DNA from: a candidate division WWE3 bacterium
GTDB taxonomy: Bacteria > Patescibacteriota > WWE3 > JAPLWK01
DNA: 64,000 nucleotides
Reading direction: 5' to 3'
Assembly (NCBI GenBank): GCA_026396615.1
Contig: JAPLWK010000008.1
Span: 9,096-73,095 of the forward strand
Positions 1-64,000 of the stretch are shown one piece after another. Under the pieces are notes generated by a model. That model was not told the DNA's origin. It made no database searches and saw nothing but the letters and a program-made list of their open reading frames with translations. Each line of letters opens with the position of its first letter. The stretch's first letter is position 1. The position numbers and the translations under genes are program-made.

Positions 1-610
<610 letters not shown>

Positions 611-772
611 TTACCCTAATTTTAAATTATTTTTCATTCTATTCAGATTTCAAAGGGCAAACTCGGAAATTTACAATTTGAAATTCGAAATTTTAAATGT
701 GTTTAAATTTTTGATCATTTAAACATTTCAAATTGATTTCAAATTTTAAATTGAAAATTTCAAATTTTCGGC

Positions 773-848
773 TGGTGGACCAGGTGGGATTTGGACCCAC
801 GGTCTCTTCGTTGCAAACGAAGCGCATTAGACCACTATGCTACTGGCC
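773..848 (-). tRNA. tRNA-Ala (anticodon UGC); G3:U70 present, CCA encoded
   Basis: Reverse complement GGGCCAGTAGCATAGTGGTCTAATGCGCTTCGTTTGCAACGAAGAGACCGTGGGTCCAAATCCCACCTGGTCCACCA folds as a cloverleaf; anticodon loop TTTGCAA. Confidence 0.9.
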
Positions 849-1042
849 CGTAAGGCCGTAGTATAAATTATTTTTAGGAAAGTTAAAAGAGGATTTGATA
901 TCCTCATGCGTCACAAGAGGAAACAAAGTGTTTCATTGGACTCGAAGTGTGTTTTTTATACGTTAAAAACGGTCGCTTGTCAACTACTTCTACGAGGGAT
1001 TGAAATTTGTAGCTTTTACCCGTAAACTGCATGGGAAACCAC

Positions 1043-1117
1043 GGGCGGTTAGCTCATCGGTAGAGCACTTCTCTGATAAGGAAGGGGTGAATGGTCCAAC
1101 TCCATTACCGCCCACCA
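1043..1117 (+). tRNA. tRNA-Ile (anticodon GAU), CCA encoded
   Basis: GGGCGGTTAGCTCATCGGTAGAGCACTTCTCTGATAAGGAAGGGGTGAATGGTCCAACTCCATTACCGCCCACCA; 7-bp acceptor stem, anticodon loop CTGATAA. It lies on the opposite strand to the adjacent tRNA-Ala and 23S. Confidence 0.85.
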
Positions 1118-1125
1118 TATTTATA

Positions 1126-1590
1126 ATGATCATTCGCAACGCCACCACTAAAGACTGGAAAACCCTCAAGAAGATTAAGCCTGGCCTTACCGACGCCGCC
1201 ATTGAACACCGTCTCAAAGAACAGAGTGACGGACTGGCGGATTTTATAGTGCTGGAAGACGGGGGCCTAAAGAGCTGTGTCGTTTTGACGTATTACGGTA
1301 AACCCACTCACCCCGAGTACCCCGATATTGTGGACCTGTTTACGACGGAAGCATCGAGACATCAAGGTTACGGTCGCACTTTAGTTAACGAGTGTTTAAA
1401 AAGAGCCCGTGACCGGGGCGCAAAGAAGATCGGACTGAGTATTTATAAAGACGCCGACCCCAGAGTACAGAAATGGTACGAAAAGCTTGGTTTTAGAAGA
1501 TTGAAGGAACTTCCATACTATTATATAGTCAAAGGAACTAAAAATTGGGCCAGGGATTTTACCCTTGACATCAAGCCATCTAACTCATAA
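1126..1590 (+). CDS. GNAT-family N-acetyltransferase
   Basis: Acetyl-CoA binding motif RHQGYGRTLVNECLKRARDRGAKKIGL. Start taken at internal Met (MIIRNATT...) because the ORF-track N-terminus overlaps tRNA-Ile. Confidence 0.7.
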   Translation: MIIRNATTKDWKTLKKIKPGLTDAAIEHRLKEQSDGLADFIVLEDGGLKSCVVLTYYGKPTHPEYPDIVDLFTTEASRHQGYGRTLVNECLKRARDRGAKKIGLSIYKDADPRVQKWYEKLGFRRLKELPYYYIVKGTKNWARDFTLDIKPSNS

Positions 1591-1620
1591 AATGACAACC
1601 TGATTGAAATTGAGAGAGAA

Positions 1621-1692
1621 CGGGGTGAAGCACAGTGGTAATGCGGCGTCTTTGCGTGACGTTAATTGAAGGTTCAAATCCCTCCACCCCGA
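1621..1692 (+). tRNA. tRNA, isotype uncertain (my fold gives anticodon UGC but G3:C70 rather than the Ala G3:U70); no CCA
   Basis: CGGGGTGAAGCACAGTGGTAATGCGGCGTCTTTGCGTGACGTTAATTGAAGGTTCAAATCCCTCCACCCCGA; 7-bp acceptor stem C1:G72, T-loop TTCAAAT, A51:C63 mismatch in the T-stem. Confidence 0.55.
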
Positions 1693-1701
1693 TAGTAGTT
1701 A

Positions 1702-1773
1702 GAGCCCGTAGCACAATGGTAATGCGAGAAACTTTGAATTTCTAGATTAGGGGTTCAAATCCTCTCGGGCTCT
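1702..1773 (+). tRNA. tRNA-Gln (anticodon UUG); no CCA
   Basis: GAGCCCGTAGCACAATGGTAATGCGAGAAACTTTGAATTTCTAGATTAGGGGTTCAAATCCTCTCGGGCTCT; anticodon stem AGAAA/TTTCT, loop CTTTGAA. Confidence 0.8.
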
Positions 1774-1937
1774 TCGTCAGATCCTGTTCTGACACGATTC
1801 TTGCGGCCGACGGTAACTGTATTCCCTCCTGTACAGTTACCGTCTTTTTTGATTGGCTACTTAACGAGCAAAGCGAGTTTAGGAGCCATCAATCCTCCGA
1901 AGCCTTGGCGTAGGAGGATGTTTTGAATTGATTTGAG

Positions 1938-2552
1938 TTAAGAAGAAACTAAGATAGCCTTAACAAGCAGACGTTCACTATAGTTATGCACAATAGGATT
2001 CCAGACCCCACCGCAAGTCACCAACATTAAACCCGGTTTACCAAGATTTTCCATTAGCGGCTCACCGGAACCGTCAGGAACGTAGGCTGACCCAATGACG
2101 CGGTAAGTAAAGATCCGATGCCCATCGCTAACGTTAATCTCGTCTCCGACGGTGAGTAATTTTATATTCCAAAAAGCCGCCGGCCGGCCGTAATTATCAT
2201 CCAAATGACCTACTATAATAGTATTGCCAGTTTCTCCCGCTTTAGCGCTACCGTCATAATAGCCAATCCCCATCCAGCCACTGGGCACGCCAATCCGATC
2301 ATTCACAACGCCCACTTCTTCTAAAGCATCATTAATCCCCAATTTTCCAATCTGAATCGTTTTGGGAGCTAAGTAAATTGGAGTTAACATGGAGCTAAAC
2401 TGGCTGACCGGTTTGATAGACTCCTGCTTATAAGTTAGTCCAGTACTAGTATGACTGTAAGTATCAATAGCCGAAACCACTTTTGGCGCCACCAAAATCA
2501 TGACCAAAGTGGCGATTGTTGAAGTAATAAAAATCCGGATAGATTGATTCAT
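1938..2552 (-). CDS. Sortase (membrane-anchored transpeptidase)
   Basis: N-terminal transmembrane segment, catalytic His (IIVGHLDD), TLxTC-type Cys motif (LMLVTCGG), conserved C-terminal Arg. LPXTG substrates are encoded nearby (4625..5401 and 9555..10925). Confidence 0.75.
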   Translation of the reverse strand: MNQSIRIFITSTIATLVMILVAPKVVSAIDTYSHTSTGLTYKQESIKPVSQFSSMLTPIYLAPKTIQIGKLGINDALEEVGVVNDRIGVPSGWMGIGYYDGSAKAGETGNTIIVGHLDDNYGRPAAFWNIKLLTVGDEINVSDGHRIFTYRVIGSAYVPDGSGEPLMENLGKPGLMLVTCGGVWNPIVHNYSERLLVKAILVSS

Positions 2553-2610
2553 AAATAATGTTGAGCTATTATATCTTATAGTCGCCTATATGTCTACTGG
2601 CATTGTCTTT

Positions 2611-2642
2611 GTCATTCCGGGCTTGACCCGGAATCCAGTAAC
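2611..2642. repeat. Solo copy of the hairpin repeat GTCATTCCGGGCTTGACCCGGAATCCAGTAAC
   Basis: Internal hairpin ATTCCGGG-CTTGA-CCCGGAAT; the same unit recurs at 14 or more loci in the window. Confidence 0.9.
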
Positions 2643-2707
2643 TTCGATCCAACCAATCATAAATCCCCTCTTGACGCTAAGGCCTCTTTTGTTAATCTAA
2701 GTTTTAC

Positions 2708-3727
2708 ATGAACATCGCCTTCGTTTACAACGTCCGCCACCTTAAGCCGGCCTTAAATGACCCCAAAGCTCAGGCCGAAGCCGAATACGATACCCCGGAA
2801 ACGATTGCCTGGATGAAAGAGTCACTAGAAAAATTAGGGCATACGGTGCACGAGGTAGAGGCTACAACTGCAACGTATGAGAAGCTTAGGGCCCTTAAAA
2901 AGTCCTACTCTGACCTACTAGTCTTTAATTATTCGGAGGGAATCGGAGGTAATGACCATGAAGCCCAAATCTCGGCAATTTGCGAAATTCTTGACCTCAC
3001 TTACACCGGCAGTAGCGTTTTAACCTCGGCGATTATCCTCAACAAAGCCCGCACCAAAGAGATTCTAAAAAATTACCACATTCCCACCCCGGAATGGATT
3101 ATTATTAACCCTATCTCCCTTATCACCCCTATCGCCCTTAGCTACCCACTTATCGTAAAACCGAATTCGGAAGGCAGCAGTAAAGGGATATTTAATAATA
3201 ACGTGGTAAATAATCTAGAAGAATTAACAAACGTAGTTACCAAGATCCGTGACGGTCTACAAGGCTCCGTACTTCTGGAAACCTATTTGCCCGGCCGCGA
3301 ATTCACCGTCGCTATGCTGCGTGATCAAGATGCCTGGCGAGTGCTCCCAATTATCGAAGTTAAGTTCGATGAGCTTCCCGATGGCATGTATCCCATTGAT
3401 TCCTATGAAGTTAAGTGGATCTACGACAGCCCCGAAAACAAAATCGAGCCCCTAGAGTGCCCAGCGAAAATTGACGATAAATTACGACAGAGAATCAAAG
3501 ATATCTGTATTCGGACTTGTGAGGCATTAGAGGTGCGCGATTACTGCCGCATTGACGTTCGTCTGGATGCTAACGACAATCCCTACGTACTAGAAGTTAA
3601 TTCACCACCGGGAATGGCTCCCAACCCCGCCGAGAACTCTCGCTTCCCGTATGCTGCTAGGAAAGCTGGAATGACGTATGAAGAGTTGCTGGACAAAATC
3701 ATTCAATCTGCCCTTAGGCGACGTTAA
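2708..3727 (+). CDS. ATP-grasp enzyme, D-alanine--D-alanine ligase-like
   Basis: C-terminal ATP-grasp signature (CRIDVRLDANDNPYVLEVNSPPGM); paralog of 42487..43635. Confidence 0.65.
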   Translation: MNIAFVYNVRHLKPALNDPKAQAEAEYDTPETIAWMKESLEKLGHTVHEVEATTATYEKLRALKKSYSDLLVFNYSEGIGGNDHEAQISAICEILDLTYTGSSVLTSAIILNKARTKEILKNYHIPTPEWIIINPISLITPIALSYPLIVKPNSEGSSKGIFNNNVVNNLEELTNVVTKIRDGLQGSVLLETYLPGREFTVAMLRDQDAWRVLPIIEVKFDELPDGMYPIDSYEVKWIYDSPENKIEPLECPAKIDDKLRQRIKDICIRTCEALEVRDYCRIDVRLDANDNPYVLEVNSPPGMAPNPAENSRFPYAARKAGMTYEELLDKIIQSALRRR

Positions 3728-3732
3728 TCGCC

Positions 3733-3830
3733 ATCGAGGACGGGGCATGCCCCGTCCCTACAGCCGTGTTTCAGGAGGCCTCCTTAAGATCATGTAGGGA
3801 CGACGCATGCGTCGTCCTCATTCGATTATT
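3733..3830. repeat. Structured repeat of about 95 bp with three GC-rich palindromic hairpins (copy A)
   Basis: GGACGGGGCATGCCCCGTCC, AGGAGGCCTCCT and GGGACGACGCATGCGTCGTCC, enclosed by CCCTACA...TGTAGGG. A second copy lies at 24749..24835 and shows a compensatory C-G to T-G change in hairpin 3. Confidence 0.8.
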
Positions 3831-4221
3831 TAAATACCCAAAGTTTGAAAAGAGGAAAATTGTTCCCCACCACCACGAACATAATCAAAAACTTCGCCAC
3901 CACAAAGTTAAGGTGAAAAACTTGGACCAGCAGAAAAAGCCCCAGTGACGTAATCAAATTGTTCTCAACGATAATACAAGCGTAGCGAAATAATTGCTTT
4001 TTCGTAAACGTCCGGTTCCTAAAAGTAAAATATTTTTGGACTAAAAAGGCGTAGGTAACGACGACGGGCGCTTGAACGATTGGCGTTAGACCGGCCGGTA
4101 CGTGTAGATAGTGATATAGCAAGTAGCCGGTGGTTAAATCTAAAACGTAGGCAGACAAGCCGCCAATAATGTACCGCACTAGCTGCCAGGGATGATGCCA
4201 GGTCTCGATGATGAAGCTCAT
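3826..4221 (-). CDS. GtrA-family membrane protein
   Basis: Four-transmembrane GtrA-like sequence starting MSFIIETWHHPWQLVRYIIGGLSAYVLDL. The ORF track extends it to 4320 by reading through the MITE terminal repeat (MIYWILNQVQND is encoded by the repeat). Confidence 0.6.
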   Translation of the reverse strand: MSFIIETWHHPWQLVRYIIGGLSAYVLDLTTGYLLYHYLHVPAGLTPIVQAPVVVTYAFLVQKYFTFRNRTFTKKQLFRYACIIVENNLITSLGLFLLVQVFHLNFVVAKFLIMFVVVGNNFPLFKLWVFK

Positions 4222-4284
4222 CAGCTTCCCCCAAACTTTTTTAGCAACAGAAATCACAGAAGTGAGTATACAATAAATTAATCC

Positions 4285-4570
4285 GTCATTCTGAACTTGA
4301 TTCAGAATCCAGTAAATCAAAACTAATTTTCAATTTGAAATTCGAAATATACGCTCGCTCGGCTCGCTACCAATTATCGTGACGATAATTGTTGAAAATG
4401 CTTAAAAATTGAATTCAACAATTTGCCACAAATTGGTAGTGAACAAAGTGAACGTTTATTTTAAATTGTAAATTTCAAAAAATTGGTAGTGAACAAAGTG
4501 AACGTTTATTTTAAATTGTAAATTTCAAATTATAGCAATTACTGGATTTCGGCTCTGAGGCCGGAATGAC
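4285..4570. mobile_element. MITE-like element bounded by inverted hairpin repeats, with an internal 50-bp tandem duplication
   Basis: Left repeat GTCATTCTGAACTTGATTCAGAATCCAGTAAATCAA (4285-4320), right repeat TTACTGGATTTCGGCTCTGAGGCCGGAATGAC (4539-4570). Internal AAATTGGTAGTGAACAAAGTGAACGTTTATTTTAAATTGTAAATTTCAAA x2 (about 4434-4533). Related cores at 20850-20905 and 36930-37020. Confidence 0.75.
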
Positions 4571-4587
4571 TTGTAGCCCATAACCAT

Positions 4588-4616
4588 TTGACATCTAACC
4601 TCTAGTACTGTATAGT
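4588..4616 (+). promoter_or_regulatory. Consensus sigma70 promoter (TTGACA-17-TATAGT) for 4625..5401
   Basis: TTGACATCTAACCTCTAGTACTGTATAGT directly upstream of the ATG at 4625. Confidence 0.6.
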
Positions 4617-4624
4617 GCCCCCAT

Positions 4625-5401
4625 ATGAAATTAAACCCAACCACCACCAAAGTTTTAACCTACGTCGTTCCGGCTTTACTGGCCGTGCTTTTGGTTGGTG
4701 GCGTTTCCTACTTTTTAGGCCTATGGGGTCCTAAAGCCGTCACTAATCAAACCGATAACACTACTCAAGTGGTTAATAAAATCGACGGTGCTGGTATCGC
4801 CGTTGCCGGTTTAAAAGCCGGTCTACCCTACGGTTACAAGGGAGCGCCCCAAATTTACACCGCCAAAACCGATAATATTAGCGTTAAAGTCGATTTTGCC
4901 AATCCCAATAGCAACGAAAACATTACTAAGAATTTAGAGACTCGAGTCTATAAATTTACCAAGATTATTGACGGTAACTTGGATTTGACCAAAAACGCCG
5001 CTTTTGACGAAGCGACGCTTCAAAAAATCATCAATAAGACCGAAGGCACGTTCGAGTTAGATTTGTACCCGGTTTACTCTAAAGAGTTTAAGGGGATCAC
5101 TTTTGGACCAAGTGAAACTAAGACTTTTGAAGCTAGCTTTACGCCCACCGAAAACGGTTATTACGAAGTAGTAATTGCCGAAAGCGATTACTTTACGACT
5201 GGTACTGGTGCCAAATCGATCGGCTTTGTAAGGATTGGTGAGAAGTCTGCTTTAGCCGTAGTAACAACCCCAACGACCAAAGGAGCCGCCACTACCTCGG
5301 GAACGCTTCCCAAGACCGGCGCGTCAGATATGATTGTGACCGTTCTCGCCAGTATTTTAGGCCTCTTCGGCGTGACGCTGAAGAGCAAGTCAAAGAAATA
5401 A
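4625..5401 (+). CDS. LPXTG-anchored surface protein (sortase substrate)
   Basis: N-terminal signal/transmembrane segment; C-terminal LPKTG, then a hydrophobic stretch, then KSKSKK. Confidence 0.75.
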   Translation: MKLNPTTTKVLTYVVPALLAVLLVGGVSYFLGLWGPKAVTNQTDNTTQVVNKIDGAGIAVAGLKAGLPYGYKGAPQIYTAKTDNISVKVDFANPNSNENITKNLETRVYKFTKIIDGNLDLTKNAAFDEATLQKIINKTEGTFELDLYPVYSKEFKGITFGPSETKTFEASFTPTENGYYEVVIAESDYFTTGTGAKSIGFVRIGEKSALAVVTTPTTKGAATTSGTLPKTGASDMIVTVLASILGLFGVTLKSKSKK

Positions 5402-6523
5402 AAGAAAATCGGTAAAGTTATTGCGGTTTATTACCTTTACTTCAGAATCAGGGTAAGCTCGCACAAATTCGTCCGCGGGGTGAACGTGTTCGTCTTTCCA
5501 CTTAAATTCCACTCCGTGAAGTTTTCCGCAGTACTCTTCCACCAGATCAACTTCTTTCCCGTCGTAGGTCCGCCAAAAATAGACGTTAGCGTAAATTTTT
5601 TTATACTCGCGGGTTTTAAGGCGCTCGGCAAACACGAAATTTTCCCACAGTTGCCCTATATCGTTACGATCTGCTAGGTCGTTAAATTGTGAAATCACGG
5701 CGTTGCGGATGCCATTATCTAAAAAGTAGTATTTTGATTTACTTTTGACTTCGTCTCGCAAGTTCCGGCTTAGAGCACCCACTCGCTTTATTACAAAAGA
5801 CTTTTCCAAAAGGTCCAGGTACTTCTCCACGGTTTTTCCGCTTATAGCTAAAGCGCTGGCCAGTTCATTAATGGAAACTTCGGAGCCGATCTGGAAAGCC
5901 AGTAGTTTAACTAGATCTACCACTACTTTAGATTTGCGCAAACCATCCAAGGCTAAAATATCTTTAAAAAGATAGGAGTTAGAAATTTCTTCCAGTTTGC
6001 GGATTTTGTCGGTTCGGTTTTCGGTGGTCAGCACTTCCGGATACATTCCTAAAACCAGGAAGTCATTAAGCTGCCGCATTAGCTCCAAAGGAGTAAATTT
6101 TTGGGATAATTCCAAGAAAGATAACGGATAAAGAGTGAGGGTGTTCTTACGGCCGGTTAAGGGTTCGCCCACTTTATCGGCAATGTCAAAACTGGAAGAA
6201 CCGGTGGCAATAATTTTAAGGTTGGGAACGTAATCGGCTAAAATTTTTAGGCCTTGACCAACGTTTGGAATCAGCTGCACTTCATCCAGGGCAACTAAAT
6301 CATAACCTTCCACATATCTTTTAATGTCGTCTAGCCGTCCCGAGCCTAAAAGCTCGGCAAATTTAATGTTATCGCCGGTTTCAAGCAGGTATTTAAAGGT
6401 GGTTTCGGCCAGATAGGACTTAAGAATAGTGGTCTTACCTACCCGCCGCGGACCGTAAATCACCAGAACGCGGTTAGGCTCTAGATATTTTTCCAGATTA
6501 TCGTAAATTCGGGGATAGAGCAT
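5390..6523 (-). CDS. AAA+ ATPase (COG1373-like, with DUF4143-type C-terminus)
   Basis: Walker A VIYGPRRVGKTT and Walker B LVALDEVQ; domain arrangement typical of this family. Confidence 0.65.
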   Translation of the reverse strand: MLYPRIYDNLEKYLEPNRVLVIYGPRRVGKTTILKSYLAETTFKYLLETGDNIKFAELLGSGRLDDIKRYVEGYDLVALDEVQLIPNVGQGLKILADYVPNLKIIATGSSSFDIADKVGEPLTGRKNTLTLYPLSFLELSQKFTPLELMRQLNDFLVLGMYPEVLTTENRTDKIRKLEEISNSYLFKDILALDGLRKSKVVVDLVKLLAFQIGSEVSINELASALAISGKTVEKYLDLLEKSFVIKRVGALSRNLRDEVKSKSKYYFLDNGIRNAVISQFNDLADRNDIGQLWENFVFAERLKTREYKKIYANVYFWRTYDGKEVDLVEEYCGKLHGVEFKWKDEHVHPADEFVRAYPDSEVKVINRNNFTDFLLFL

Positions 6524-6664
6524 GGTTTAAGGGTAGCATAGTTTAAATATTATGTCAAATATTAGTACTTGTGTGTGAAACTTTTAGGTTAATTTTAGCA
6601 TTATTGCGGAGTTTTAGTAACTATCTAGACAATCCCTGTCGAGGTTCCCAAATTAATCGCTTCG

Positions 6665-6712
6665 ATCCTCGGCCTCTTCGGTGTGACCTTGAAGAGTAAG
6701 TCTAAGAAATAA
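6665..6712 (+). pseudogene. Orphan 3' fragment of an LPXTG-protein gene (membrane-anchor tail only)
   Basis: Encodes ILGLFGVTLKSKSKK*, identical in amino acids to the C-terminus of 4625..5401 but with synonymous codon differences. No LPXTG or upstream ORF. Confidence 0.55.
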
Positions 6713-6724
6713 CCCCACCACTTT

Positions 6725-6756
6725 GTCATTCCGGGCTTGACCCGGAATCTAGCAAC
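6725..6756. repeat. Solo hairpin repeat copy (GTCATTCCGGGCTTGACCCGGAATCTAGCAAC)
   Basis: Same family as 2611..2642. Confidence 0.85.
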
Positions 6757-6847
6757 AAATAAAAATAATAGTCCAACCCCTCCCCCGCTTTGACTATAGG
6801 GCCATATTATGCTATAACCTCCTCACAAATATCAAGGAGAAGAAAAA

Positions 6848-7396
6848 TTGAAAAATATACTAGTCGTTCTTGGCTGCGGAGTGAATCAAGACGGTAACCT
6901 CTCCAGAAGGCCTCGTGCTTCAATGAACGAAGCGCTGTCATTACTTGAAGATGATTACAATTTCCTCTTCCTCACCGGCGGCGGCAGTATCCACGGCACA
7001 GCAGCTTTGGCAATAACTGAAGCTGCGGCTATGAAGAACTACGCCATAAATGAGAGCGTTCATGAGGCGATGATTATCATTGATGAAACGGCGCTAGACA
7101 CTCTTGGTAACTTCCAAGCCCTAAGATTGAAGTTTCCCGGCAGTGATTACAACTTCACTGTCGTAGTGAGTAACTCTCAAATGGCTAGGGCTAAGCTAGT
7201 CGCCCACCAAGTGTTTGGTGGTACCAACAATTTCTATTTCGTGGGTGTTTCGGAGAATTACTTGACGGAATGGCAACGGTTAAAACGAAATAGCTACGAG
7301 ACTATCGCTTACCTACTGCAAATATGCCCGTCGCTTTACAAAATTGCGACAGGAATTGTAAAGATCGCGACTCGTCCCTTCCGCAACTACGATTGA
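6848..7396 (+). CDS. DUF218/YdcF-like (ElyC/SanA family) protein
   Basis: VVLGCG...FLFLTGGG pattern typical of DUF218. Confidence 0.45.
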   Translation: MKNILVVLGCGVNQDGNLSRRPRASMNEALSLLEDDYNFLFLTGGGSIHGTAALAITEAAAMKNYAINESVHEAMIIIDETALDTLGNFQALRLKFPGSDYNFTVVVSNSQMARAKLVAHQVFGGTNNFYFVGVSENYLTEWQRLKRNSYETIAYLLQICPSLYKIATGIVKIATRPFRNYD

Positions 7397-7471
7397 CCGC
7401 CAAAGACTCTCCACGTTTCCCGGAAACTACGAGAGTCTTTTTGTTTTATCTATAAAACGTATAATAAAAAC

Positions 7472-8407
7472 ATGCGCATCCTCATTACCGGCGGGGCCGG
7501 CTTCATTGGCTCTCACCTTCAAGATAAATTAATTACACTTGGCCACACTGTCAGCGTGCTTGATAACTTCCGTTCCGGCAAAAAAGAAAATGTAAACCCC
7601 AAAGCCTCGTTACTAGAAGTTGACGTTAGAGATGCGCAAGGCGTTCTTAAAGCCTTTGAAGACTTTAAACCGGCCGTGGTTTTTCACTTGGCGGCCCAAA
7701 ACGAAGTGCCCTACTCCATGAGTCATCCCGAAGAAGATATCAATATCAATATAAACGGCATGTTTAACATTCTGGAAGCTTGTCGCCAGACAGGCGTCAA
7801 AAAGTTGGTGTACTCTAATACCGGCGGCGCTTACTACGGCGAGGTGGCCGAGGACCGCTTGCCTATTACTGAAGACGAACCGGTCGCTCATCCCTCTTCT
7901 TTCTACGGCGTCTCCAAAGCCTGTGCAGAGCAGTACTTAAAGCTTTACGGCACTGTCTATGGCCTTAAGTGGGTTGCTCTTCGCTACGCTAACGTTTATG
8001 GACCGCGCCAGGACGGCAACAAAGAGTCCGGCATCATCGCCGTGTTTACCAACAAAATGCTTAAAGGCGAACGGCCGACTATAAACGGCGACGGTTCTCA
8101 TACTCGCGATTATGTGTATGTTGACGATGTGGTAAAAGCCAACCTTTTAGCCCTATCGTATAACCAAAACGACTACTTTAATATTTCCAATGGCGCCGAA
8201 GTGACAAATCGGGAGGTTTACGACACCCTGGCTAAAATCTTAGACATTAAAGCTGACCCCATTTTTGGACTCGCTCGACCCGGCGACGTCCTCCGTAACG
8301 TGCTTGATAACACCAAGGCCGCCAGACTTCTAAACTGGCAGCCGGAAGTGAGTTTGGAAGAAGGCATCCAAAAAACCATCGCCTACTACAAAGAAAACGA
8401 GTCCTAA
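7472..8407 (+). CDS. NAD-dependent epimerase/dehydratase (UDP-glucose 4-epimerase-like)
   Basis: N-terminal Rossmann motif ITGGAGFIGSHL; catalytic YxxxK (YGVSKACAE). Confidence 0.8.
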   Translation: MRILITGGAGFIGSHLQDKLITLGHTVSVLDNFRSGKKENVNPKASLLEVDVRDAQGVLKAFEDFKPAVVFHLAAQNEVPYSMSHPEEDINININGMFNILEACRQTGVKKLVYSNTGGAYYGEVAEDRLPITEDEPVAHPSSFYGVSKACAEQYLKLYGTVYGLKWVALRYANVYGPRQDGNKESGIIAVFTNKMLKGERPTINGDGSHTRDYVYVDDVVKANLLALSYNQNDYFNISNGAEVTNREVYDTLAKILDIKADPIFGLARPGDVLRNVLDNTKAARLLNWQPEVSLEEGIQKTIAYYKENES

Positions 8408-8486
8408 ATTATTTTTTCGTCTCAATCTAACTTCGCCGTAGCAAGTTTCGCCCAAGCGAAGCGACGGCGAACGAAGCGGAGGCGAG

Positions 8487-8515
8487 TTGACTATAAGATC
8501 ATATTTAGCTATAAT
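8487..8515 (+). promoter_or_regulatory. Consensus sigma70 promoter (TTGACT-17-TATAAT), preceded by a hairpin terminator for 7472..8407
   Basis: TTGACTATAAGATCATATTTAGCTATAAT. The upstream hairpin is TTCGCCGT...ACGGCGAA (about 8426-8468). Confidence 0.55.
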
Positions 8516-8577
8516 CCAAAAGTTAATTAACCAATGGCCACTTCTGGCCGCAATTCTCTCAATTTGGAGGAAATCTC

Positions 8578-8916
8578 GTGAAGATACTAAAAAATATCAG
8601 TCGAATCGTGTCAGTGCTCGCAGTTTACTTAACCGTGATCCAGTCGGCAAATGCCGGAGCGGTCAATGTTGGTCAGCAGTATGACATCACCCCAGCCGCC
8701 AACGGCCAAAGCGTCTTTTGGGAAGTCCATACTGTACCCGAAGGATCGTTTGTAACGTTTTCTTTCGTGAACGTTCCAATAAACGCCACCAGTGAATTCT
8801 CGCTGGCTTTGAACATCTGGAATGCCCCTAGTGCCAAAGCGGTGTTAACGAAGGACAATGTGGTACTACCGTTCACGATGACTCTGCAAACCAATGGCAC
8901 GGAGATCTGGTGGTAA
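8578..8916 (+). CDS. Secreted hypothetical protein (signal peptide); GTG start after a GGAGG site
   Basis: Signal peptide SVLAVYLTVIQSANAGAV. It is in frame with the next ORF (8944..9378), separated by a single TAA. Confidence 0.5.
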   Translation: MKILKNISRIVSVLAVYLTVIQSANAGAVNVGQQYDITPAANGQSVFWEVHTVPEGSFVTFSFVNVPINATSEFSLALNIWNAPSAKAVLTKDNVVLPFTMTLQTNGTEIWW

Positions 8917-8943
8917 ACCAGTCCTCAGTATCAAAGCGTCATT

Positions 8944-9378
8944 GTGGCTCACGATACGGTTTTGACCCTGGAACTAAAACATGTAACTTGGTTGAACCTA
9001 ACGTATATATTGGGAAAGCCGCGGTTCCAGTATCGACAGTTCATGCCGTTCGTTACCCAACCGCCACCGGCCCCAGTGATTAATCAAATCTCGGTAACCC
9101 GCGACGGACTGTGGCACGATACTGTTGGTATAGCCAACACCGACTTTGTGGAAGTCCACTTTAGTCAGACCGGAACTTTCAGCTGGGACGCCAATGTCTG
9201 GACCGTTGTAACGCCAACGGTAACACTAAACAACGTTGTCGTACCAGTCCAATGGACATTCGACGTGTTCTACCAGCCAGTCGCGATTCAGAGCTTTAAT
9301 GCTAAAATTGGCGACGTTCTTAGGATTAACATTTCTGGCGCGACGTGGACGAACTTATTCTACAAGTTCACGCCGTAG
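8944..9378 (+). CDS. Hypothetical protein (possibly the C-terminal part of 8578..8916 interrupted by an in-frame stop)
   Basis: Same reading frame as the upstream ORF; no signal peptide of its own; GTG start. Confidence 0.4.
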   Translation: MAHDTVLTLELKHVTWLNLTYILGKPRFQYRQFMPFVTQPPPAPVINQISVTRDGLWHDTVGIANTDFVEVHFSQTGTFSWDANVWTVVTPTVTLNNVVVPVQWTFDVFYQPVAIQSFNAKIGDVLRINISGATWTNLFYKFTP

Positions 9379-9518
9379 CCCAAAAGCCCGAACCGTCTCT
9401 TCTCAACCTTGAGATTAGATTGTTCGGGTTTTGCTATTTGTAACCGATAATCAATGTTAAAAGGCCATTTATCACCATTAAAAGCCACTGCGACAACTAG
9501 AATACCTCTCTATAGCAC

Positions 9519-9547
9519 TTGACATCTTATAGCAATTAGTGTATAAT
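9519..9547 (+). promoter_or_regulatory. Perfect consensus sigma70 promoter (TTGACA-17-TATAAT) placed to give a leaderless mRNA
   Basis: TTGACATCTTATAGCAATTAGTGTATAAT, with the ATG of 9555 only 7 nt after the -10. Confidence 0.55.
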
Positions 9548-9554
9548 ACGACCT

Positions 9555-10925
9555 ATGATTTTAGATAAGCGTGTCTCGATCGTTATTCCGTGCCGTAATG
9601 AAGAGGGCAGTATCGCCCGTATTGTGGGCTCCGCTCTAAAGTACGGCGATGAAGTAATCGTCGTTAGTAACTGCTCTACCGATAACACTGTTGCGATCGC
9701 TACAGCGGCCGGAGCCAAGGTTTTAGTGGATGACCGGACTCTGAATGGTATCGGTTATGGGTTTGCTTTAATGACTGGTATCGCCGCTGCGACTGGCGAC
9801 CTGGTTGCCACTATTGACGGTGACGGTAGTTGCCCAGTAGCTCAGGTTCCAGAGGTCATTAAGTACCTGCAAGATAAACGGCTTGATTTCGTTAACTGTA
9901 CCCGCTTTCCGGTTAAGAATCTCTCGGAAATGCCTCTAATCCGGCAAATCGGGGTTCATGTTTTAAACATTGTCCCGGGAATTCTGTTTGGAAAATTATC
10001 AGCGGATATCTTAAGTGGGATGTGGGTTTTTAAGAAAAGCATCACTGGAAGCCTTAATCTCCGTGAAGGGGATTGGAATCTGTCACCGGAAATTAAGATT
10101 AGCGCCATGACTAACCCAGATATTAAGTACGGAGAGTTTCGAATCAATACTAAAGCGCGGATCGCTGGAAATAGTAAGCAAATTATTTGGAAAACTGGTA
10201 TTACGCACTTAATGTATATCGTAAACAGGCGTTGGAAGGAGGTGAACATCGCCACAAGTATCGCTGTGGCAAAAATTATGAACCAAAAAATTACAAGTTC
10301 AAAGGTGGCAAAAGTTGCAGGTTTAGCTATGGGAATCTTAGTTTTGGCCTTTCTCGCCAACAAGAGTGCCTTTGCAGCTGACTACGGTGGTGGTGTCACT
10401 GGGGCGACTGGGGCTGCTATTAACAAGCAAGTTCTAAATTCCGTCAATGGGAATTGGCAGGACAACGTTGCGGCCTCTGATCATACGTTTGTGACCGGAG
10501 ACTTAGTTAAGTACCGGATATTTTACCGAAATAACGGTAATCAGGACCTAACTAGTGTTAGCATTGTTGACCGGCTTCCCACCGGAATGGTTTGGCAGAG
10601 TGGTGACGGTAACTACGAAAAAGGTGACAATACTGTGACCTTTGACGTTGGAACTTTAAAGGCCGACACCGGTTGGAAAGAAGTCGATTACACGGCCGAA
10701 ATGACTCAAGTAATCACTAAAACGTCCTGTGGTGATCTTACCAACATCGCTATTTTCAAGTCTGGAAGTAACGAGTTGGATCGGGATAGCGCTAGCATTA
10801 ACGCTCGTTGCACCGTGACCACCCCGCGCCTTCCTGAGACAGGTCCTGAGGTAACCTTCGCTATGACTGTGATCAGCTTAGCTTTAGGGGCGGTTGGGGT
10901 AAGTCTGAAGAAGAAATCTGCTTAA
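9555..10925 (+). CDS. Family-2 glycosyltransferase (DPM1-like) fused in frame to a secreted DUF11-like LPETG-anchored surface domain
   Basis: N-terminus SIVIPCRNEE...DGDGS (GT2). An internal signal-peptide-like segment MNQKITSSKVAKVAGLAMGILVLAFLANKSAFAAD begins at 10278. C-terminus LPETG plus hydrophobic stretch plus KKKSA. Confidence 0.6.
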   Translation: MILDKRVSIVIPCRNEEGSIARIVGSALKYGDEVIVVSNCSTDNTVAIATAAGAKVLVDDRTLNGIGYGFALMTGIAAATGDLVATIDGDGSCPVAQVPEVIKYLQDKRLDFVNCTRFPVKNLSEMPLIRQIGVHVLNIVPGILFGKLSADILSGMWVFKKSITGSLNLREGDWNLSPEIKISAMTNPDIKYGEFRINTKARIAGNSKQIIWKTGITHLMYIVNRRWKEVNIATSIAVAKIMNQKITSSKVAKVAGLAMGILVLAFLANKSAFAADYGGGVTGATGAAINKQVLNSVNGNWQDNVAASDHTFVTGDLVKYRIFYRNNGNQDLTSVSIVDRLPTGMVWQSGDGNYEKGDNTVTFDVGTLKADTGWKEVDYTAEMTQVITKTSCGDLTNIAIFKSGSNELDRDSASINARCTVTTPRLPETGPEVTFAMTVISLALGAVGVSLKKKSA

Positions 10926-11011
10926 GATTGAGATCATAAGCCAGAACTGAAAGCAGTCGCCAAACGCGGCTGCTTTTTGTTTTTAGGCGTTTTTAGACTA
11001 GAATAAGATAG

Positions 11012-11758
11012 ATGAAAAAAGACTTGCTCTATTTAGCTCTTCTTAGCATAACGTGCCTCCTAGGACTCGGAGTGGTGCTTAAAAGCCCCTATATCGTCCC
11101 TAAGATCTCTGTTGGACCTTTCTTTGCGGCCTCCTTCCCCTACGACATTTCGCTGTACACGACCGGAATTAAACCGGCTTACTATAAAATTTCACCGTAT
11201 GACGACTTTGTGCTCTTTAAAACTGGAGGGACAGTTCTCCGAAAAGTCATTTCCGGCCCCACCGACATTCGAAATGAGGAATTTATTAAGCAGTCATCCG
11301 GTCTTTACCGGACTTGGGAATTAGTTTCCTCAAAACTCGGGCTCCCCCTTCCAATTATTTATCAGAAATCGCTTGGGGACTACCAGGTTAATTATCGTCT
11401 AGTTCTAAATAGCTCGCTAGAAGAAATTACTATTCACAAAGTTATTAGCGGTTTTTCGGAGCCGGTGTACGGCTTTGGAAATACGTTAATATTTAATAAA
11501 GATGATCGAATTTCTGTGGGAGCTAATTTACAGAATCTTTCTGATATTTCAGCTAGCGCTTCGGGAAAAATGATTCTCTCTAGCCCTGGCTACATTATGA
11601 TTAAGAACCCTCGGGAGCGAGGTTCTATAGGAATACCCGTTTCGCCATTTGATAAAGTAACAATCGACTTTGATTATAAACTACTCGAGGTTACTAGAGC
11701 CTTTCCTGAGCCTCAAAAGGGTGTAGACATTACCTGGGATTTAGATATTTATGATTAA
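11012..11758 (+). CDS. Hypothetical membrane-anchored/secreted protein
   Basis: N-terminal hydrophobic segment; no recognisable domain. Confidence 0.4.
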   Translation: MKKDLLYLALLSITCLLGLGVVLKSPYIVPKISVGPFFAASFPYDISLYTTGIKPAYYKISPYDDFVLFKTGGTVLRKVISGPTDIRNEEFIKQSSGLYRTWELVSSKLGLPLPIIYQKSLGDYQVNYRLVLNSSLEEITIHKVISGFSEPVYGFGNTLIFNKDDRISVGANLQNLSDISASASGKMILSSPGYIMIKNPRERGSIGIPVSPFDKVTIDFDYKLLEVTRAFPEPQKGVDITWDLDIYD

Positions 11759-13586
11759 TTTAGTGCAAAACTTTTTAGCCGCCGTTGGCTTCTTCATGTT
11801 TCCGTTTTTAATCGGAAATGTTTTGACTTTGCCATTCTATAAGTTTCGGCGCAACTGGCTCTTAACAACCAAGTGGGTCGTTGGCGCCTTGTTCATTTTT
11901 AGCTTTTTCTTCGTTTACCAAGCGATCACTAAAGTTACAGGATACGACGCGCTAACGTTTCAAATGGCGACGCGAGTAATCGCCGCCGTCGCTTTAATCT
12001 GCAGTCTATGGCAAATCATAAAATTTAGACCACAGATTCGTAACCTTAATCGCCGTCATTTGGGAATTTTAGTACCAGTGATCATCGGCGTGTCATTGTT
12101 AGCACTATTTATCTGGAGAAGTGACAGCCCCTACCCTAGTACTCTTACCTGGGACTTTTTAGAGCACCAAACGTTGATTAATCATGTCATCAATAATCAA
12201 ATTAACTTCCTAACTTCTAAAATGTCAGCGGCGTTTTTAACTAATAGTTATCCGCCCACTTTCCACGCTTTAGTCGCCTTTACGGAGCTGGTATTTGACG
12301 TGACGGCACCCCAAAGCCAAGGACTATGGTGGATACTGGAGTTTTTGCAAGTCGTCTTAGTAGTAACGACGAGCGCTGCAGTTGCCTACAAATTTACGAA
12401 GCGCTTAAGTATTTCAGTGATAACGGCCATAATCAGCGGCTTAGTCTTTCAAAGTTCTATGAGTTATTTACCCTTCGTGCTCATTCCTCAAACTTTCGCA
12501 GCGGTCCTTGGCATCTACGTTCTAGCCGAACTGTATCACTATTTAACCGAGCCCCACCGAAAAGAGTTGCTGTGGTCACTGCTTCTGCTACTTATGATGA
12601 CTATTCTGATCCACTATGTAATTGGGGCCTTGTCTCTTGTCATCGCCATAAATATGTGGCTAATTTGGCGATGGCAAAGATTTGGGAAGTTTTTGCTGAT
12701 AATTGAGTTGATCACGGGAATCGCTGTTGTCGCTGTTAGTCAAAACCTGGTTAGCTTAAACATTCTGAAGAGTGTTGAAAGCTTTTCGTATCAATACTCA
12801 CTAATTCAAAAATTGACTTTGCTAACCCAGTGGTACGGCTACAGCTTGCCGGTTTTTGGTCTAATTGGACTCTATCTGATAATAAAAAGAACGCACGGGA
12901 TCTTAATCCTAGCCGCTCTCTTACCTTTGATAGTACTAATACTGGCTAACGTGCCATATTCTTTAAAGTTTTTCGCAGTTGGTGGCTTTTTGGTAAATTT
13001 AGTTTTGGCCTCCGGAATTTCGTTTTTTATTGACAGGCTTAAAAAAACTTATTTAAAAATCGCAGCCTTGGCAATTATTATTGTTAGCTTTTTAGTCCTT
13101 CTGATAATAAACGGCTGGGTTTATAAAGATGTTCTTTGGTACCACGGCACCGCTACCCAAATTTCTCCAACCGAAAATGAAGCTGCCGCTTTCTTAAATA
13201 AAAATGTCTGTAATAAAGAAACTATGACAGTCCTCAGCGACCCGGCCACCATGGGAATCCTCGAAGCCTTATCGACTTGCCCCTCGCCTGGCGGCGTTTT
13301 TGCCAGTGACCAAGTCCGGCAGTCATTAATAAGTCTAAACGCCGAATCCACTTGGTCAGCCCAACCAAAAACTTTACTGGCTTTAAGTGGTCGTTTCTTT
13401 AAATGGCGGGCCCTGCCTCGTGATCAAGCGGTTGACGTGACTGTCAACATTTGGGGGCCGACTGATCTAACCGACAACGACAAAGCGTTTATTGAAAAAT
13501 TTAGTACCAATAACCCGCTTCTTTCTGAAATTTTTAGAAACGGCAGTATGGTTATCTTTGCTTCAGCAGCAGCTCGTAAAAACTAG
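11751..13586 (+). CDS. Polytopic integral membrane protein (12 or more transmembrane segments plus a C-terminal soluble domain), possibly GT-C-type glycosyltransferase-like
   Basis: Many hydrophobic helices. Sits in a cluster with GT2, GT4, GtrA and the epimerase. Confidence 0.45.
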   Translation: MINLVQNFLAAVGFFMFPFLIGNVLTLPFYKFRRNWLLTTKWVVGALFIFSFFFVYQAITKVTGYDALTFQMATRVIAAVALICSLWQIIKFRPQIRNLNRRHLGILVPVIIGVSLLALFIWRSDSPYPSTLTWDFLEHQTLINHVINNQINFLTSKMSAAFLTNSYPPTFHALVAFTELVFDVTAPQSQGLWWILEFLQVVLVVTTSAAVAYKFTKRLSISVITAIISGLVFQSSMSYLPFVLIPQTFAAVLGIYVLAELYHYLTEPHRKELLWSLLLLLMMTILIHYVIGALSLVIAINMWLIWRWQRFGKFLLIIELITGIAVVAVSQNLVSLNILKSVESFSYQYSLIQKLTLLTQWYGYSLPVFGLIGLYLIIKRTHGILILAALLPLIVLILANVPYSLKFFAVGGFLVNLVLASGISFFIDRLKKTYLKIAALAIIIVSFLVLLIINGWVYKDVLWYHGTATQISPTENEAAAFLNKNVCNKETMTVLSDPATMGILEALSTCPSPGGVFASDQVRQSLISLNAESTWSAQPKTLLALSGRFFKWRALPRDQAVDVTVNIWGPTDLTDNDKAFIEKFSTNNPLLSEIFRNGSMVIFASAAARKN

Positions 13587-14718
13587 TCGCCGACTTTTCC
13601 CAATCATAGTTAGACTGGACATGAAGTCGTAAATTTCGACCGAATTCGGTCCGCTTAGCAGGATGGGCCAAGAACCAGTTGACAGCCTGATCAAGGTCCG
13701 TTTGGCTACCGGGGGTCACCAGAAGGCCACTGTAGCCGTCCACAATGATCGCAGGGATCGCCCCCACGCGAGAGGCAATAACAGCCAGTCCCGCCGCTCC
13801 GGCCTCCAATACAGTGGTAGGTAGGGTATCGCGCCACGAGGGATTCACAAAAATATCACTAATAGCAAACAGCTGCTTAACTTGAGCGTAATTAAGGTCA
13901 CCAGTTAAAAAAACATGATCACCCATGCCATCGACCTTAATCTTTGCCTGTAATGAAGACTCTAAATCACCACTACCCGCTAAAATAAAATAGACATTCT
14001 TCTGGCTTAGTAAGACCTCTTTGGCTGTTTCGTACACATTTAGTACCCCCTTAAGCCAGGTTAGCCGCCCCAGGAAAGTAATCACAGTGGCCCCAGCCGG
14101 CAGTGTAATTTCTATTTTGGGAATGACCCGCGCCCCCATCCCCAAAGCAGCACTAAAGCTGGCGGCGTCAACACTGTTAGGAATTTCGGCCACTACCTTA
14201 ACCCCCAGGCTCTCCACAAAGGCTTTGTTAACCGCACTTATGGCCACCACACTATCGTAGTGACGTAAACTCCAAGCCCCAATAGTCCTTGCGATCAGCT
14301 TTGACGCTATTGTTACTAACTTTGAGGCGTGCGGGGTGAAGCCAGAGGCGTGCTCAAAGTGCAGGCTTTTAGCCTTGATGAGACGGGCATAAGCCCAAGC
14401 CCACCAAGCGTAATCAAAAAAGAAGACCGAGGAAATTACAAAATCGAAATGAAGCTGGGAAAATTTTAATAAGGCGGGAATTAAGAAGAAAGGATTGGCA
14501 ATCACGAATTGGCCGGGAATAAGTTGGATACACGGGATACGGGTGATATGGAGACCACGATAAATTTCAGAGGGTGCGGCGTGGTCGGTGTTATAGGTGA
14601 GGACGTGAACCTCGGTGTCTGAGTGACTGGCGACAGTACGGGCTAGCAGTTCTTCCAGGTAACGTTCGCTACCGCCGCGATGGGGGTAAAAGAAGGCGTG
14701 AATGGCCAGGATTCGCAT
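13552..14718 (-). CDS. Family-4 glycosyltransferase
   Basis: GT4 C-terminal motif EAGAAGLAVIASRVGAIPAII. Confidence 0.75.
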   Translation of the reverse strand: MRILAIHAFFYPHRGGSERYLEELLARTVASHSDTEVHVLTYNTDHAAPSEIYRGLHITRIPCIQLIPGQFVIANPFFLIPALLKFSQLHFDFVISSVFFFDYAWWAWAYARLIKAKSLHFEHASGFTPHASKLVTIASKLIARTIGAWSLRHYDSVVAISAVNKAFVESLGVKVVAEIPNSVDAASFSAALGMGARVIPKIEITLPAGATVITFLGRLTWLKGVLNVYETAKEVLLSQKNVYFILAGSGDLESSLQAKIKVDGMGDHVFLTGDLNYAQVKQLFAISDIFVNPSWRDTLPTTVLEAGAAGLAVIASRVGAIPAIIVDGYSGLLVTPGSQTDLDQAVNWFLAHPAKRTEFGRNLRLHVQSNYDWEKSATSFYELLLKQR

Positions 14719-14861
14719 GCCTCAATCGTAGCTTAAGAAACGAAAAAGGGCCAGACGAGCTTTGTTTTGTTAAACATTGCTTATCTGGCCCTTGCTAACT
14801 ATTTGATCACGACGAAAAGTGGCCTCATTTGCGCTTTCTTTTCGTCATGATCCTAGATTAT

Positions 14862-15995
14862 CTAACCTTTGCCGGCGAAGTCGAGGTACTTGGGTTGGAC
14901 CCAGTCCTTATCCTGCGCACTCCAACCGACCACTCCAATCTCAACGTCAACGAAACTGGAGTTGTTGAGGTCAAAGCGCAAAATCACCGGCGGCTCGTTG
15001 CAGATCCCATTGTCTTTTGTGGGAGTGCAATGAATGCCAACGCCGTGATTCCCAATTGAAAGATCGGTATCGACGCCCTGTACCTTATCACTTGCGTAAA
15101 GTACCGTCATCTTTACCAATCCCGGACCGCCACCACCGACCCAAGCCACCAATCCCGGTGAATCTTTGGCCGTGTACGACTTCCGATGCGCCTCGTAACC
15201 GGCTGTGTCGCCACGCAACGTCAGCGTGAATACGCCTGTGCCCGAGAAGCGGATCAGTCCGCAATTGGGGGCCAGAACAGTCACGCTGCCCGACTTTGTA
15301 GATTGGAAATCAGTACTCCAAGTACAAGACGGGTCCTGACGCTTATCTGGCCGATTGATGATGTACCACTTCAACCCCGCGGTATCTGTGTACACCACCA
15401 TATCGTACTGACCACTGAAAACGCCATTGTCGACCATCTCGTTCGTCCACGTCGAGTATGACAACGAGTACGGCCCGGCTGCCACAGCTGTCACCGCTGA
15501 TGCGGGTGTCGGCGCAGGCGCTGGCTTTTCTGCCGCAACCGCTGCCGCAATCGTCACCGCCAAATTGGCAATGCCCGCATTTTTAGCCGAGTCCACGACG
15601 TATGCACTAACGTTGAACGTACCAGCGGTGCTGTAGTGGTGAGACAACGACATCGAACCGGAAACAACCGAACGTACCTCTTTCGAACCATCACCGTAAT
15701 CTAATGTCACGGTAAGGGGGCCAGTACCGGTGGACCGCATGTTAACTTGCACGGTACCAACGGGGACCGTGGCTGACATGTCGAATTCCAACGATACTGT
15801 AGGGGCCGCAGGTGCCGGTACCGCCGCTGCTGGCTTGAACACGCCAGGGAACGTCTGCGAAACAAACGTGCCGACGTTACTCGCCAACTCTGGACCATTC
15901 TTTGCGATAGACATTCCAGCTCCTGTAAAGAACAGGCATGCCAAGATTATCGCGACCACGAACAACAGAACTTTCACTGGATCATATCGATTCAT
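14862..15995 (-). CDS. Secreted protein with a PKD-like domain
   Basis: N-terminal transmembrane/signal segment; PKD signature TVTLDYGDGS...HHYSTAGTFNVSAYVVD. Confidence 0.55.
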   Translation of the reverse strand: MNRYDPVKVLLFVVAIILACLFFTGAGMSIAKNGPELASNVGTFVSQTFPGVFKPAAAVPAPAAPTVSLEFDMSATVPVGTVQVNMRSTGTGPLTVTLDYGDGSKEVRSVVSGSMSLSHHYSTAGTFNVSAYVVDSAKNAGIANLAVTIAAAVAAEKPAPAPTPASAVTAVAAGPYSLSYSTWTNEMVDNGVFSGQYDMVVYTDTAGLKWYIINRPDKRQDPSCTWSTDFQSTKSGSVTVLAPNCGLIRFSGTGVFTLTLRGDTAGYEAHRKSYTAKDSPGLVAWVGGGGPGLVKMTVLYASDKVQGVDTDLSIGNHGVGIHCTPTKDNGICNEPPVILRFDLNNSSFVDVEIGVVGWSAQDKDWVQPKYLDFAGKG

Positions 15996-16125
15996 TTTCT
16001 CGTCTCCTATTGAACTTATATTTGTCTATTTGTAACCGTGACGCTATTATAACAGAAAAAGCCCTTATTGTCAAACTACGGGTTACGTAGATTTATATGA
16101 CAATAAGGGCTTGGGAGGCACTAGT

Positions 16126-17418
16126 TCAGCATGTCATTAAATTTGCAGCGCTGATTCCACTGTATTTACCAAGCGTCTCCAAAGCTGCCAGTTCATTTGC
16201 CGAAAGCGTTGGCGGTACTGACTCAACTTTAGTTTCTGTTAAGTTTGCTTCGATTGTTTGAGCAATAACAGCTTCAGGTACATAAATCTCGGGGTCGCTC
16301 TCTTCGACCGTAACTGCTGTTGCTGCAACTACTGGTTCTTCAACGACAGGCATTGGGACTAAAAAAAAGATTGATCCGTCATCTTCGGGGTCGTAGCTTT
16401 TATCACCACGCGCACCTTCAAACCAACTTACATCATCTTTAAATCCCCTTACTACAGCATCAGCCGGCCGCTGTAAAACCTCTAGTAACGACAGTTTGCC
16501 AATCGTCTGAGGCGGTACACGAAAACCATCGCAGGTCATCGCAAGCACTCCAATCGGTCGCATATCCGCTTCCAGAGTTTTTACCAAATTCTTCGAGTCA
16601 TAACCAAGTAATTTTCCCTGAAACGATACATCTTGATCATTACCTCGAAGTCCAATAACCTGTGCTTCACCTTTAGTACTCGGAATCGCCAGTGAACCCA
16701 GATCACTCGTAGCGCCTAAGCATAAACAGCTAAGCTGCATTTCACCGGGCTTTCGAGTCGACATCCGTGCTGTTAACATCTGGCCAGTCGTTCCCCCCAA
16801 AACATTAATGTAATCGGGATTACGATCAACATGCGTCAGCACAAAATCAGCCACCAACGTTTCGTCCATCCACACTAGTCGCGGCGCATTTCGAGCAAGT
16901 ACTTCCGCATACTGTGGGCTACCAGCTGCTCCAATAAGAACCTTCTTACTCTTGCGCTGGATAATTTTTACTCCTTGCGGTTCGTGGCCTTCAGGCAACC
17001 AGATATTGGAATTGCCGTCAGCAATGATCCCGCCAAATGTAATATCGCCAGAAGCGGTGTCTTCCATAACAATCGCCGCTTGGCAATCACCAGGTATATG
17101 ATGTTTACCGACTGCGGGGCGGTAAATCTGAACCACGCGAAACGGCTGTGGTTTTGTAGCATAATCGTATACTGCTACCCAAGCCACACCGCCTGCTAGA
17201 TCTTCCCGAGCTACCGGCCGCTTAAATGAACTAAAGCCGTAACTGGGAACAGTCTTATGCAACTGAAGGGCCGAAATCCCAGCCTCACCAACGTCGAAGT
17301 TAGTGGTGACAGTAAAATCAGGTACCTTCAATATCGATCCATTTCCACGTAATAGCGAGCTGGGAACTTGAATAGTAGTTAATTTACCAGCTTGCTCTTT
17401 CGAACTTTTATCTGCCAT
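16126..17418 (-). CDS. Hypothetical protein (430 aa), co-operonic with the kinase; unrecognised fold
   Basis: Nine-bp gap from the kinase gene; acidic C-terminal tail. Confidence 0.4.
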   Translation of the reverse strand: MADKSSKEQAGKLTTIQVPSSLLRGNGSILKVPDFTVTTNFDVGEAGISALQLHKTVPSYGFSSFKRPVAREDLAGGVAWVAVYDYATKPQPFRVVQIYRPAVGKHHIPGDCQAAIVMEDTASGDITFGGIIADGNSNIWLPEGHEPQGVKIIQRKSKKVLIGAAGSPQYAEVLARNAPRLVWMDETLVADFVLTHVDRNPDYINVLGGTTGQMLTARMSTRKPGEMQLSCLCLGATSDLGSLAIPSTKGEAQVIGLRGNDQDVSFQGKLLGYDSKNLVKTLEADMRPIGVLAMTCDGFRVPPQTIGKLSLLEVLQRPADAVVRGFKDDVSWFEGARGDKSYDPEDDGSIFFLVPMPVVEEPVVAATAVTVEESDPEIYVPEAVIAQTIEANLTETKVESVPPTLSANELAALETLGKYSGISAANLMTC

Positions 17419-17427
17419 TTCTAACTC

Positions 17428-18639
17428 CTACTTGTGAACAGCCTTCAGTGCTCTAGCCGTTAGCCGAGACTGACGCTCACTAATCTTTTCCGAGGCAGCA
17501 CGCTTAGAAGCCTCAAAGGTTGCCATTGCTCCACCCATCACGGCATCCGTAACGATCGTATCAAAGGCTTTAAGATCTAACCAGGGATGTCCGGTTAATT
17601 CACCCTTAGCGTACTCCTCACGAAAATTGCGTAAACGCCCCTCCAAAAGAGTCTCCTCATTAGGAAGGTAATCTACTGTAGCAAAATCCTGACGAGCGCC
17701 TTTGATAATGCTGGAGCCAGAGTCCAGAAGAACAATTTCCCCACTAGACGTAAGTCCGATATTTTCGGGCTTTAAGTCAGCGAAGCAAATGTCTAAAGAA
17801 CCAAGCACTTTAAGCATTGTTTTAACATTCTGCAACTTAGTAATTGGGCAGTGCTGACTAACGTAGTAAGCAATACCACGTAGAATTGTTGCTTGATCTT
17901 CTACTCCTCGGTAGCGGTTCATGTGATCTTCGTAACCTTTAAGCAGCAACTTTTGCAAACTGTTGGGAACAAAGTCCATAACCAAAAACATCCGACCGAT
18001 AAAGTCGCTCAACGGTCCCGAAACCTTGTCGTCAATGATCCCAAAGAACGGGATCTTTGGAAAAACTCGGCACGGAAAGCCAAGTACTGGCCAGCGATTC
18101 GCCACATAACCAACTAAAGTGTTGATATACGAAGCGAGGCCACCTTGGTAATCATTTGGGAGAGTAAGCAACCTACTACCTTGCAATTCCTCCGGAATTG
18201 GCAACCCCCTCTCTTCAAAGGAGTGCCGAACGAGTGTTGTGAACCCACTAAGATTAATTTTACGAAAATCGACATAGGAGCGTTGTAAGCTCTCCAGTTG
18301 ATAATCGCTACCAATCCCCATGTTTTCCAACTGCTCCTGTGCTGTATTGAGTAGCTCCAGTAATGCGTTCCGACCGTAGATCTTGTTGGCCCAACGAGCG
18401 TTAGTGGCCACGATCATTGCCGGTGTAGTTAACGCAAAGAGCTGCTCCTCAAAACTTCCTGTAGGCTTTGGTTGGTGAAAAATCTTAACTGCCACGTCTT
18501 TCCAACCGTTCGGAGAGTTGCAAGAGGAAGCAAAAACCTCACCCTCACCACCAATCCCCAAACGATGCCAACTGCTGAAATTAGGAAGTTTATCAAGTAA
18601 CTCAACCCGTAAACCCAGTTTACGATTTGGATATAGCAT
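17428..18639 (-). CDS. Atypical eukaryote-like Ser/Thr protein kinase domain protein
   Basis: Gly-loop GIGGEGEVF, beta3 Lys in VAVKIF, catalytic loop ADLKPENIG, DSG (DFG-like) in LLDSGSS; an insert of about 150 aa between beta3 and the hinge. Confidence 0.6.
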   Translation of the reverse strand: MLYPNRKLGLRVELLDKLPNFSSWHRLGIGGEGEVFASSCNSPNGWKDVAVKIFHQPKPTGSFEEQLFALTTPAMIVATNARWANKIYGRNALLELLNTAQEQLENMGIGSDYQLESLQRSYVDFRKINLSGFTTLVRHSFEERGLPIPEELQGSRLLTLPNDYQGGLASYINTLVGYVANRWPVLGFPCRVFPKIPFFGIIDDKVSGPLSDFIGRMFLVMDFVPNSLQKLLLKGYEDHMNRYRGVEDQATILRGIAYYVSQHCPITKLQNVKTMLKVLGSLDICFADLKPENIGLTSSGEIVLLDSGSSIIKGARQDFATVDYLPNEETLLEGRLRNFREEYAKGELTGHPWLDLKAFDTIVTDAVMGGAMATFEASKRAASEKISERQSRLTARALKAVHK

Positions 18640-18731
18640 CTATCCTCCTAAAAACAAACAAGGCCAATGGAGAGAGAATTAAATTCTTCTTCATTGGCCT
18701 TAACGTGACTAAGCGATGGGTTTTTAAACCT

Positions 18732-19304
18732 TTAGGCTTCGTCACTCGGTTCGATCACAACGTTCGCAGGCGCGACGACAGGTGCCAAAGCGGGCGCCGT
18801 GGTGGTCGTGGTCGTGGTGGTTGCGGCTGGGGCGATAGGAGCAGCGGGTGCCGGTGCTGGTGCACGTCCACTCATTGCTGCTGCCACCATGCCCATCATT
18901 TGCTGCATCATCAGCTGATTCTGAGCGGCTTGTGCTGCCAAAATCGCCTGGATGTCAACCGATGGTCCGGCTGCCGGGGCTTGCGCTTGCAATCCTGCGA
19001 GTTCAACGCGCATCTGAGCAATGAGCTCGGCGTTGTTCTTCTGCATTTCTGCCTTGTGAGCGTCGTCCAAAGCCTGCACCGGATCGATGTACTTGCTCAA
19101 CATCAACCGTAGTTTGCCCTGATCATCAGCGCCCAAACGAACTTTGGTCGAGGTGAAAATGGCGTTAACTGCTGACTCTTGTGCGGCGGTGAGCAAAACA
19201 CTTACCGCTTTCTGTGCGTCGATGTTAGCTCCAGGCTTAATGCCTGCGTCACGGAGTGCACGCTGAGTAGCCGAAGTATTCTTCTTCAAAAAATCTAATG
19301 CCAT
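18732..19304 (-). CDS. Hypothetical protein with an Ala/Pro/Thr-rich low-complexity C-terminus
   Basis: APAPAPAAPIAPAATTTTTTTTAPALAP tail; first gene of the apparent minus-strand operon 19304->14862. Confidence 0.4.
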   Translation of the reverse strand: MALDFLKKNTSATQRALRDAGIKPGANIDAQKAVSVLLTAAQESAVNAIFTSTKVRLGADDQGKLRLMLSKYIDPVQALDDAHKAEMQKNNAELIAQMRVELAGLQAQAPAAGPSVDIQAILAAQAAQNQLMMQQMMGMVAAAMSGRAPAPAPAAPIAPAATTTTTTTTAPALAPVVAPANVVIEPSDEA

Positions 19305-19480
19305 GATAGAAACCTCCTAGGTTTTTCTGACTGAATTAACTAACAGGTTGCTAGTGCTCCTGTATCCCAATTTAACTCTTAATCGTTATTGATTTTAAGA
19401 ACTAAATCGGGATAAGGAGAAGACTATCGATTTTTGAAGTTTATTTGCCTATTTGCTCGAGACGGTGTCTCAATGGCAAA

Positions 19481-19516
19481 CACTATAACATAGTATCTAT
19501 ATTTTGTCAACTATTG
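19481..19516. promoter_or_regulatory. Direct repeat 1 of a pair of about 35 bp (cactataacatagtatctatattttgtcaactattg)
   Basis: Near-identical partner at 19743..19776. Both carry ATTTTGTCAACTAT; they lie in the 584-bp AT-rich region upstream of the kinase operon. Confidence 0.5.
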
Positions 19517-19742
19517 TTTCTCTCAATAAACTTTCCTCAATTTTCAAAGTACCACCAGTAAGCACTAAGGCACTCTGCCAAAGACTTAAAGTGTTACCAA
19601 CTAATTTCTGCTAACTACAAGTTAGAAGATATTAAACGGTAAAAACGTTATATTAATTATTTGAGAGTTTATTTAATCGTTAAGCTGGTAGGGGACTTAA
19701 GCTAAAAGAAGTTAACTCTCTCAGCTCCATTTCAACTGGAAG

Positions 19743-19776
19743 CACTATAGCATAAGTCATCTATTTTGTCAACTAT
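19743..19776. promoter_or_regulatory. Direct repeat 2 (cactatagcataagtcatctattttgtcaactat)
   Basis: See 19481..19516. Confidence 0.5.
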
Positions 19777-19888
19777 GAGATGCTGGGATTTTCGGTTAGT
19801 ATAGTGTCTGGGCATGCCTGCCCGCCTTTGGAGGGCCCCGCCCTAACTAAATAATCCATAAATTAATATTTCGTTATAGAATTAGAAA

Positions 19889-20128
19889 ATGAAAATGGAC
19901 AAGAAATCTAAAAAAGCTGATCAAATCGGCAATCTTTATCGCGCCGCGCTCTATTTAGCCAAAGATGACGTCGATCAAGCGATCCGATTCATATCTAGTA
20001 ATCCTTATCTCCCTAATCCCCCTTACCACCCCTATCAAATAGAGGAACTTAAAGCAGAACCTAAAACTAGACTTAAATTTGCCGAAAAGCTTCTCGATTT
20101 ATACAAACTCCAACTCCGATTACCCTAA
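19889..20128 (+). CDS. Small hypothetical protein (79 aa)
   Basis: ORF only. Confidence 0.3.
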   Translation: MKMDKKSKKADQIGNLYRAALYLAKDDVDQAIRFISSNPYLPNPPYHPYQIEELKAEPKTRLKFAEKLLDLYKLQLRLP

Positions 20129-20449
20129 ATAATGTACCAACCACGCCATAATCATCACATGACCCCCAAAATAAGTGACAACCATCATGCGGGAAATTAA
20201 TTCGACCACTCTCTCGGAAATAGGTCAAACTATGACAGCTACCTTTTGGATAATTTTATAAAAAATAGCAAAATTAATTAAGCGTAATTCCCTACCCATG
20301 TTTTCAATTTCCAACGAATTCCGGAGGGACTATGACACGGCCTATAGCATGTTTGGGATTTATTAGGAGCAGGTCGTTAATCCTGTGGTACAAATGCACA
20401 CGTCGCAAATCCACCAATTCCCGCAAAGCCAAGTTTTCCACATTTCCAC

Positions 20450-20529
20450 GTCATTCCGGGACAAGACCTGGAATCCAGTAAATCTGATTTATCAATTACT
20501 GGATTCCAGATCGCGGCGTCTGGAATGAC
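20450..20529. mobile_element. Minimal MITE: two inverted hairpin repeats flanking a 17-bp core
   Basis: GTCATTCCGGGACAAGACCTGGAATCCAGTAAATCTGATTTATCAATTACTGGATTCCAGATCGCGGCGTCTGGAATGAC. Confidence 0.75.
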
Positions 20530-20786
20530 AAGTTAGATGACCTACCTTCCCTACTTCGTAGCTATGGAGGAAATTAAAGAACCGCACCATTCTCAGGGGC
20601 ATACGCCCTAAGTGCAGTGCGGAATAAAAGCATCCTGGACAGAGGACACTATTGATATTAATAGTATAAGAACCACCGCCGCCGTCAAGAGGATTTTTAG
20701 TGGTTAGGGCATAGGTTTATGAAGGATAACTAAAATAATAAACAGTGGGGCTGTGGAAATGCTGAGAGATAGATTACTTTAAATAT

Positions 20787-20947
20787 GTCATTCCGGGACA
20801 AGACCTGGAATCCAGTAAATCTAAAAAGGCCAATTTCCAACAATTTGCCTAGAATTGGTAGCGAGCAAGGTGAACGTTCTTTCCAAATTGGATATTGGAA
20901 ATTTTACATCTTGTTTTACTAGATTCCGGCTACGGGGCCGGAATGAC
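20787..20947. mobile_element. MITE-like element (161 bp) with terminal hairpin repeats
   Basis: Left repeat GTCATTCCGGGACAAGACCTGGAATCCAGTAAATC, right repeat TTACTAGATTCCGGCTACGGGGCCGGAATGAC. The core contains AATTGGTAGCGAGCAAGGTGAACGTT, related to the 4285..4570 core. Confidence 0.7.
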
Positions 20948-20954
20948 AAGGAGG

Positions 20955-21974
20955 TTACGGGGTCGCTATTTTTCCAAAGAACATTTTACCAGCTTGCGTT
21001 TGCAGGCTACGAGTGATCTCAATCTCTACATCTTGCCCAACCTGCGATGCTCCGGCTTCAATCACGATCATCGTCCCGTCCTGCAGATAGCCAACGCCTT
21101 GGGTGACGTCTTTACCAACGTTGACAACTTTAATTTGATGTTTTTCTCCTGGAAAAAAGACCGTTCGGAGTCCATTAGCCAGTTCGTTGACGTTTAAGAC
21201 CTTAACGCCATGAGCTTTGGCGACTTTGTTGAGATTAAAATCGACAGTGATGAGTCGCCCTTTTAGGTTCTTAGCCAGAATCACTAGGCGCTTATCGACC
21301 GGGTCATGATCCTCGGCACCGTTGATATTGTTCACAATAGTGGTCCGAATATCTTTATATTTGGTGAGTTCGTTGAGAATCGACAGGCCGTAACGCCCTC
21401 TTTCGCGCTTGAGTTTATCGCTATTATCGGCCAGGTGCTGCAGTTCATCGATGACGCACTGCGGAATAACCAACGGATTTACCCAAAAGCCGCTTTGGAC
21501 GATCGACCAAATCCGGCCGTCAATTAAGGCCGACGTATCAAGGATCCCTGAGTAGAGTCCGCAAAGCTCGTCGAGCTTGGCCTTTTGGGCCGCTTGTGAT
21601 TCTTTTTGGGCCACTCTCATTAAAGCTTCAACTTTCCGCCGTTCCAACCTTTCGGCCTTAGCTTTTTCGGCCAGTCCCCTACTCTCAGTTAAACGCCGGT
21701 TTTGCTCCCTAAAAAATTCGGCCATCGTCTGAGTGATTAAGTGGGTAAAAAAGTTAGTGACAGATGTTCGCAAATAAATAAAGGCATTCGGCAACCACAC
21801 AAAGATTGCCGCCGCCAGCAGTCCCCCAATTATGGTAGGACCTAAATAACGGATATTTAACAAATGAAAATTATTAAATAATAAATTACTAGAGATGTAG
21901 AAGCCAATAAAAAAACCACTCGTTACAGTCACCAAGCGGAATATCAGTAACTTTAATCTAAATTGGAAAACCAC
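20955..21974 (-). CDS. PIN and TRAM domain membrane protein (YacL-like)
   Basis: N-terminal transmembrane helices, a PIN domain, and a C-terminal TRAM-like beta-barrel (KHQIKVVNVGKDVTQGVGYLQDGTMIVIEAGASQVGQDVEIEITRSLQTQAGKMFFG). Confidence 0.6.
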   Translation of the reverse strand: MVFQFRLKLLIFRLVTVTSGFFIGFYISSNLLFNNFHLLNIRYLGPTIIGGLLAAAIFVWLPNAFIYLRTSVTNFFTHLITQTMAEFFREQNRRLTESRGLAEKAKAERLERRKVEALMRVAQKESQAAQKAKLDELCGLYSGILDTSALIDGRIWSIVQSGFWVNPLVIPQCVIDELQHLADNSDKLKRERGRYGLSILNELTKYKDIRTTIVNNINGAEDHDPVDKRLVILAKNLKGRLITVDFNLNKVAKAHGVKVLNVNELANGLRTVFFPGEKHQIKVVNVGKDVTQGVGYLQDGTMIVIEAGASQVGQDVEIEITRSLQTQAGKMFFGKIATP

Positions 21975-22173
21975 TTCTCCATCCTAACACGCTAAAATTA
22001 ATAATTCCTGAAGTTTCGCTGAAATGAAAAAGGACATCTTTATCGGATCAGATAAAAATGTCCTTACGAACTAATGCGCATGAGCGTTACACCAATGGAC
22101 GATGTAGCGCCGGCTACGATTCGACAGTGGAACCCCATCAACATAACGATCCCACCCAAAGAACGACCGAACT

Positions 22174-22545
22174 TTAACCTTTCTTCTTTGGCTTTGGCCC
22201 TGGATTTGGGCAACGTGACGAACCTCCAAAGATCATCACCACAAAAGACGATGTCCCCATGAACGCCGCCACCAATAACATTACGACAAATTCACAACAA
22301 AACACCGTTCCCTCGCCTATGACCTGAAAAGCTTCGTAGAACGCTAATCCGCTGCCACCAATCGAAGAAATAATTAGAGCGACAACAACAGCTACAAAAA
22401 GAGCCGCCACCACAATACTTTCAGATAGCCCACGACCCAAAAGGTAATGGTAAATAAGGCCGAAGACTACCCATAGCAAAACAACATCCAGCACAGGCAA
22501 CACGACGACCCAAAAGCGTCTAGAATTTTCGTTATTTGATGGCAC
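22174..22545 (-). CDS. Small hypothetical membrane protein
   Basis: Three hydrophobic helices. Confidence 0.35.
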   Translation of the reverse strand: MPSNNENSRRFWVVVLPVLDVVLLWVVFGLIYHYLLGRGLSESIVVAALFVAVVVALIISSIGGSGLAFYEAFQVIGEGTVFCCEFVVMLLVAAFMGTSSFVVMIFGGSSRCPNPGPKPKKKG

Positions 22546-22610
22546 TTTCTCTCCTCCTTTTTCGAATTCGAACGATTAATGCGCTGATTATGCCACCTTT
22601 TATCCAATTT

Positions 22611-22757
22611 GTCATTCCGGGACAAGACCTGGAATCCAGTAATAAATTCGATTTTAAATTTTGAAAATTAATCATTAATAATTGATTAAAAATTAAAAAT
22701 TAAAAATTTATTTAAATTAATTTGATTTACTGGATTCTGAATCAAGTTCAGAATGAC
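22611..22757. mobile_element. MITE-like element (147 bp) with terminal hairpin repeats and a very AT-rich core
   Basis: Left repeat GTCATTCCGGGACAAGACCTGGAATCCAGTAA, right repeat TTTACTGGATTCTGAATCAAGTTCAGAATGAC. The core resembles the AT-rich segment at 53330-53425. Confidence 0.8.
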
Positions 22758-24141
22758 GAATGAGGCTTTGCAACGCTTTGTATACGCTCTTATAACCATC
22801 ACTACTCACATTTTTGGTAAATCCCAGCTTCTTGGATTCGTTTAAACGGCGGCTCGCTTGCGGCACTTGACGCAATTCTCCCGAAAGACCAACTTCACCA
22901 AAGACGACCGTTTTGGCGTCAATTGGTTTATTGGCGACACTACTAGCGACGGCCGCGCAGATTGCCAGATCAACCGCTGGTTCCGAGGCGGTAAAGCCGG
23001 AAGCAACATTAATGTAAACGTCTTTGTCTGACGTTTTAACGCCACAGTGACGTTCGAGTACTGCCAGTAGAAGATTGACGCGATTAATGTTAACACCGGA
23101 TGAAGTACGACGAGGGTAACCAAAAGTGGTTTTTTGCGTTAAAGCTTGAATTTCGACGAGAAGTGGCCGCACGCCTTCAAGAGTGACAGTGACCACCGAG
23201 CCGCTCTGGTTAGCCAACCGTTCCCCTAAAAATAAGTCGCTGGGATTGGCGACTTCTTTTAGACCTTTTTCGACCATTTCTAAAACTCCAACCTCAAAAA
23301 CCGCCCCAAAACGGTTTTTAGTGGTTCGTAACAAGCGATAAAAATGCTGGCCATCGCCTTCAAAGCTTAGAACTGTATCCACAATGTGCTCTAATACTTT
23401 GGGACCGGCGATATCGCCGTCTTTTGTAACATGGCCAACGAGGACAGTTGGGATCCCAAGGCGCTTGGCGGCGGCGGTTAACCGAGCCGCACTCTCTCTG
23501 ATTTGAGCGACAGAACCGGCAAAACTGGAAAGTTCCGAAGTCCACATCGTTTGGACGGAGTCGATGATAAGAAGACCTAAGTTTTGACGGGATTCAAGAG
23601 TGGAAATAATATTGTCTACATTAGTTTCCGAGAGGATTTCAATATTTTCCGACAGTGACCCAACCCGTTTGGCCCGCGAGGCAATCTGGCTGGCCGATTC
23701 CTCCCCAGCCACATAAAGCACACTGCCGCTATCACCCATATCCCCCTTATCTCCCTTATCGACTAAACCCCCTATTTTACTGGCGATTTGAATCAACAAC
23801 GTCGACTTTCCAATCCCCGGTTCGCCAGCGAGAAGTACGACCTGCCCCGGCAGCAACCCACCGCCAAGGACCCGATCCACCTCACCAAATCCCGTTGAGA
23901 TCCGATTATAAGTCGTGCTCTTGACTTCGCTGAGTTTAACTGTTGACCCGGCGAGAGCCGATGATTCTGACGCCATGCGACTATTTTTTACTTTTACTGG
24001 AGCTTTAGCGCTTTTAGTCTGCTCTATTAACGTATTCCACTCACCGCATTTTGGGCACTGCCCAGCCCACCGCAGAGACTCGTTGCCGCAATTCTGGCAC
24101 ACAAAAACCGAAGACGATTTCATGAGATTAGTATAGCTCAT
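22717..24141 (-). CDS. radA: DNA repair protein RadA/Sms
   Basis: N-terminal Zn-ribbon CQNCG...CPKCG, Walker A GEPGIGKST, RadA KNRFG motif, Lon-like C-terminal domain. The last 13 codons and the stop lie inside the MITE right repeat. Confidence 0.85.
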   Translation of the reverse strand: MSYTNLMKSSSVFVCQNCGNESLRWAGQCPKCGEWNTLIEQTKSAKAPVKVKNSRMASESSALAGSTVKLSEVKSTTYNRISTGFGEVDRVLGGGLLPGQVVLLAGEPGIGKSTLLIQIASKIGGLVDKGDKGDMGDSGSVLYVAGEESASQIASRAKRVGSLSENIEILSETNVDNIISTLESRQNLGLLIIDSVQTMWTSELSSFAGSVAQIRESAARLTAAAKRLGIPTVLVGHVTKDGDIAGPKVLEHIVDTVLSFEGDGQHFYRLLRTTKNRFGAVFEVGVLEMVEKGLKEVANPSDLFLGERLANQSGSVVTVTLEGVRPLLVEIQALTQKTTFGYPRRTSSGVNINRVNLLLAVLERHCGVKTSDKDVYINVASGFTASEPAVDLAICAAVASSVANKPIDAKTVVFGEVGLSGELRQVPQASRRLNESKKLGFTKNVSSDGYKSVYKALQSLIRHSELDSESSKSN

Positions 24142-24263
24142 TCACAAACCAACCAATCTCCGCCAAAGGCGGATTGATGCCTACTAGACTCGCAAAGCTC
24201 GTCAAGTAGTCAGTCAAAAAAAAGCAGGCGATTGTTATTAAAACTTTCGCCTGCCTTAAAATT

Positions 24264-24587
24264 TTAGAACATCATGCTAACTCTTGTAGACGAATGTCCT
24301 GATAATTTAATGTTTAATTCACAGACGGCAGCGCTGGCGATATTTTGGTACCTAATATCTTTTTTTCCAACCACCAGTTGAATAGTCACACGCCCGTCCC
24401 AGTACGTATTACGGTGCGCTAACACGTGCTTTCGAAGATCTCTGCATGAAAATCTTCCCAAGCCTCGGCCCCCACGAATATTCTGCATTACATTTTCGAC
24501 AATTATGCCTGTCAGCTTCGCGTTTTCGGCCTGCTGACCAGACCAATCTTCGTCCAGACTCTTTGGAACGCCCTTAAATGGCCACAT
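24264..24587 (-). CDS. Hypothetical protein (107 aa)
   Basis: ORF only. Confidence 0.3.
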   Translation of the reverse strand: MWPFKGVPKSLDEDWSGQQAENAKLTGIIVENVMQNIRGGRGLGRFSCRDLRKHVLAHRNTYWDGRVTIQLVVGKKDIRYQNIASAAVCELNIKLSGHSSTRVSMMF

Positions 24588-24748
24588 AGTCTCTCTCCTT
24601 AATTACTTAGTTTTGATCAAGCGCATTATAACCAATTGCCACTATAAGTCAAGGTAAAAACAAAAAAGCCCTCTTGCGAGAGCTCCTTTGTGTGCTTGCA
24701 CCAGATTAGGTGATAGCAGGTCCATCAAACGAAATTATACACTAATCT

Positions 24749-24835
24749 ATCGAGGACGGGGCATGCCCCGTCCCTACACGTATCTGCAGGAGGCCTCCTT
24801 TAGATCTGTAGGGACGACTCATGGGTCGTCCTCAA
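24749..24835. repeat. Structured triple-hairpin repeat (copy B)
   Basis: GGACGGGGCATGCCCCGTCC, AGGAGGCCTCCT and GGGACGACTCATGGGTCGTCC within CCCTACA...TGTAGGG; matches 3733..3830. Confidence 0.8.
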
Positions 24836-25321
24836 ACCAACATTCGAAATAATTCGTATTAATTCGAATCAATTCGCATGATTCATATAAAGTCTTAAAG
24901 GTGGAAAGAACTATATGCCTTACGGGCATTACTCGGCAGTTTAAGCTGACTGCAAAACTGGTCGATCTAGCTGCGTGAGCAAATCTAGATTAAATTCACT
25001 TAAGCGCAACGACTAATACTCTTAAGTGCGAATCTCGGCTAAGGATTGAGCCTATATTCTAGCTAGTCCGTAATCAAAATGATCGCGCGACTTCTCAATC
25101 GTCTCGAAATTCTAAATACTCCCTAGAAAGGAGGTGATCCAGCCCCAGATTCCCCTAGGGCTACCTTGTTACGACTTAAGCCTGATCGCTAGACATAACC
25201 TCCCCCGATAAATCGGGGTTCAGATATCCCTAACTTTCCTGCCTTGACGGGCGGAACCGGGTACTTAGAAGTTTGTCCCGTCCCCACTCCGGCGAGCGGA
25301 TTTCCCGCACCGGGCGAGTCC

Positions 25322-25735
25322 CTATGCTTTTAATGATCTAACTTCTTGTAGTCCTTCGTTGGTTAAGTGCTTTTTGTTTTTAATTAATTCTGCGACTTGG
25401 CAGAACTTCTTAAACTCAAAACGCTTCTTTGCTTGTGGTGGGTAACTTTGAAAATATGGAATTATTTTCTCAGAAATATCCTTAAAATTACTTACTTTTA
25501 ACTTTACGTGCGGTCGCCATTTAGCGTAACGCTCATAATTTAAACGGTAAATATTTCCACAACCAAGAGATTGTTTTATTTCCTGTAAAATCGGTTCGTC
25601 ATCTTCCCGCAGTTCAATCTCAAATATGAGACGAACTTCCGGAAATCTGTCTTTATGATTATTAACAGAAATACTAAAACAACCTTCTCCATCAACGAAT
25701 CCAACTACATAGTTTGGATCTAACATAAGGTTCAT
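25322..25735 (-). CDS. LAGLIDADG homing endonuclease (single-motif type) encoded in 16S intron 1
   Basis: Motif VVGFVDGEGCFSISV near the N-terminus; 137 aa; located inside the insertion near E. coli position 1397. Confidence 0.8.
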   Translation of the reverse strand: MNLMLDPNYVVGFVDGEGCFSISVNNHKDRFPEVRLIFEIELREDDEPILQEIKQSLGCGNIYRLNYERYAKWRPHVKLKVSNFKDISEKIIPYFQSYPPQAKKRFEFKKFCQVAELIKNKKHLTNEGLQEVRSLKA

Positions 25736-26730
25736 CCCTTCATCTCCAGACTACCAAATAAAATACGAAGTAGCAAGAGATTACTATGGACTCAGCTGAC
25801 TTCTCGTAAAGCAATTGCTTCAATCTTTACGAGATCTCTCTGGGTCATTTAGAAAACTGTTCCAGGCATCCGAACGAGAGTCACTTCCTCATGACACACC
25901 ATGAGTCGATTTGACTATCCCTGTCAACGGGATTTCGGCTGCCTTTTGCCTCAGGCCCTCCAGACCAGCGCCTCGCGGCTCTGGACCTGCCATGTTATTT
26001 TCTTGACTACCACATTCAGTTTTCATGAACGTGGGATGGATTTTAACCATCTAGTTTTCTAAACTGCCAGACGCGCAATTAAATTTTTGTGTGCAAGACC
26101 CGAGAACGTATTCACCGCAGTATAGCTGACCTGCGATTACTAGCAACTCCAGCTTCATGAGGGCGAGTTGCAGCCCTCAATCCGAACTAAGGTCCACTTT
26201 TGTGGGATTTGCTCCACCTTACGATTTCGCTTCCCTTTGTAGTGGCCATTGTGGCATGTTTCTAGCCCCAGGCATAAGGGCAATACCGACTTGACGTCAT
26301 CCCCGCCTTCCTCCCTCTTGCGAGGGCAGTTCCACTAGAGTGATACAACTAGTAGTAGGGGTTGCGCTCGTTGACCCACTGAAGGGTACGTCTCACGATA
26401 CGAGCTGACGACAGCCATGCAACACCTGTGATAGCCTTCTTGCGAATTTCCCGCGTTTCTGCGGAATAGGACGCTATCATGTCAAACCTGGGTAAGGTTC
26501 TTCGGTTATCATCGAATTAAAGAACATGCTTCGCTGCTTGTGCGGGTCCCCGCCAATTCCTTTGAGTTTTAAGCTTGCGCTCGTACTTCCCAGGCGGTCG
26601 ACTTAACGCGTTAGCTTCGACGAACAATCCACCTTGCGGCGGGCCATCCATCCAGTCGACATAGTTTACGGCGTGGACTACACGGGTCATCGTGTATTTT
26701 AGCTCCTATTACTAGGAGGATCGGACTATA

Positions 26731-27474
26731 TCATTCACTGAAATGTTTGTGACGACTTTGCTTATCTTTAAGATAAAATCGCACCACTTCTTCCGAAAAA
26801 CCGGAAGACGTAATCACTTCAGAGATCCAGCGTTGCTGAAGAATTGAATCTTTGTATAGAAGCAATACTTTAGGCAACATTTGAGGAACTGGTACATAAG
26901 GAATTATGAGCCTTAAGAATTTTTTTAGTTCTTCTACAGAACTTAAATAAACTCTGCTATAGACCTTATTAACCAACGGGCGATGGACAAATCCAACGCT
27001 CGTGTTAATACCCCAAACGATTTTAAAATATCTTTTAATAATTTCGGCTTCTTTTAAGGAATAGCCATCTGTACAAAAAACCCCTTTGCGTTCCCCAATG
27101 ATAGAACCATCATCAAACCACCAGATTGCCAGAGCAAGTGGGGTTAATTTGTTCAACCATCTTCGGGAAACAAGCTTTTTTTGCCTTTTTGTAACCAAGT
27201 TATAATAACCGGTTAAAACTGGCAAAGCTAAGCTTTGATAACGCAACTTAGGATTCTTACTGTAACCATCAGCTGGTTGCTCCCAACAACAAGAGTCGCT
27301 TGATATTTCCTTAAGTTTAGACATTTTCCACCAAAAATATTCTTTCTGGTTTATTGAATGCCTAAAGGATAATCTCGCGTTTTTGTAATTAGGATTTACA
27401 GCTATTGAGGCATCTCCTAAAAGAGAACCTAAAACCACTGCTTCACATTCTTTTGACAAAGGTGTTAGCTTCAT
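26731..27474 (-). CDS. LAGLIDADG homing endonuclease (double-motif type) encoded in 16S intron 2
   Basis: Motifs VVLGSLLGDASIAV and LAIWWFDDGS; inside the insertion at the 785-806 region. Confidence 0.8.
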   Translation of the reverse strand: MKLTPLSKECEAVVLGSLLGDASIAVNPNYKNARLSFRHSINQKEYFWWKMSKLKEISSDSCCWEQPADGYSKNPKLRYQSLALPVLTGYYNLVTKRQKKLVSRRWLNKLTPLALAIWWFDDGSIIGERKGVFCTDGYSLKEAEIIKRYFKIVWGINTSVGFVHRPLVNKVYSRVYLSSVEELKKFLRLIIPYVPVPQMLPKVLLLYKDSILQQRWISEVITSSGFSEEVVRFYLKDKQSRHKHFSE

Positions 27475-28486
27475 TAAGCTATTTTACACCAACTGTCGTC
27501 AATTCTTCATAGTCTCTACGGGAGTCGCCTTAGGCGACCTTCCCTCGGGATTGACCTAAAATAAATTTAGGGTTTCCCCGATACAGCTGAATGCTCATCT
27601 CGATATCGCTATCGAGAGGGACACCATTCCCCCGATAAAATCGGGGACGGACTATCTAATCCGTTTTGCTCCCCACGCTTTCGTATCTCAGCGTCAGAAA
27701 ATTCCCAGGTAGCTGCCTACGCCTTTGGTGTTCCAAGTGCTCTCAACGCATTTCACTGCTACTGCACTTGTTCCGCTACCCCCTAAATATCTCTAGTCTA
27801 GAAGTATCACAAGCAGTTCCAAGGTTGAGCCTTGGGATTTCACCTGTGACTATCTAAACCGCCTACATAACTCTTTACGCCCAATAAATCCGGATAATGC
27901 TTGGATCCTACGTATGACCGCTGCTGCTGGCACGTAGTTAGCCGATCCTTCTTAACGTCGGTTTACGACCCGAAGGCCTTCATCCCGCACGCGGCGTCGC
28001 TGGGTCAGACTTTCGTCCATTGCCCAAAATTCCCGATTGCTGCCATCCGTAGATGTGGGGGCCGTGTCGCAGTCCCCCTCTGGCTGGTCATCCTCGTGAG
28101 ACCAGCTACCCGTCATAGACTTGGTGGGCCTTTACCCCGCCAACTATCTGATAGGCCGCAGGCTCATCCTAAAGCGGCTTGCGCCTTTACTCTTAACTTT
28201 TTACAGTCAGAGACTATTGGGTATTACCTAATCTTTCGACTAGCTATTCCCATCTTTAGGGTAGATTCCTACGTGTTACTCAGCCGTCTGCCGCTACTTA
28301 AACCCTTGCGGGTCTAAATCGCTCGACTTGCATACCTTAGGCACGCCGCCAGCATTTATCCTGAACCAGGATCAAATTCTCAAAAAAAATTCTTTCCACC
28401 TTTAAAACTTTACTTTATCAATGTGATGTCACTTCAATCACGATTTAGTGACACCTATTTGGTTATCAAGGTGCATACCCTTACTT

Positions 28487-28520
28487 GTCATTCCGGGCTT
28501 GACCCGGAATCCAGTAAACC
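28487..28520. repeat. Solo hairpin repeat copy within the 16S upstream/leader region
   Basis: GTCATTCCGGGCTTGACCCGGAATCCAGTAAACC. Confidence 0.85.
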
Positions 28521-28767
28521 AACAGTCCGAAACATCCTAATTAATCCGAAATGGTATCCGAATTAATCCTAATATCGGACGGGTCTTAAAAACAAATAAA
28601 CCCCAGGTCTGCCCTGCGGTTTTTATGTTTAGCTGTAGTAGTATCCCAAAGGACTTACTAAAAGCGTTTGGTAGAGTTACTTTTAACTTATGCAGGGAGG
28701 TTTGTCAACGGCCAAAAGAGGTGCTAAAGTAGCGCTCATCTGAATACTCAGAAAGAGGAGACAAGAA

Positions 28768-29160
28768 ATGAATAGTTCCTGGTCATATCAACCTATCATG
28801 GACGGCATTATCCGTTATGTAAACGAAAAGGAGTTGCGAAGGCTCGGACTGGAATCTGCTTACGTTCTAACAGTTTCCGCTAACCTAGCAACAGTTAGGT
28901 CTTCCTGTATTGGCATAAGCCCGCTAAATGGACGGGGCTTTTGCGGCAATGTTACTTTCAGAATTAACGGTCGTGACGGTGTTAAAGTGTCGAAAATAGA
29001 AGTCGTTTGGAATGGCTACACTAACACCGAGGTAAGTGGCATTGATAAACCACGCCTCCTAGAGATGCTTCTCAAAGTGGTCGCTTTGCTACCAATGGAT
29101 CTAACCGAACCCGGCTTTTCCAAAAAATGGATGCAGCACCTTAAACAAGCCTGGGAATAA
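28768..29160 (+). CDS. Hypothetical small protein (130 aa)
   Basis: RBS GAGGAG before the ATG; weak similarity to the next ORF (KELRRLGLESAYVL vs DRLRELGARAVSIM). Confidence 0.4.
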   Translation: MNSSWSYQPIMDGIIRYVNEKELRRLGLESAYVLTVSANLATVRSSCIGISPLNGRGFCGNVTFRINGRDGVKVSKIEVVWNGYTNTEVSGIDKPRLLEMLLKVVALLPMDLTEPGFSKKWMQHLKQAWE

Positions 29161-29185
29161 TAAACCACTCTTAGTACACCCGATC

Positions 29186-29225
29186 TTGTTTTAAAAGCAA
29201 TTTCGGGTGTTTTTGTTTGATCTAA
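29186..29225 (+). terminator. Rho-independent terminator (ACACCCGATCTTGTTTTAAAAGCAATTTCGGGTGT plus T-tract), copy 1
   Basis: Identical 35-bp hairpin repeated at 29716-29750. Confidence 0.6.
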
Positions 29226-29278
29226 AAGCCTTAAAGTGCTAAAGTGCGGTCACCAAAACTTTAGAAGGAGAAGATTAA

Positions 29279-29701
29279 ATGAGTATCTGGAATGCTGACG
29301 ATGGCAGTGAGGTAAGGCTCGTCGACAAAGATCGCTTGAGAGAGCTTGGGGCGCGTGCAGTTAGTATTATGGCCTGCCGAACAGATTGCAGATTAGATTA
29401 CTTGGAGCTGTTATTTACAATCGCCTACACGGCAAGTGATAACCAAAGCCTAATCTTTAGCGCTGTGTTTGTACCAAATGGCCAAAAAAACAAAGTAACC
29501 AGTGGATTAACTTTCCGCAGACTTGGTTACTGGGAACAAGATTCAGCAGAATTAAAGATAGAGGCCTTAAAGATCGTAAAAGCGATAATGAATCTCTACG
29601 TCCAAAATCAAGCCTACTCAGGATTTCTAAACTCAAGAAATATAGAATTGCTGAAGATGGTTTGGGATAACGCATCAGTTTCTAACATCATCGAAAAATA
29701 G
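29279..29701 (+). CDS. Hypothetical small protein (140 aa), probable paralog of 28768..29160
   Basis: RBS AAGGAG; followed by the duplicated terminator. Confidence 0.4.
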   Translation: MSIWNADDGSEVRLVDKDRLRELGARAVSIMACRTDCRLDYLELLFTIAYTASDNQSLIFSAVFVPNGQKNKVTSGLTFRRLGYWEQDSAELKIEALKIVKAIMNLYVQNQAYSGFLNSRNIELLKMVWDNASVSNIIEK

Positions 29702-29715
29702 TCGTTACCTACCGC

Positions 29716-29760
29716 ACACCCGATCTTGTTTTAAAAGCAATTTCGGGTGTCATCTTTTTT
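29716..29760 (+). terminator. Rho-independent terminator, copy 2 of the same hairpin
   Basis: ACACCCGATCTTGTTTTAAAAGCAATTTCGGGTGTCATCTTTTTT. Confidence 0.6.
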
Positions 29761-29792
29761 GATCACTGACAAAATTTGCCGATCGGCATAAA

Positions 29793-30170
29793 ATGTCGGA
29801 CTTGTCTGCTGGCCATGCCTTGTTGCAGCAGCATTTCTGTGCTACCATTCTGGGTGTTATGAAGGTAGTTCTAGTTGCCTTAACCTCAAGCTTATTTTTA
29901 TTGGCCACATCGGATCAAACTTTTGCCAAGAGTTACAGTGTGAACACTTTTAAGGCACCAAAAATAACAGCTCCCAAGTCATACGTTTATAAAGCACCAA
30001 AGATACAAACTTTTAAACCCACTACCTATCGTAACTATACAGGCGGTGGAACCTTAAAATATCAAAATGGTTACTTCAAGCCATCTACAGGTACGTATGT
30101 TCAGGGATATCTTAAAACTAAACCCGACAACTACACCTGGAACAACCGCAAGTCTCTTTACGGCTATTAA
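29793..30170 (+). CDS. Secreted repetitive small protein (YKAPKI repeats)
   Basis: Signal peptide; repeats FKAPKITAPKSYVYKAPKIQTFKP. Confidence 0.4.
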   Translation: MSDLSAGHALLQQHFCATILGVMKVVLVALTSSLFLLATSDQTFAKSYSVNTFKAPKITAPKSYVYKAPKIQTFKPTTYRNYTGGGTLKYQNGYFKPSTGTYVQGYLKTKPDNYTWNNRKSLYGY

Positions 30171-30350
30171 AAAATTAGTAGTGCGTAATTCTCCTTTTTC
30201 CACCTAGGCTATTTCTTTTTCAACCACGGACAAATAGCAGCGGGTGCAGTAAATTGTCAATCGCTACCTCTTCGGTCACTATGCTTGTACTGACGATGTT
30301 TCTGTGCTACCGTAAGCGAAATCAATCGAATCTAATTAAGGAGAGGAAAA

Positions 30351-30701
30351 ATGCATAAACATAAAACTGTGGCCGCTAAAATTCCGGGAGACTCGGGATC
30401 GTATGGCATCATCAGAGATACAGCTGTCTTGGAGATAGCCGCTAATTCCCCAGAACCATTCGCGTACTTTGAAGTCGTTAGGCAGTTTGATAATCCCACT
30501 GACCCACCGACCGGGAATCTACCCAATGAAAACATACTGGCGATTGCTTTTATCTATGAGGATTCAACCCACCTTCACGACTTTGAAACACCAGAGGAGC
30601 TAGCCCGTATTAAAGAGCTTTATTCAACAGATTGGTACTTTTGTTATGTGGAACTGAGGCCGCTGCCCGACGTGCATGCCGCCCGTCAGTTATTTCGTTA
30701 A
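30351..30701 (+). CDS. Hypothetical protein (116 aa)
   Basis: RBS GGAGAGG before the ATG. Confidence 0.4.
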   Translation: MHKHKTVAAKIPGDSGSYGIIRDTAVLEIAANSPEPFAYFEVVRQFDNPTDPPTGNLPNENILAIAFIYEDSTHLHDFETPEELARIKELYSTDWYFCYVELRPLPDVHAARQLFR

Positions 30702-30712
30702 GGAGACTAAAA

Positions 30713-31126
30713 ATGGCTACGAAAACGATTGAAGTTTTGGCGGGTATTATTGCCTGTGTGCCCACTGTTCCCAACGCCATACCCAGAGTGGTTGGCACTC
30801 GCGATGAGCTGGCTCAGGTAGTGTCTGATTTTGGACATAGAGTGAATTTATTTCAGCTGCAGCACCTATCTAAATTAGAAGTGAAAATGGCCGCTGAAAG
30901 CCAGAAAAGTGATGAAGCCGCAGAGGTTAGTGCCGGAAAGTGGGCAGTTAAGATCAGCGATCGCGGAATCACTAGTTTAAGAGTGTTTAGCGACTTCTTT
31001 GAACGCTACAACGTTATGGACAATACCGCCAAGAAATCAACGCAAGCCAAGTTTGAGGATGTGCGGCTAATTGCTGTCAGCCACGAACAAGCTTCATGGC
31101 ATTTGGCAGAACCCAGGCGCTGGTAA
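30713..31126 (+). CDS. Hypothetical protein (137 aa)
   Basis: RBS AAGGAG before the ATG at 30713. The ORF track's 30632 start overlaps the upstream gene. Confidence 0.4.
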   Translation: MATKTIEVLAGIIACVPTVPNAIPRVVGTRDELAQVVSDFGHRVNLFQLQHLSKLEVKMAAESQKSDEAAEVSAGKWAVKISDRGITSLRVFSDFFERYNVMDNTAKKSTQAKFEDVRLIAVSHEQASWHLAEPRRW

Positions 31127-31186
31127 ATAACAAGTCGAACCACAAGTTAGCGCCCTTAGATTTATCTAAATTTAAGGGCGCGTTTG

Positions 31187-32320
31187 TTATTTAAAAGTAA
31201 TAACTCCCCCGCCAATTAATTCTTCGCGAAAATAAAAAACAGCACTTTGCCCCGCCGCTACGCCAAAAAAAGGCGTTTCTAAAGTAACTTCAATAATCCC
31301 CCCAATTTTCCGAATCTCCCCAACCTTAACAAACTCCCCTAAATGACGGATCCTCACTTTTAGATCTTTAATTTCTAAAGGATCTTTTAAGAAATTAAAA
31401 TCCTGGACCGATAAAATAGATATAGAAGCATCTTCTCGACTACCAACTACAAGTCTATTAGCGGCCACATTCTTGCTAATAACATACTGTTGTTGGCTAT
31501 TCGCTGTCTTGTTATTTGTTATAAAGCCATGGCGCTGCCCGATTGTGTACAAAGGTAACCCAATGTGACTGCCTATTACTGCTCCAGTAGTATTTACTAC
31601 CTCTCCTGGTTGTAACTTAGCGCCCGATAAATGCTTCTGTAGAAAGCTTTTAGTATCGTCATCGGGAATAAAGCACACGTCGTAACTTTCCGCAGCGTCT
31701 TTCATTGGCAATGACGATGCAGATGCCACCTTACGTACCTCTGGTTTGTTCATTTCTCCTAAAGGGAATATTAGTGACGATATCTGATCCTGTTTTAAAG
31801 TCCATAAAAAGTAGCTTTGATCTTTCTTCTTATCGGTTGCCATAAACAAACGGGGAATTGATTCCCCACGATCCGATTGTAGGGTTGACCCTATGTGGTC
31901 AACCTCAATCCGATCGACCCCCACATTCTGTATTTTGGCATAGTGCCCTGTAGCCAAATAATCAAACCCCTGCTCTTTTGACCACTCTAAAAGCCGCCCA
32001 ATTTTAAGGTACTCGTTACACCTAATACAAGGATTAGGCGTTAAACCAGCCTCGTAATCCGCAATAAAACGGTTAAACACTAATTCCTTAAAATCAGCCG
32101 AGTAATCCAGCACGGTTAGGGGGATATCTAGATGCCGGCAAAGCGCTACCACCTTCTTAAATGAGGATAAATCACAGCATTTATTGTAGTTTTGGTCCGA
32201 TAGTTTAAGGTGAACGCCATGCACCTCGTACCCTTGATCCTTTAATAGTAAGGCAGCCACCCCACTGTCAACACCACCGGACAGAGCAACGACAACTTTT
32301 TGACGCTTTTCTAAACTCAT
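31187..32320 (-). CDS. mnmA: tRNA-specific 2-thiouridylase MnmA
   Basis: PP-loop SGGVDSGVAALLL; MnmA catalytic-Cys region. Start taken at MSLEKRQKVVVALSGG. Confidence 0.8.
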   Translation of the reverse strand: MSLEKRQKVVVALSGGVDSGVAALLLKDQGYEVHGVHLKLSDQNYNKCCDLSSFKKVVALCRHLDIPLTVLDYSADFKELVFNRFIADYEAGLTPNPCIRCNEYLKIGRLLEWSKEQGFDYLATGHYAKIQNVGVDRIEVDHIGSTLQSDRGESIPRLFMATDKKKDQSYFLWTLKQDQISSLIFPLGEMNKPEVRKVASASSLPMKDAAESYDVCFIPDDDTKSFLQKHLSGAKLQPGEVVNTTGAVIGSHIGLPLYTIGQRHGFITNNKTANSQQQYVISKNVAANRLVVGSREDASISILSVQDFNFLKDPLEIKDLKVRIRHLGEFVKVGEIRKIGGIIEVTLETPFFGVAAGQSAVFYFREELIGGGVITFK

Positions 32321-32488
32321 AAGTGGACATTTTAAAGCAATAAACCAAACAAGACCATACGTAGGGGCTTGATTTATCAAGCCCTCAATCCAATCGATCG
32401 AGGGCGGCATAAATGCCGCCCCTACGTTATTATTCGAGCACATTCGGAAACCATTAACAATTCCCGCAGAATACCGTATACTATTTAT

Positions 32489-33049
32489 ATGGATCTACTG
32501 GCCATTGGCAGCTTAATTTATCTATTTGCCGGTGACATTTTGCCTGCCGCACCCAAAGAAGTCTTAATAACGCCCTTCAAAGACGCCGCAGGCCGCTACG
32601 TTGAGCGCGCGGACTTAACGGCCTTGTGTTTAACCGCGGAACTGTTTGACCTGCGGCGTCAAGGTTTAATACTTATTGAAGGCAACGGCACCGTTACCTA
32701 CCTTAAAAAATCCGGTAGCAATCAAATGCCCAGTCCCATCTCCGATCTGGCGATTAGAATAATCGACGCTCTAAAATCTGAGGCCGTAAAACTTAGCGAT
32801 TTCGTAAAGAAGTTTGAGAATACTAAAGACACAATTTCTATAATTTACGAAGATCTAAAGCGTTTGGAATTAGTTAAGAAAGTAGAGGCTAAAAAGTTTT
32901 TGTTTATAAAATCGCCGGACTTTGAATTTAATCGCCAAAAAATTGAACCTTTAGAAAACCTGGTCCCGCAAGTTCAAGCTAAAATCGAGAATTATAAATT
33001 AGATCCCGGCTTTAATGAGATTTTAGCCCAAATCAAGGGCGTTATCTAG
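32489..33049 (+). CDS. Hypothetical protein with an N-terminal hydrophobic segment, immediately upstream of Fic
   Basis: Start at MDLLAIGSLIYLF. The upstream part of the track ORF contains the palindrome GGGCGGCATAAATGCCGCCC and is probably non-coding. Confidence 0.4.
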   Translation: MDLLAIGSLIYLFAGDILPAAPKEVLITPFKDAAGRYVERADLTALCLTAELFDLRRQGLILIEGNGTVTYLKKSGSNQMPSPISDLAIRIIDALKSEAVKLSDFVKKFENTKDTISIIYEDLKRLELVKKVEAKKFLFIKSPDFEFNRQKIEPLENLVPQVQAKIENYKLDPGFNEILAQIKGVI

Positions 33050-33050
33050 T

Positions 33051-34127
33051 ATGTACGAGCCTAAATATATTATCTCACCAAAGCTTTTAAACGTCATTGG
33101 CAAAATCGAAGCGGCTAAAGAAGTTATTGAAAACGCTCCGTTAGTGCCCCAGTGGGAACGCCAGTTCATGAATGATGCTGAGGCTCGGACCGTCCATTTT
33201 TCGACGCATATTGAGGGCAATGCCTTAGAGTTTAGTGAAGTTAAGAAAGTGTTAACCGGCCGCGGTGAAGAAGTGGTGGCCAGAGAGCGTGACCTCCAGG
33301 AGATTCTTAACTACCGCGAAGTAGTTAAATACATCGAAAAAATGTCAACACCTACCCAACCTATCGTACCTATAATACCTATGGTACCTACCAACCCAAC
33401 TATAACTGAAAGCACTATCCGCGAGCTACACCGTTTAATTACGAACCGCATTCTTTCTCCAGAGAAACAAGGAAAATATCGCACCCAGATTGCCAGTATT
33501 CGCAATTCAATTACCGGCGAAGTCAGCTTTGTGGCCCCGGAAGCACCACAGATAAATATTTTAATGACCGACCTTACCACTTGGCTGACGACCGAAGCCA
33601 AGGACGTCCATCCCGTACTAAAAGCCGGCATGGTGCACTACGAACTGGTGCGGATTCATCCGTTTGAAGATGGGAATGGCCGCACAGCTCGGGCTCTGGC
33701 GACCTTGTCACTTTATCTGGATGGCTATAATATCCGCCGGTTTTTTAGTTTAGATGAGCATTACGACCAAGACGCCGCCGCTTATTATTCAGCTTTACAA
33801 GCGGCCAACAAAGGGGAACTCACAACCTGGCTGGAATATTTTAGTGAAGGACTGGCGATAGAACTTAACCGCGTTAAAGAGCGCGTCTTAAAACTTAGTC
33901 ATGATAGTAAGCTGCGGAAGACGGTTGGCCAAATTGCTTTGTCGGAGCGCCAAGAACGGGTCATTGAGCAATTGCAAGACGTCGGCTACGTCCAAAATAA
34001 AGATTTTAAGAATATCTTCCCCGGCATCAGTGAGGACACGGTCTTAAGAGAGTTAAAAGACCTCGTTATTAAAGGCCTGATCTTTAAAAAAGGTAGTACC
34101 AAAGGGGCAAGATATGTACTTCGGTAG
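33051..34127 (+). CDS. Fic/Doc family protein (Fido domain plus C-terminal winged-helix)
   Basis: Fic motif HPFEDGNGRTARA. Confidence 0.85.
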   Translation: MYEPKYIISPKLLNVIGKIEAAKEVIENAPLVPQWERQFMNDAEARTVHFSTHIEGNALEFSEVKKVLTGRGEEVVARERDLQEILNYREVVKYIEKMSTPTQPIVPIIPMVPTNPTITESTIRELHRLITNRILSPEKQGKYRTQIASIRNSITGEVSFVAPEAPQINILMTDLTTWLTTEAKDVHPVLKAGMVHYELVRIHPFEDGNGRTARALATLSLYLDGYNIRRFFSLDEHYDQDAAAYYSALQAANKGELTTWLEYFSEGLAIELNRVKERVLKLSHDSKLRKTVGQIALSERQERVIEQLQDVGYVQNKDFKNIFPGISEDTVLRELKDLVIKGLIFKKGSTKGARYVLR

Positions 34128-34219
34128 TTGACTCATTAGTCATTAGACATTTGGCATTTCGCCATTAAATCATTGAACATTAATGAAAAATGGTTAAATG
34201 ACTTAATGACTAATGTTAA

Positions 34220-36034
34220 ATGGCAAATGAATCCAATATGACTTTCTCTAAACTCACAGAATATTTTCAAAAACTGGAATCTACCCCAAAGCGCTTGGAG
34301 ATTACTTCGATCCTTGCGGAGCTCATCAACGAAGCAGATGCGACTGAAGTCGACAAGATTCTCTATTTGACCGAGGGACGGCTCGGACCTCTTTTTGACA
34401 ATGAGGACTTTAACCTCGGCGATAAAATGATCCAACGAGTCCTAAGTACTGCCTACAACAAAGCAACTGAAGAAATAACCAAGCAACTAAACACTGCCGG
34501 TGACCTTGGTGACGTCGCTGAAAAACTATCAAACTTATCGCCCTTACCTCCCGCATCTCCCTTAACCGTAATCGAGGTATTCGATCAACTAACTACTATT
34601 GCTTACGCAAGTGGCACTAACTCTCAGGATCGTAAAGTACAATCACTTGCTTCTCTACTAAGAATCAGTGCCCCGGTGGCAGCTAAATATTTAGTTAGGA
34701 TTCCCTTAGGAAAGTTGCGTTTAGGGTTTTCCGATCTTACTGTTCTTGATGCTCTCTCTTACACCATTACCGGGGACAAAGCCTTAAGAAACCAAATTGA
34801 AGCCACCTACAACATTTATCCGGATATCGGGCAAATAGCCAAAGTGCTAAAAGAATCCGGTACCGATGGCCTTAAAAAAATTAAACTCACCGCGGGAGTC
34901 CCTATTCTACCGGAGCGCTGCTCATTAGTTGAAAGTAGTGTGGAAATGCTAGAACGATCGGAGGTCTGGGCAGTGCAACCCAAGTATGACGGTTTAAGAA
35001 CGCAGATTCACTACGGCGTAAAATCGGCCAACCACGATTCCCTCATTACCTCAATTCCCCTTATCCCCCTTAACACCCAAACCTCCCATATAAAAACCAA
35101 AATCTACTCCCGAGGCCTGGAAGACATTACAGCAACGATGCCGGAAATAGTAGCAGCCGCGGAACAACTAGCTAACGAGTGTCACTTGAGTAGTTTTATT
35201 TTAGACGGTGAGGCCGTTACCGTAGATCCCACTACCGGTAAAATAATGCCATTTAACGATACCGTTACCCGCAAACGGAAGTATGATATTGCCGAAAAAT
35301 CGGCCAGCAATCCTTTGAACATTTTCGTTTTCGATTTACTCTTATTAAATGGAGAGGACTTAACCAACGAACCCTACACCGATCGATACGATCGTTTATC
35401 CAACCTATTACACCTACCCAACATATCAAACTTAACCAACCTGCACTTAACCCCCCAAACTGTTTTAAAAGACGCGGCGGCTATTTCGGCCCTATTCCAA
35501 AAAGACATTAAAGAAGGCTACGAGGGGATTGTGGCCAAAAAACCAAACAGTACCTACCACGCTGGTGCCCGTGATTATTCTTGGGTTAAACTAAAGCGGG
35601 AGGGCGACACCTCAGGCCTAGCCGACACTATCGATTGCGTAGTCATGGGTTACTACGCTGGTGAAGGGAAACGCAACGATTTTGGTATTGGCGCTTTTTT
35701 AGTTGGGGTTTACGATCCTAGCGATGACACCTTTAAGACACTGGCTAAAATCGGCACCGGACTTACTGACGATCGCTGGCGTGAGCTTAAAGCCAAGTGT
35801 GATCAAATAAAAACCACCAAAATGCCCACTCGTTACGTTACCCCCGCTTCCCTATCACCACACGTCTGGGTGACCCCCAGGCTCGTCGTCTCGATCCGAG
35901 CCGATCAAGTTACTAAATCCCCCAGTCACAGCAGCGGCTACTCCTTAAGATTTCCCAGACTTCTCGACTACCGCGAAAAGCTTCCGGAAGACGCCAACTC
36001 TGTAAGCGACATAGAAAAATTGTTTAAAAAATAA
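34220..36034 (+). CDS. ATP-dependent DNA ligase
   Basis: Adenylation motif I KYDGLR (AVQPKYDGLRTQ) and motif V-like EGIVAKK; 604 aa. Confidence 0.8.
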   Translation: MANESNMTFSKLTEYFQKLESTPKRLEITSILAELINEADATEVDKILYLTEGRLGPLFDNEDFNLGDKMIQRVLSTAYNKATEEITKQLNTAGDLGDVAEKLSNLSPLPPASPLTVIEVFDQLTTIAYASGTNSQDRKVQSLASLLRISAPVAAKYLVRIPLGKLRLGFSDLTVLDALSYTITGDKALRNQIEATYNIYPDIGQIAKVLKESGTDGLKKIKLTAGVPILPERCSLVESSVEMLERSEVWAVQPKYDGLRTQIHYGVKSANHDSLITSIPLIPLNTQTSHIKTKIYSRGLEDITATMPEIVAAAEQLANECHLSSFILDGEAVTVDPTTGKIMPFNDTVTRKRKYDIAEKSASNPLNIFVFDLLLLNGEDLTNEPYTDRYDRLSNLLHLPNISNLTNLHLTPQTVLKDAAAISALFQKDIKEGYEGIVAKKPNSTYHAGARDYSWVKLKREGDTSGLADTIDCVVMGYYAGEGKRNDFGIGAFLVGVYDPSDDTFKTLAKIGTGLTDDRWRELKAKCDQIKTTKMPTRYVTPASLSPHVWVTPRLVVSIRADQVTKSPSHSSGYSLRFPRLLDYREKLPEDANSVSDIEKLFKK

Positions 36035-36174
36035 ATCAAAATCTTATTCGTCCTATTCTACCTATCAGACATATCATACCTATATAACCCAACCAAACCC
36101 CCAGCACTAGAAAAAACCCAAAGAACTGCTACACTATTTAGATAAGATTATGTTTGTAAAGGTGGTGATTATTA

Positions 36175-36483
36175 ATGTCTGAAGTAACTGCAACCCCCGT
36201 AGCTAAAAGTGACAGTAACCTAATGGCCGCTATCTCCTACTTATGGATTCTTTCCATAGTAATGTATTTCGTTAAGAAAGATGATGAATTCGTGAGATTC
36301 CATGCTAAACAAGGTATGGTACTTTTTATAGCTGAGTTAGTTTGCACTATCATCCCGGTTATCAACTTTTTCGCCTGGATTGTTTTCTTAATAATCGCCA
36401 TTGTTGCCGCGTCTAAGGCTTACAAGGGTGAACGCTGGGTAATGCCAGTCGTTGGAGGAATCGCCGAAAAGATTAATTTCTAA
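36175..36483 (+). CDS. DUF4870-like small membrane protein
   Basis: AISYLWILSIV...FHAKQGMVLFI; tandem paralog downstream. Confidence 0.5.
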   Translation: MSEVTATPVAKSDSNLMAAISYLWILSIVMYFVKKDDEFVRFHAKQGMVLFIAELVCTIIPVINFFAWIVFLIIAIVAASKAYKGERWVMPVVGGIAEKINF

Positions 36484-36491
36484 GAGGTTTT

Positions 36492-36839
36492 ATGGGTGAT
36501 GAGCATCCGTTTAGCAATGAAGCCCTAAAAAAGGCCGAAAAAGCCCGCAACTTAAAGGCGGCAGTTTCTTATTTGTGGCTGGGATCGCTTTTCACGATGC
36601 TGACTAACAACGGCGACGCTTTTGTAGCCATGCACGCTCGTCAGGGAGTAACGATTACTCTCTTTACCGCCCTTATTTTTATTCCGGGACTGACGCAATT
36701 CTTCCTCCCCTTTGTGGGAGGAGCTTGCGCCATTATGTACGGCTTAGGTTTCTACATGGCTTATCAGGGACGTGAGTTCAAAATGCCGGGAATTTGGGAC
36801 CTATCGCAGAAGATATTTAGGTCACAGTACATAGGATAA
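36492..36839 (+). CDS. DUF4870-like small membrane protein (paralog)
   Basis: AVSYLWLGSLF...MHARQGVTITLF. Confidence 0.5.
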   Translation: MGDEHPFSNEALKKAEKARNLKAAVSYLWLGSLFTMLTNNGDAFVAMHARQGVTITLFTALIFIPGLTQFFLPFVGGACAIMYGLGFYMAYQGREFKMPGIWDLSQKIFRSQYIG

Positions 36840-36844
36840 AGAAT

Positions 36845-36876
36845 GTCATTCCGGGCTTGACCCGGAATCCAGCAGC
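36845..36876. repeat. Solo hairpin repeat, followed by an AT-rich segment related to the MITE cores (to about 37020)
   Basis: GTCATTCCGGGCTTGACCCGGAATCCAGCAG, then CGCTACCAATTCTTATAGAATTGTTAAATTTTTAAGCATTTCAAATTGAATTCAAATTGTAAATTTCAAATTG, which matches 4340-4420. Confidence 0.8.
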
Positions 36877-37022
36877 TCTAATAATTTGAAATTTAAAATC
36901 AAAGTTTAAATTTGAAAAATCGACGCTCATTTTGTTCGCTACCAATTCTTATAGAATTGTTAAATTTTTAAGCATTTCAAATTGAATTCAAATTGTAAAT
37001 TTCAAATTGAAAATTAAGATTA

Positions 37023-37319
37023 ATGAAATCTATTAAAGAAGTTTTATCTGTTAGAGATCCAAAAAAAGGAAAGTACTCCAAGAACGAGTTTCAAGTGTTC
37101 GGCTACTATCTCGCTACGAACTTAGAAGACACCGCCCACACCTCACTCTATATTAAGCTCTCCAAAGACGTTGATCGCAACTTGTTGGAAAAGGCTTTAG
37201 CGTTTGTAAAAGACAGCAAAGCCCGCTCTAAAGGGAAATTATTCATGTGGAAACTGAAAGAACTGCGTCAACAAAATAAAACAAAGCAGACCAAGCCGGA
37301 AGAATTAAATCCAGTTTAA
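37023..37319 (+). CDS. Hypothetical basic protein (98 aa)
   Basis: ORF only. Confidence 0.35.
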   Translation: MKSIKEVLSVRDPKKGKYSKNEFQVFGYYLATNLEDTAHTSLYIKLSKDVDRNLLEKALAFVKDSKARSKGKLFMWKLKELRQQNKTKQTKPEELNPV

Positions 37320-37423
37320 TAGTTAGCTGACAAATAGGAGCACGTGCTAAGTTTTGTCAATATTAAAACCCGTCTGATTCCCCTTGCACTCTGCTTTGAA
37401 TATATCTAATATTAAAGTAGCAA

Positions 37424-37954
37424 ATGTTGACGTTTCTAAAGCACTACAAAATTAACCTCGCCATTGCTCTCGTCATGGCGGTTGCCATTATAATCATCCG
37501 CGGCGACTACGCGCTCATCACGATTATTTTGACACTGGTGGCCGCCAAATTGACCGTCTTTTTCTTTGACCTGGAGTTCATCTTCTATGCTTACTTCGCA
37601 GAACCAAATACCACCTTTAGCACGTCGCTAAGGACGCTGTTTAGTCAGAAAAACTATGTTGGTGCCATAAGTTTTATCGAGGCCCACGGATCTGATGCCA
37701 AAAATCCGATTCTTCGCAGTGCTCTCTTTCAAATACTTTTGATAGTCATTGCTGCTTATTTAGTCTTTTCCAAAGTAGGTCCTTTCGGTGTCACCTTTGC
37801 GGTGACCTTGCTAGCTCAAAGCATTTATTTGGGCTGGGAGAGGCGACATTTGGACTGGTTTTGGAACGTCAAGATGACCTTGACGAATAATGTTTATTAT
37901 TTTTATTTCGGTGTTATTTCTGTAATTTCGGTTTTCCTGTTGTTGTCGATTTAG
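37424..37954 (+). CDS. Hypothetical membrane protein
   Basis: Four or five transmembrane helices. Confidence 0.4.
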   Translation: MLTFLKHYKINLAIALVMAVAIIIIRGDYALITIILTLVAAKLTVFFFDLEFIFYAYFAEPNTTFSTSLRTLFSQKNYVGAISFIEAHGSDAKNPILRSALFQILLIVIAAYLVFSKVGPFGVTFAVTLLAQSIYLGWERRHLDWFWNVKMTLTNNVYYFYFGVISVISVFLLLSI

Positions 37955-37968
37955 ACAGTGTATTACTT

Positions 37969-38076
37969 GTCATTCCGGGCTTGACCCGGAATCCAGTCAA
38001 CCCGATTGTTATTTGCTTTTTGTTATTTGTTATTTTGATCGATGTTACTGGATTCCGGCTCCGGGGCCGGAATGAC
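37969..38076. mobile_element. MITE-like element (108 bp) with inverted hairpin repeats
   Basis: GTCATTCCGGGCTTGACCCGGAATCCAGTCAAC ... GTTACTGGATTCCGGCTCCGGGGCCGGAATGAC. Confidence 0.75.
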
Positions 38077-38085
38077 GAATTGTTT

Positions 38086-38844
38086 ATGAACAACTTACTC
38101 TACGGTTTCATCGTCGTCATCGGAATTTGGACTGCCACCACCGCGGTTAGTCTCATTAAAAGAAACACTAAGGTCGATATTTGGGGCGCGCTCGTCTGGG
38201 TTTTAATCGGTGGTTTAATAGGGGCGAGACTCTACCATGTCGCTAGTCTTTGGGGTTATTATTCTCAAAATCCCGGGGCGATAATTGCCATTTGGCAAGG
38301 CGGGTTGGGCATATACGGCGGCTTAATTGGAGGCGCCATTGCTCTCGTCACCTACTCTCGTCTGCATCATCTGCCTATACTACAACTACTTGACCTTGTC
38401 GCTTTAGGTTTACCGCTTGGACAGGCAATAGGCAGATGGGGCAACTACTTTCGCCAGGAACTTTACGGCCTGCCAACTCAATTACCTTGGGGCATCTACA
38501 TCGCCCCGGAAAATAGATTATGGCAAGTGATGCCTTTTAGCCACTTTCATCCGTTATTTCTCTACGAATCCCTCGGCTGCCTAGTAATATTTGGCATTCT
38601 AGTGGGTCTTGCCCTGAGCGAGGCCGCCCCAGGCGGACGAGTCGAAAGGGTTGACGGAGCCCTCTTTTTAATTTATATTGCCTTATACGGAATTTTAAGG
38701 TTCACTTTAGAACCTTTGCGGATTGAGAGTTGGACTTTAGGAAGTGTGAACGTCGCGGAGGCCATCTCGGCTTTGTTAACAATTACAGGCATCGTTTTAT
38801 TAGTAATTTTATGGAAGAAAAAACATCCGTCAAAACTTACTTAA
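38086..38844 (+). CDS. lgt: Prolipoprotein diacylglyceryl transferase
   Basis: Lgt signature GRWGNYFRQELYG and LYHV; start at MNNLLYG. The track ORF is extended through the MITE. Confidence 0.8.
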   Translation: MNNLLYGFIVVIGIWTATTAVSLIKRNTKVDIWGALVWVLIGGLIGARLYHVASLWGYYSQNPGAIIAIWQGGLGIYGGLIGGAIALVTYSRLHHLPILQLLDLVALGLPLGQAIGRWGNYFRQELYGLPTQLPWGIYIAPENRLWQVMPFSHFHPLFLYESLGCLVIFGILVGLALSEAAPGGRVERVDGALFLIYIALYGILRFTLEPLRIESWTLGSVNVAEAISALLTITGIVLLVILWKKKHPSKLT

Positions 38845-39584
38845 CTCCCGTCGCCGTCGTCGTGGCAGGAATAATAATTGGTTCGGCGATTGTATTTAAA
38901 GATAAAATAGACATTAAAATCGGATCTAAAGGGACTACCGCCGGAACCCAAGCCACCGCTCCCACTCCAACTCCCAGTCCCACCCCAGCACCAACCGCCG
39001 ATTTAACCGCTATTAAACCAACTTCGGCTGATACAGTGCTCGGTGACAAGAATGCCAAGGTTCAGATTATTTCTTTTAGTGATTTTGCCTGCCCGTATTG
39101 CTCCGCCGCCGATGGTAAAAATGATGCCATGACGACGAGCTTAAAAGGGCAATTCCCAGACTGGCAACCGGCCCTCCCAAATATTATTAAAGATTACGTT
39201 AATACCGGTAAAGCCCAATTAGTCTTCCGAGAATTTCCAGTCCACGGTCCCATTGCCGCTAAAGCCGCCGAAGCCGCCATGTGCGCCGGTGATACCGGTA
39301 AATACTACGAAATGTCCGGTAAATTATTTGAGACTCAAACTGAATGGTCAAGCTTAGCCATCGCCGATGCCACGACCAAATTTAACGGCTATGCGACGGA
39401 CCTAGGATTGAATATTGCTGACTGTTTAAGTAGCGGCAAACACACCGCTGACGTTTCCAAGGATCAAGCGGACGGTCAAAAGGCCGGAGTGACGGGCACC
39501 CCAACGTTCTTCATTAATGGTGAAATCCTTGTGGGTGCCCAGCCCTACAGTGCCTTTCAGAAGGCCATAGACGCAAAACTTTAA
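38811..39584 (+). CDS. DsbA-family thiol:disulfide oxidoreductase (membrane-anchored, thioredoxin fold)
   Basis: CPYC active site; N-terminal transmembrane segment; Thr/Pro linker. Confidence 0.75.
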   Translation: MEEKTSVKTYLTPVAVVVAGIIIGSAIVFKDKIDIKIGSKGTTAGTQATAPTPTPSPTPAPTADLTAIKPTSADTVLGDKNAKVQIISFSDFACPYCSAADGKNDAMTTSLKGQFPDWQPALPNIIKDYVNTGKAQLVFREFPVHGPIAAKAAEAAMCAGDTGKYYEMSGKLFETQTEWSSLAIADATTKFNGYATDLGLNIADCLSSGKHTADVSKDQADGQKAGVTGTPTFFINGEILVGAQPYSAFQKAIDAKL

Positions 39585-39592
39585 CACCACAT

Positions 39593-39651
39593 GTCATTCC
39601 GGGCCCCGAAGGGGAGCCTTTGGCTCTTGACCCGGAATCCAGAATATTACC
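39593..39651. repeat. Hairpin repeat copy with a 27-bp insertion (itself a hairpin, CCCCGAAGGGG) in its loop
   Basis: GTCATTCCGGG[CCCCGAAGGGGAGCCTTTGGCTC]TTGACCCGGAATCCAG. Confidence 0.8.
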
Positions 39652-39652
39652 C

Positions 39653-40771
39653 ATGACTAAACCGTACGACGTTCTAATAATTGGATCGGGACCAGCAGGC
39701 TTAACAGCCGCCATCTACACCACCCGCTATAATCTTTCAACTCTCATAATAGGAGAAATCGTTGGCGGCCAAATGACGGAAGTCTCGGATATTGAAAACT
39801 ATCCCGGCTTTGAATCCATATCGGGACTCGAACTCGGCCAAAAGATGCTGGAACAATCACAAAAACTGGGTGCGGAATTTCTTGGCGAGTCGGTGGAGGA
39901 AGCGGTCAAGCAGAACGACGGCACTTTCAAGGTGAAAACGTCGACCGGACAGGAATTTGTAGCTAAAAGTATCATTTTGACTTCCGGCACGGAGCCCAAG
40001 CGCCTTGATGTTCCGGGTGAAAAAGGGTTGCGAGGGCGCGGAGTGAGTTATTGCGTAACCTGCGACGGACCGCTGTTTAAGAATAAAACGGTGATTGTTA
40101 TTGGCGGTGGCGACTCCGCTTTCATGGGCGCACTGGAACTGGCCGGTTACGTGAGGCAAGTTTATTTGATTCATCGCAATAATAATTTCAAAGCCAAGCC
40201 GGCTCTGATTGAAAGTGTCAAAAACAATCCCAAAGTAATAATTATTCCCAACACTAATATAATTAGTGTTGACGGTGATAAAAGAGTGACTGGGGTAATG
40301 CTTGACCAACCATTTGAGGGTAACTCAAAGTTATTAGTTGATGGAATCTTCGTCGAAATCGGCAGTCAGCCGTCTGTAAAACTTTCGCTTGACCTGGAAG
40401 TTTCACTTAACGAATATAATTTTGTCGAGGTCGCTGTGGATCAAACTACCAGCGTCCCCGGAGTTTGCGCCGCCGGCGACATTACCACCGGCAGTGACGG
40501 CGTTCGTCAGATAGTGACGGCCTGCGGTGAAGCTGCGATTGCATCAAGAAGTATTTATCATTACCTACAAGCAAAGCTGACCGGAGAAGTGATGACACCA
40601 CATGCTACGATCGACCCCAAAAAATGCGTCGGCTGCGGCATTTGTACCCAAGTTGCTCCGAATTCATTCCAACTAAATGTCAAAACTGAGCTTTCCGAAC
40701 TTAAAAAGACCGCGACCGCTGCCGAAATCAGGAAGGCAATTAAATCTTGTCCTGAAAATGCAATCCAATAA
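39653..40771 (+). CDS. trxB: Thioredoxin reductase fused to a C-terminal 4Fe-4S ferredoxin-like domain
   Basis: FAD motif IIGSGPAGLTAAIY, redox-active CVTCDG, NADPH motif GGGDSA; C-terminal CVGCGICTQVAP...KSCPENAI. Confidence 0.75.
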   Translation: MTKPYDVLIIGSGPAGLTAAIYTTRYNLSTLIIGEIVGGQMTEVSDIENYPGFESISGLELGQKMLEQSQKLGAEFLGESVEEAVKQNDGTFKVKTSTGQEFVAKSIILTSGTEPKRLDVPGEKGLRGRGVSYCVTCDGPLFKNKTVIVIGGGDSAFMGALELAGYVRQVYLIHRNNNFKAKPALIESVKNNPKVIIIPNTNIISVDGDKRVTGVMLDQPFEGNSKLLVDGIFVEIGSQPSVKLSLDLEVSLNEYNFVEVAVDQTTSVPGVCAAGDITTGSDGVRQIVTACGEAAIASRSIYHYLQAKLTGEVMTPHATIDPKKCVGCGICTQVAPNSFQLNVKTELSELKKTATAAEIRKAIKSCPENAIQ

Positions 40772-40777
40772 AAACAT

Positions 40778-40836
40778 GTCATTCCAGGCTTGACCCGGAA
40801 TCCAGTTACTGGATTCTGAATCAAGTTCAGAATGAC
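40778..40836. mobile_element. Minimal element made only of two abutting inverted hairpin repeats (REPIN-like)
   Basis: GTCATTCCAGGCTTGACCCGGAATCCAGTTACTGGATTCTGAATCAAGTTCAGAATGAC. Confidence 0.8.
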
Positions 40837-40888
40837 GAGTTGGCTAGCACCCTTGACACCATCAGCCTTATAGCCTAAATTTATATTA

Positions 40889-41527
40889 ATGCCCGATAAC
40901 ATTACAACGCCTACCACGCCACCAACCATAGTGACGATCCCCCAAAAATGCTCCAAAGTTAAGCCTTTCCTGGCTGGTTTTTGCCTCGGCGGTTGCCTAA
41001 TGCTAATTGTCCCAGCCCTATTTCTGGGTTATAAAATCGCCACCTCCACCGCCAATAAAACAGCGACGACCGGCATTCCAAGTAGTTCCGGAATAACCAG
41101 TTTGCTGCGCGACGCGGTGCTTAAACAAACCATTGGCGCCCCAGCAACAGTTCCGACCTTACCAAAGACTGCCAAAGATTGCGGCCAGGATCTTCTGTGC
41201 ATCCAACAAGCAACTAGCGCTTGCTCCCCCGCCAAAGCTGAGGTGACAGCTGGACCCGTCACCATGACTTATCAAATCGTTGGGCCAAGTTTAGTGACCA
41301 AAGGTAATTGCCAAGTCGCTTTTACAATCACTAAAGTCGACTCCACAAATAGTGCTCTAAGCCTCCTCGGCCTGCAAGGCCAAAATATGCTCTGTGACCT
41401 TAGTCCCGCGATCATTGCCGACCCAAGCACAATTGTAAATGCTCCGGAAAGTGCTATAAATTGTAGTGGTAGTTTATGGGGCCTTTTAAAAATAGTGAGG
41501 TCGCAGCAAACACCAACAAATAAATAA
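40889..41527 (+). CDS. Hypothetical membrane-anchored/secreted protein
   Basis: N-terminal transmembrane segment; Cys-containing extracellular part. Confidence 0.4.
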   Translation: MPDNITTPTTPPTIVTIPQKCSKVKPFLAGFCLGGCLMLIVPALFLGYKIATSTANKTATTGIPSSSGITSLLRDAVLKQTIGAPATVPTLPKTAKDCGQDLLCIQQATSACSPAKAEVTAGPVTMTYQIVGPSLVTKGNCQVAFTITKVDSTNSALSLLGLQGQNMLCDLSPAIIADPSTIVNAPESAINCSGSLWGLLKIVRSQQTPTNK

Positions 41528-41528
41528 T

Positions 41529-42431
41529 ATGCCCAAAAAAGTTGTGAGAGCAAAAACGAAAATTAAAACAAAAGTTACTAATAAAAAAGCAACTGGCAAG
41601 TATTTTTTTGACCACAAGGCTCCCGATCTTCCCTTCTGGAGTTTCCTGGCCGTCTGCGCCATGGTTTTAGTGGTTTTAGCCGGTACGTTTGCCGTCAGCA
41701 AAAGAACAACGCAGCCTTCACCTATTTTACCTATCATACCTATTCAACATATAAAACCTATCCAAACCACCACCACAATTACCTCCGCCACCGATGCCAC
41801 CCCCATAATAGTAAATAACAAACTCGATATAATTTATAAAAATAGCGTTGGCGGCTACTCGCTGAATAGTTATGACCTAAACCTCAACGTTCTTGACGAG
41901 AACCGCTGGCTGACCAACGGCCAGGTAATTCCCAACCAACAAGCTGCTAAACCGTATTTTTACAATAGCACCTGGTATCTGGCATATATAGGTGGCGATC
42001 GATATTTAAGACTGGGAACCTACGACGAATTATTTAATCGCCAACGCGAAGTAACATTCGTGACCCCGATTCCCGTTAGCAGTAATTACCAGATTTATCT
42101 AACAGCTAACGCAAACGGAACGACGACGCAAGTCGCCACCGCAACCTTCAAACACATTTATACCACCAATAATACGTTAGGCATTTCCGGTGACCGTGCT
42201 CCCGGTGAGCGAATTGCCCGGCGGCGAAACGTGTTTCTCGGAGAGCGTTCCGCTCGGTTACGGGACCTTCAATCTGCTGAAGCATGCCGGGTTTCTCCAG
42301 ATGCCGGGCGGGGCTCCGCTGGAGACGGAGGCGGCCTCCAGCATCGAGCTTCGTGCGCCGCCGAGGTACTCGGTCCTCAGCGCCGTGGTGAGTGGGTCCA
42401 CCACGTTCCGGGAAAGCCTCGTCAGGCGTGA
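41529..42431 (+). CDS. Hypothetical membrane-anchored protein whose 3' end runs into an anomalous GC-rich segment
   Basis: Lys-rich N-terminus plus transmembrane segment. From about 42186 the translation (DRAPGERIARRRNVFLGERSARLRD...) looks like out-of-frame reading of foreign DNA. Confidence 0.4.
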   Translation: MPKKVVRAKTKIKTKVTNKKATGKYFFDHKAPDLPFWSFLAVCAMVLVVLAGTFAVSKRTTQPSPILPIIPIQHIKPIQTTTTITSATDATPIIVNNKLDIIYKNSVGGYSLNSYDLNLNVLDENRWLTNGQVIPNQQAAKPYFYNSTWYLAYIGGDRYLRLGTYDELFNRQREVTFVTPIPVSSNYQIYLTANANGTTTQVATATFKHIYTTNNTLGISGDRAPGERIARRRNVFLGERSARLRDLQSAEACRVSPDAGRGSAGDGGGLQHRASCAAEVLGPQRRGEWVHHVPGKPRQA

Positions 42432-42445
42432 CGCACAAAACCACC
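42186..42445. other. GC-rich segment of about 260 bp (about 65% GC) embedded in AT-rich context
   Basis: Composition shifts sharply. One frame gives the protein-like VSELPGGETCFSESVPLGYGTFNLLKHAGFLQMPGGAPLETEAASSIELRAPP. Confidence 0.6.
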
Positions 42446-42486
42446 CGTTGACAAATGATTTAAATATTTTAAGGTTGTAGTACCTC

Positions 42487-43635
42487 ATGACAGATTTAAC
42501 TCGCGCCCAAGAAAATTCCGATCAAGTTGAGCCCCCCAGTTTAAAGCCTAACCTGCGATTTGTTGGTATTACCTATTCCAAAGCCGACCGCAAATATTTT
42601 CACACCGAAGAAGAATTTATTTCCGAGGACGAAGTTTACGAACGAGCCACGGTGATCGCTAAATATTTAGAAAAACGCGGCATCGTGGTTAAACTTTACG
42701 CCGGCGATGAAACGATTGTCGCTGAATTACTCCGCGACCGGCCGAATCTGGTTATTAATTTAGTCGACACGATTCGCGGTGAGGAAACTTTAGAACCCTG
42801 CATTCCGGCCGCTTTGGAACTGGCCCAAATCCCTTATACCGGCAGCGGTATTTTGGGGCTTTCGATCGGTTCTAATAAATATTTAACTAAGAAACTGCTA
42901 GACATCGCTCACGTGCCTACTCCCAAATATCAATTTGTGGTTTCGCCAAATGACGTTATTGACCCTGAATTTAAGTACCCGCTGATTTCCAAGCTTAATC
43001 AGACCCACGGCTCTGTGGGAATGACCGCCGATGCCGTCTCCGCTAACGAAGCTGAACTGCGAAAGCGTTTACGAAGTTTAATTGGGACGTACAAACAACC
43101 GGTGTTAATTGAAGAATTTGTGGGGACGCGAGAAGTGTCCGTGATTTTACTGGACGGTTTGCGTAAGAAAGTTTACTGCGGCGAAAAAGTTTTTGACGCC
43201 GAATATCTTAAAGGATCCAAATACACTTTTTGCACTTTCGACGGCACTTGGCTTGACGAAAAATCCTGGACTTATAAAAAATACGACGACCCTAAATTAA
43301 ACGAAGCGGTGCGGGCCGCCTTTGATATTTTAAAAATGGACGATTACGCTAAATTCGATATTCGTTTAAATGACGACGGCAGTTTTTACTTTATTGACTG
43401 CAACCCCAACTCCACTTTTGGCCCCAAGGAGATGGGCATCGCCCTGGGCAGTATTTTGGATCTTTACGGCATTAATTTCGACGAGATTCTAGACAGACTT
43501 CTCGCTAACAGCGTTCAGGATATTTTAGAAGAAAAGAAAGAGGAAGCCGAGTTGTTCGCGAAGAATTTAGAAAAAGCGGAGTCCAAAGTGACTTCCCTAA
43601 TGGTTGTTCCCACTGATACGTCATTCCGGGCTTGA
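42487..43635 (+). CDS. ATP-grasp enzyme, D-alanine--D-alanine ligase-like (second paralog)
   Basis: ATP-grasp C-terminal motifs (FDIRLNDDGSFYFIDCNPNS). The stop TGA is supplied by the loop (CTTGA) of the hairpin repeat. Confidence 0.65.
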   Translation: MTDLTRAQENSDQVEPPSLKPNLRFVGITYSKADRKYFHTEEEFISEDEVYERATVIAKYLEKRGIVVKLYAGDETIVAELLRDRPNLVINLVDTIRGEETLEPCIPAALELAQIPYTGSGILGLSIGSNKYLTKKLLDIAHVPTPKYQFVVSPNDVIDPEFKYPLISKLNQTHGSVGMTADAVSANEAELRKRLRSLIGTYKQPVLIEEFVGTREVSVILLDGLRKKVYCGEKVFDAEYLKGSKYTFCTFDGTWLDEKSWTYKKYDDPKLNEAVRAAFDILKMDDYAKFDIRLNDDGSFYFIDCNPNSTFGPKEMGIALGSILDLYGINFDEILDRLLANSVQDILEEKKEEAELFAKNLEKAESKVTSLMVVPTDTSFRA

Positions 43636-43761
43636 CCCGCCTGCCCACCTTTAGCAGGGAATCCAGCCATCCCACTTGTCATTCCGGCCTTGAGCCGGAA
43701 TCCAGTAACAGATTAAACGATTGAATCGATTTACTGGATTCTGAATCAAGTTCAGAATGAC
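43620..43761. mobile_element. Composite MITE: two left-type hairpin repeats plus one right-type repeat
   Basis: GTCATTCCGGGCTTGACCCG[CCTGCCCACCTTTAGCAGGG]AATCCAG...GTCATTCCGGCCTTGAGCCGGAATCCAGTAA...TTTACTGGATTCTGAATCAAGTTCAGAATGAC. Confidence 0.8.
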
Positions 43762-43767
43762 GTGTTT

Positions 43768-44760
43768 TTAATAATCAATTCCCATAGCAAATTTAACTAA
43801 AGCCAAAGTTTCAGCGGCAACCCGTTCGGCTTTCTTCGTCCCACTCATTAATATTTCCTTGACCTCTTCTGGGTGGGCTTCAAAATAACTGCGACGTTCT
43901 CTGATCGGCGCAATAAATTCTTCCAGAACATTAAACAGACGCTCTTTAACAGCTACATCGCCCACCTTGCCCGCTTGATACTGCAACTTAAGATCGGCGA
44001 CTAAATTTTTGTCAGCGTCAAACACATCCAAATAAGTAAATACCATATTGCCCTCAAGGTGACCGGGATCAGTGGCGCGAATCCGAGTGGGATCGGTATA
44101 CATTGATTTGACCTTGTTACGAAGAGTTGCGGTTGACTCGGACAAATAGATGCAGTTTCCCAGTGATTTAGACATCTTTGACTTGCCATCAATGCCTGGT
44201 AAACGAGCCACATCGCCCACTAAAGCTTCCGGTTCATTTAAAACCGGTTTATAAATCTGATTAAATTTACGGACTATTTCCCTGGTTTGTTCAATATGCG
44301 GCAATTGGTCCGAACCGACGGGGACCAAAGAAGCGTTAACGGAAGTAATATCCGCGGCTTGAGATACCGGGTACATAAAAAATCCCAAGGGAACGGATTC
44401 TTCCATCCCTTTATCTTTAAGTTCCGTTTTAACAGTTGGATTATGCCCCAACTGATTAACGCTGACCAAATTAGCGTAAAAAACCGTCAGTTCGGCAATT
44501 TGCGGAATGAGTGACTGGATAAAAAATGTGGTTTTACTAGGATCGATGCCAATGGCCAAATGGTCCATCGTGACCTCAAGGATATTGGCGCGAATCTTTT
44601 CGGGATGCTCAAAGTTATCTGTTAAAGCCTGGACGTCAGCCACGATAATAAACTCTTCGTATTCGTCTTGCAGTTTTAAACGGTTAGCCAGTGACCCCAC
44701 GTAATGACCTAGATGTAAGTGGCCGGTAGGCCGATCACCGGTTAAAATTCTTTTCTTCAT
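43768..44760 (-). CDS. trpS: Tryptophan--tRNA ligase
   Basis: Class I HIGH (TGHLHLGH) and KMSKS motifs. Confidence 0.9.
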
Positions 44761-44778
44761 AAAGCTAGTATATAACAA

Positions 44779-44853
44779 TGGTGGCAAGAGTGGGATTTGA
44801 ACCCACGACCGACGGCTTATGAGTCCGTTGCTCTACCACTGAGCTATCTTGCC
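44779..44853 (-). tRNA. tRNA with anticodon CAU (elongator Met or Ile2; G1:C72, so not an initiator), CCA encoded
   Basis: Reverse complement GGCAAGATAGCTCAGTGGTAGAGCAACGGACTCATAAGCCGTCGGTCGTGGGTTCAAATCCCACTCTTGCCACCA. Confidence 0.85.
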
Positions 44854-44992
44854 ACGTGCCTCGTCATTATAACAAACAAAAAACTCGCATCAGCGAGTTG
44901 GTTGCGGATCCAGGTAACGCTCCTGGTTAAGCGGGATTATGAGCCCCGCGAGATGTCTTCACCTCCCACCCGCTCGCTCATTATAATTTAAA

Positions 44993-45352
44993 TCACTGAA
45001 ATATCAAGGCTACCCACTGCTTCCACACCGGCAAATCAACTTTCACCGTCGACTCTCCTAAGGCTGACCCAACAATCGCGAGCTCCTCCGGAATAATCAC
45101 TAGCTTTTCACCAGGCTTAATCATTTGCAAATTATCGCGGGCCTGTTTTTCGATATGCCAGGGAGTCTGAGCTTCCGCTAGATCTTTGGTCAAAGCTATC
45201 TTTTTGTCACGCAAATTCTGAACCTCTTTAACCAAATTCGTATACCTAGCTTCTTTGACCCGCAGATCTAACAGCGTCTTACCTATATTAACGAGAGCGA
45301 CAACGCCAATCACCACCACCGCCCCATTTCTTAATAAGATTAATTTAGACAT
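44993..45352 (-). CDS. Septum formation initiator (FtsB/DivIC-like)
   Basis: Single N-terminal transmembrane segment followed by a coiled-coil (LVKEVQNLRDKKIALTKDLAEAQ). Confidence 0.55.
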   Translation of the reverse strand: MSKLILLRNGAVVVIGVVALVNIGKTLLDLRVKEARYTNLVKEVQNLRDKKIALTKDLAEAQTPWHIEKQARDNLQMIKPGEKLVIIPEELAIVGSALGESTVKVDLPVWKQWVALIFQ

Positions 45353-45611
45353 AATAGTTAGTTAGTGTATAATAAACTAGTCGAGCTGATCCGGACCCTC
45401 GCCGTAAAAGCGGAGAGTGTGGCCGAATAATCTCGACACTTTTATTTTATATACAACCCAAAAGATCTACTACCTCTCTTTCTGTAATTTTACGAACAGT
45501 TGCATGCTTATGATAACGATGTAGCTGCCACTTTGATCAACTTCAACGGTCACTTTGCTCATGACTACTCTATCATAGAGTATAATTGGAAAAAATAAAT
45601 TGGAGGAGAAG

Positions 45612-45848
45612 ATGGAAATTCCAGTCGGTTACGTGCTGGCGGAGGTTATAGGCGTAAAAGCAAATCAGGCCCGCTTTGTAGTTGTTCCCGATCAATTGGG
45701 AAAATACGAAAAGCCTGGAGTATGGTTTCATGGTCAAAGACCTTCAACAACGCCTAAAGAAGCTCTAGCCAGGTTTCTTAATCATCCGAAAGTCGAAACC
45801 CAAAAATGCCTAAATGCTTTTAAAAAAGACTGGTGTGGTGCTAAGTAA
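45612..45848 (+). CDS. Small hypothetical protein (78 aa)
   Basis: RBS GGAGGAG and the ATG at 45612; -10 TATAAT at about 45580; hairpin terminator GGGCCGACGGCC plus T-tract after the stop. Confidence 0.4.
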   Translation: MEIPVGYVLAEVIGVKANQARFVVVPDQLGKYEKPGVWFHGQRPSTTPKEALARFLNHPKVETQKCLNAFKKDWCGAK

Positions 45849-45896
45849 ATGCGAACTTTTGCTCGGGCCGACGGCCTTTTCTTTATGTCAACCCAC

Positions 45897-45925
45897 TTGA
45901 CAAATAACACTATAGGTGGTATACT
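45897..45925 (+). promoter_or_regulatory. Near-perfect sigma70 promoter P1 (TTGACA-17-TATACT)
   Basis: TTGACAAATAACACTATAGGTGGTATACT; shares the CACACTATAGGTG spacer core with P2 at 46427. Confidence 0.6.
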
Positions 45926-46013
45926 GGCTGTACAAATATTGCCGCCGCAAAGTACAAGACTATTCGAATCCCACGGTGGCAATAGTAAATTACTAATATA
46001 GGAGAACAAAATA

Positions 46014-46259
46014 ATGGTACGAAGCGAGATATCAGAAGAGGTCGTCGAAGTTACTGCAGTCGACGATACTAAGATGGTGGATTTTTGTGAGGGAATTTGG
46101 GAAACTGCTTTCCCTACTCCACCTGCAGAAGCCCAAACTCATAATATCGAGGAATTGGCCCAGCGTGTTCATGACGGATTTAACCCCGTTGATGCGGCTC
46201 TTGACATTGCGTTCCCGGCCACCGACACCCTTTACGACGACTCTGAACACCTGTTCTAA
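46014..46259 (+). CDS. Small acidic hypothetical protein (81 aa)
   Basis: RBS TAGGAGAA before the ATG. Confidence 0.4.
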   Translation: MVRSEISEEVVEVTAVDDTKMVDFCEGIWETAFPTPPAEAQTHNIEELAQRVHDGFNPVDAALDIAFPATDTLYDDSEHLF

Positions 46260-46363
46260 GAACGTAAAGGCGCAAGGCTCATAAAATCTATATAGAATTT
46301 TATGGGCCTCTAACTAAAGACTTTCGGACCGCGCTGGAAGGTTTTAGTTAGCAACCAAAACTA

Positions 46364-46394
46364 GTCATTCCGGGCTTGACCCGGAATCCAGTAA
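46364..46394. repeat. Solo hairpin repeat copy
   Basis: GTCATTCCGGGCTTGACCCGGAATCCAGTAA. Confidence 0.85.
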
Positions 46395-46426
46395 AAAATA
46401 AAACAGACGCAACCGGTTTCAACTAC

Positions 46427-46455
46427 TTGACAATCCACACTATAGGTGTTATAAT
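46427..46455 (+). promoter_or_regulatory. Perfect sigma70 promoter P2 (TTGACA-17-TATAAT) driving a leader of about 210 nt before 46672
   Basis: TTGACAATCCACACTATAGGTGTTATAAT. Confidence 0.6.
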
Positions 46456-46671
46456 GTTAGCATGAAAACTGAATAGCTTTCTCCGGTAGGGCCATTCTAT
46501 CGGTAAGTTGGAGAGAGACGAAATTTGTTTTCCTCTATCTGTCCCCTATTTGGGCGCAGGATGAGCAAAATAAATTACAAATCGCCAAAACTAGACTTTG
46601 GATAGCTTCGTCCAAGGAAATAAAACTAGTTACGGCAAATAGATGGGCCAACCGCCCGAAAGGAAATACAA

Positions 46672-47307
46672 ATGAGTACGCAAGAAAATTACGCAAAGAA
46701 GAACGCCCGCGTGTTGTCGGCTCTTCAATCAGGCCAACCATATTGGTTGCTGAAGGCAGAGCAGGAGTACTACTCCCTAGTGCAGGTCGGTCCAGACCGA
46801 TTGCCGATTCCGATTCTCAAGCAGTTACTTGGGAATGAGCACGGTGATCTGATTACGCTGATCGGCCGGGAACCGGAGCTGACTTTCGACCGCGACATGC
46901 GAGTCGCTAATCAGAATGGTTTGCTCCGAGAGATAGTAGGCATCATGCTGGCCAGTATCGAGGCAGACCCTAGTCACAAAGGTGAATGGGAAGTCACGTA
47001 TAATGGTCTCAAGGGCCGGATTACGACAGAGTTCAGCAATCGGCCGGAATATTCGAGCAACGGTGGGGAGTACTTCTTCTACCGCAAGTTCCGAATTACT
47101 GTCGCTGGCGTGACGTCATTCGATGACTGGTCCTGCGACTTCTCGGATTATCAAAATCCAGGGCAGTTGCTTTACCGCATCGACCTGACAAGTCTGCAGC
47201 CAATTTTCGATCACGCCGAATTGATTGCGAAAGCAGTCATCGCCGGCGAGTGGAATTCTGTTTGCTCAGTGTGCGGTCACGTCTACACCCACACTCAGGA
47301 GGCCTAA
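46672..47307 (+). CDS. Hypothetical protein (211 aa), first gene of a GC-rich two-gene module
   Basis: RBS AAAGGAAA; about 52% GC against about 43% in the flanks; C-terminal CSVCGH; translationally coupled to the next gene. Confidence 0.5.
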   Translation: MSTQENYAKKNARVLSALQSGQPYWLLKAEQEYYSLVQVGPDRLPIPILKQLLGNEHGDLITLIGREPELTFDRDMRVANQNGLLREIVGIMLASIEADPSHKGEWEVTYNGLKGRITTEFSNRPEYSSNGGEYFFYRKFRITVAGVTSFDDWSCDFSDYQNPGQLLYRIDLTSLQPIFDHAELIAKAVIAGEWNSVCSVCGHVYTHTQEA

Positions 47308-47309
47308 CG

Positions 47310-47632
47310 TGTCTACTATAATTCGCGTTGAGACACTGCTCGAGCCGGTCACCAAGAACGGTGTTGCTTATCAGGAACACGGTTGTCCTGAAAAGCCCGA
47401 AGGTTATGAAGATACTGACATCGTCGCCAAGGTTGGTGACTACGGTGATATCTACATGGCTATACCTATTGAGGTGATTCGGGAGTGGACAAAGTACTGG
47501 GAGGGCCAAGGTTACAAATTCGTCTTCCTTGGTTATTCCGGCGGTTTAGTCTGGTGGGGACAACTCAAGGATTTCGAGGAGTTACTAACCAGATTTAAGG
47601 TCGTCGGACAGTACGGTATTAATTTCTGCTAA
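47310..47632 (+). CDS. Hypothetical protein (107 aa), second gene of the GC-rich module
   Basis: GTG start 1 nt after the upstream stop, preceded by AGGAGG; high GC. Confidence 0.45.
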
Positions 47633-47785
47633 CACGAAGGCCTAAGGTAAGAATGGAATAAAATCCCTCTTCATACCTTAGGCCCGAACTTGAGAAGTTT
47701 AAGCAACTAGACTTTTGAAGTTTGGTTACAAACCTAACGCACGATTCCATGTACTGTCAAAATCTGTCAGTTCGGGTAATCGTGT

Positions 47786-48544
47786 TTAAAGTAACTTAAT
47801 TATTTTATTAACCAAATCCAATTCTACCTTCCGGTAATTTTCCGGCAGAAACTTGTCTAGATCCAAAAGAAGCGACTTTTCCGAAAAATTGGCCAGACGT
47901 TTTTGCAATTCTTCTTTAGAAATTGTTTCGTGGTAGTAGACTAACTTCCTTTCGACAAATTTCCAATCAATTGCTTCACCTCTTCCCAGTAAATACCACA
48001 AATCAAACAAATCCCGACCGCGACTACGATGCATAATAGCCCTAATTTTCTCAGCTACAATTTCCCTGGCACTCAAGTGTTTTATAATTGGAAGAGGTGA
48101 AACCGGCAAAGTTGTCGTGAGAACGCTGGTTTGCGGCTCTAAAGCGTTTTCCCGAGTTGAGAAATCTAATTTAAGAAAAAGTTGGGATGCCGAAAGTGGT
48201 AGATTAGAAAAAGTTAATCGAAAAGAAAAGTTTGGTTTTATAGTTTCTATTAATGCTAATTTTCCGGTGATATTTTCATCTACACAAAGCTTGCGAAGCG
48301 CCTCTGTAGCCAACTTCTGGATAACTTCTTGACTACCTCCGGTTGTAAAATCCAAATCTTCGGAGAATCTAAACGACCCAAAAACTAACTTGATGGCCGT
48401 CCCGCCTTTAAAAAAAGTGGTTTCACAATTCGGCTGCTCATAAAAATTCTTTAGGAAGACCACTTGAAGATACTCACGAAGTAGTGAATACTCGTCGATC
48501 TTTTTGGCCGCGGCCAATTGTTTTACTTCCAAGGCGGTAAGCAT
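47786..48544 (-). CDS. abiEii: AbiEii/DUF1814 nucleotidyltransferase toxin (type IV toxin-antitoxin / abortive infection)
   Basis: Family NTase motif FKGGTAIKLVFGSFRFSEDLDF. Confidence 0.75.
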   Translation of the reverse strand: MLTALEVKQLAAAKKIDEYSLLREYLQVVFLKNFYEQPNCETTFFKGGTAIKLVFGSFRFSEDLDFTTGGSQEVIQKLATEALRKLCVDENITGKLALIETIKPNFSFRLTFSNLPLSASQLFLKLDFSTRENALEPQTSVLTTTLPVSPLPIIKHLSAREIVAEKIRAIMHRSRGRDLFDLWYLLGRGEAIDWKFVERKLVYYHETISKEELQKRLANFSEKSLLLDLDKFLPENYRKVELDLVNKIIKLL

Positions 48545-49137
48545 AATTTCGGAAAGGCTTTGGCGTACTCACGGAGTTTAGCCAAATCAACGTGAGTTAG
48601 GTCAAGGTCTTTGTGATTAAGGTTGGTAAGGCCACGAGATTCAAAATACAGAGTATCCAAAAGAGCCTTCTCAGGCATGGCTATTAGAAACTCACCGGTT
48701 TTTTGGTAACCGAAGAAGAGTTTCTGTCCCAAATGAGAATATTTAATAATTTGGTTATCATAAGCAGTTTCGCGGCTTTTCTTGATAGTCGCCACTGTTA
48801 TAACTTGCGGATTTTGTGACAGTATTCCATAATAATTTAAAGCGGATTCGAAGGAAATGTAGCTGGGAGAAACTACAGCCGTTGCTACCGCGAATTTTTC
48901 AGGAGCTTTAAAACTGTTGGCGTAGAGGCCTTTGCGAATCGGCAGTAACCACCGATTCTTAACAAACCGATGTATTGCGGTGTTTTTAGAGTTAGCTGAC
49001 TTAAACCCTAAAGCGTTTTGCAAATCCTGACTCCCCAAAATGCTTTTAGTGGTACTTTGCAGAAATGAGATAAGTTGTTTGTTATAGATGGGTTCCATAT
49101 TATGTACAATAATGTACATTATCTGGGATCCTGTCAA
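48523..49137 (-). CDS. abiEi: AbiEi-family antitoxin/transcriptional regulator
   Basis: Lies upstream of AbiEii and overlaps it by 22 bp; size and winged-helix N-terminus fit AbiEi. Confidence 0.6.
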   Translation of the reverse strand: MTGSQIMYIIVHNMEPIYNKQLISFLQSTTKSILGSQDLQNALGFKSANSKNTAIHRFVKNRWLLPIRKGLYANSFKAPEKFAVATAVVSPSYISFESALNYYGILSQNPQVITVATIKKSRETAYDNQIIKYSHLGQKLFFGYQKTGEFLIAMPEKALLDTLYFESRGLTNLNHKDLDLTHVDLAKLREYAKAFPKLCLPPWK

Positions 49138-49224
49138 GCACTAAAAGGTTGCGCCGTGCTAAAATAGCTCCGGAGCCAGCATTTAATCGCGGGGTCAGAG
49201 CCGTCGTCTTCAGATTGAATTTTT

Positions 49225-49299
49225 GGGTGAGTAGCTTAATGGTAGAGCAGACGTCTTATACACGTCCGGTTCCAGGTTCGAATCCCGGCTCACCCACCA
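49225..49299 (+). tRNA. Candidate tRNA-Ile (anticodon UAU), CCA encoded
   Basis: GGGTGAGTAGCTTAATGGTAGAGCAGACGTCTTATACACGTCCGGTTCCAGGTTCGAATCCCGGCTCACCCACCA; perfect 5-bp anticodon stem GACGT/ACGTC, loop CTTATAC, A51:C63 mismatch in the T-stem. Confidence 0.7.
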
Positions 49300-49408
49300 A
49301 AATTCAATCGCTGCGAGCGCAGCGAGAAGTTACACGACTGGTCGGAGTTTTCAGTCCAGCTAAGTGCACCACTTAACAGTCACTAAAATAAATGTTAAAT
49401 TTAAGGTA

Positions 49409-51319
49409 ATGAAAAACGAAAATAAAAGAGATGACGAAGTCACCAGTATTACCCCGGAAACGATCAGGGAAGAACTCCCTAGTCATATCGAAGCCACGGT
49501 TAAGGCTGCTAAAGATCCTCAAGGTCAGGAAAAAGGCTTTGGTTTTGTAATAATTCCGGAAGGAAGTTTAACTGAGCATCCGGAAGTCTTAGGCGGCGCC
49601 AGAGTCGATGGGGCTACCCTAAGAAGTTGGGAAAGAAAGGGAGTGTTCGTCCATGCCTCGGCCATTTCGGGCCATTATCAACGGGAACCGCTTGAAGGTC
49701 TTGTAATTGTTCCCCAGAAAATTGGAATCAACCCTAGAAATGGAATGTATGCCGTTACTGAAGCTCAAACGGCTGAAGCATACAAAAGAGACGCTCAAGC
49801 CACCAGGATCCAAGCGCTCGCGGAACAACAGAAAAAGCAGGCTGAAGCCGCCAGAGAAAAGGCGGAGACCGAAAGGTCCCAGCAAATATTTGACCAACTA
49901 GTAGCAAAAGGACATCACTTAGATTCGGAATCACTTTGGGGAATCGCCAAAAGTTACGCTAGGTTTTATTACGCCAATGATGGTCGCTACCAGCAAGGAG
50001 ATTTACAGGAACAGTTAGCCCAAGCTGAAATCTCCGCGACCACAGCCGTCAAGAGGCAAAAATATGAAGAGGCTTTACCAGGAATCAGAGCCTGGGCTCA
50101 AGAGGAGGCCACTAAATGCGGCGGGGTGGTTGAAGAAGTTGACTGGCCTAAAGAAATTCGAATAGTGCTTAAAGAGGAACCCAAGGAGTATCAACAAGCC
50201 TCAGCGGCCTACGGGCGAGCCGCGGAAGTTGATAAATGGTTAGCCCAACAAAAATTGGTGCCGGTTCTCCCTAAGACCGATGACAACACTAACTACGCTG
50301 GCCGGTTTACCGGGGGTAGGGTGACTGTACACTCATGGTACAGCCCCGGAGATATGTACAGTAACCGCGGCGGCTCTTCTAGCGTTTCTTACGAAGTTGT
50401 CCCGCCTACCGATCAACCGGTAGCGGAAGTGGTAATTTGGAATCGACGTCTTGACGGAGTGACCGTCGATCGGTTAGCTGAATCTGCAGACCTTCGCGCT
50501 AATTTTCCACAAATTCTTAACAAATGGACGGAAGCCGCAGAGCTTGCCGAAGCCTACCAAAGGACTATCGAGTTAAAAGAAGCACAGGAGGCCGAAGCCA
50601 AGAAGCAAGCCGCTGAATATATAGAGTGGTTAACTAATAAAGTCTATCCGCCGATTGCCGATAAGGTGGATGTCACTCAAGAAAAAGAATGGCTCGGCCT
50701 GCCCGTGATTACGAAGTCTTGGTACGACCATTCAGATGTAACCATTAGATCAGTGCTGGTTAGATCCTGCGAGGTTGATATTCCCGGATTTGGCGCTTTG
50801 GATCTAATTCGCCATGGTTACTGGCCCGATGATGTCCGGCCTGCGGCGGCGTATCTTAAGGAGCAGTGGGATAGGCAGCAGCCGGAAGAGGCGGTGGTTG
50901 CAAACGAAACTAAAGACGAAGCTCTCACCAGATTAATAGGATTTGCTTTCAAGGAGGAGAATTTACCAACCATCCCTGGAATGGACTGGAAAATTAGCGG
51001 AGCTCTCCATCAAGCCCAAGCCTTTGCCGATGCTCAAAAAGAAACTTTAGCTCCGGCAATTCCAAAAGTTCCAGGAGAATGGGACCAAAAACACGAGCAG
51101 TACTATACTCACGATTTGGTGTTATCAGGTCGCGGATTACCGGATACAGTCATTTCCTCAATCTACTTTAGAGCCGGTCGACGTGGTAATGGGTACTTGG
51201 CCGAAGTCGAAGGCTCACCAAATTACCGAGTGGACGATTTATTTAAGGCGCATCCTGAGCTTGACCCCCGTCAAATCAGAGCCACCTGGAAAGTCGTGGA
51301 ACCACCCAAAACCTCTTGA
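49409..51319 (+). CDS. Large hypothetical protein (636 aa) with an N-terminal cold-shock (OB-fold) domain
   Basis: CSD-like KGFGFVIIPEG...GVFVHASAI, then an Ala/Gln/Glu-rich coiled-coil segment and a C-terminal region of unknown fold; about 50% GC. Confidence 0.5.
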   Translation: MKNENKRDDEVTSITPETIREELPSHIEATVKAAKDPQGQEKGFGFVIIPEGSLTEHPEVLGGARVDGATLRSWERKGVFVHASAISGHYQREPLEGLVIVPQKIGINPRNGMYAVTEAQTAEAYKRDAQATRIQALAEQQKKQAEAAREKAETERSQQIFDQLVAKGHHLDSESLWGIAKSYARFYYANDGRYQQGDLQEQLAQAEISATTAVKRQKYEEALPGIRAWAQEEATKCGGVVEEVDWPKEIRIVLKEEPKEYQQASAAYGRAAEVDKWLAQQKLVPVLPKTDDNTNYAGRFTGGRVTVHSWYSPGDMYSNRGGSSSVSYEVVPPTDQPVAEVVIWNRRLDGVTVDRLAESADLRANFPQILNKWTEAAELAEAYQRTIELKEAQEAEAKKQAAEYIEWLTNKVYPPIADKVDVTQEKEWLGLPVITKSWYDHSDVTIRSVLVRSCEVDIPGFGALDLIRHGYWPDDVRPAAAYLKEQWDRQQPEEAVVANETKDEALTRLIGFAFKEENLPTIPGMDWKISGALHQAQAFADAQKETLAPAIPKVPGEWDQKHEQYYTHDLVLSGRGLPDTVISSIYFRAGRRGNGYLAEVEGSPNYRVDDLFKAHPELDPRQIRATWKVVEPPKTS

Positions 51320-51443
51320 CAAACTCTTAGTCCTGTAGTATAATAATGAGTGATCAAGTCTCTTAACCACTGAAACGAGCGAACCCTAATATTCAACATC
51401 CTCTCAGCCCAACCTCATCAAAATGTTATATAATCACTAAGTT

Positions 51444-53282
51444 ATGCCAAATGGAAATCAAAATCCACAGTCAAACGTCAAAGCTCCCAAAAAGAAAAAC
51501 TTTTGGGACAATATTTTCTTTTATCTGTTAATAATTGCCATCGGTTGGGCGTTAATAAGTGCTTTCGGAAACAGTAGCAAAAGCGACGTCACTAAACCCT
51601 TTTCCAATGTTATTGGCCTTGCGCTCCAAGGGAAGGTTAGAGGCATCGAAGTGGCTGGCGACACAGTCACAGTGACCCTTAAGGACAGTTCCAAGTTTGA
51701 TGCCACTAAAGAAAGCAACGTTTCCGTTTTGGAAACCCTGCAGCGAAGCAACGTTGACCTAAATAATATTCCTGATGGCGTGACTACTAAAACAAACCTC
51801 CCCATCCTCGACCTTCTCCTAAATTTTGGCCCAATAATACTAATGGGCGCTCTACTCTTTTTCTTCTTCCGCCGAGCTCAGGGCGGGGCTTCCGACATTT
51901 TGTCGTTTGGTCGCAGCAAAGCTAAATTATTTATTAAAGATGCTAATAAAGAAGTTAAAGGCGTCACTTTTGGCGATGTGGCTGGCTCAACAGAAGCCAA
52001 ACGAGAACTTACCGAAGTAGTCGACTTTTTAAAATTCCCCGAAAAATATCGCAAACTGGGAGCCCGCATTCCTAAAGGGGTTCTATTAATTGGGCCACCC
52101 GGGGTTGGGAAGACAATGCTGGCCAAAGCTGTCGCCAACGAGGCCGGTGTCCCCTTCTTTAGCATGGCCGGCAGTGAATTTATGGAAATGCTCGTTGGCG
52201 TTGGCGCGAGTCGCGTTCGCGATTTGTTTGACACTGCCAAGAAGGCTCAGCCCAGTTTAATTTTCATTGACGAAGTGGAATCTATTGGTAAGCAGCGGGG
52301 TGGCGGGATGATGGGCGGTCATGATGAACGAGAGCAGACCCTTAATCAGATTTTGGTGGAAATGGATGGCTTTGACACCCGCACGAACGTGATCGTGATT
52401 GCGGCGACGAACCGACCGGATATGCTTGATAGTGCCCTGCTGAGACCCGGAAGGTTTGACCGAACAGTAACACTGGAGTTACCAGACTTAAAAGAGCGCG
52501 AGGAAATTATTAAAATTCACATGCGCGGTAAACCTTTTACAGGCAATGTTTCCGTGGAACACGTGGCCCAGCAAACCAGCGGTTTTAGCGGAGCAGATCT
52601 AGAAAATATGCTTAATGAAGCCGCCATTTTAGCCGCCCGCAATGATAAAAAAGAAATTGATGATCGTGATTTAACGGAAGCTTCCCTAAAAGTTAAATTA
52701 GGCCCCGAAAGGCGCCGCTTGCAAAGCGATGAGGATAAAAAAGTAATTGCTTACCATGAAGCCGGGCACGCTTTGGTGTCTTCCCAAATTCCGGGCTTGG
52801 ATCCGGTGACGAGAGTGTCGATTGTGGCCCGCGGCATGGCCCTGGGCTTTACTCAAAGTGCGCCTCTTTCTGATCGCCGTAACGAAAGCAAGACTCGACT
52901 CTTAGGAATGATTACCTCTGCTCTTGGTGGCAGAAGTGCCGAAGAATTAGTCTTTGGTGAAGTAACGACTGGAGCGTCTAACGATATTGAAGTGGCCACA
53001 GCGTTAGCGCGAAGAATGGTTACCGAGTTTGGAATGAGCGAACTCGGGCCTGTCTCTTTTGATAATTCAAATGAGAAGATGCTCTTCCCATTTGGTGATT
53101 CTGCGATGTCGGAAGAAACTAAAAGTAAAGTCGACAAAGCTGTTAAAAAAATCGTCGACGATGCCCACGAAAGAGCTTTAGAATTATTAACCACACATCG
53201 CGAAAAGCTCGACAAAATCGTGGCCGGTTTAGTAGAAAAAGAGACTTTGGAAGCAGAAGACTTTAAAGTGTTGATTGGATAA
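51444..53282 (+). CDS. ftsH: ATP-dependent zinc metalloprotease FtsH
   Basis: Walker [12 protein letters not shown] region, zinc site HEAGHA. Confidence 0.9.
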
Positions 53283-53291
53283 AGGAAACAT

Positions 53292-53425
53292 GTCATTCCG
53301 GGCTTGACCCGGAATCCAGTAACGGATTAAAATTTTTAATTTAAAATTTTTAATCAAACATTAATTTTTAATGAATTAATTCATTAATTATTGATTGAAA
53401 ATTAAAAATTGGTAATTAAAAAATT
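53292..53425. repeat. Half MITE: left hairpin repeat plus AT-rich core, no right repeat; it abuts the start codon of the exonuclease gene
   Basis: GTCATTCCGGGCTTGACCCGGAATCCAGTAAC followed by ATTAATTATTGATTGAAAATTAAAAATT, similar to the 22650-22730 core. Confidence 0.7.
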
Positions 53426-54358
53426 ATGTCTACCTTACTAATCTTAGATACATTTAATTTCCTACACCGCGCCTTTCACGCCATTCCCGCGACTTTAACT
53501 AATAGTGACGGTGAACCGATTAATGCCGTTTACGGAGTGGCCTCGATGCTCCTTACTATCATTGCGGATCAGCAGCCCACATATTTAGTGGCCGCCATGG
53601 AAAGCAAAGAAAAAGAAATTATTCGGGCTAGTCAATTTGTGGGTTATAAAGCCACTAGGCCAGAAATGGACTCGGGGCTGCGAAACCAAATCCCTAAAGT
53701 CGAGCGTCTTTTTTCCGCCATTGGTATCCCCCAACTTAAAGTGGAAGGTTATGAAGCCGACGACGTCATCGGCACTTTAGCCACCCAAATGATTAAAGTA
53801 GATCCCACCTTACAAGTTTTAGTGGTTAGTAATGATCAAGATATGATGCAGCTCATCAATCCTCGCGTCAAAGTTCTCTCACCCACTTTAGGCTCGGCCA
53901 AAAAGCCAGAGCTCTACGACGAAGCAACCATGATTGCTAAATACGGTTTTAAGCCGCGGCAGATGATTGACTATAAATCCCTGCGCGGCGATCCGTCAGA
54001 CAATATTCCCGGCGTTTTTGGCATTGGCGAAAAAACGGCTAAAGAATTAATCGAACAATTTGGAAATTTAGATGCGATTTATAATAATTTAGGAAAAGTG
54101 ACGAAGGAAAGTGTTCGCACGAAGTTGGCCGAAAATGCCGAAATGGCCGTGCAAAGTAAAATGCTAGCCACCATTAATTGTGATTTACCACTGTCAGAAA
54201 AGCTAGCCGATTTAAAACTCCCTAGTGATTGGAAAATAAAGGCAATAGATGTACTAAAAGAATTTCACTTTAAATCTCTCGTCGCCCGCCTCGAAGGTCC
54301 CGTGACAGCATCAAAAACCAAAGTCGACCCCGACTCTCCGCAACTAGGTTTACTGTAA
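53426..54358 (+). CDS. 5'-3' exonuclease (stand-alone Pol I N-terminal FEN-like nuclease)
   Basis: LILDTFNFLHRAFHA start, H3TH region GIPGVFGIGEKTA. Confidence 0.75.
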   Translation: MSTLLILDTFNFLHRAFHAIPATLTNSDGEPINAVYGVASMLLTIIADQQPTYLVAAMESKEKEIIRASQFVGYKATRPEMDSGLRNQIPKVERLFSAIGIPQLKVEGYEADDVIGTLATQMIKVDPTLQVLVVSNDQDMMQLINPRVKVLSPTLGSAKKPELYDEATMIAKYGFKPRQMIDYKSLRGDPSDNIPGVFGIGEKTAKELIEQFGNLDAIYNNLGKVTKESVRTKLAENAEMAVQSKMLATINCDLPLSEKLADLKLPSDWKIKAIDVLKEFHFKSLVARLEGPVTASKTKVDPDSPQLGLL

Positions 54359-54411
54359 AAACAAAAAAACCGACACCCTGTTGTTTAAAAACAAAGTGTC
54401 GGCCGGAGAAG

Positions 54412-54756
54412 CTACACTCGAAGTGCTTCAACCAAGAGATTGATTATCTCGTGAAGCTGCGCCTCCAAGAAAACGTGAACAGCAAAGACATCAGCCCGTA
54501 GGAGGTTGTCGTTGTTCTTCACAGCACAGTTAATCAGAACCGCCCATCTCCCACCAACCGTTCTCATCGGACTCACCTGATGAAAAACCGGCCCGAGTAC
54601 TTTATGAAACCAAGTGTCAGTTGGGTAACCGGTGACCGGAATCTTGGGCTCAAAAAGCATCGTCACTTCTACGAAGCCGTTAATATTACCAACAACTCCC
54701 ACAAACGTCAGGTCGCCCATAGCATCATGTAGTATGGGGTTACGATCTTTATCCAT
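54412..54756 (-). CDS. Hypothetical protein (114 aa)
   Basis: ORF only. Confidence 0.3.
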   Translation of the reverse strand: MDKDRNPILHDAMGDLTFVGVVGNINGFVEVTMLFEPKIPVTGYPTDTWFHKVLGPVFHQVSPMRTVGGRWAVLINCAVKNNDNLLRADVFAVHVFLEAQLHEIINLLVEALRV

Positions 54757-54909
54757 ATTTAAATCTCCTTATCTAATTGCGAGTCTTTATAAACAGGGCG
54801 ATGGTAGCATGCGCAAGCGTTTACAGCAACCATCCTTAATGCTAAGATTCAAGGCGGAAAGATACATTAAGCTCGTTGACAACTACTGTGAATTATCTAA
54901 AATGAAGTA

Positions 54910-55221
54910 ATGCCGAAAGAAACACGAAAGTATTCCGATCGCCCCGAGTACATGACGATGGCCGTAACGCGCCGGCGTCGGAGGCTTAAAGAGATGGCAG
55001 TAGGTTTAAAAGGCGGCTGTTGTCATTTTTGTGGATATAATAAATACATCGGAGCTTTAGACCTTCATCATATTAATGAAAGTGAAAAGAGTTTCGGTCT
55101 TTCATCTCGAGGCCTAACTCGTGGTTGGGAAAAGGTGAAATTAGAACTTACTAAGTGTGTTCTGGTTTGCGCTAATTGTCATAGAGAAATTCATGGTGGT
55201 TTATTAAAAATTGAATATTAA
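54910..55221 (+). CDS. HNH endonuclease
   Basis: CHFCGYNKY...LDLHHINE...CANCHREIH (HNH Zn-finger). Confidence 0.75.
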   Translation: MPKETRKYSDRPEYMTMAVTRRRRRLKEMAVGLKGGCCHFCGYNKYIGALDLHHINESEKSFGLSSRGLTRGWEKVKLELTKCVLVCANCHREIHGGLLKIEY

Positions 55222-55225
55222 ATGT

Positions 55226-55300
55226 TCCTCCCTGGCGCAATGGTAGCGCGGCGCCCTGTTAAGGCGATGGTTGGTGGTTCGAATCCACCGGGAGGAGCCA
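55226..55300 (+). tRNA. tRNA-Asn (anticodon GUU), CCA encoded
   Basis: TCCTCCCTGGCGCAATGGTAGCGCGGCGCCCTGTTAAGGCGATGGTTGGTGGTTCGAATCCACCGGGAGGAGCCA. Confidence 0.85.
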
Positions 55301-55695
55301 AAGTTTACGAGAGGCGTAAAAAGCAATCTTATCAAAGGGTTTTACCCAGTCGTAGCTTACTTTCTTGCCCGTAAGCGTTAAGTTCTGAAGTGCCATTTTC
55401 AAAAGCAGTCGTTTTTCTAGCGGTTCAGAACTTTCAAAGATTTTGCTGGCGTTAGAAGCCAGTTTTAGCAAGTAATCAGAGGTAATATAGTACTCTTCGT
55501 CAGCGACCCGCAGCTTGCCCATTTTGGTCTCAATACCCTTCTGTTTTTCCCTAAACTCTTTTCTCTTTTTCTCATAGTAGCTCTCAGTAATCCACCATCA
55601 CTACTATAAAGCCCTTTTGTGGACGGGCTAAACTTGTCGTGGTCCAGTATTGTAAACATTCCTGGTTTAAGTGTTAGCACAATAGTGTCTATCAT
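55259..55695 (-). pseudogene. Frameshifted gene remnant (two overlapping ORFs of 76 and 87 aa in different frames) next to tRNA-Asn
   Basis: ORFs 55465..55695 and 55259..55522 overlap in different frames; no recognisable domain. Confidence 0.4.
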
Positions 55696-55963
55696 TTTGG
55701 TTTTTCATTACTTCTTCGTAACGCTTTACAACTTCGTCCTCTGCAAATTCCGCAAAACCTTTGTTTAAGGGATAGAAAATGTTTAAGTTCCTCTCGGCCA
55801 CTTTTTTCGTTGGGTAAATTAGCCTGTACCCGCCACTTGGCCTGGTCATAATGCCGATTGAGCCAAGATAAAGGTTGTTGTCCAGCACAAAACTGGCAAA
55901 GGCTACCAGCCCGTTCTGCGGTTTTATGGGTATTATTTGGACCTCAGTTAGTCGGTTTTCCAT
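55667..55963 (-). CDS. spoVG: SpoVG-family protein
   Basis: MENRLTEVQIIPIKPQNGLVAFASFVLDNNLYLGSIGIMTRPSGGYRLIYP matches the SpoVG fold signature. Confidence 0.7.
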   Translation of the reverse strand: MENRLTEVQIIPIKPQNGLVAFASFVLDNNLYLGSIGIMTRPSGGYRLIYPTKKVAERNLNIFYPLNKGFAEFAEDEVVKRYEEVMKNQNDRHYCANT

Positions 55964-56172
55964 AGGTTTTCGTAACATTTACCCTGCGGTCAATTTCCAT
56001 TAGGACCGAGAAGAAGTCAGTTAAATGCCTCTTTTCTTCGGTCGTTAAAATTAACCTGTTGGGCTGTAGTTGCTGGTTATTTAATTCTGAAACGACCTTG
56101 CTTATTTCCATTAAGCAAAGTCTAGAAAATGGTGTGCTAGCTTTAAGTAGCTAGTAATTAGCTAAAAACTAG

Positions 56173-57552
56173 CTAGATGTACTTGGGGTTAATGTGGACT
56201 GTGTTCTGGGTATAATCCAAAAAGTCGTTTATGCCAGTTTTCTGTGCGATAGCTTTGGCCAAGCCGTCGCAAGCAGGGTAAAACTTTTTCCTACATTTTT
56301 GTAAAACAACCTCATCGTCAGTGCCTTCAATTTGCTGGACGACCTCATCCCAACTCCAATCTTTCTTCTTGTTTTGAGGGCTTTTCATCAATAAAGCAAT
56401 TAAATTGGTTCTAAACCTATCCTTTTGTAGCTTTAATTCTCGCTCTTGTATGTGCAGGGTGCTAGTTTTGTCGTTATAGCTGGAAGTGAGTGGCTTCTGA
56501 GCCTCAGATGGTTTTGTAACCGTTGGCAATACTGGCTCTATGGACCCTCGTTTTTGTTCAACTAATTTTGCTGTTTCCCAAGTATCCAAGAAATTATTTA
56601 CATCTACCTGAACTTCTGCATCAACCGAGTTTTTACTGTGGGAGTAATCTTTAATCACACCAATTTTCTGAAGATAATTTAGTGCTGTGAGGTACCAATC
56701 AGCCAACTCATCAATATCGTGACTGTCGTAGCCTTCAATCTCGTTTAGCGAGCGTATAAATGGTAAGTTGAGTGTGCTTGATTGGCTAAGTTGTAATTGG
56801 TCATCAATTTGAGCTAGAACCGAATAAATTTGACCGAAATTGGTTGCTGACAGGTTCTCAATCTTCCCTTTCTGCTTTATTTGATACCCTTCGTACCAGG
56901 TATCAAAGCCGTCAAGAACATCAATATAGAAGAGGCTGGGGTTAATTGGTTGTTCGCTGAGAGGTAAAAGCCTATTAGTTATCTGACGGACCTTAATAAT
57001 TTTCTCATCTTGCAGTTGTAGCAGGATGTTACGGATTTCCTCGTTGTCCAAGTAATTCAACCCACTATTTGCATTTGTGTGTAGTGTTGTTGGTTGGTCC
57101 TTGCGGGTGGCCTTTCTGGCCTCAATAATGGCTTTGACAATGCGTCCTAGCTTCTCTTCATAAGGCATTAGAGTGCTACTACCCAGCTTTTCAGGGCTAG
57201 TTACTGGTTTTTTGCCTGTAAATCTTTGATATTCTGGCTCTTGTTGGATTTTTAGAAAGTAGCGGTCAAAAGCGGGGAGAAGTTGAAGATGCCAGCAACC
57301 GTCGTCAGCGTGGTCATAAGGGTCAAACTCGTCAAGGTACGACTTTATCCTCGTGGGAACTTTTAGGACCTTTAAGACCTTCTCGTCTTTTTCTAATTTG
57401 GTTAACAATTGCGGTAGCTCAGTACCGCTATAATTTTGGTACAGGCCTTTAGAAGGGTCTAGCAGGGCTGGTTGGCCAGAAGGGGCAATAACCCTTGCGT
57501 CCTCAATTCTATTTAAGAGTAAATATAGCTTTTCTTTGCCGTTCATAATCAA
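56173..57552 (-). CDS. Hypothetical protein (459 aa)
   Basis: ORF only; no motif recognised. Confidence 0.4.
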   Translation of the reverse strand: MIMNGKEKLYLLLNRIEDARVIAPSGQPALLDPSKGLYQNYSGTELPQLLTKLEKDEKVLKVLKVPTRIKSYLDEFDPYDHADDGCWHLQLLPAFDRYFLKIQQEPEYQRFTGKKPVTSPEKLGSSTLMPYEEKLGRIVKAIIEARKATRKDQPTTLHTNANSGLNYLDNEEIRNILLQLQDEKIIKVRQITNRLLPLSEQPINPSLFYIDVLDGFDTWYEGYQIKQKGKIENLSATNFGQIYSVLAQIDDQLQLSQSSTLNLPFIRSLNEIEGYDSHDIDELADWYLTALNYLQKIGVIKDYSHSKNSVDAEVQVDVNNFLDTWETAKLVEQKRGSIEPVLPTVTKPSEAQKPLTSSYNDKTSTLHIQERELKLQKDRFRTNLIALLMKSPQNKKKDWSWDEVVQQIEGTDDEVVLQKCRKKFYPACDGLAKAIAQKTGINDFLDYTQNTVHINPKYI

Positions 57553-57651
57553 TCATTACTTTTTCAAGAATTACGCTGTTATTTACCTATTTTATCACTG
57601 CTTTACATTGGCCACTATATTTTGGTATCATTTGATAAGTGAAATGTCCTT

Positions 57652-58041
57652 TTGGGACTTAAGGGGGTGATATATGTGAAAAAACAAAGAGGTAAATTTT
57701 TAACCTTTATGCTGGTGTTAGCAGCTTTAGGCATTATTCAAACTCCTTATTACTTAATAAATACTAACGCCCTCCAATTGGCTTACGGCAATGTTCCTTC
57801 GTGGTATCCGATATATGCGGTACTAGGTCTGGGACTTGGCATCGGAATGATAATTGGAATGTGGCAACTAAAAAAATGGGCCGTGTACTTGCTAGTTGCA
57901 TCTACTACACTGACCTTCTTGTCACAGTTATTTATACTAAAGCCAGCTCAACAGTTTGCAGGTGTCACATATGCGATGACCATAGTATCGGCTGGTTTGT
58001 GGTTTTGGGCAATATCACGGAAGTGGGCTTCTTTTGATTAG
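57652..58041 (+). CDS. Hypothetical small membrane protein (four transmembrane segments)
   Basis: Hydrophobic helices. Confidence 0.4.
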   Translation: MGLKGVIYVKKQRGKFLTFMLVLAALGIIQTPYYLINTNALQLAYGNVPSWYPIYAVLGLGLGIGMIIGMWQLKKWAVYLLVASTTLTFLSQLFILKPAQQFAGVTYAMTIVSAGLWFWAISRKWASFD

Positions 58042-58205
58042 TTTCTAATGTATGCTCCCTCTACCAGTATGGCACGGAGCATATTTAGTTAACCGTCTCT
58101 TTACAAAGATTATTGATTTGCTAACATTCTAGTATGAGTGGAGCAGCAGCAGGAGCCGCTGCGGCAGCAGCTGCGGCCGCTAGGATGCGGCAAGAGGAAG
58201 AAGAA

Positions 58206-58541
58206 ATGACAACTTACACACCAGAAGACCTTAACAATGGTTGGGAGTTCAAGATACTGAGAGCCAATAGAATTGGCGGCTTTAAGGACCCGCTGGTTCT
58301 TAAAAAAGCTCTTGATGAAGAAGCACAAACAGGCTGGCAACTTGTAGAGAAGTTTGACGACTACCGCTTGCGGTTAAAAAGGAAGATAAGCGAACGCAGT
58401 AAGGACTCTCAGGCAACTAGTGACCCCTACAGAACAATCTACGGAATGTCTACCGCAGCTATGTTTTGGTTAGTTATGGGTGGTACATTGGGATTTACTG
58501 CCTTAATTATTTTGATAGCCTTTGCTGCCTCTGGTACATAA
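58206..58541 (+). CDS. DUF4177-like protein with a C-terminal transmembrane segment
   Basis: WEFKILRANRIGGF...GWQLVEKFDD pattern. The upstream GCN-repeat (poly-Ala) part of the track ORF is probably not translated. Confidence 0.45.
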   Translation: MTTYTPEDLNNGWEFKILRANRIGGFKDPLVLKKALDEEAQTGWQLVEKFDDYRLRLKRKISERSKDSQATSDPYRTIYGMSTAAMFWLVMGGTLGFTALIILIAFAASGT

Positions 58542-58800
58542 CCTAACCGTACTAACTATTTATCACATAAACCCTACATTAAATGTCTTACTTTCTTCAA
58601 ATCAGGCTAAGTGGTCAATAACGCCAGCGTATACAGTTTGGATATTTTGAAGCGTAAAACCGTACTCTAACTCTTGGTTGCAGAATAGGTATTTTAAGGG
58701 GAGCCACTAAACTCTAGTATTTCCTTGTTATTAAAGCCCAAACTCAATCCGTACATCTACTTGACAGATGTACAGTTAAACATGTATTATCCATACATCT

Positions 58801-59940
58801 ATGAAAGTAGGAACCTTTATAACACAGCCTGGAGGATTTAAGGCGTTCGTTCCGGAACTCTTTCCTCCACAGGAAGAGGTACCTATGGATATTGGGCTGA
58901 TTAATCTTTTAAACAAAGCTACTCATAGTTTAGGAAAGTTGGACGGTATAACACAAACGTTACCTAATCTCTCATTCTTTATTTTTATGTATGTGAGAAA
59001 AGAGGCGGCGTTGTCCAGTGAGATAGAAGGGACTAGAGCAACGATGATAGATTCTATTAAAGCTGAATTAGAGGAATCAACCGACTTGCCTGATGACGTA
59101 GACGACATATTTCATTATATAAAGGCGATGGACTATGGTTTACAAGCTCTCAGTGATTTACCCTTGTCATTACGGTTAATAAAGGATGTACATAGAGTGC
59201 TGCTTACAGGAGGAAGGCATTCTCAACCTGCTACTCCTGGGGAGTTTAGAAAATCTCAGAATTGGATTGGTGGCGCTACCCCGGATAGTGCAAAATTTGT
59301 TCCGCCCCCTGTTCACGAAATGTTGCGTTCTTTGGGGGAGTTGGAGCTATTCTTAAAAAACGAGGATGGTCCTATACCATCGCTAATTAAGATAGGCTTG
59401 GCTCACGCTCAATTTGAGACAATACATCCTTTTAGAGATGGTAACGGTAGAACTGGTAGACTGCTAGTAACCTTTTACCTATGCGAGCAAGGCGCTTTGG
59501 AGAAACCAGTTCTCTACTTGTCTGAGTTTTTTAAGAAAAACAGAGATTTATATTTTGATTTGCTGAATAATTATCACAACAAAGGAGAAGTTTTACCGTG
59601 GCTTACCTTTTTTCTTGAGGGGGTAACTTCTGTAGCAGAGGCTGCTATTAAAACTTCAAAGAAAATAGATGCTTTGAGGAATAAAGATATAGAGAGAATT
59701 CAGTCCTTCGGTGGCAAATCTACTAAACCTGTTATGGCGGTGCTGAATAAGTTATACGAACTTCCTATTGTGAATGTCTCCAAAGTACAAGAGTGGGCAG
59801 GCTTTTCCTCTCGTTCCAGTGCTAATGAATTAGTGGACAAGTTGGTAAAAGTGGGAATTTTAAAGCAACGAGACGAAAGTAAAGATTATGCTAGAACATT
59901 CGCTTACCAGGAATATCTGGATGCTTTTGCAACCGAGTAA
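58801..59940 (+). CDS. Fic/Doc family protein (second paralog)
   Basis: Fic motif HPFRDGNGRTGRLL; same architecture as 33051..34127. Confidence 0.85.
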   Translation: MKVGTFITQPGGFKAFVPELFPPQEEVPMDIGLINLLNKATHSLGKLDGITQTLPNLSFFIFMYVRKEAALSSEIEGTRATMIDSIKAELEESTDLPDDVDDIFHYIKAMDYGLQALSDLPLSLRLIKDVHRVLLTGGRHSQPATPGEFRKSQNWIGGATPDSAKFVPPPVHEMLRSLGELELFLKNEDGPIPSLIKIGLAHAQFETIHPFRDGNGRTGRLLVTFYLCEQGALEKPVLYLSEFFKKNRDLYFDLLNNYHNKGEVLPWLTFFLEGVTSVAEAAIKTSKKIDALRNKDIERIQSFGGKSTKPVMAVLNKLYELPIVNVSKVQEWAGFSSRSSANELVDKLVKVGILKQRDESKDYARTFAYQEYLDAFATE

Positions 59941-60289
59941 CTTAATTCCCTTTTTTAGTTGGAATAAACACTTACATTTTTATAGTATAACTACTTCAGC
60001 ATACTCCTGAAGGTGTTGGAAGTAATAATTTACAACATAGTTTGCAAGGGCGAGCCATCATTCGATCAAAAATCACTCTTAAAACGTCGAGCTGGCTCAA
60101 AACGCCTCCCGAAGTTAGAAAGTTGGATGGCGCTATCTTTGCTGACCGTCTTTACGACCGGGTCTTTATCTTCCGTAACAGCGCCGATTCTTATAAATGT
60201 CTCATTTACATAGACCGAACACCTTCTTAAGATTTAAAAATGTGAGGTATATACTAAGGATCAAGAGGCTTTCGCGGATCCTTAAAGGT

Positions 60290-61015
60290 TTAATTTGAGC
60301 TAACTTGCTTCTTTTTCTTCTTCTCTACATACATCGCCGCGTCGGCTTGATGAACTAGATCTGCTAAAGTACAGGGATGATCGGGATCAAATACGGTTAC
60401 TCCAATACTCATAGATAACTTATATTTTAATGTTACTTCTTCGGTAAGACTGGCTATTCGGGAAAGTATGACGGCGGTTCCACTCGATTTACCAAGTGTT
60501 AAGATAGCAAATTCGTCACCACCTAGGCGTGCCACTATATCGGATCCTCTAAATGTTTTCTTTAAAACTGCAGCAGCCGCTTGAATGGCTTCATCACCAA
60601 TCCGGTGACCAAAGGTATCGTTAATTAATTTTAAGTTGTCTAAATCTACAAAAAATAATTCTAAATTTTCCTTAGCCCGGATCGCGTATTTAAGTTGCTG
60701 TTCCGCTAAAATATTAAAGCCCCGCCGATTAGTTAGACCGGTTAAATGATCAATTATTGAAAGGTTTTCTAAACTAACTAGATCACGTCTAATCGGCCGC
60801 ACAATCAATAAATAAAACAGTGGCACCATCAGTATCGCAGTGGCCACACTACTGACTGACATATGCACAAAAGTATTTGGAGAATCAGGCATTACCTGTA
60901 ATAACAGAAATAGTGACAAATTTAGAATAATTACAGCCGCCAAAACAATTAACGAAATTCTAATAAATAATTTAACGCTATTTTTAGTTAGGGGCATAAT
61001 ATAAGGATCTGACAT
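60290..61015 (-). CDS. Membrane-anchored GGDEF diguanylate cyclase
   Basis: RLGGDEF active-site motif; two N-terminal transmembrane helices. Confidence 0.8.
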   Translation of the reverse strand: MSDPYIMPLTKNSVKLFIRISLIVLAAVIILNLSLFLLLQVMPDSPNTFVHMSVSSVATAILMVPLFYLLIVRPIRRDLVSLENLSIIDHLTGLTNRRGFNILAEQQLKYAIRAKENLELFFVDLDNLKLINDTFGHRIGDEAIQAAAAVLKKTFRGSDIVARLGGDEFAILTLGKSSGTAVILSRIASLTEEVTLKYKLSMSIGVTVFDPDHPCTLADLVHQADAAMYVEKKKKKQVSSN

Positions 61016-61061
61016 ATAAATGTTTGACCAGCTTCAATGATCATCGTAGACTAACAGGGAA

Positions 61062-61487
61062 GTGGTGAAAGTTATACAAGCGAATAAAAATTACAGTTGG
61101 TACGCTAAACTTAAAAAGCCCGCCTGGGCCCCACCGTCTTGGCTATTTGGGCCAGTGTGGTCGGTACTATACTTAATTATAGCGGTTACCTTCGGCTTTG
61201 TCTTTTTTAAAGCCTGGCAAGGGCAACTGCCGCGATTTATCGTTATTTCTTTTATTATCAATTTAATTAGTAACCTTATTTTTACTCCGCTACAGTTTGG
61301 ACTGCGCAATAATTTGGCCGCCGCTATAGACATTTTTATAGTGTTATTAAGTTTAGTAGTGAGCCTCAGTTTTATCTACCCCTTTATTCCCCTAATTGCC
61401 TGGTTACTCATTCCCTATCTACTCTGGGTCTCCTTCGCCACAGTTCTTCAGTTGACCGTCACCTATTTAAATTATGGCCAAAAATAA
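61062..61487 (+). CDS. tspO: TspO/MBR family tryptophan-rich sensory protein
   Basis: KKPAWAPPSWLFGPVWSVLY signature; five transmembrane helices. Confidence 0.7.
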   Translation: MVKVIQANKNYSWYAKLKKPAWAPPSWLFGPVWSVLYLIIAVTFGFVFFKAWQGQLPRFIVISFIINLISNLIFTPLQFGLRNNLAAAIDIFIVLLSLVVSLSFIYPFIPLIAWLLIPYLLWVSFATVLQLTVTYLNYGQK

Positions 61488-61607
61488 TATTGACAAAACA
61501 AGCAAATTAAAAAGGATTAAAGAAATTAGGCTTGAAATTGTTAAAATAATGGCTCAGATTGATGAGAAATCAGCCGCCGAAATCATAAAGCAACTGCGTA
61601 AAAACTT

Positions 61608-63656
61608 ATGAGCCTCGAAAGTCACAGTGATAATGCAAACGACATTTCTCAGTCAACCGAAGGCCTACCGGATTCCAAGCAGCCCGAGTCAATTAGTATC
61701 CCCTCTTCCAAAACCGAAGATCAGAACGAAATTATTATCCCCACCATCGAAATTGAAACTGGCGAAAAGTTAACTGTAGCGGAACTAGACTTCCAAACCA
61801 CTCAAACAACTAGCCGAGCTGTTTCTGAGGTGGAGGCTACCACAACGTTTGGCCAGGAAAAATCGGCCGAAATTGTTAAGCAGGGCGGTGACCCAACTGT
61901 CGTCGCACCAGAGTTACATAGATTAGAGGAGTTACACCAGGAATTAGCGGATTTAACCATCGAAACACCAGCCACAACTGAATTTAGAACTAAAGTCGGA
62001 GGTAACAAAACCGATGAGATTGAGATTAAGTTAGCAACGGCGGAAGATTTACAAATAGTTGAGCGGGCTGCTTGGATTACCTACACCGCAGAAAGAGCCC
62101 ACAGTTTAGCCGAGGTTAAAAGCCTAAGCGCCCAGGTTCAAGAGATCGCCAAGCAGGATTTCGAAGATGACAATATTTATGACGCTGCCACAGCCGTGGT
62201 GATGCAAGAAGCTCAGTTTATTGCTGCTGCTACCCCATTGACGATTGAAAATGGAGCCACAATTTCTGGTCAAAAACCAGTCAACATTGAGGTATCTAAT
62301 CCTAACGAAACTTTACCAACTCGCCCCACAACTGAAGAGTTAGCGGCCGCTTGGGAACAGATTGACCATACCACTCGCGGAAAACTAGGTGAAGTATTAG
62401 CGTACTTGCAAGATTATGAAGCTGTAGCCACCAACCATTTTGAACCTTACCAAGTAGGCATGCCGGATAGTCGGAGACGCGAGTTGGGACGAAAGTCGTG
62501 GTTTGAAGAAGGGTCTTCAAATCAAATAAAACCAAATTTAGAAAGTAGTTCAAGTGGAATCGTAGCTGAAGTAAAGATAAGCAATCACGAAATTAACTTT
62601 GAAACCGTTAGTCAACATCTTGAAAGTAGCACAACTTACAGTGGCCCAGAAGACAAAAAAGCCTCTAGGCAACTTGAAGCTACCTTAACACTCATGAATA
62701 TGAGCGCACAGGAAAATATAAAGGCAGCGGGGGATTTAATAGCTCAACAAATAGAACTATTTGAAAATAGTTACGGTAACGAGGGGGTAATAGTTTATTT
62801 TAGTGAGGGAGGCGAAGTGCAATCAGCGACTGTTTTTAGCGTTAACAACGAGGTTAATACTCGCCTCAGACTACAGGTAAATAGTTTGTATTTTAATAAT
62901 TCTCCAATTGAAGAACGAGAGCTAGTGCTAATTCACGAGTCCGGACATTTAGCGGATCTTCTAGAAGGAGCAAATGACGAAACCAGTACTGAGTACCACA
63001 TCTTATTGGAAACACGGGCTTTTTATGAAGAGTTAAAAGCATACTCAGATTTACGAAGTAACACCTTTCAAGATGTAAATAGAAATCGAGCGTTAGAATT
63101 AACAGAGCAACTCGGAGGTCTGCAGAATGTCTGCAATATACTAGGCAAATACCATGTTCTTTATCCAGAAGCTAACTTTAGTGAACTCATTAAATTAATG
63201 GAGTCTATCGAGTTAAAACAAAAAAAAGCTGACACTACAGCAACTAATCAATTAGCGTTAAATGATGCCGATGCCGCTAAATATTTTGCTACCTTACCTG
63301 TAGCAACCCCAGCAGAAAATAGCCTAACCATAAGTGTAAACGAAGCTAGTCTCAGTAAAGCCCCGGAAGACGCGACACTACCGCAAAGGCTTTTATCGCA
63401 AGTAGAAATTACCACCGCAGAATTACTGGAACTTAAAGGTAACGAAGCAGTATTTAATTTTATTCGTCGCCTAACCCCGCTTCTACCCACAGACAGTCCC
63501 GAAAGAAACGCTTTAATAAAAAAGGCGCAGTATTTAGATTACTTATTTCATGGTGGAATCGAGTCATATGTTACCAAGAATCCAGGAGAAACAAAGATCG
63601 GGTTAATTCCGCCGGAAGATTTTAACCCCGAGGAAAGTTGGAAATTTACTTATTGA
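61608..63656 (+). CDS. Large acidic hypothetical protein (682 aa) with an HExxH motif
   Basis: LVLIHESGHLADLLEG (possible zincin-like metallopeptidase motif); no signal peptide. Confidence 0.45.
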   Translation: MSLESHSDNANDISQSTEGLPDSKQPESISIPSSKTEDQNEIIIPTIEIETGEKLTVAELDFQTTQTTSRAVSEVEATTTFGQEKSAEIVKQGGDPTVVAPELHRLEELHQELADLTIETPATTEFRTKVGGNKTDEIEIKLATAEDLQIVERAAWITYTAERAHSLAEVKSLSAQVQEIAKQDFEDDNIYDAATAVVMQEAQFIAAATPLTIENGATISGQKPVNIEVSNPNETLPTRPTTEELAAAWEQIDHTTRGKLGEVLAYLQDYEAVATNHFEPYQVGMPDSRRRELGRKSWFEEGSSNQIKPNLESSSSGIVAEVKISNHEINFETVSQHLESSTTYSGPEDKKASRQLEATLTLMNMSAQENIKAAGDLIAQQIELFENSYGNEGVIVYFSEGGEVQSATVFSVNNEVNTRLRLQVNSLYFNNSPIEERELVLIHESGHLADLLEGANDETSTEYHILLETRAFYEELKAYSDLRSNTFQDVNRNRALELTEQLGGLQNVCNILGKYHVLYPEANFSELIKLMESIELKQKKADTTATNQLALNDADAAKYFATLPVATPAENSLTISVNEASLSKAPEDATLPQRLLSQVEITTAELLELKGNEAVFNFIRRLTPLLPTDSPERNALIKKAQYLDYLFHGGIESYVTKNPGETKIGLIPPEDFNPEESWKFTY

Positions 63657-63952
63657 TGTATTACGTTTACGCCTTGTATAACTCTAAACATCAGCGCCGC
63701 TATGTGGGCCAAACTAGTAACTTGGCTAAAAGATTAGCCGCACACAACACTCACTCAAGCGAAGGTGCCAAAAGTACCGCCGCTTTTGACGGGTCTTGGC
63801 AGCTTATTTATCAGGAAGCGGTAGCTACTAAATCAGAAGCCTTAAAAAGAGAGCATTACTTAAAGACTTATCAAGGGCGAAAATTAATCACGGCAGAGTT
63901 ATATCGGTGGTTGCTGGGCCGCGAAGCACCCGACCATCCGCAGAAAATTTAG
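63656..63952 (+). CDS. GIY-YIG domain nuclease (small, UPF0213-like)
   Basis: YVYALYN...RYVGQTSNLAKRLAAHN. Confidence 0.65.
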   Translation: MYYVYALYNSKHQRRYVGQTSNLAKRLAAHNTHSSEGAKSTAAFDGSWQLIYQEAVATKSEALKREHYLKTYQGRKLITAELYRWLLGREAPDHPQKI

Positions 63953-64000
63953 AGCCGTGGCAGGGGCAATCCCAAATTTCGGCCTCACTGTTCCAGCGCA

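Follow-up and report, generated by a model that had tools for sequence, protein, structure and literature searches.

A conserved tRNA-Ile(UAU) gene of a WWE3 bacterium with accessory genes on both sides

Gene content of the locus

We analyzed a 64-kb stretch of DNA (the window) from a candidate division WWE3 bacterium, which carries an AbiEi/AbiEii gene pair, a tRNA-Ile(UAU) gene, and a gene for a 636-aa protein. All of the features listed in an initial annotation of the sequence, open reading frames (ORFs) and tRNA alike, were present where it had placed them. The genes sit within a core backbone with the order TrpRS, tRNA-Met, initiator-like tRNA, DivIC, tRNA-Ile(UAU), FtsH, and 5'-3' exonuclease. 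On the left, the variable segment is bounded by a core gene for a DivIC/FtsB-like septum formation initiator (positions 44993 to 45352, minus strand; Pfam PF04977, E = 1.9e-12), whose orthologues adjoin tRNA-Ile(UAU) and FtsH in four relatives (L081 to L084). The right boundary is FtsH (51444 to 53282, plus strand), which was assigned by Pfam (AAA and Peptidase_M41) and by synteny and is 70% identical to its nearest relatives. The ftsH promoter (51316 to 51344, plus strand) is of a perfect sigma-70 type and overlaps the stop codon of the 636-aa ORF. Between these boundaries, accessory DNA takes up 3.9 kb 5' of the tRNA, with four orphan ORFs and a complete AbiEi/AbiEii pair, and 2.1 kb 3' of it, with the single 636-aa gene.

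The four orphan ORFs are all on the plus strand, and consensus-type promoters precede three of them. Next to DivIC, a promoter-like sequence (TAGACA-16-TATAAT) precedes a hairpin of 58 nt that ends in a U-run (45346 to 45452, plus strand). The hairpin has a folding energy of -24.1 kcal/mol (z = -3.06), with none of 200 shuffled sequences equally stable, and the element, which had no Rfam match at E <= 1, is a candidate short RNA or leader. The first ORF encodes 78 aa from an ATG (45612 to 45848), or 82 aa from a TTG at 45600, and has no match in Pfam, PHROG, or NCBIfam. It is followed by a promoter cassette, TTGACAA-N4-CACTATAGGTGGTATACTG (45897 to 45926, plus strand), that occurs in only two copies in the window. 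The second ORF (46014 to 46259; 81 aa), annotated by NCBI as hypothetical protein NT141_01825, belongs to a singleton cluster without a family match in the same three databases. Downstream lies a REP-like hairpin element of the genome, GTCATTCCGGGCTTGACCCGGAATCCAGTAA (46364 to 46394, plus strand), which is present in nine copies in the window, all on the plus strand, against zero expected by chance; this copy is also terminator-like. The second cassette copy, with a perfect TTGACA-17-TATAAT promoter, and a structured 210-nt 5' leader (together 46427 to 46671, plus strand; leader fold z = -3.1, no Rfam match) precede the third ORF, which encodes 211 aa (NT141_01830; 46672 to 47307) at a GC content of 0.52. 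This ORF had no relatives in scans of viral and metagenome contigs and no family in Pfam, PHROG, or NCBIfam. Straight after it comes a 107-aa ORF (47309 to 47632), called as a gene in Logan contigs of the same genome; a 135-aa reading that overlaps it also matches no family in these databases. An inverted repeat between the convergent genes (47639 to 47684), with 15-nt arms that are 93% complementary, is likely a bidirectional terminator.

The AbiE pair

The abiEii gene (47786 to 48544, minus strand) encodes a 252-aa DUF1814 nucleotidyltransferase (NTase) toxin. It was assigned by Pfam (PF08843; E = 4.3e-32, 112 bits against a cutoff of 22.5) and matched 32 PADLOC AbiEii models. The motif quoted in the initial annotation, FKGGTAIKLVFGSFRFSEDLDF, corresponds to residues 45 to 66 of this protein. 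All four NTase motifs (I to IV), as defined in PMC3985639, are retained (GG47-48, R59/D63/D65, K166..R173, and RDLFD177-181), and searches of the PDB returned weak matches to the DUF1814 structures 4ok0 and 6y56. The initial annotation had also called an overlapping AbiEi gene upstream, and we found a 191-aa AbiEi antitoxin and transcriptional repressor (48523 to 49098, minus strand) that overlaps abiEii by 22 nt. This protein matched the PADLOC AbiEi model (E = 5.5e-31) and, under the model cutoff, the NCBIfam model TAA_AbiEi (E = 4.5e-12); a weak match to Pfam AbiEi_4 (0.033) was under the curated Pfam cutoff. Its true start is probably the ATG at 49098, which gives 191 aa, as in the NCBI annotation. 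The TTG at 49137 is part of the -35 hexamer of the abiE promoter, TTGACA-17-CATTAT (49099 to 49137, minus strand), which was identified by promoter scanning. Two TGTACA palindromes cover the -10 hexamer and start region of this promoter and, by analogy with PMC3985639, form a candidate AbiEi operator.

The arrangement is a recurrent one. Homologues of AbiEi (at most 40% identity, E = 2e-41) lie beside AbiEii in 64 of 80 related loci, and directly upstream of it in nearly all loci that we inspected. Like known AbiE systems, the pair forms a bicistronic operon in which the antitoxin gene comes first and overlaps the toxin gene, with motifs I to IV in a toxin that matches PF08843, an antitoxin that matches PADLOC and NCBIfam models, and palindromes, possibly an operator, at the promoter. 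Unlike them, it is highly diverged, with no more than 43% (AbiEii) and 40% (AbiEi) identity to any metagenome find; its AbiEi falls under the curated Pfam and NCBIfam cutoffs, and its host is a CPR bacterium. The pair is a bona fide and, it appears, intact defense or toxin-antitoxin module of the ordinary kind, and homology suggests that its mode of action is most likely that of the family. AbiEi would repress its own promoter and neutralize AbiEii, which, once released (e.g., during phage infection), would add nucleotides to tRNA 3' ends and so stop translation. The MenAT systems of Mycobacterium tuberculosis belong to the DUF1814 NTase toxins, and the class has been described as type IV and lately proposed as type VII.

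Conservation of the tRNA gene and its flanks in relatives

The tRNA gene (49225 to 49299, plus strand) was identified by both ARAGORN and Rfam (67 bits) as a tRNA-Ile with the anticodon UAU (TAT in the gene) and an encoded CCA, in agreement with the tRNA call of the initial annotation. A perfect 18-nt palindrome, TCGCTGCGAGCGCAGCGA, lies just 3' of it (49308 to 49325), as read from the sequence and from the promoter and terminator scan. ATA accounts for 146 of the 874 isoleucine codons in 37 genes of the window, and an AUA decoder is therefore needed. The gene resembles the AUA-decoding tRNA-Ile(UAU) system known from Mycoplasma mobile and a small number of further bacteria (PMC3575796): it, too, is a bacterial gene for tRNA-Ile whose anticodon is TAT. 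The tRNA is kept across the lineage, and the genes of the 64-kb window use ATA regularly, two further points of resemblance.

Orthologues of this tRNA occur between DivIC and FtsH in all four of the nearest relatives found (L081 to L084; FtsH about 70% identical), and near DivIC in a more distant relative (L181; FtsH 59% identical). Because its position between DivIC and FtsH is the same in the four relatives, we regard the tRNA as a syntenic core gene and not as an integration scar. Its surroundings differ. In the four relatives, DivIC, tRNA-Ile(UAU), and FtsH are 30 to 200 bp apart or have only FolD between them, and none of the ORFs of the islet described here had a match in these genomes. 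The 3' flank of the tRNA varies by lineage, being empty in L081 and L082, holding FolD in L083 and L084, and holding the 636-aa gene here. The absence of the flanking genes from all four relatives therefore points to an accessory-gene hotspot. At 90% identity, the clusters of the 81-aa, 211-aa, AbiEii, AbiEi, and 636-aa proteins are confined to their own genome. The relatives compared are distant (FtsH about 70% identical), and the comparison therefore establishes absence from sister lineages, not recent insertion; it fits either gain here or loss elsewhere.

The initial annotation had proposed that the locus may be a decayed element that integrated at the tRNA. In such a scenario, a mobile element carrying AbiE and other genes would have inserted at tRNA-Ile(UAU) and later lost its integrase and attachment sites. 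The accessory nature of the flanking genes, their absence from the four relatives, and the variable 3' flank of the tRNA are what such an event might leave, and AbiE modules are often carried by mobile elements (PMC3985639). The locus likewise resembles tRNA-gene-associated genomic islands in that accessory genes, including a defense module, adjoin a tRNA and are missing from relatives. Those islands, however, have an integrase and a duplication of the tRNA 3' end at their att sites, and neither was found here. The direct repeat of the tRNA 3' end that the initial annotation had suggested searching for was absent from the whole 64-kb window (at up to 3 mismatches over 25 nt), and no other flanking repeats surround the segment. 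Among the islet ORFs between 45.3 and 51.4 kb, Pfam, PHROGs, and NCBIfam yielded no match to an integrase, as the initial annotation had noted, nor to a transposase or phage family.

Composition points in both directions. GC content within the segment is uneven from gene to gene, rising from 0.39 in abiEii to 0.52 in the 211-aa ORF, which would fit a piecemeal foreign origin. The AbiE genes are at 0.39 to 0.41 and the 636-aa gene is at 0.49, close to the 50% given in the initial annotation. Taken as a whole, however, the 6.1-kb segment (0.45) resembles the window (0.44), and neither its GC content nor its tetranucleotide usage departs from the window median, so that it lacks the compositional signal of an island. 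Elements placed by tRNA-targeting integrases normally end up 3' of the tRNA gene, but here accessory genes occupy both sides and the AbiE block, which itself contains one of the REP-like elements of the genome along with consensus promoters of the host type, is on the 5' side. Given also the vertical conservation of the tRNA, we consider integration at the tRNA unlikely. What survives of the proposed island is that the genes flanking the tRNA are accessory.

The 636-aa protein

The gene 3' of the tRNA (NT141_01855; 49409 to 51319, plus strand) starts at an ATG at 49409 and encodes a 636-aa protein of an orphan family. As a whole, the protein had no match in Pfam, PHROG, NCBIfam, or PDB sequences. 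In an AlphaFold2 model built from 9 sequences (pLDDT 82), it consists of a cold-shock-like OB domain, long helices (residues 122 to 166, 199 to 237, and 366 to 411), and three alpha/beta domains. The N-terminal cold-shock fold was already part of the initial annotation, which cited the motifs KGFGFV and VFVHASAI; both are present in the sequence. The structure prediction that it had recommended returned a five-stranded OB fold (residues 29 to 121, 49493 to 49771, plus strand; strands 29 to 35, 41 to 48, 79 to 82, 99 to 107, and 114 to 121), which Foldseek matched to CspC (8h1i_B; probability 1.00, TM 0.64). Sequence comparisons with the cold-shock family gave mixed results. The native protein did not match the Pfam CSD model even at E <= 10, because about 24 inserted residues, predicted to be helical, lie between strands 2 and 3 and set the RNP1-like KGFGFV apart from the RNP2-like VFVHA. 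When these 24 residues were deleted, at boundaries of our choosing, the sequence matched Pfam CSD (E = 1.4e-6, 28.5 bits against a cutoff of 27) and, weakly, the S1/CSD domain of TOTE conflict systems (E = 0.007). A profile alignment (hhalign) with Escherichia coli CspA reached a probability of only 6%.

Together, the model and the match after the deletion indirectly support a cold-shock-like OB fold. As in CspA, CspB, and CspC (PF00313), the predicted barrel has five strands, with KGFGFV and VFVHA in the right order. In addition to the insertion, the protein differs from them in architecture, since cold-shock proteins are 70-aa stand-alone chaperones, whereas here the domain is the N terminus of a multidomain acidic protein. 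The split domain would most likely bind single-stranded RNA or DNA, and the long helices would serve oligomerization or scaffolding. The net charge of the protein, about -21, is unusual for a nucleic acid binder. The remaining domains resemble nothing known.

The family is rare, comprising 9 clusters among about 15 billion proteins; only 8 clusters of distant homologues were found among 1.84e9 representatives, and none in phage and plasmid collections, BFVD, or IMG/VR. All 8 homologues match the most conserved, family-defining part of the protein, a C-terminal core (residues ~415 to 636; 50651 to 51316, plus strand) with the motifs WLGxPV, QPExAVVxxET..EA..RL, NLPxIxGxxW, THxLxL, and DPR and with E500, L509, L519, P520, W527, H568, and D619 invariant. 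The N terminus varies: five members have the CSD-like domain, including the aromatic positions of RNP1 and RNP2, while in three others (P0122, P0127, and P0128) it is different or absent. Among seven family loci, a PD-(D/E)XK nuclease gene lies beside the family gene in two (same strand, 19- to 22-bp gap), a Fic gene is nearby in two, and a shared 115- to 141-aa partner occurs in two. The window described here itself contains two Fic genes.

These neighbors hint, modestly and from a sample of seven loci, at conflict-type contexts. It is possible, if somewhat unlikely, that the 636-aa protein is a stand-alone conflict protein, acting in defense or counter-defense, in which coiled coils link a variable nucleic acid sensor at the N terminus to an effector core at the C terminus that stays constant. 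The extremely patchy distribution of the family, the presence of AbiE at the present locus, and the match of the spliced sequence to the TOTE domain are in line with this idea, and the invariant E500, H568, and D619 could, from the sequence, be catalytic. A comparable layout is known from the Type I CoCoNuT defense protein CnuB, in which an N-terminal CSD-like OB domain is followed by a coiled coil and an McrB GTPase (PMC10542128). The 636-aa protein shares with CnuB the CSD-like OB domain followed by long helices, as well as a defense module as neighbor, but it has no McrB/AAA GTPase, CnuC/McrC partner, or nuclease, and sequence similarity stops at the CSD-like motifs. Moreover, Pfam, Foldseek, and PDB sequences revealed no recognizable effector domain, and the sole PADLOC match, to a Type I specificity subunit, was at chance level (0.009). 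The proximity of Fic may be due to chance because genomes of this kind often carry Fic genes (two in 64 kb here), and housekeeping genes occur as neighbors as well (GroES/EL, an AI-2E transporter that overlaps by 4 nt, and FtsH). If the 636-aa protein does act in conflict, the locus would hold two independent defense genes.

Relationship among AbiE, the tRNA, and the 636-aa gene

The initial annotation had grouped AbiE, the tRNA, and the CSD protein into a tRNA-associated defense islet, but the trio does not recur. The 636-aa family was found in none of 80 related AbiE loci, and a tRNA adjoins AbiEi in only 2 of the 60 that were scanned. Conversely, AbiE is present in none of the seven family loci, and a tRNA in none of the three of those that were scanned for tRNAs. 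A functional link between AbiE and the 636-aa protein is thus unsupported. Our best overall explanation, which we regard as reasonably probable, is that two short spacers, one on either side of a conserved housekeeping tRNA-Ile(UAU), form a small hotspot for accessory genes, and that AbiE, the tRNA, and the large protein are neighbors by coincidence in a permissive intergenic site and not parts of a functional system or of an element integrated at the tRNA. The 636-aa gene would then stand on its own, as a member of a very rare family.

A cooperative arrangement centered on the tRNA can nevertheless be envisaged. DUF1814 toxins target tRNA acceptor ends (PMC7450476, PMC10435456, bioRxiv 10.64898/2026.01.19.700257), a cold-shock-like domain could plausibly bind RNA, and the three genes adjoin one another. 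The tRNA might, for example, serve as a spare or decoy substrate, with the large protein as a sensor or protector of tRNA or RNA. We consider such cooperation highly improbable. The co-occurrence statistics given above argue strongly against it, and the tRNA is found at the same place in relatives that have neither AbiE nor the large protein. In addition, the AbiE genes are divergent to the tRNA and the 636-aa gene, a hairpin follows the tRNA, and promoter scanning assigned a separate promoter to each unit.

Genomic setting of the AbiE locus

The AbiE genes and the 636-aa protein lie on either side of a tRNA gene at positions 49225-49299 of the forward strand, where the initial annotation had placed one. 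ARAGORN and Rfam (67 bits) agreed on this gene, and its TAT anticodon makes it a tRNA-Ile(UAU). For comparisons of synteny, we used contigs of the relatives whose FtsH proteins were nearest in a database of 5.8 billion clusters (about 70% identical). On two of these contigs (L081 and L082), tRNA-Met, DivIC, tRNA-Ile(UAU), FtsH, and a 5'-3' exonuclease are contiguous. The other two (L083 and L084) have the same order with FolD alone between tRNA-Ile(UAU) and FtsH. In translated alignments (tblastx), TrpRS, tRNA-Met, DivIC, tRNA-Ile(UAU), FtsH, and the exonuclease were colinear between the window and its relatives. The tRNA-Ile(UAU) orthologs have the anticodon arm in common, and their differences in the acceptor stem are compensated. 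Even in a more distant relative (L181; FtsH 59% identical), tRNA-Ile(UAU) is found a few kilobases from DivIC. Because its position and sequence are conserved among relatives, we regard tRNA-Ile(UAU) as a vertically inherited core gene.

Codon usage is in keeping with such a gene. ATA accounts for 146 of the 874 isoleucine codons (17%) in 37 genes of the window, so a decoder of AUA is needed, and some bacteria are known to use tRNA-Ile(UAU) in place of the TilS/lysidine system (PMC3575796). With a conserved tRNA-Ile(UAU) and regular use of ATA, this WWE3 lineage resembles Mycoplasma mobile, in which AUA is decoded without lysidine (PMC3575796). This suggests that the lineage decodes AUA in the same manner, or redundantly with lysidine. 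Neither tilS nor the gene for IleRS was noted among the subset of window ORFs that was scanned, and our literature search found no paper tying bacteria of the candidate phyla radiation (CPR) to AUA decoding by tRNA-Ile(UAU). A tRNA-Ile(UAU) conserved across the lineage bears on how translation is organized in reduced genomes.

In contrast to this backbone, neither the interval from 45.35 to 49.2 kb nor that from 49.3 to 51.4 kb had a tblastx match in the relatives. Compared with them, the window has 3.9 kb more upstream of the tRNA (45353-49224) and 2.1 kb more downstream of it (49300-51443). The intervening genes are thus missing from all four relatives, which are distant (about 70% FtsH identity) and which all keep DivIC, tRNA-Ile(UAU), and FtsH. 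The flanking genes are therefore accessory, as had been proposed.

It is possible that these genes are what is left of a fully decayed genomic island at the tRNA, and the initial annotation had raised the possibility of a decayed island. Absence from four relatives, albeit distant ones, fits this idea. However, islands associated with tRNA genes are marked by an integrase, a repeat of the tRNA 3' end, and deviant composition, and we found none of the three. No ORF between 45.3 and 51.4 kb matched an integrase, recombinase, transposase, or phage family in Pfam, PHROGs, or NCBIfam, which bears out the remark that no integrase is visible. The tRNA 3' end (25 nt, up to 3 mismatches) has no second copy in the 64-kb window that could serve as an attachment-site repeat. 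Nor did the repeat search reveal other bounding repeats, returning just generic T-arm similarity to tRNA-Asn. Base composition does not set the segment apart from the window in GC content (0.452 versus 0.444) or in tetranucleotide distance (0.116 to 0.141 versus a median of 0.136), with GC of individual genes ranging from 0.39 (abiEii) to 0.52 (a 211-aa ORF). Two further features argue against a foreign block: a copy of the resident REP-like hairpin lies inside it at 46364, and consensus-type sigma-70 promoters precede three of its four small orphan ORFs. Combined with the vertical inheritance of the tRNA itself, these observations make a decayed island unlikely. Instead, the locus is probably a hotspot for accessory genes, in which AbiE is a self-contained module and the orphan protein is unrelated to it. 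What holds of the proposed tRNA-associated defense islet is that it consists of accessory genes and includes a real defense module; we saw no evidence that integration was directed by the tRNA or that the trio functions together.

A diverged AbiE module

The toxin gene, abiEii (47786-48544, reverse strand), encodes a clear match to PF08843 (E = 4.3e-32; 112.4 bits against a cutoff of 22.5) and to 32 AbiEii models of PADLOC (best E = 1.4e-31). The nucleotidyltransferase motifs of this family have been defined as I/II (hG[G/S]...R...DhD), III (KLxAaxxR), and IV (+DxxD), and mutagenesis of AbiEii from Streptococcus agalactiae showed that all four motifs are essential (PMC3985639). All four are kept in the WWE3 protein (KGG46-48, R59, D63, and D65; K166-IRAIMH-R173; R177-DLF-D181), with isoleucine at the aromatic position of motif III. 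These data uphold the annotation of an AbiEii nucleotidyltransferase toxin.

An AbiEi antitoxin gene overlapping abiEii from upstream had also been reported. We recovered it directly upstream in bicistronic order (48523-49098, reverse strand), with an overlap of 22 nt and a PADLOC AbiEi match at E = 5.5e-31. The protein falls under the curated thresholds of NCBIfam (TAA_AbiEi, E = 4.5e-12, 46 bits against a cutoff of 150) and Pfam (AbiEi_4, E = 0.033, 14.7 bits against a cutoff of 25). A promoter scan placed TTGACA-17-CATTAT at 49137-49109 on the reverse strand. Because this promoter occupies those positions, the TTG at 49137 belongs to the -35 hexamer, and AbiEi probably starts at ATG 49098 (191 aa), the length also given by the NCBI annotation. 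Two TGTACA palindromes, candidate operator sites for AbiEi, overlap the -10 hexamer; they have no sequence similarity to IR1/IR2 of S. agalactiae.

Relatives of AbiEii in metagenomic loci were at most 43% identical. Among 80 loci encoding them, an AbiEi homolog was present in 64, immediately upstream in nearly all that we inspected. Given this recurrent pairing, we consider the genes to be a genuine, diverged AbiE module. Judged by sequence, the identity and integrity of the pair are established: it behaved as a family member in the tests that can be run in silico and is new and diverged, otherwise ordinary. By analogy with the family, AbiEi would repress the promoter bearing the TGTACA palindromes and would neutralize AbiEii, and AbiEii, once released, would nucleotidylate tRNA 3' ends. 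Since the defense content of CPR bacteria (Patescibacteria) is poorly charted, the locus adds a diverged and apparently intact AbiE module in a WWE3 bacterium.

AbiE, the tRNA, and the 636-aa protein: an improbable unit

A link between AbiE and the tRNA is tempting because DUF1814 toxins add nucleotides to the 3'-CCA ends of tRNAs (PMC7450476, PMC10435456, bioRxiv 10.64898/2026.01.19.700257). With a tRNA gene adjoining a toxin of a family that acts on tRNA 3' ends, one could imagine an integrated system of AbiE, tRNA, and the cold-shock-domain (CSD) protein. Such a system is very improbable. In relatives without AbiE, the tRNA has the same position. A tRNA gene lies beside abiEi in just 2 of 60 related AbiE loci scanned (L123 and L178), and no gene for a relative of the 636-aa protein occurs in any of 80 AbiE loci. 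Conversely, AbiE was absent from all seven loci recovered for the 636-aa family, and the three of these that were scanned for tRNAs had none. Furthermore, the AbiE genes are divergent from the tRNA and the large gene, and separate promoters serve the individual units. We therefore rejected a functional link between AbiE and the tRNA. The locus is a caution, in that adjacency to a tRNA gene, even that of a toxin attacking tRNA 3' ends, proved to be no sign of integration or of a functional link here once relatives were compared.

A rare protein family with a cold-shock-like domain

The ORF for the 636-aa protein was confirmed from ATG 49409 to 51319 on the forward strand and is identical to NCBI NT141_01855, which comes from a 213,525-bp contig of a metagenome-assembled genome labeled candidate division WWE3 (neighboring ORFs carry the tags NT141_01825 to NT141_01845). 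Word-indexed homology searches, with the single sequence or a family alignment, returned nothing beyond the protein itself. When 1.84 billion representatives were searched exhaustively with phmmer, eight distant homologs emerged (E = 2.5e-36 to 1e-7; 27 to 34% identity), all aligning with the C-terminal two-thirds. One more full-length member (P0130) came from a 90% cluster. The family comprises 9 clusters among about 15 billion proteins. The 636-aa protein had no sequence match in PDB, no PHROG, NCBIfam, or meaningful PADLOC match, and, in single-protein scans, no match in IMG/VR, GenBank phages, or PLSDB plasmids. No Pfam family was matched consistently by family members, and their alignment contained no block with enough conservation to serve in scanning viral contigs.

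AlphaFold2 with the nine-sequence alignment gave a model averaging 82 in pLDDT, with a pTM of 0.53; the single sequence alone reached a pLDDT of 40. The prediction has five strands within residues 29-121 (29-35, 41-48, 79-82, 99-107, and 114-121; local pLDDT about 75), interrupted by a lower-confidence helical excursion at 53-74. Long helices (122-166, 199-237, 258-280, and 366-411) and beta-rich domains (about 240-347, 424-465, and 526-629) are predicted for the rest, and hhalign comparisons of the predicted domains with one another gave no sign of internal repeats. Against PDB, Foldseek returned a single high-probability match, CspC (8h1i_B; probability 1.00, target-normalized TM 0.64, E = 0.023), with BamC, PURA, and MHC-like matches at probabilities of at most 0.16. 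Against BFVD, nothing was significant for the model.

The initial annotation had described an N-terminal cold-shock OB fold. The predicted five-strand barrel, the CspC match, and the RNP1 and RNP2 motifs on strands 2 and 3 agree with this, but the native sequence does not match PF00313, even at E ≤ 10. KGFGFV and VFVHA are present in the N terminus, and five family members have an RNP1 of the [KR]GFGF[VI] type and an RNP2 of the form [VL]F[VIM]H, 24 to 40 residues apart. Profile comparison was less favorable: the N-terminal profile of the family aligned to CspA in hhalign with a probability of only 6%, and an hmmsearch of PDB reached CspB at E of about 1. When a 24-residue insert was deleted, PF00313 matched at E = 1.4e-6 (28.5 bits against a cutoff of 27), covering only profile positions 10-39 from RNP1 to RNP2, with weaker matches to OB_RNB and to the S1/CSD domain of TOTE conflict systems. 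We take this result as support rather than proof, since the deletion was of our choosing; it attributes the failure of the native sequence to the insertion. Because the curated sequence model is not matched, we call the domain CSD-like by structure prediction and do not assign it to the CSD family.

Conservation in the family is strongest in the C-terminal core (residues about 415-636), whose invariant residues are E500, L509, L519, P520, W527, H568, and D619. The N terminus is different or missing in three members (P0122, P0127, and P0128). The 636-aa protein is acidic, with a net charge of about -21. It may bind single-stranded nucleic acid through the split cold-shock-like domain and use its long helices for assembly, with a possibly enzymatic role for the C-terminal core. 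In its CSD-like OB domain and predicted long helices, it is like CnuB of the Type I CoCoNuT systems, which has a CSD-like OB domain and a coiled coil (PMC10542128). However, Type I CoCoNuTs are defined by a McrB-type GTPase and a CnuC/McrC partner, and both are absent here. None of the nine family members matched AAA or McrB families, and the neighbors of the 636-aa gene are the tRNA and FtsH, with no CnuC/McrC homolog adjacent.

Recurrence among the genomic neighbors of the family was modest. In two of the seven loci (L085 and L100), a PD-(D/E)XK nuclease (PDDEXK_1) is encoded on the same strand, 19 to 22 bp from the family gene. Other neighbors are housekeeping genes, namely those for GroES/EL and, overlapping by 4 nt, for an AI-2E transporter. 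A Fic protein, the only family-locus neighbor with a homolog in the window, occurs near the family gene in two loci (L086 and L098). We gave this association little weight and rejected it because Fic genes are frequent in such genomes, with two in the window.

Two further loci (L088 and L099) encode related proteins of 115 to 141 aa downstream of the family gene, on the same strand (3928-4275 after P0124 and 2540-2965 after P0122, respectively). These small proteins are 38% identical (E = 6e-18), have no Pfam match, and are not encoded in the window; they may be partners of a subfamily.

Tentatively, the large protein could be a stand-alone conflict protein, which would be compatible with an accessory-gene hotspot. 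Put more broadly, and just as speculatively, this undescribed, CPR-restricted family might join a split cold-shock-like nucleic-acid sensor and long helices to a conserved C-terminal core with invariant Glu/His/Asp. Its members would then be stand-alone proteins of a new kind, acting in conflict (defense or counter-defense) or in RNA surveillance, and their genes would settle at variable sites beside nucleases, Fic proteins, and toxin-antitoxin modules. The family is the sole element of the locus with real potential for novelty. Its structure is confidently predicted, it is extremely rare, and beyond the split CSD-like domain it has no match in PDB or BFVD; its function, should it be found, would likely be new.

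Orphan ORFs, leaders, and repeats

Small orphan ORFs lie on the 5' side of the tRNA. Two of them, of 81 and 211 aa, are preceded by copies of a 30-nt promoter cassette, TTGACAA-N4-CACTATAGGTGKTATAMTG (45897-45926 and 46427-46456, forward strand), which has no further copy in the window. Searches of viral and metagenome contigs found no relatives of the 211-aa ORF. Its 210-nt leader (46462-46671, forward strand) follows a consensus promoter and is predicted to be unusually stable in its fold (z = -3.1), as is a 58-nt hairpin with a U-run that follows a consensus promoter next to DivIC (45346-45452, forward strand; z = -3.06). Neither corresponds to an Rfam family at E ≤ 1.

The REP-like hairpin, GTCATTCCGGGCTTGACCCGGAATCCAGTAA (31 nt), was found by the repeat search in nine copies within 3 mismatches, versus none expected by chance, all on the forward strand (2611, 6725, 28487, 36845, 37969, 40778, 43678, 46364, and 53292). 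The copies that were checked (43678, 46364, and 53292) are intergenic, and several lie at gene ends. A divergent, related copy is inverted at 43731-43767.

Neighboring features of the window and lineage

The window also has a tRNA-like gene of 76 nt whose anticodon is CAU (44899-44974, reverse strand). It has initiator hallmarks, namely, a mismatch at 1x72, an anticodon stem rich in G, and a 3' end of ...GCAACCA, together with a noncanonical D arm (6-bp stem and 4-nt loop without GG) and a T loop of AGCGTTA or GGCGGTA, not TTCRAAT. ARAGORN names it tRNA-Met in the window only, and with the Rfam tRNA model it goes undetected even at E ≤ 1. The gene is more than 90% conserved in the four relatives (L081, 3956-4031; L082, 850-925; L083, 1995-2070; L084, 99-174), and the changes in its anticodon and T stems are compensatory. 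Since all four orthologs are on the forward strand, it is inverted in the window genome. Like the conserved tRNA-Ile(UAU), an initiator-like tRNA with noncanonical D and T loops bears on the organization of translation in reduced genomes.

In the more distant L181 (5752-9890, compared with window 43768-53282), the block of DivIC, two tRNA(CAT) genes, and TrpRS has the opposite orientation to FtsH, so that TrpRS lies right beside FtsH. The junction of DivIC and FtsH, where the islet sits in the window, is thus a breakpoint of rearrangement as well when the lineage is viewed more widely. In a comparison with one GTDB genome per species, the TrpRS of the window (43768-44760, reverse strand) was closest (56 to 61% identity) to those of Deinococcus, Enterococcus/Lactobacillales, TM6/Babeliales, and Chlamydiae, with no WWE3 among the best 80 matches. 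This suggests that the TrpRS type has been horizontally exchanged or that the lineage is poorly represented.

Within the window, composition is most deviant at 54000-60000, after tRNA-Asn (55226-55300, forward strand), with a tetranucleotide distance of 0.19 to 0.21 (median, 0.136), GC of about 0.40, and an AT skew of -0.15. This stretch contains ORFs of unknown function, a Fic gene (58801-59940), and an HNH-like 103-aa ORF just before tRNA-Asn. If a tRNA-associated island is to be sought in the window, it is a stronger candidate than the AbiE locus.

Lastly, the 16S rRNA gene (2353 nt; region 25322-28387, reverse strand) is interrupted by a LAGLIDADG_2 homing-endonuclease ORF (26731-27474; Pfam 9e-34). 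Just downstream are a LAGLIDADG_1 ORF (25322-25735) and an Rfam match to group II intron D1-D4 (25735-25822). The 23S gene is unlinked, lying 25 kb away at 1-608. With an interrupted 16S gene unlinked from 23S and a GC of 0.44, the window looks like a CPR genome.
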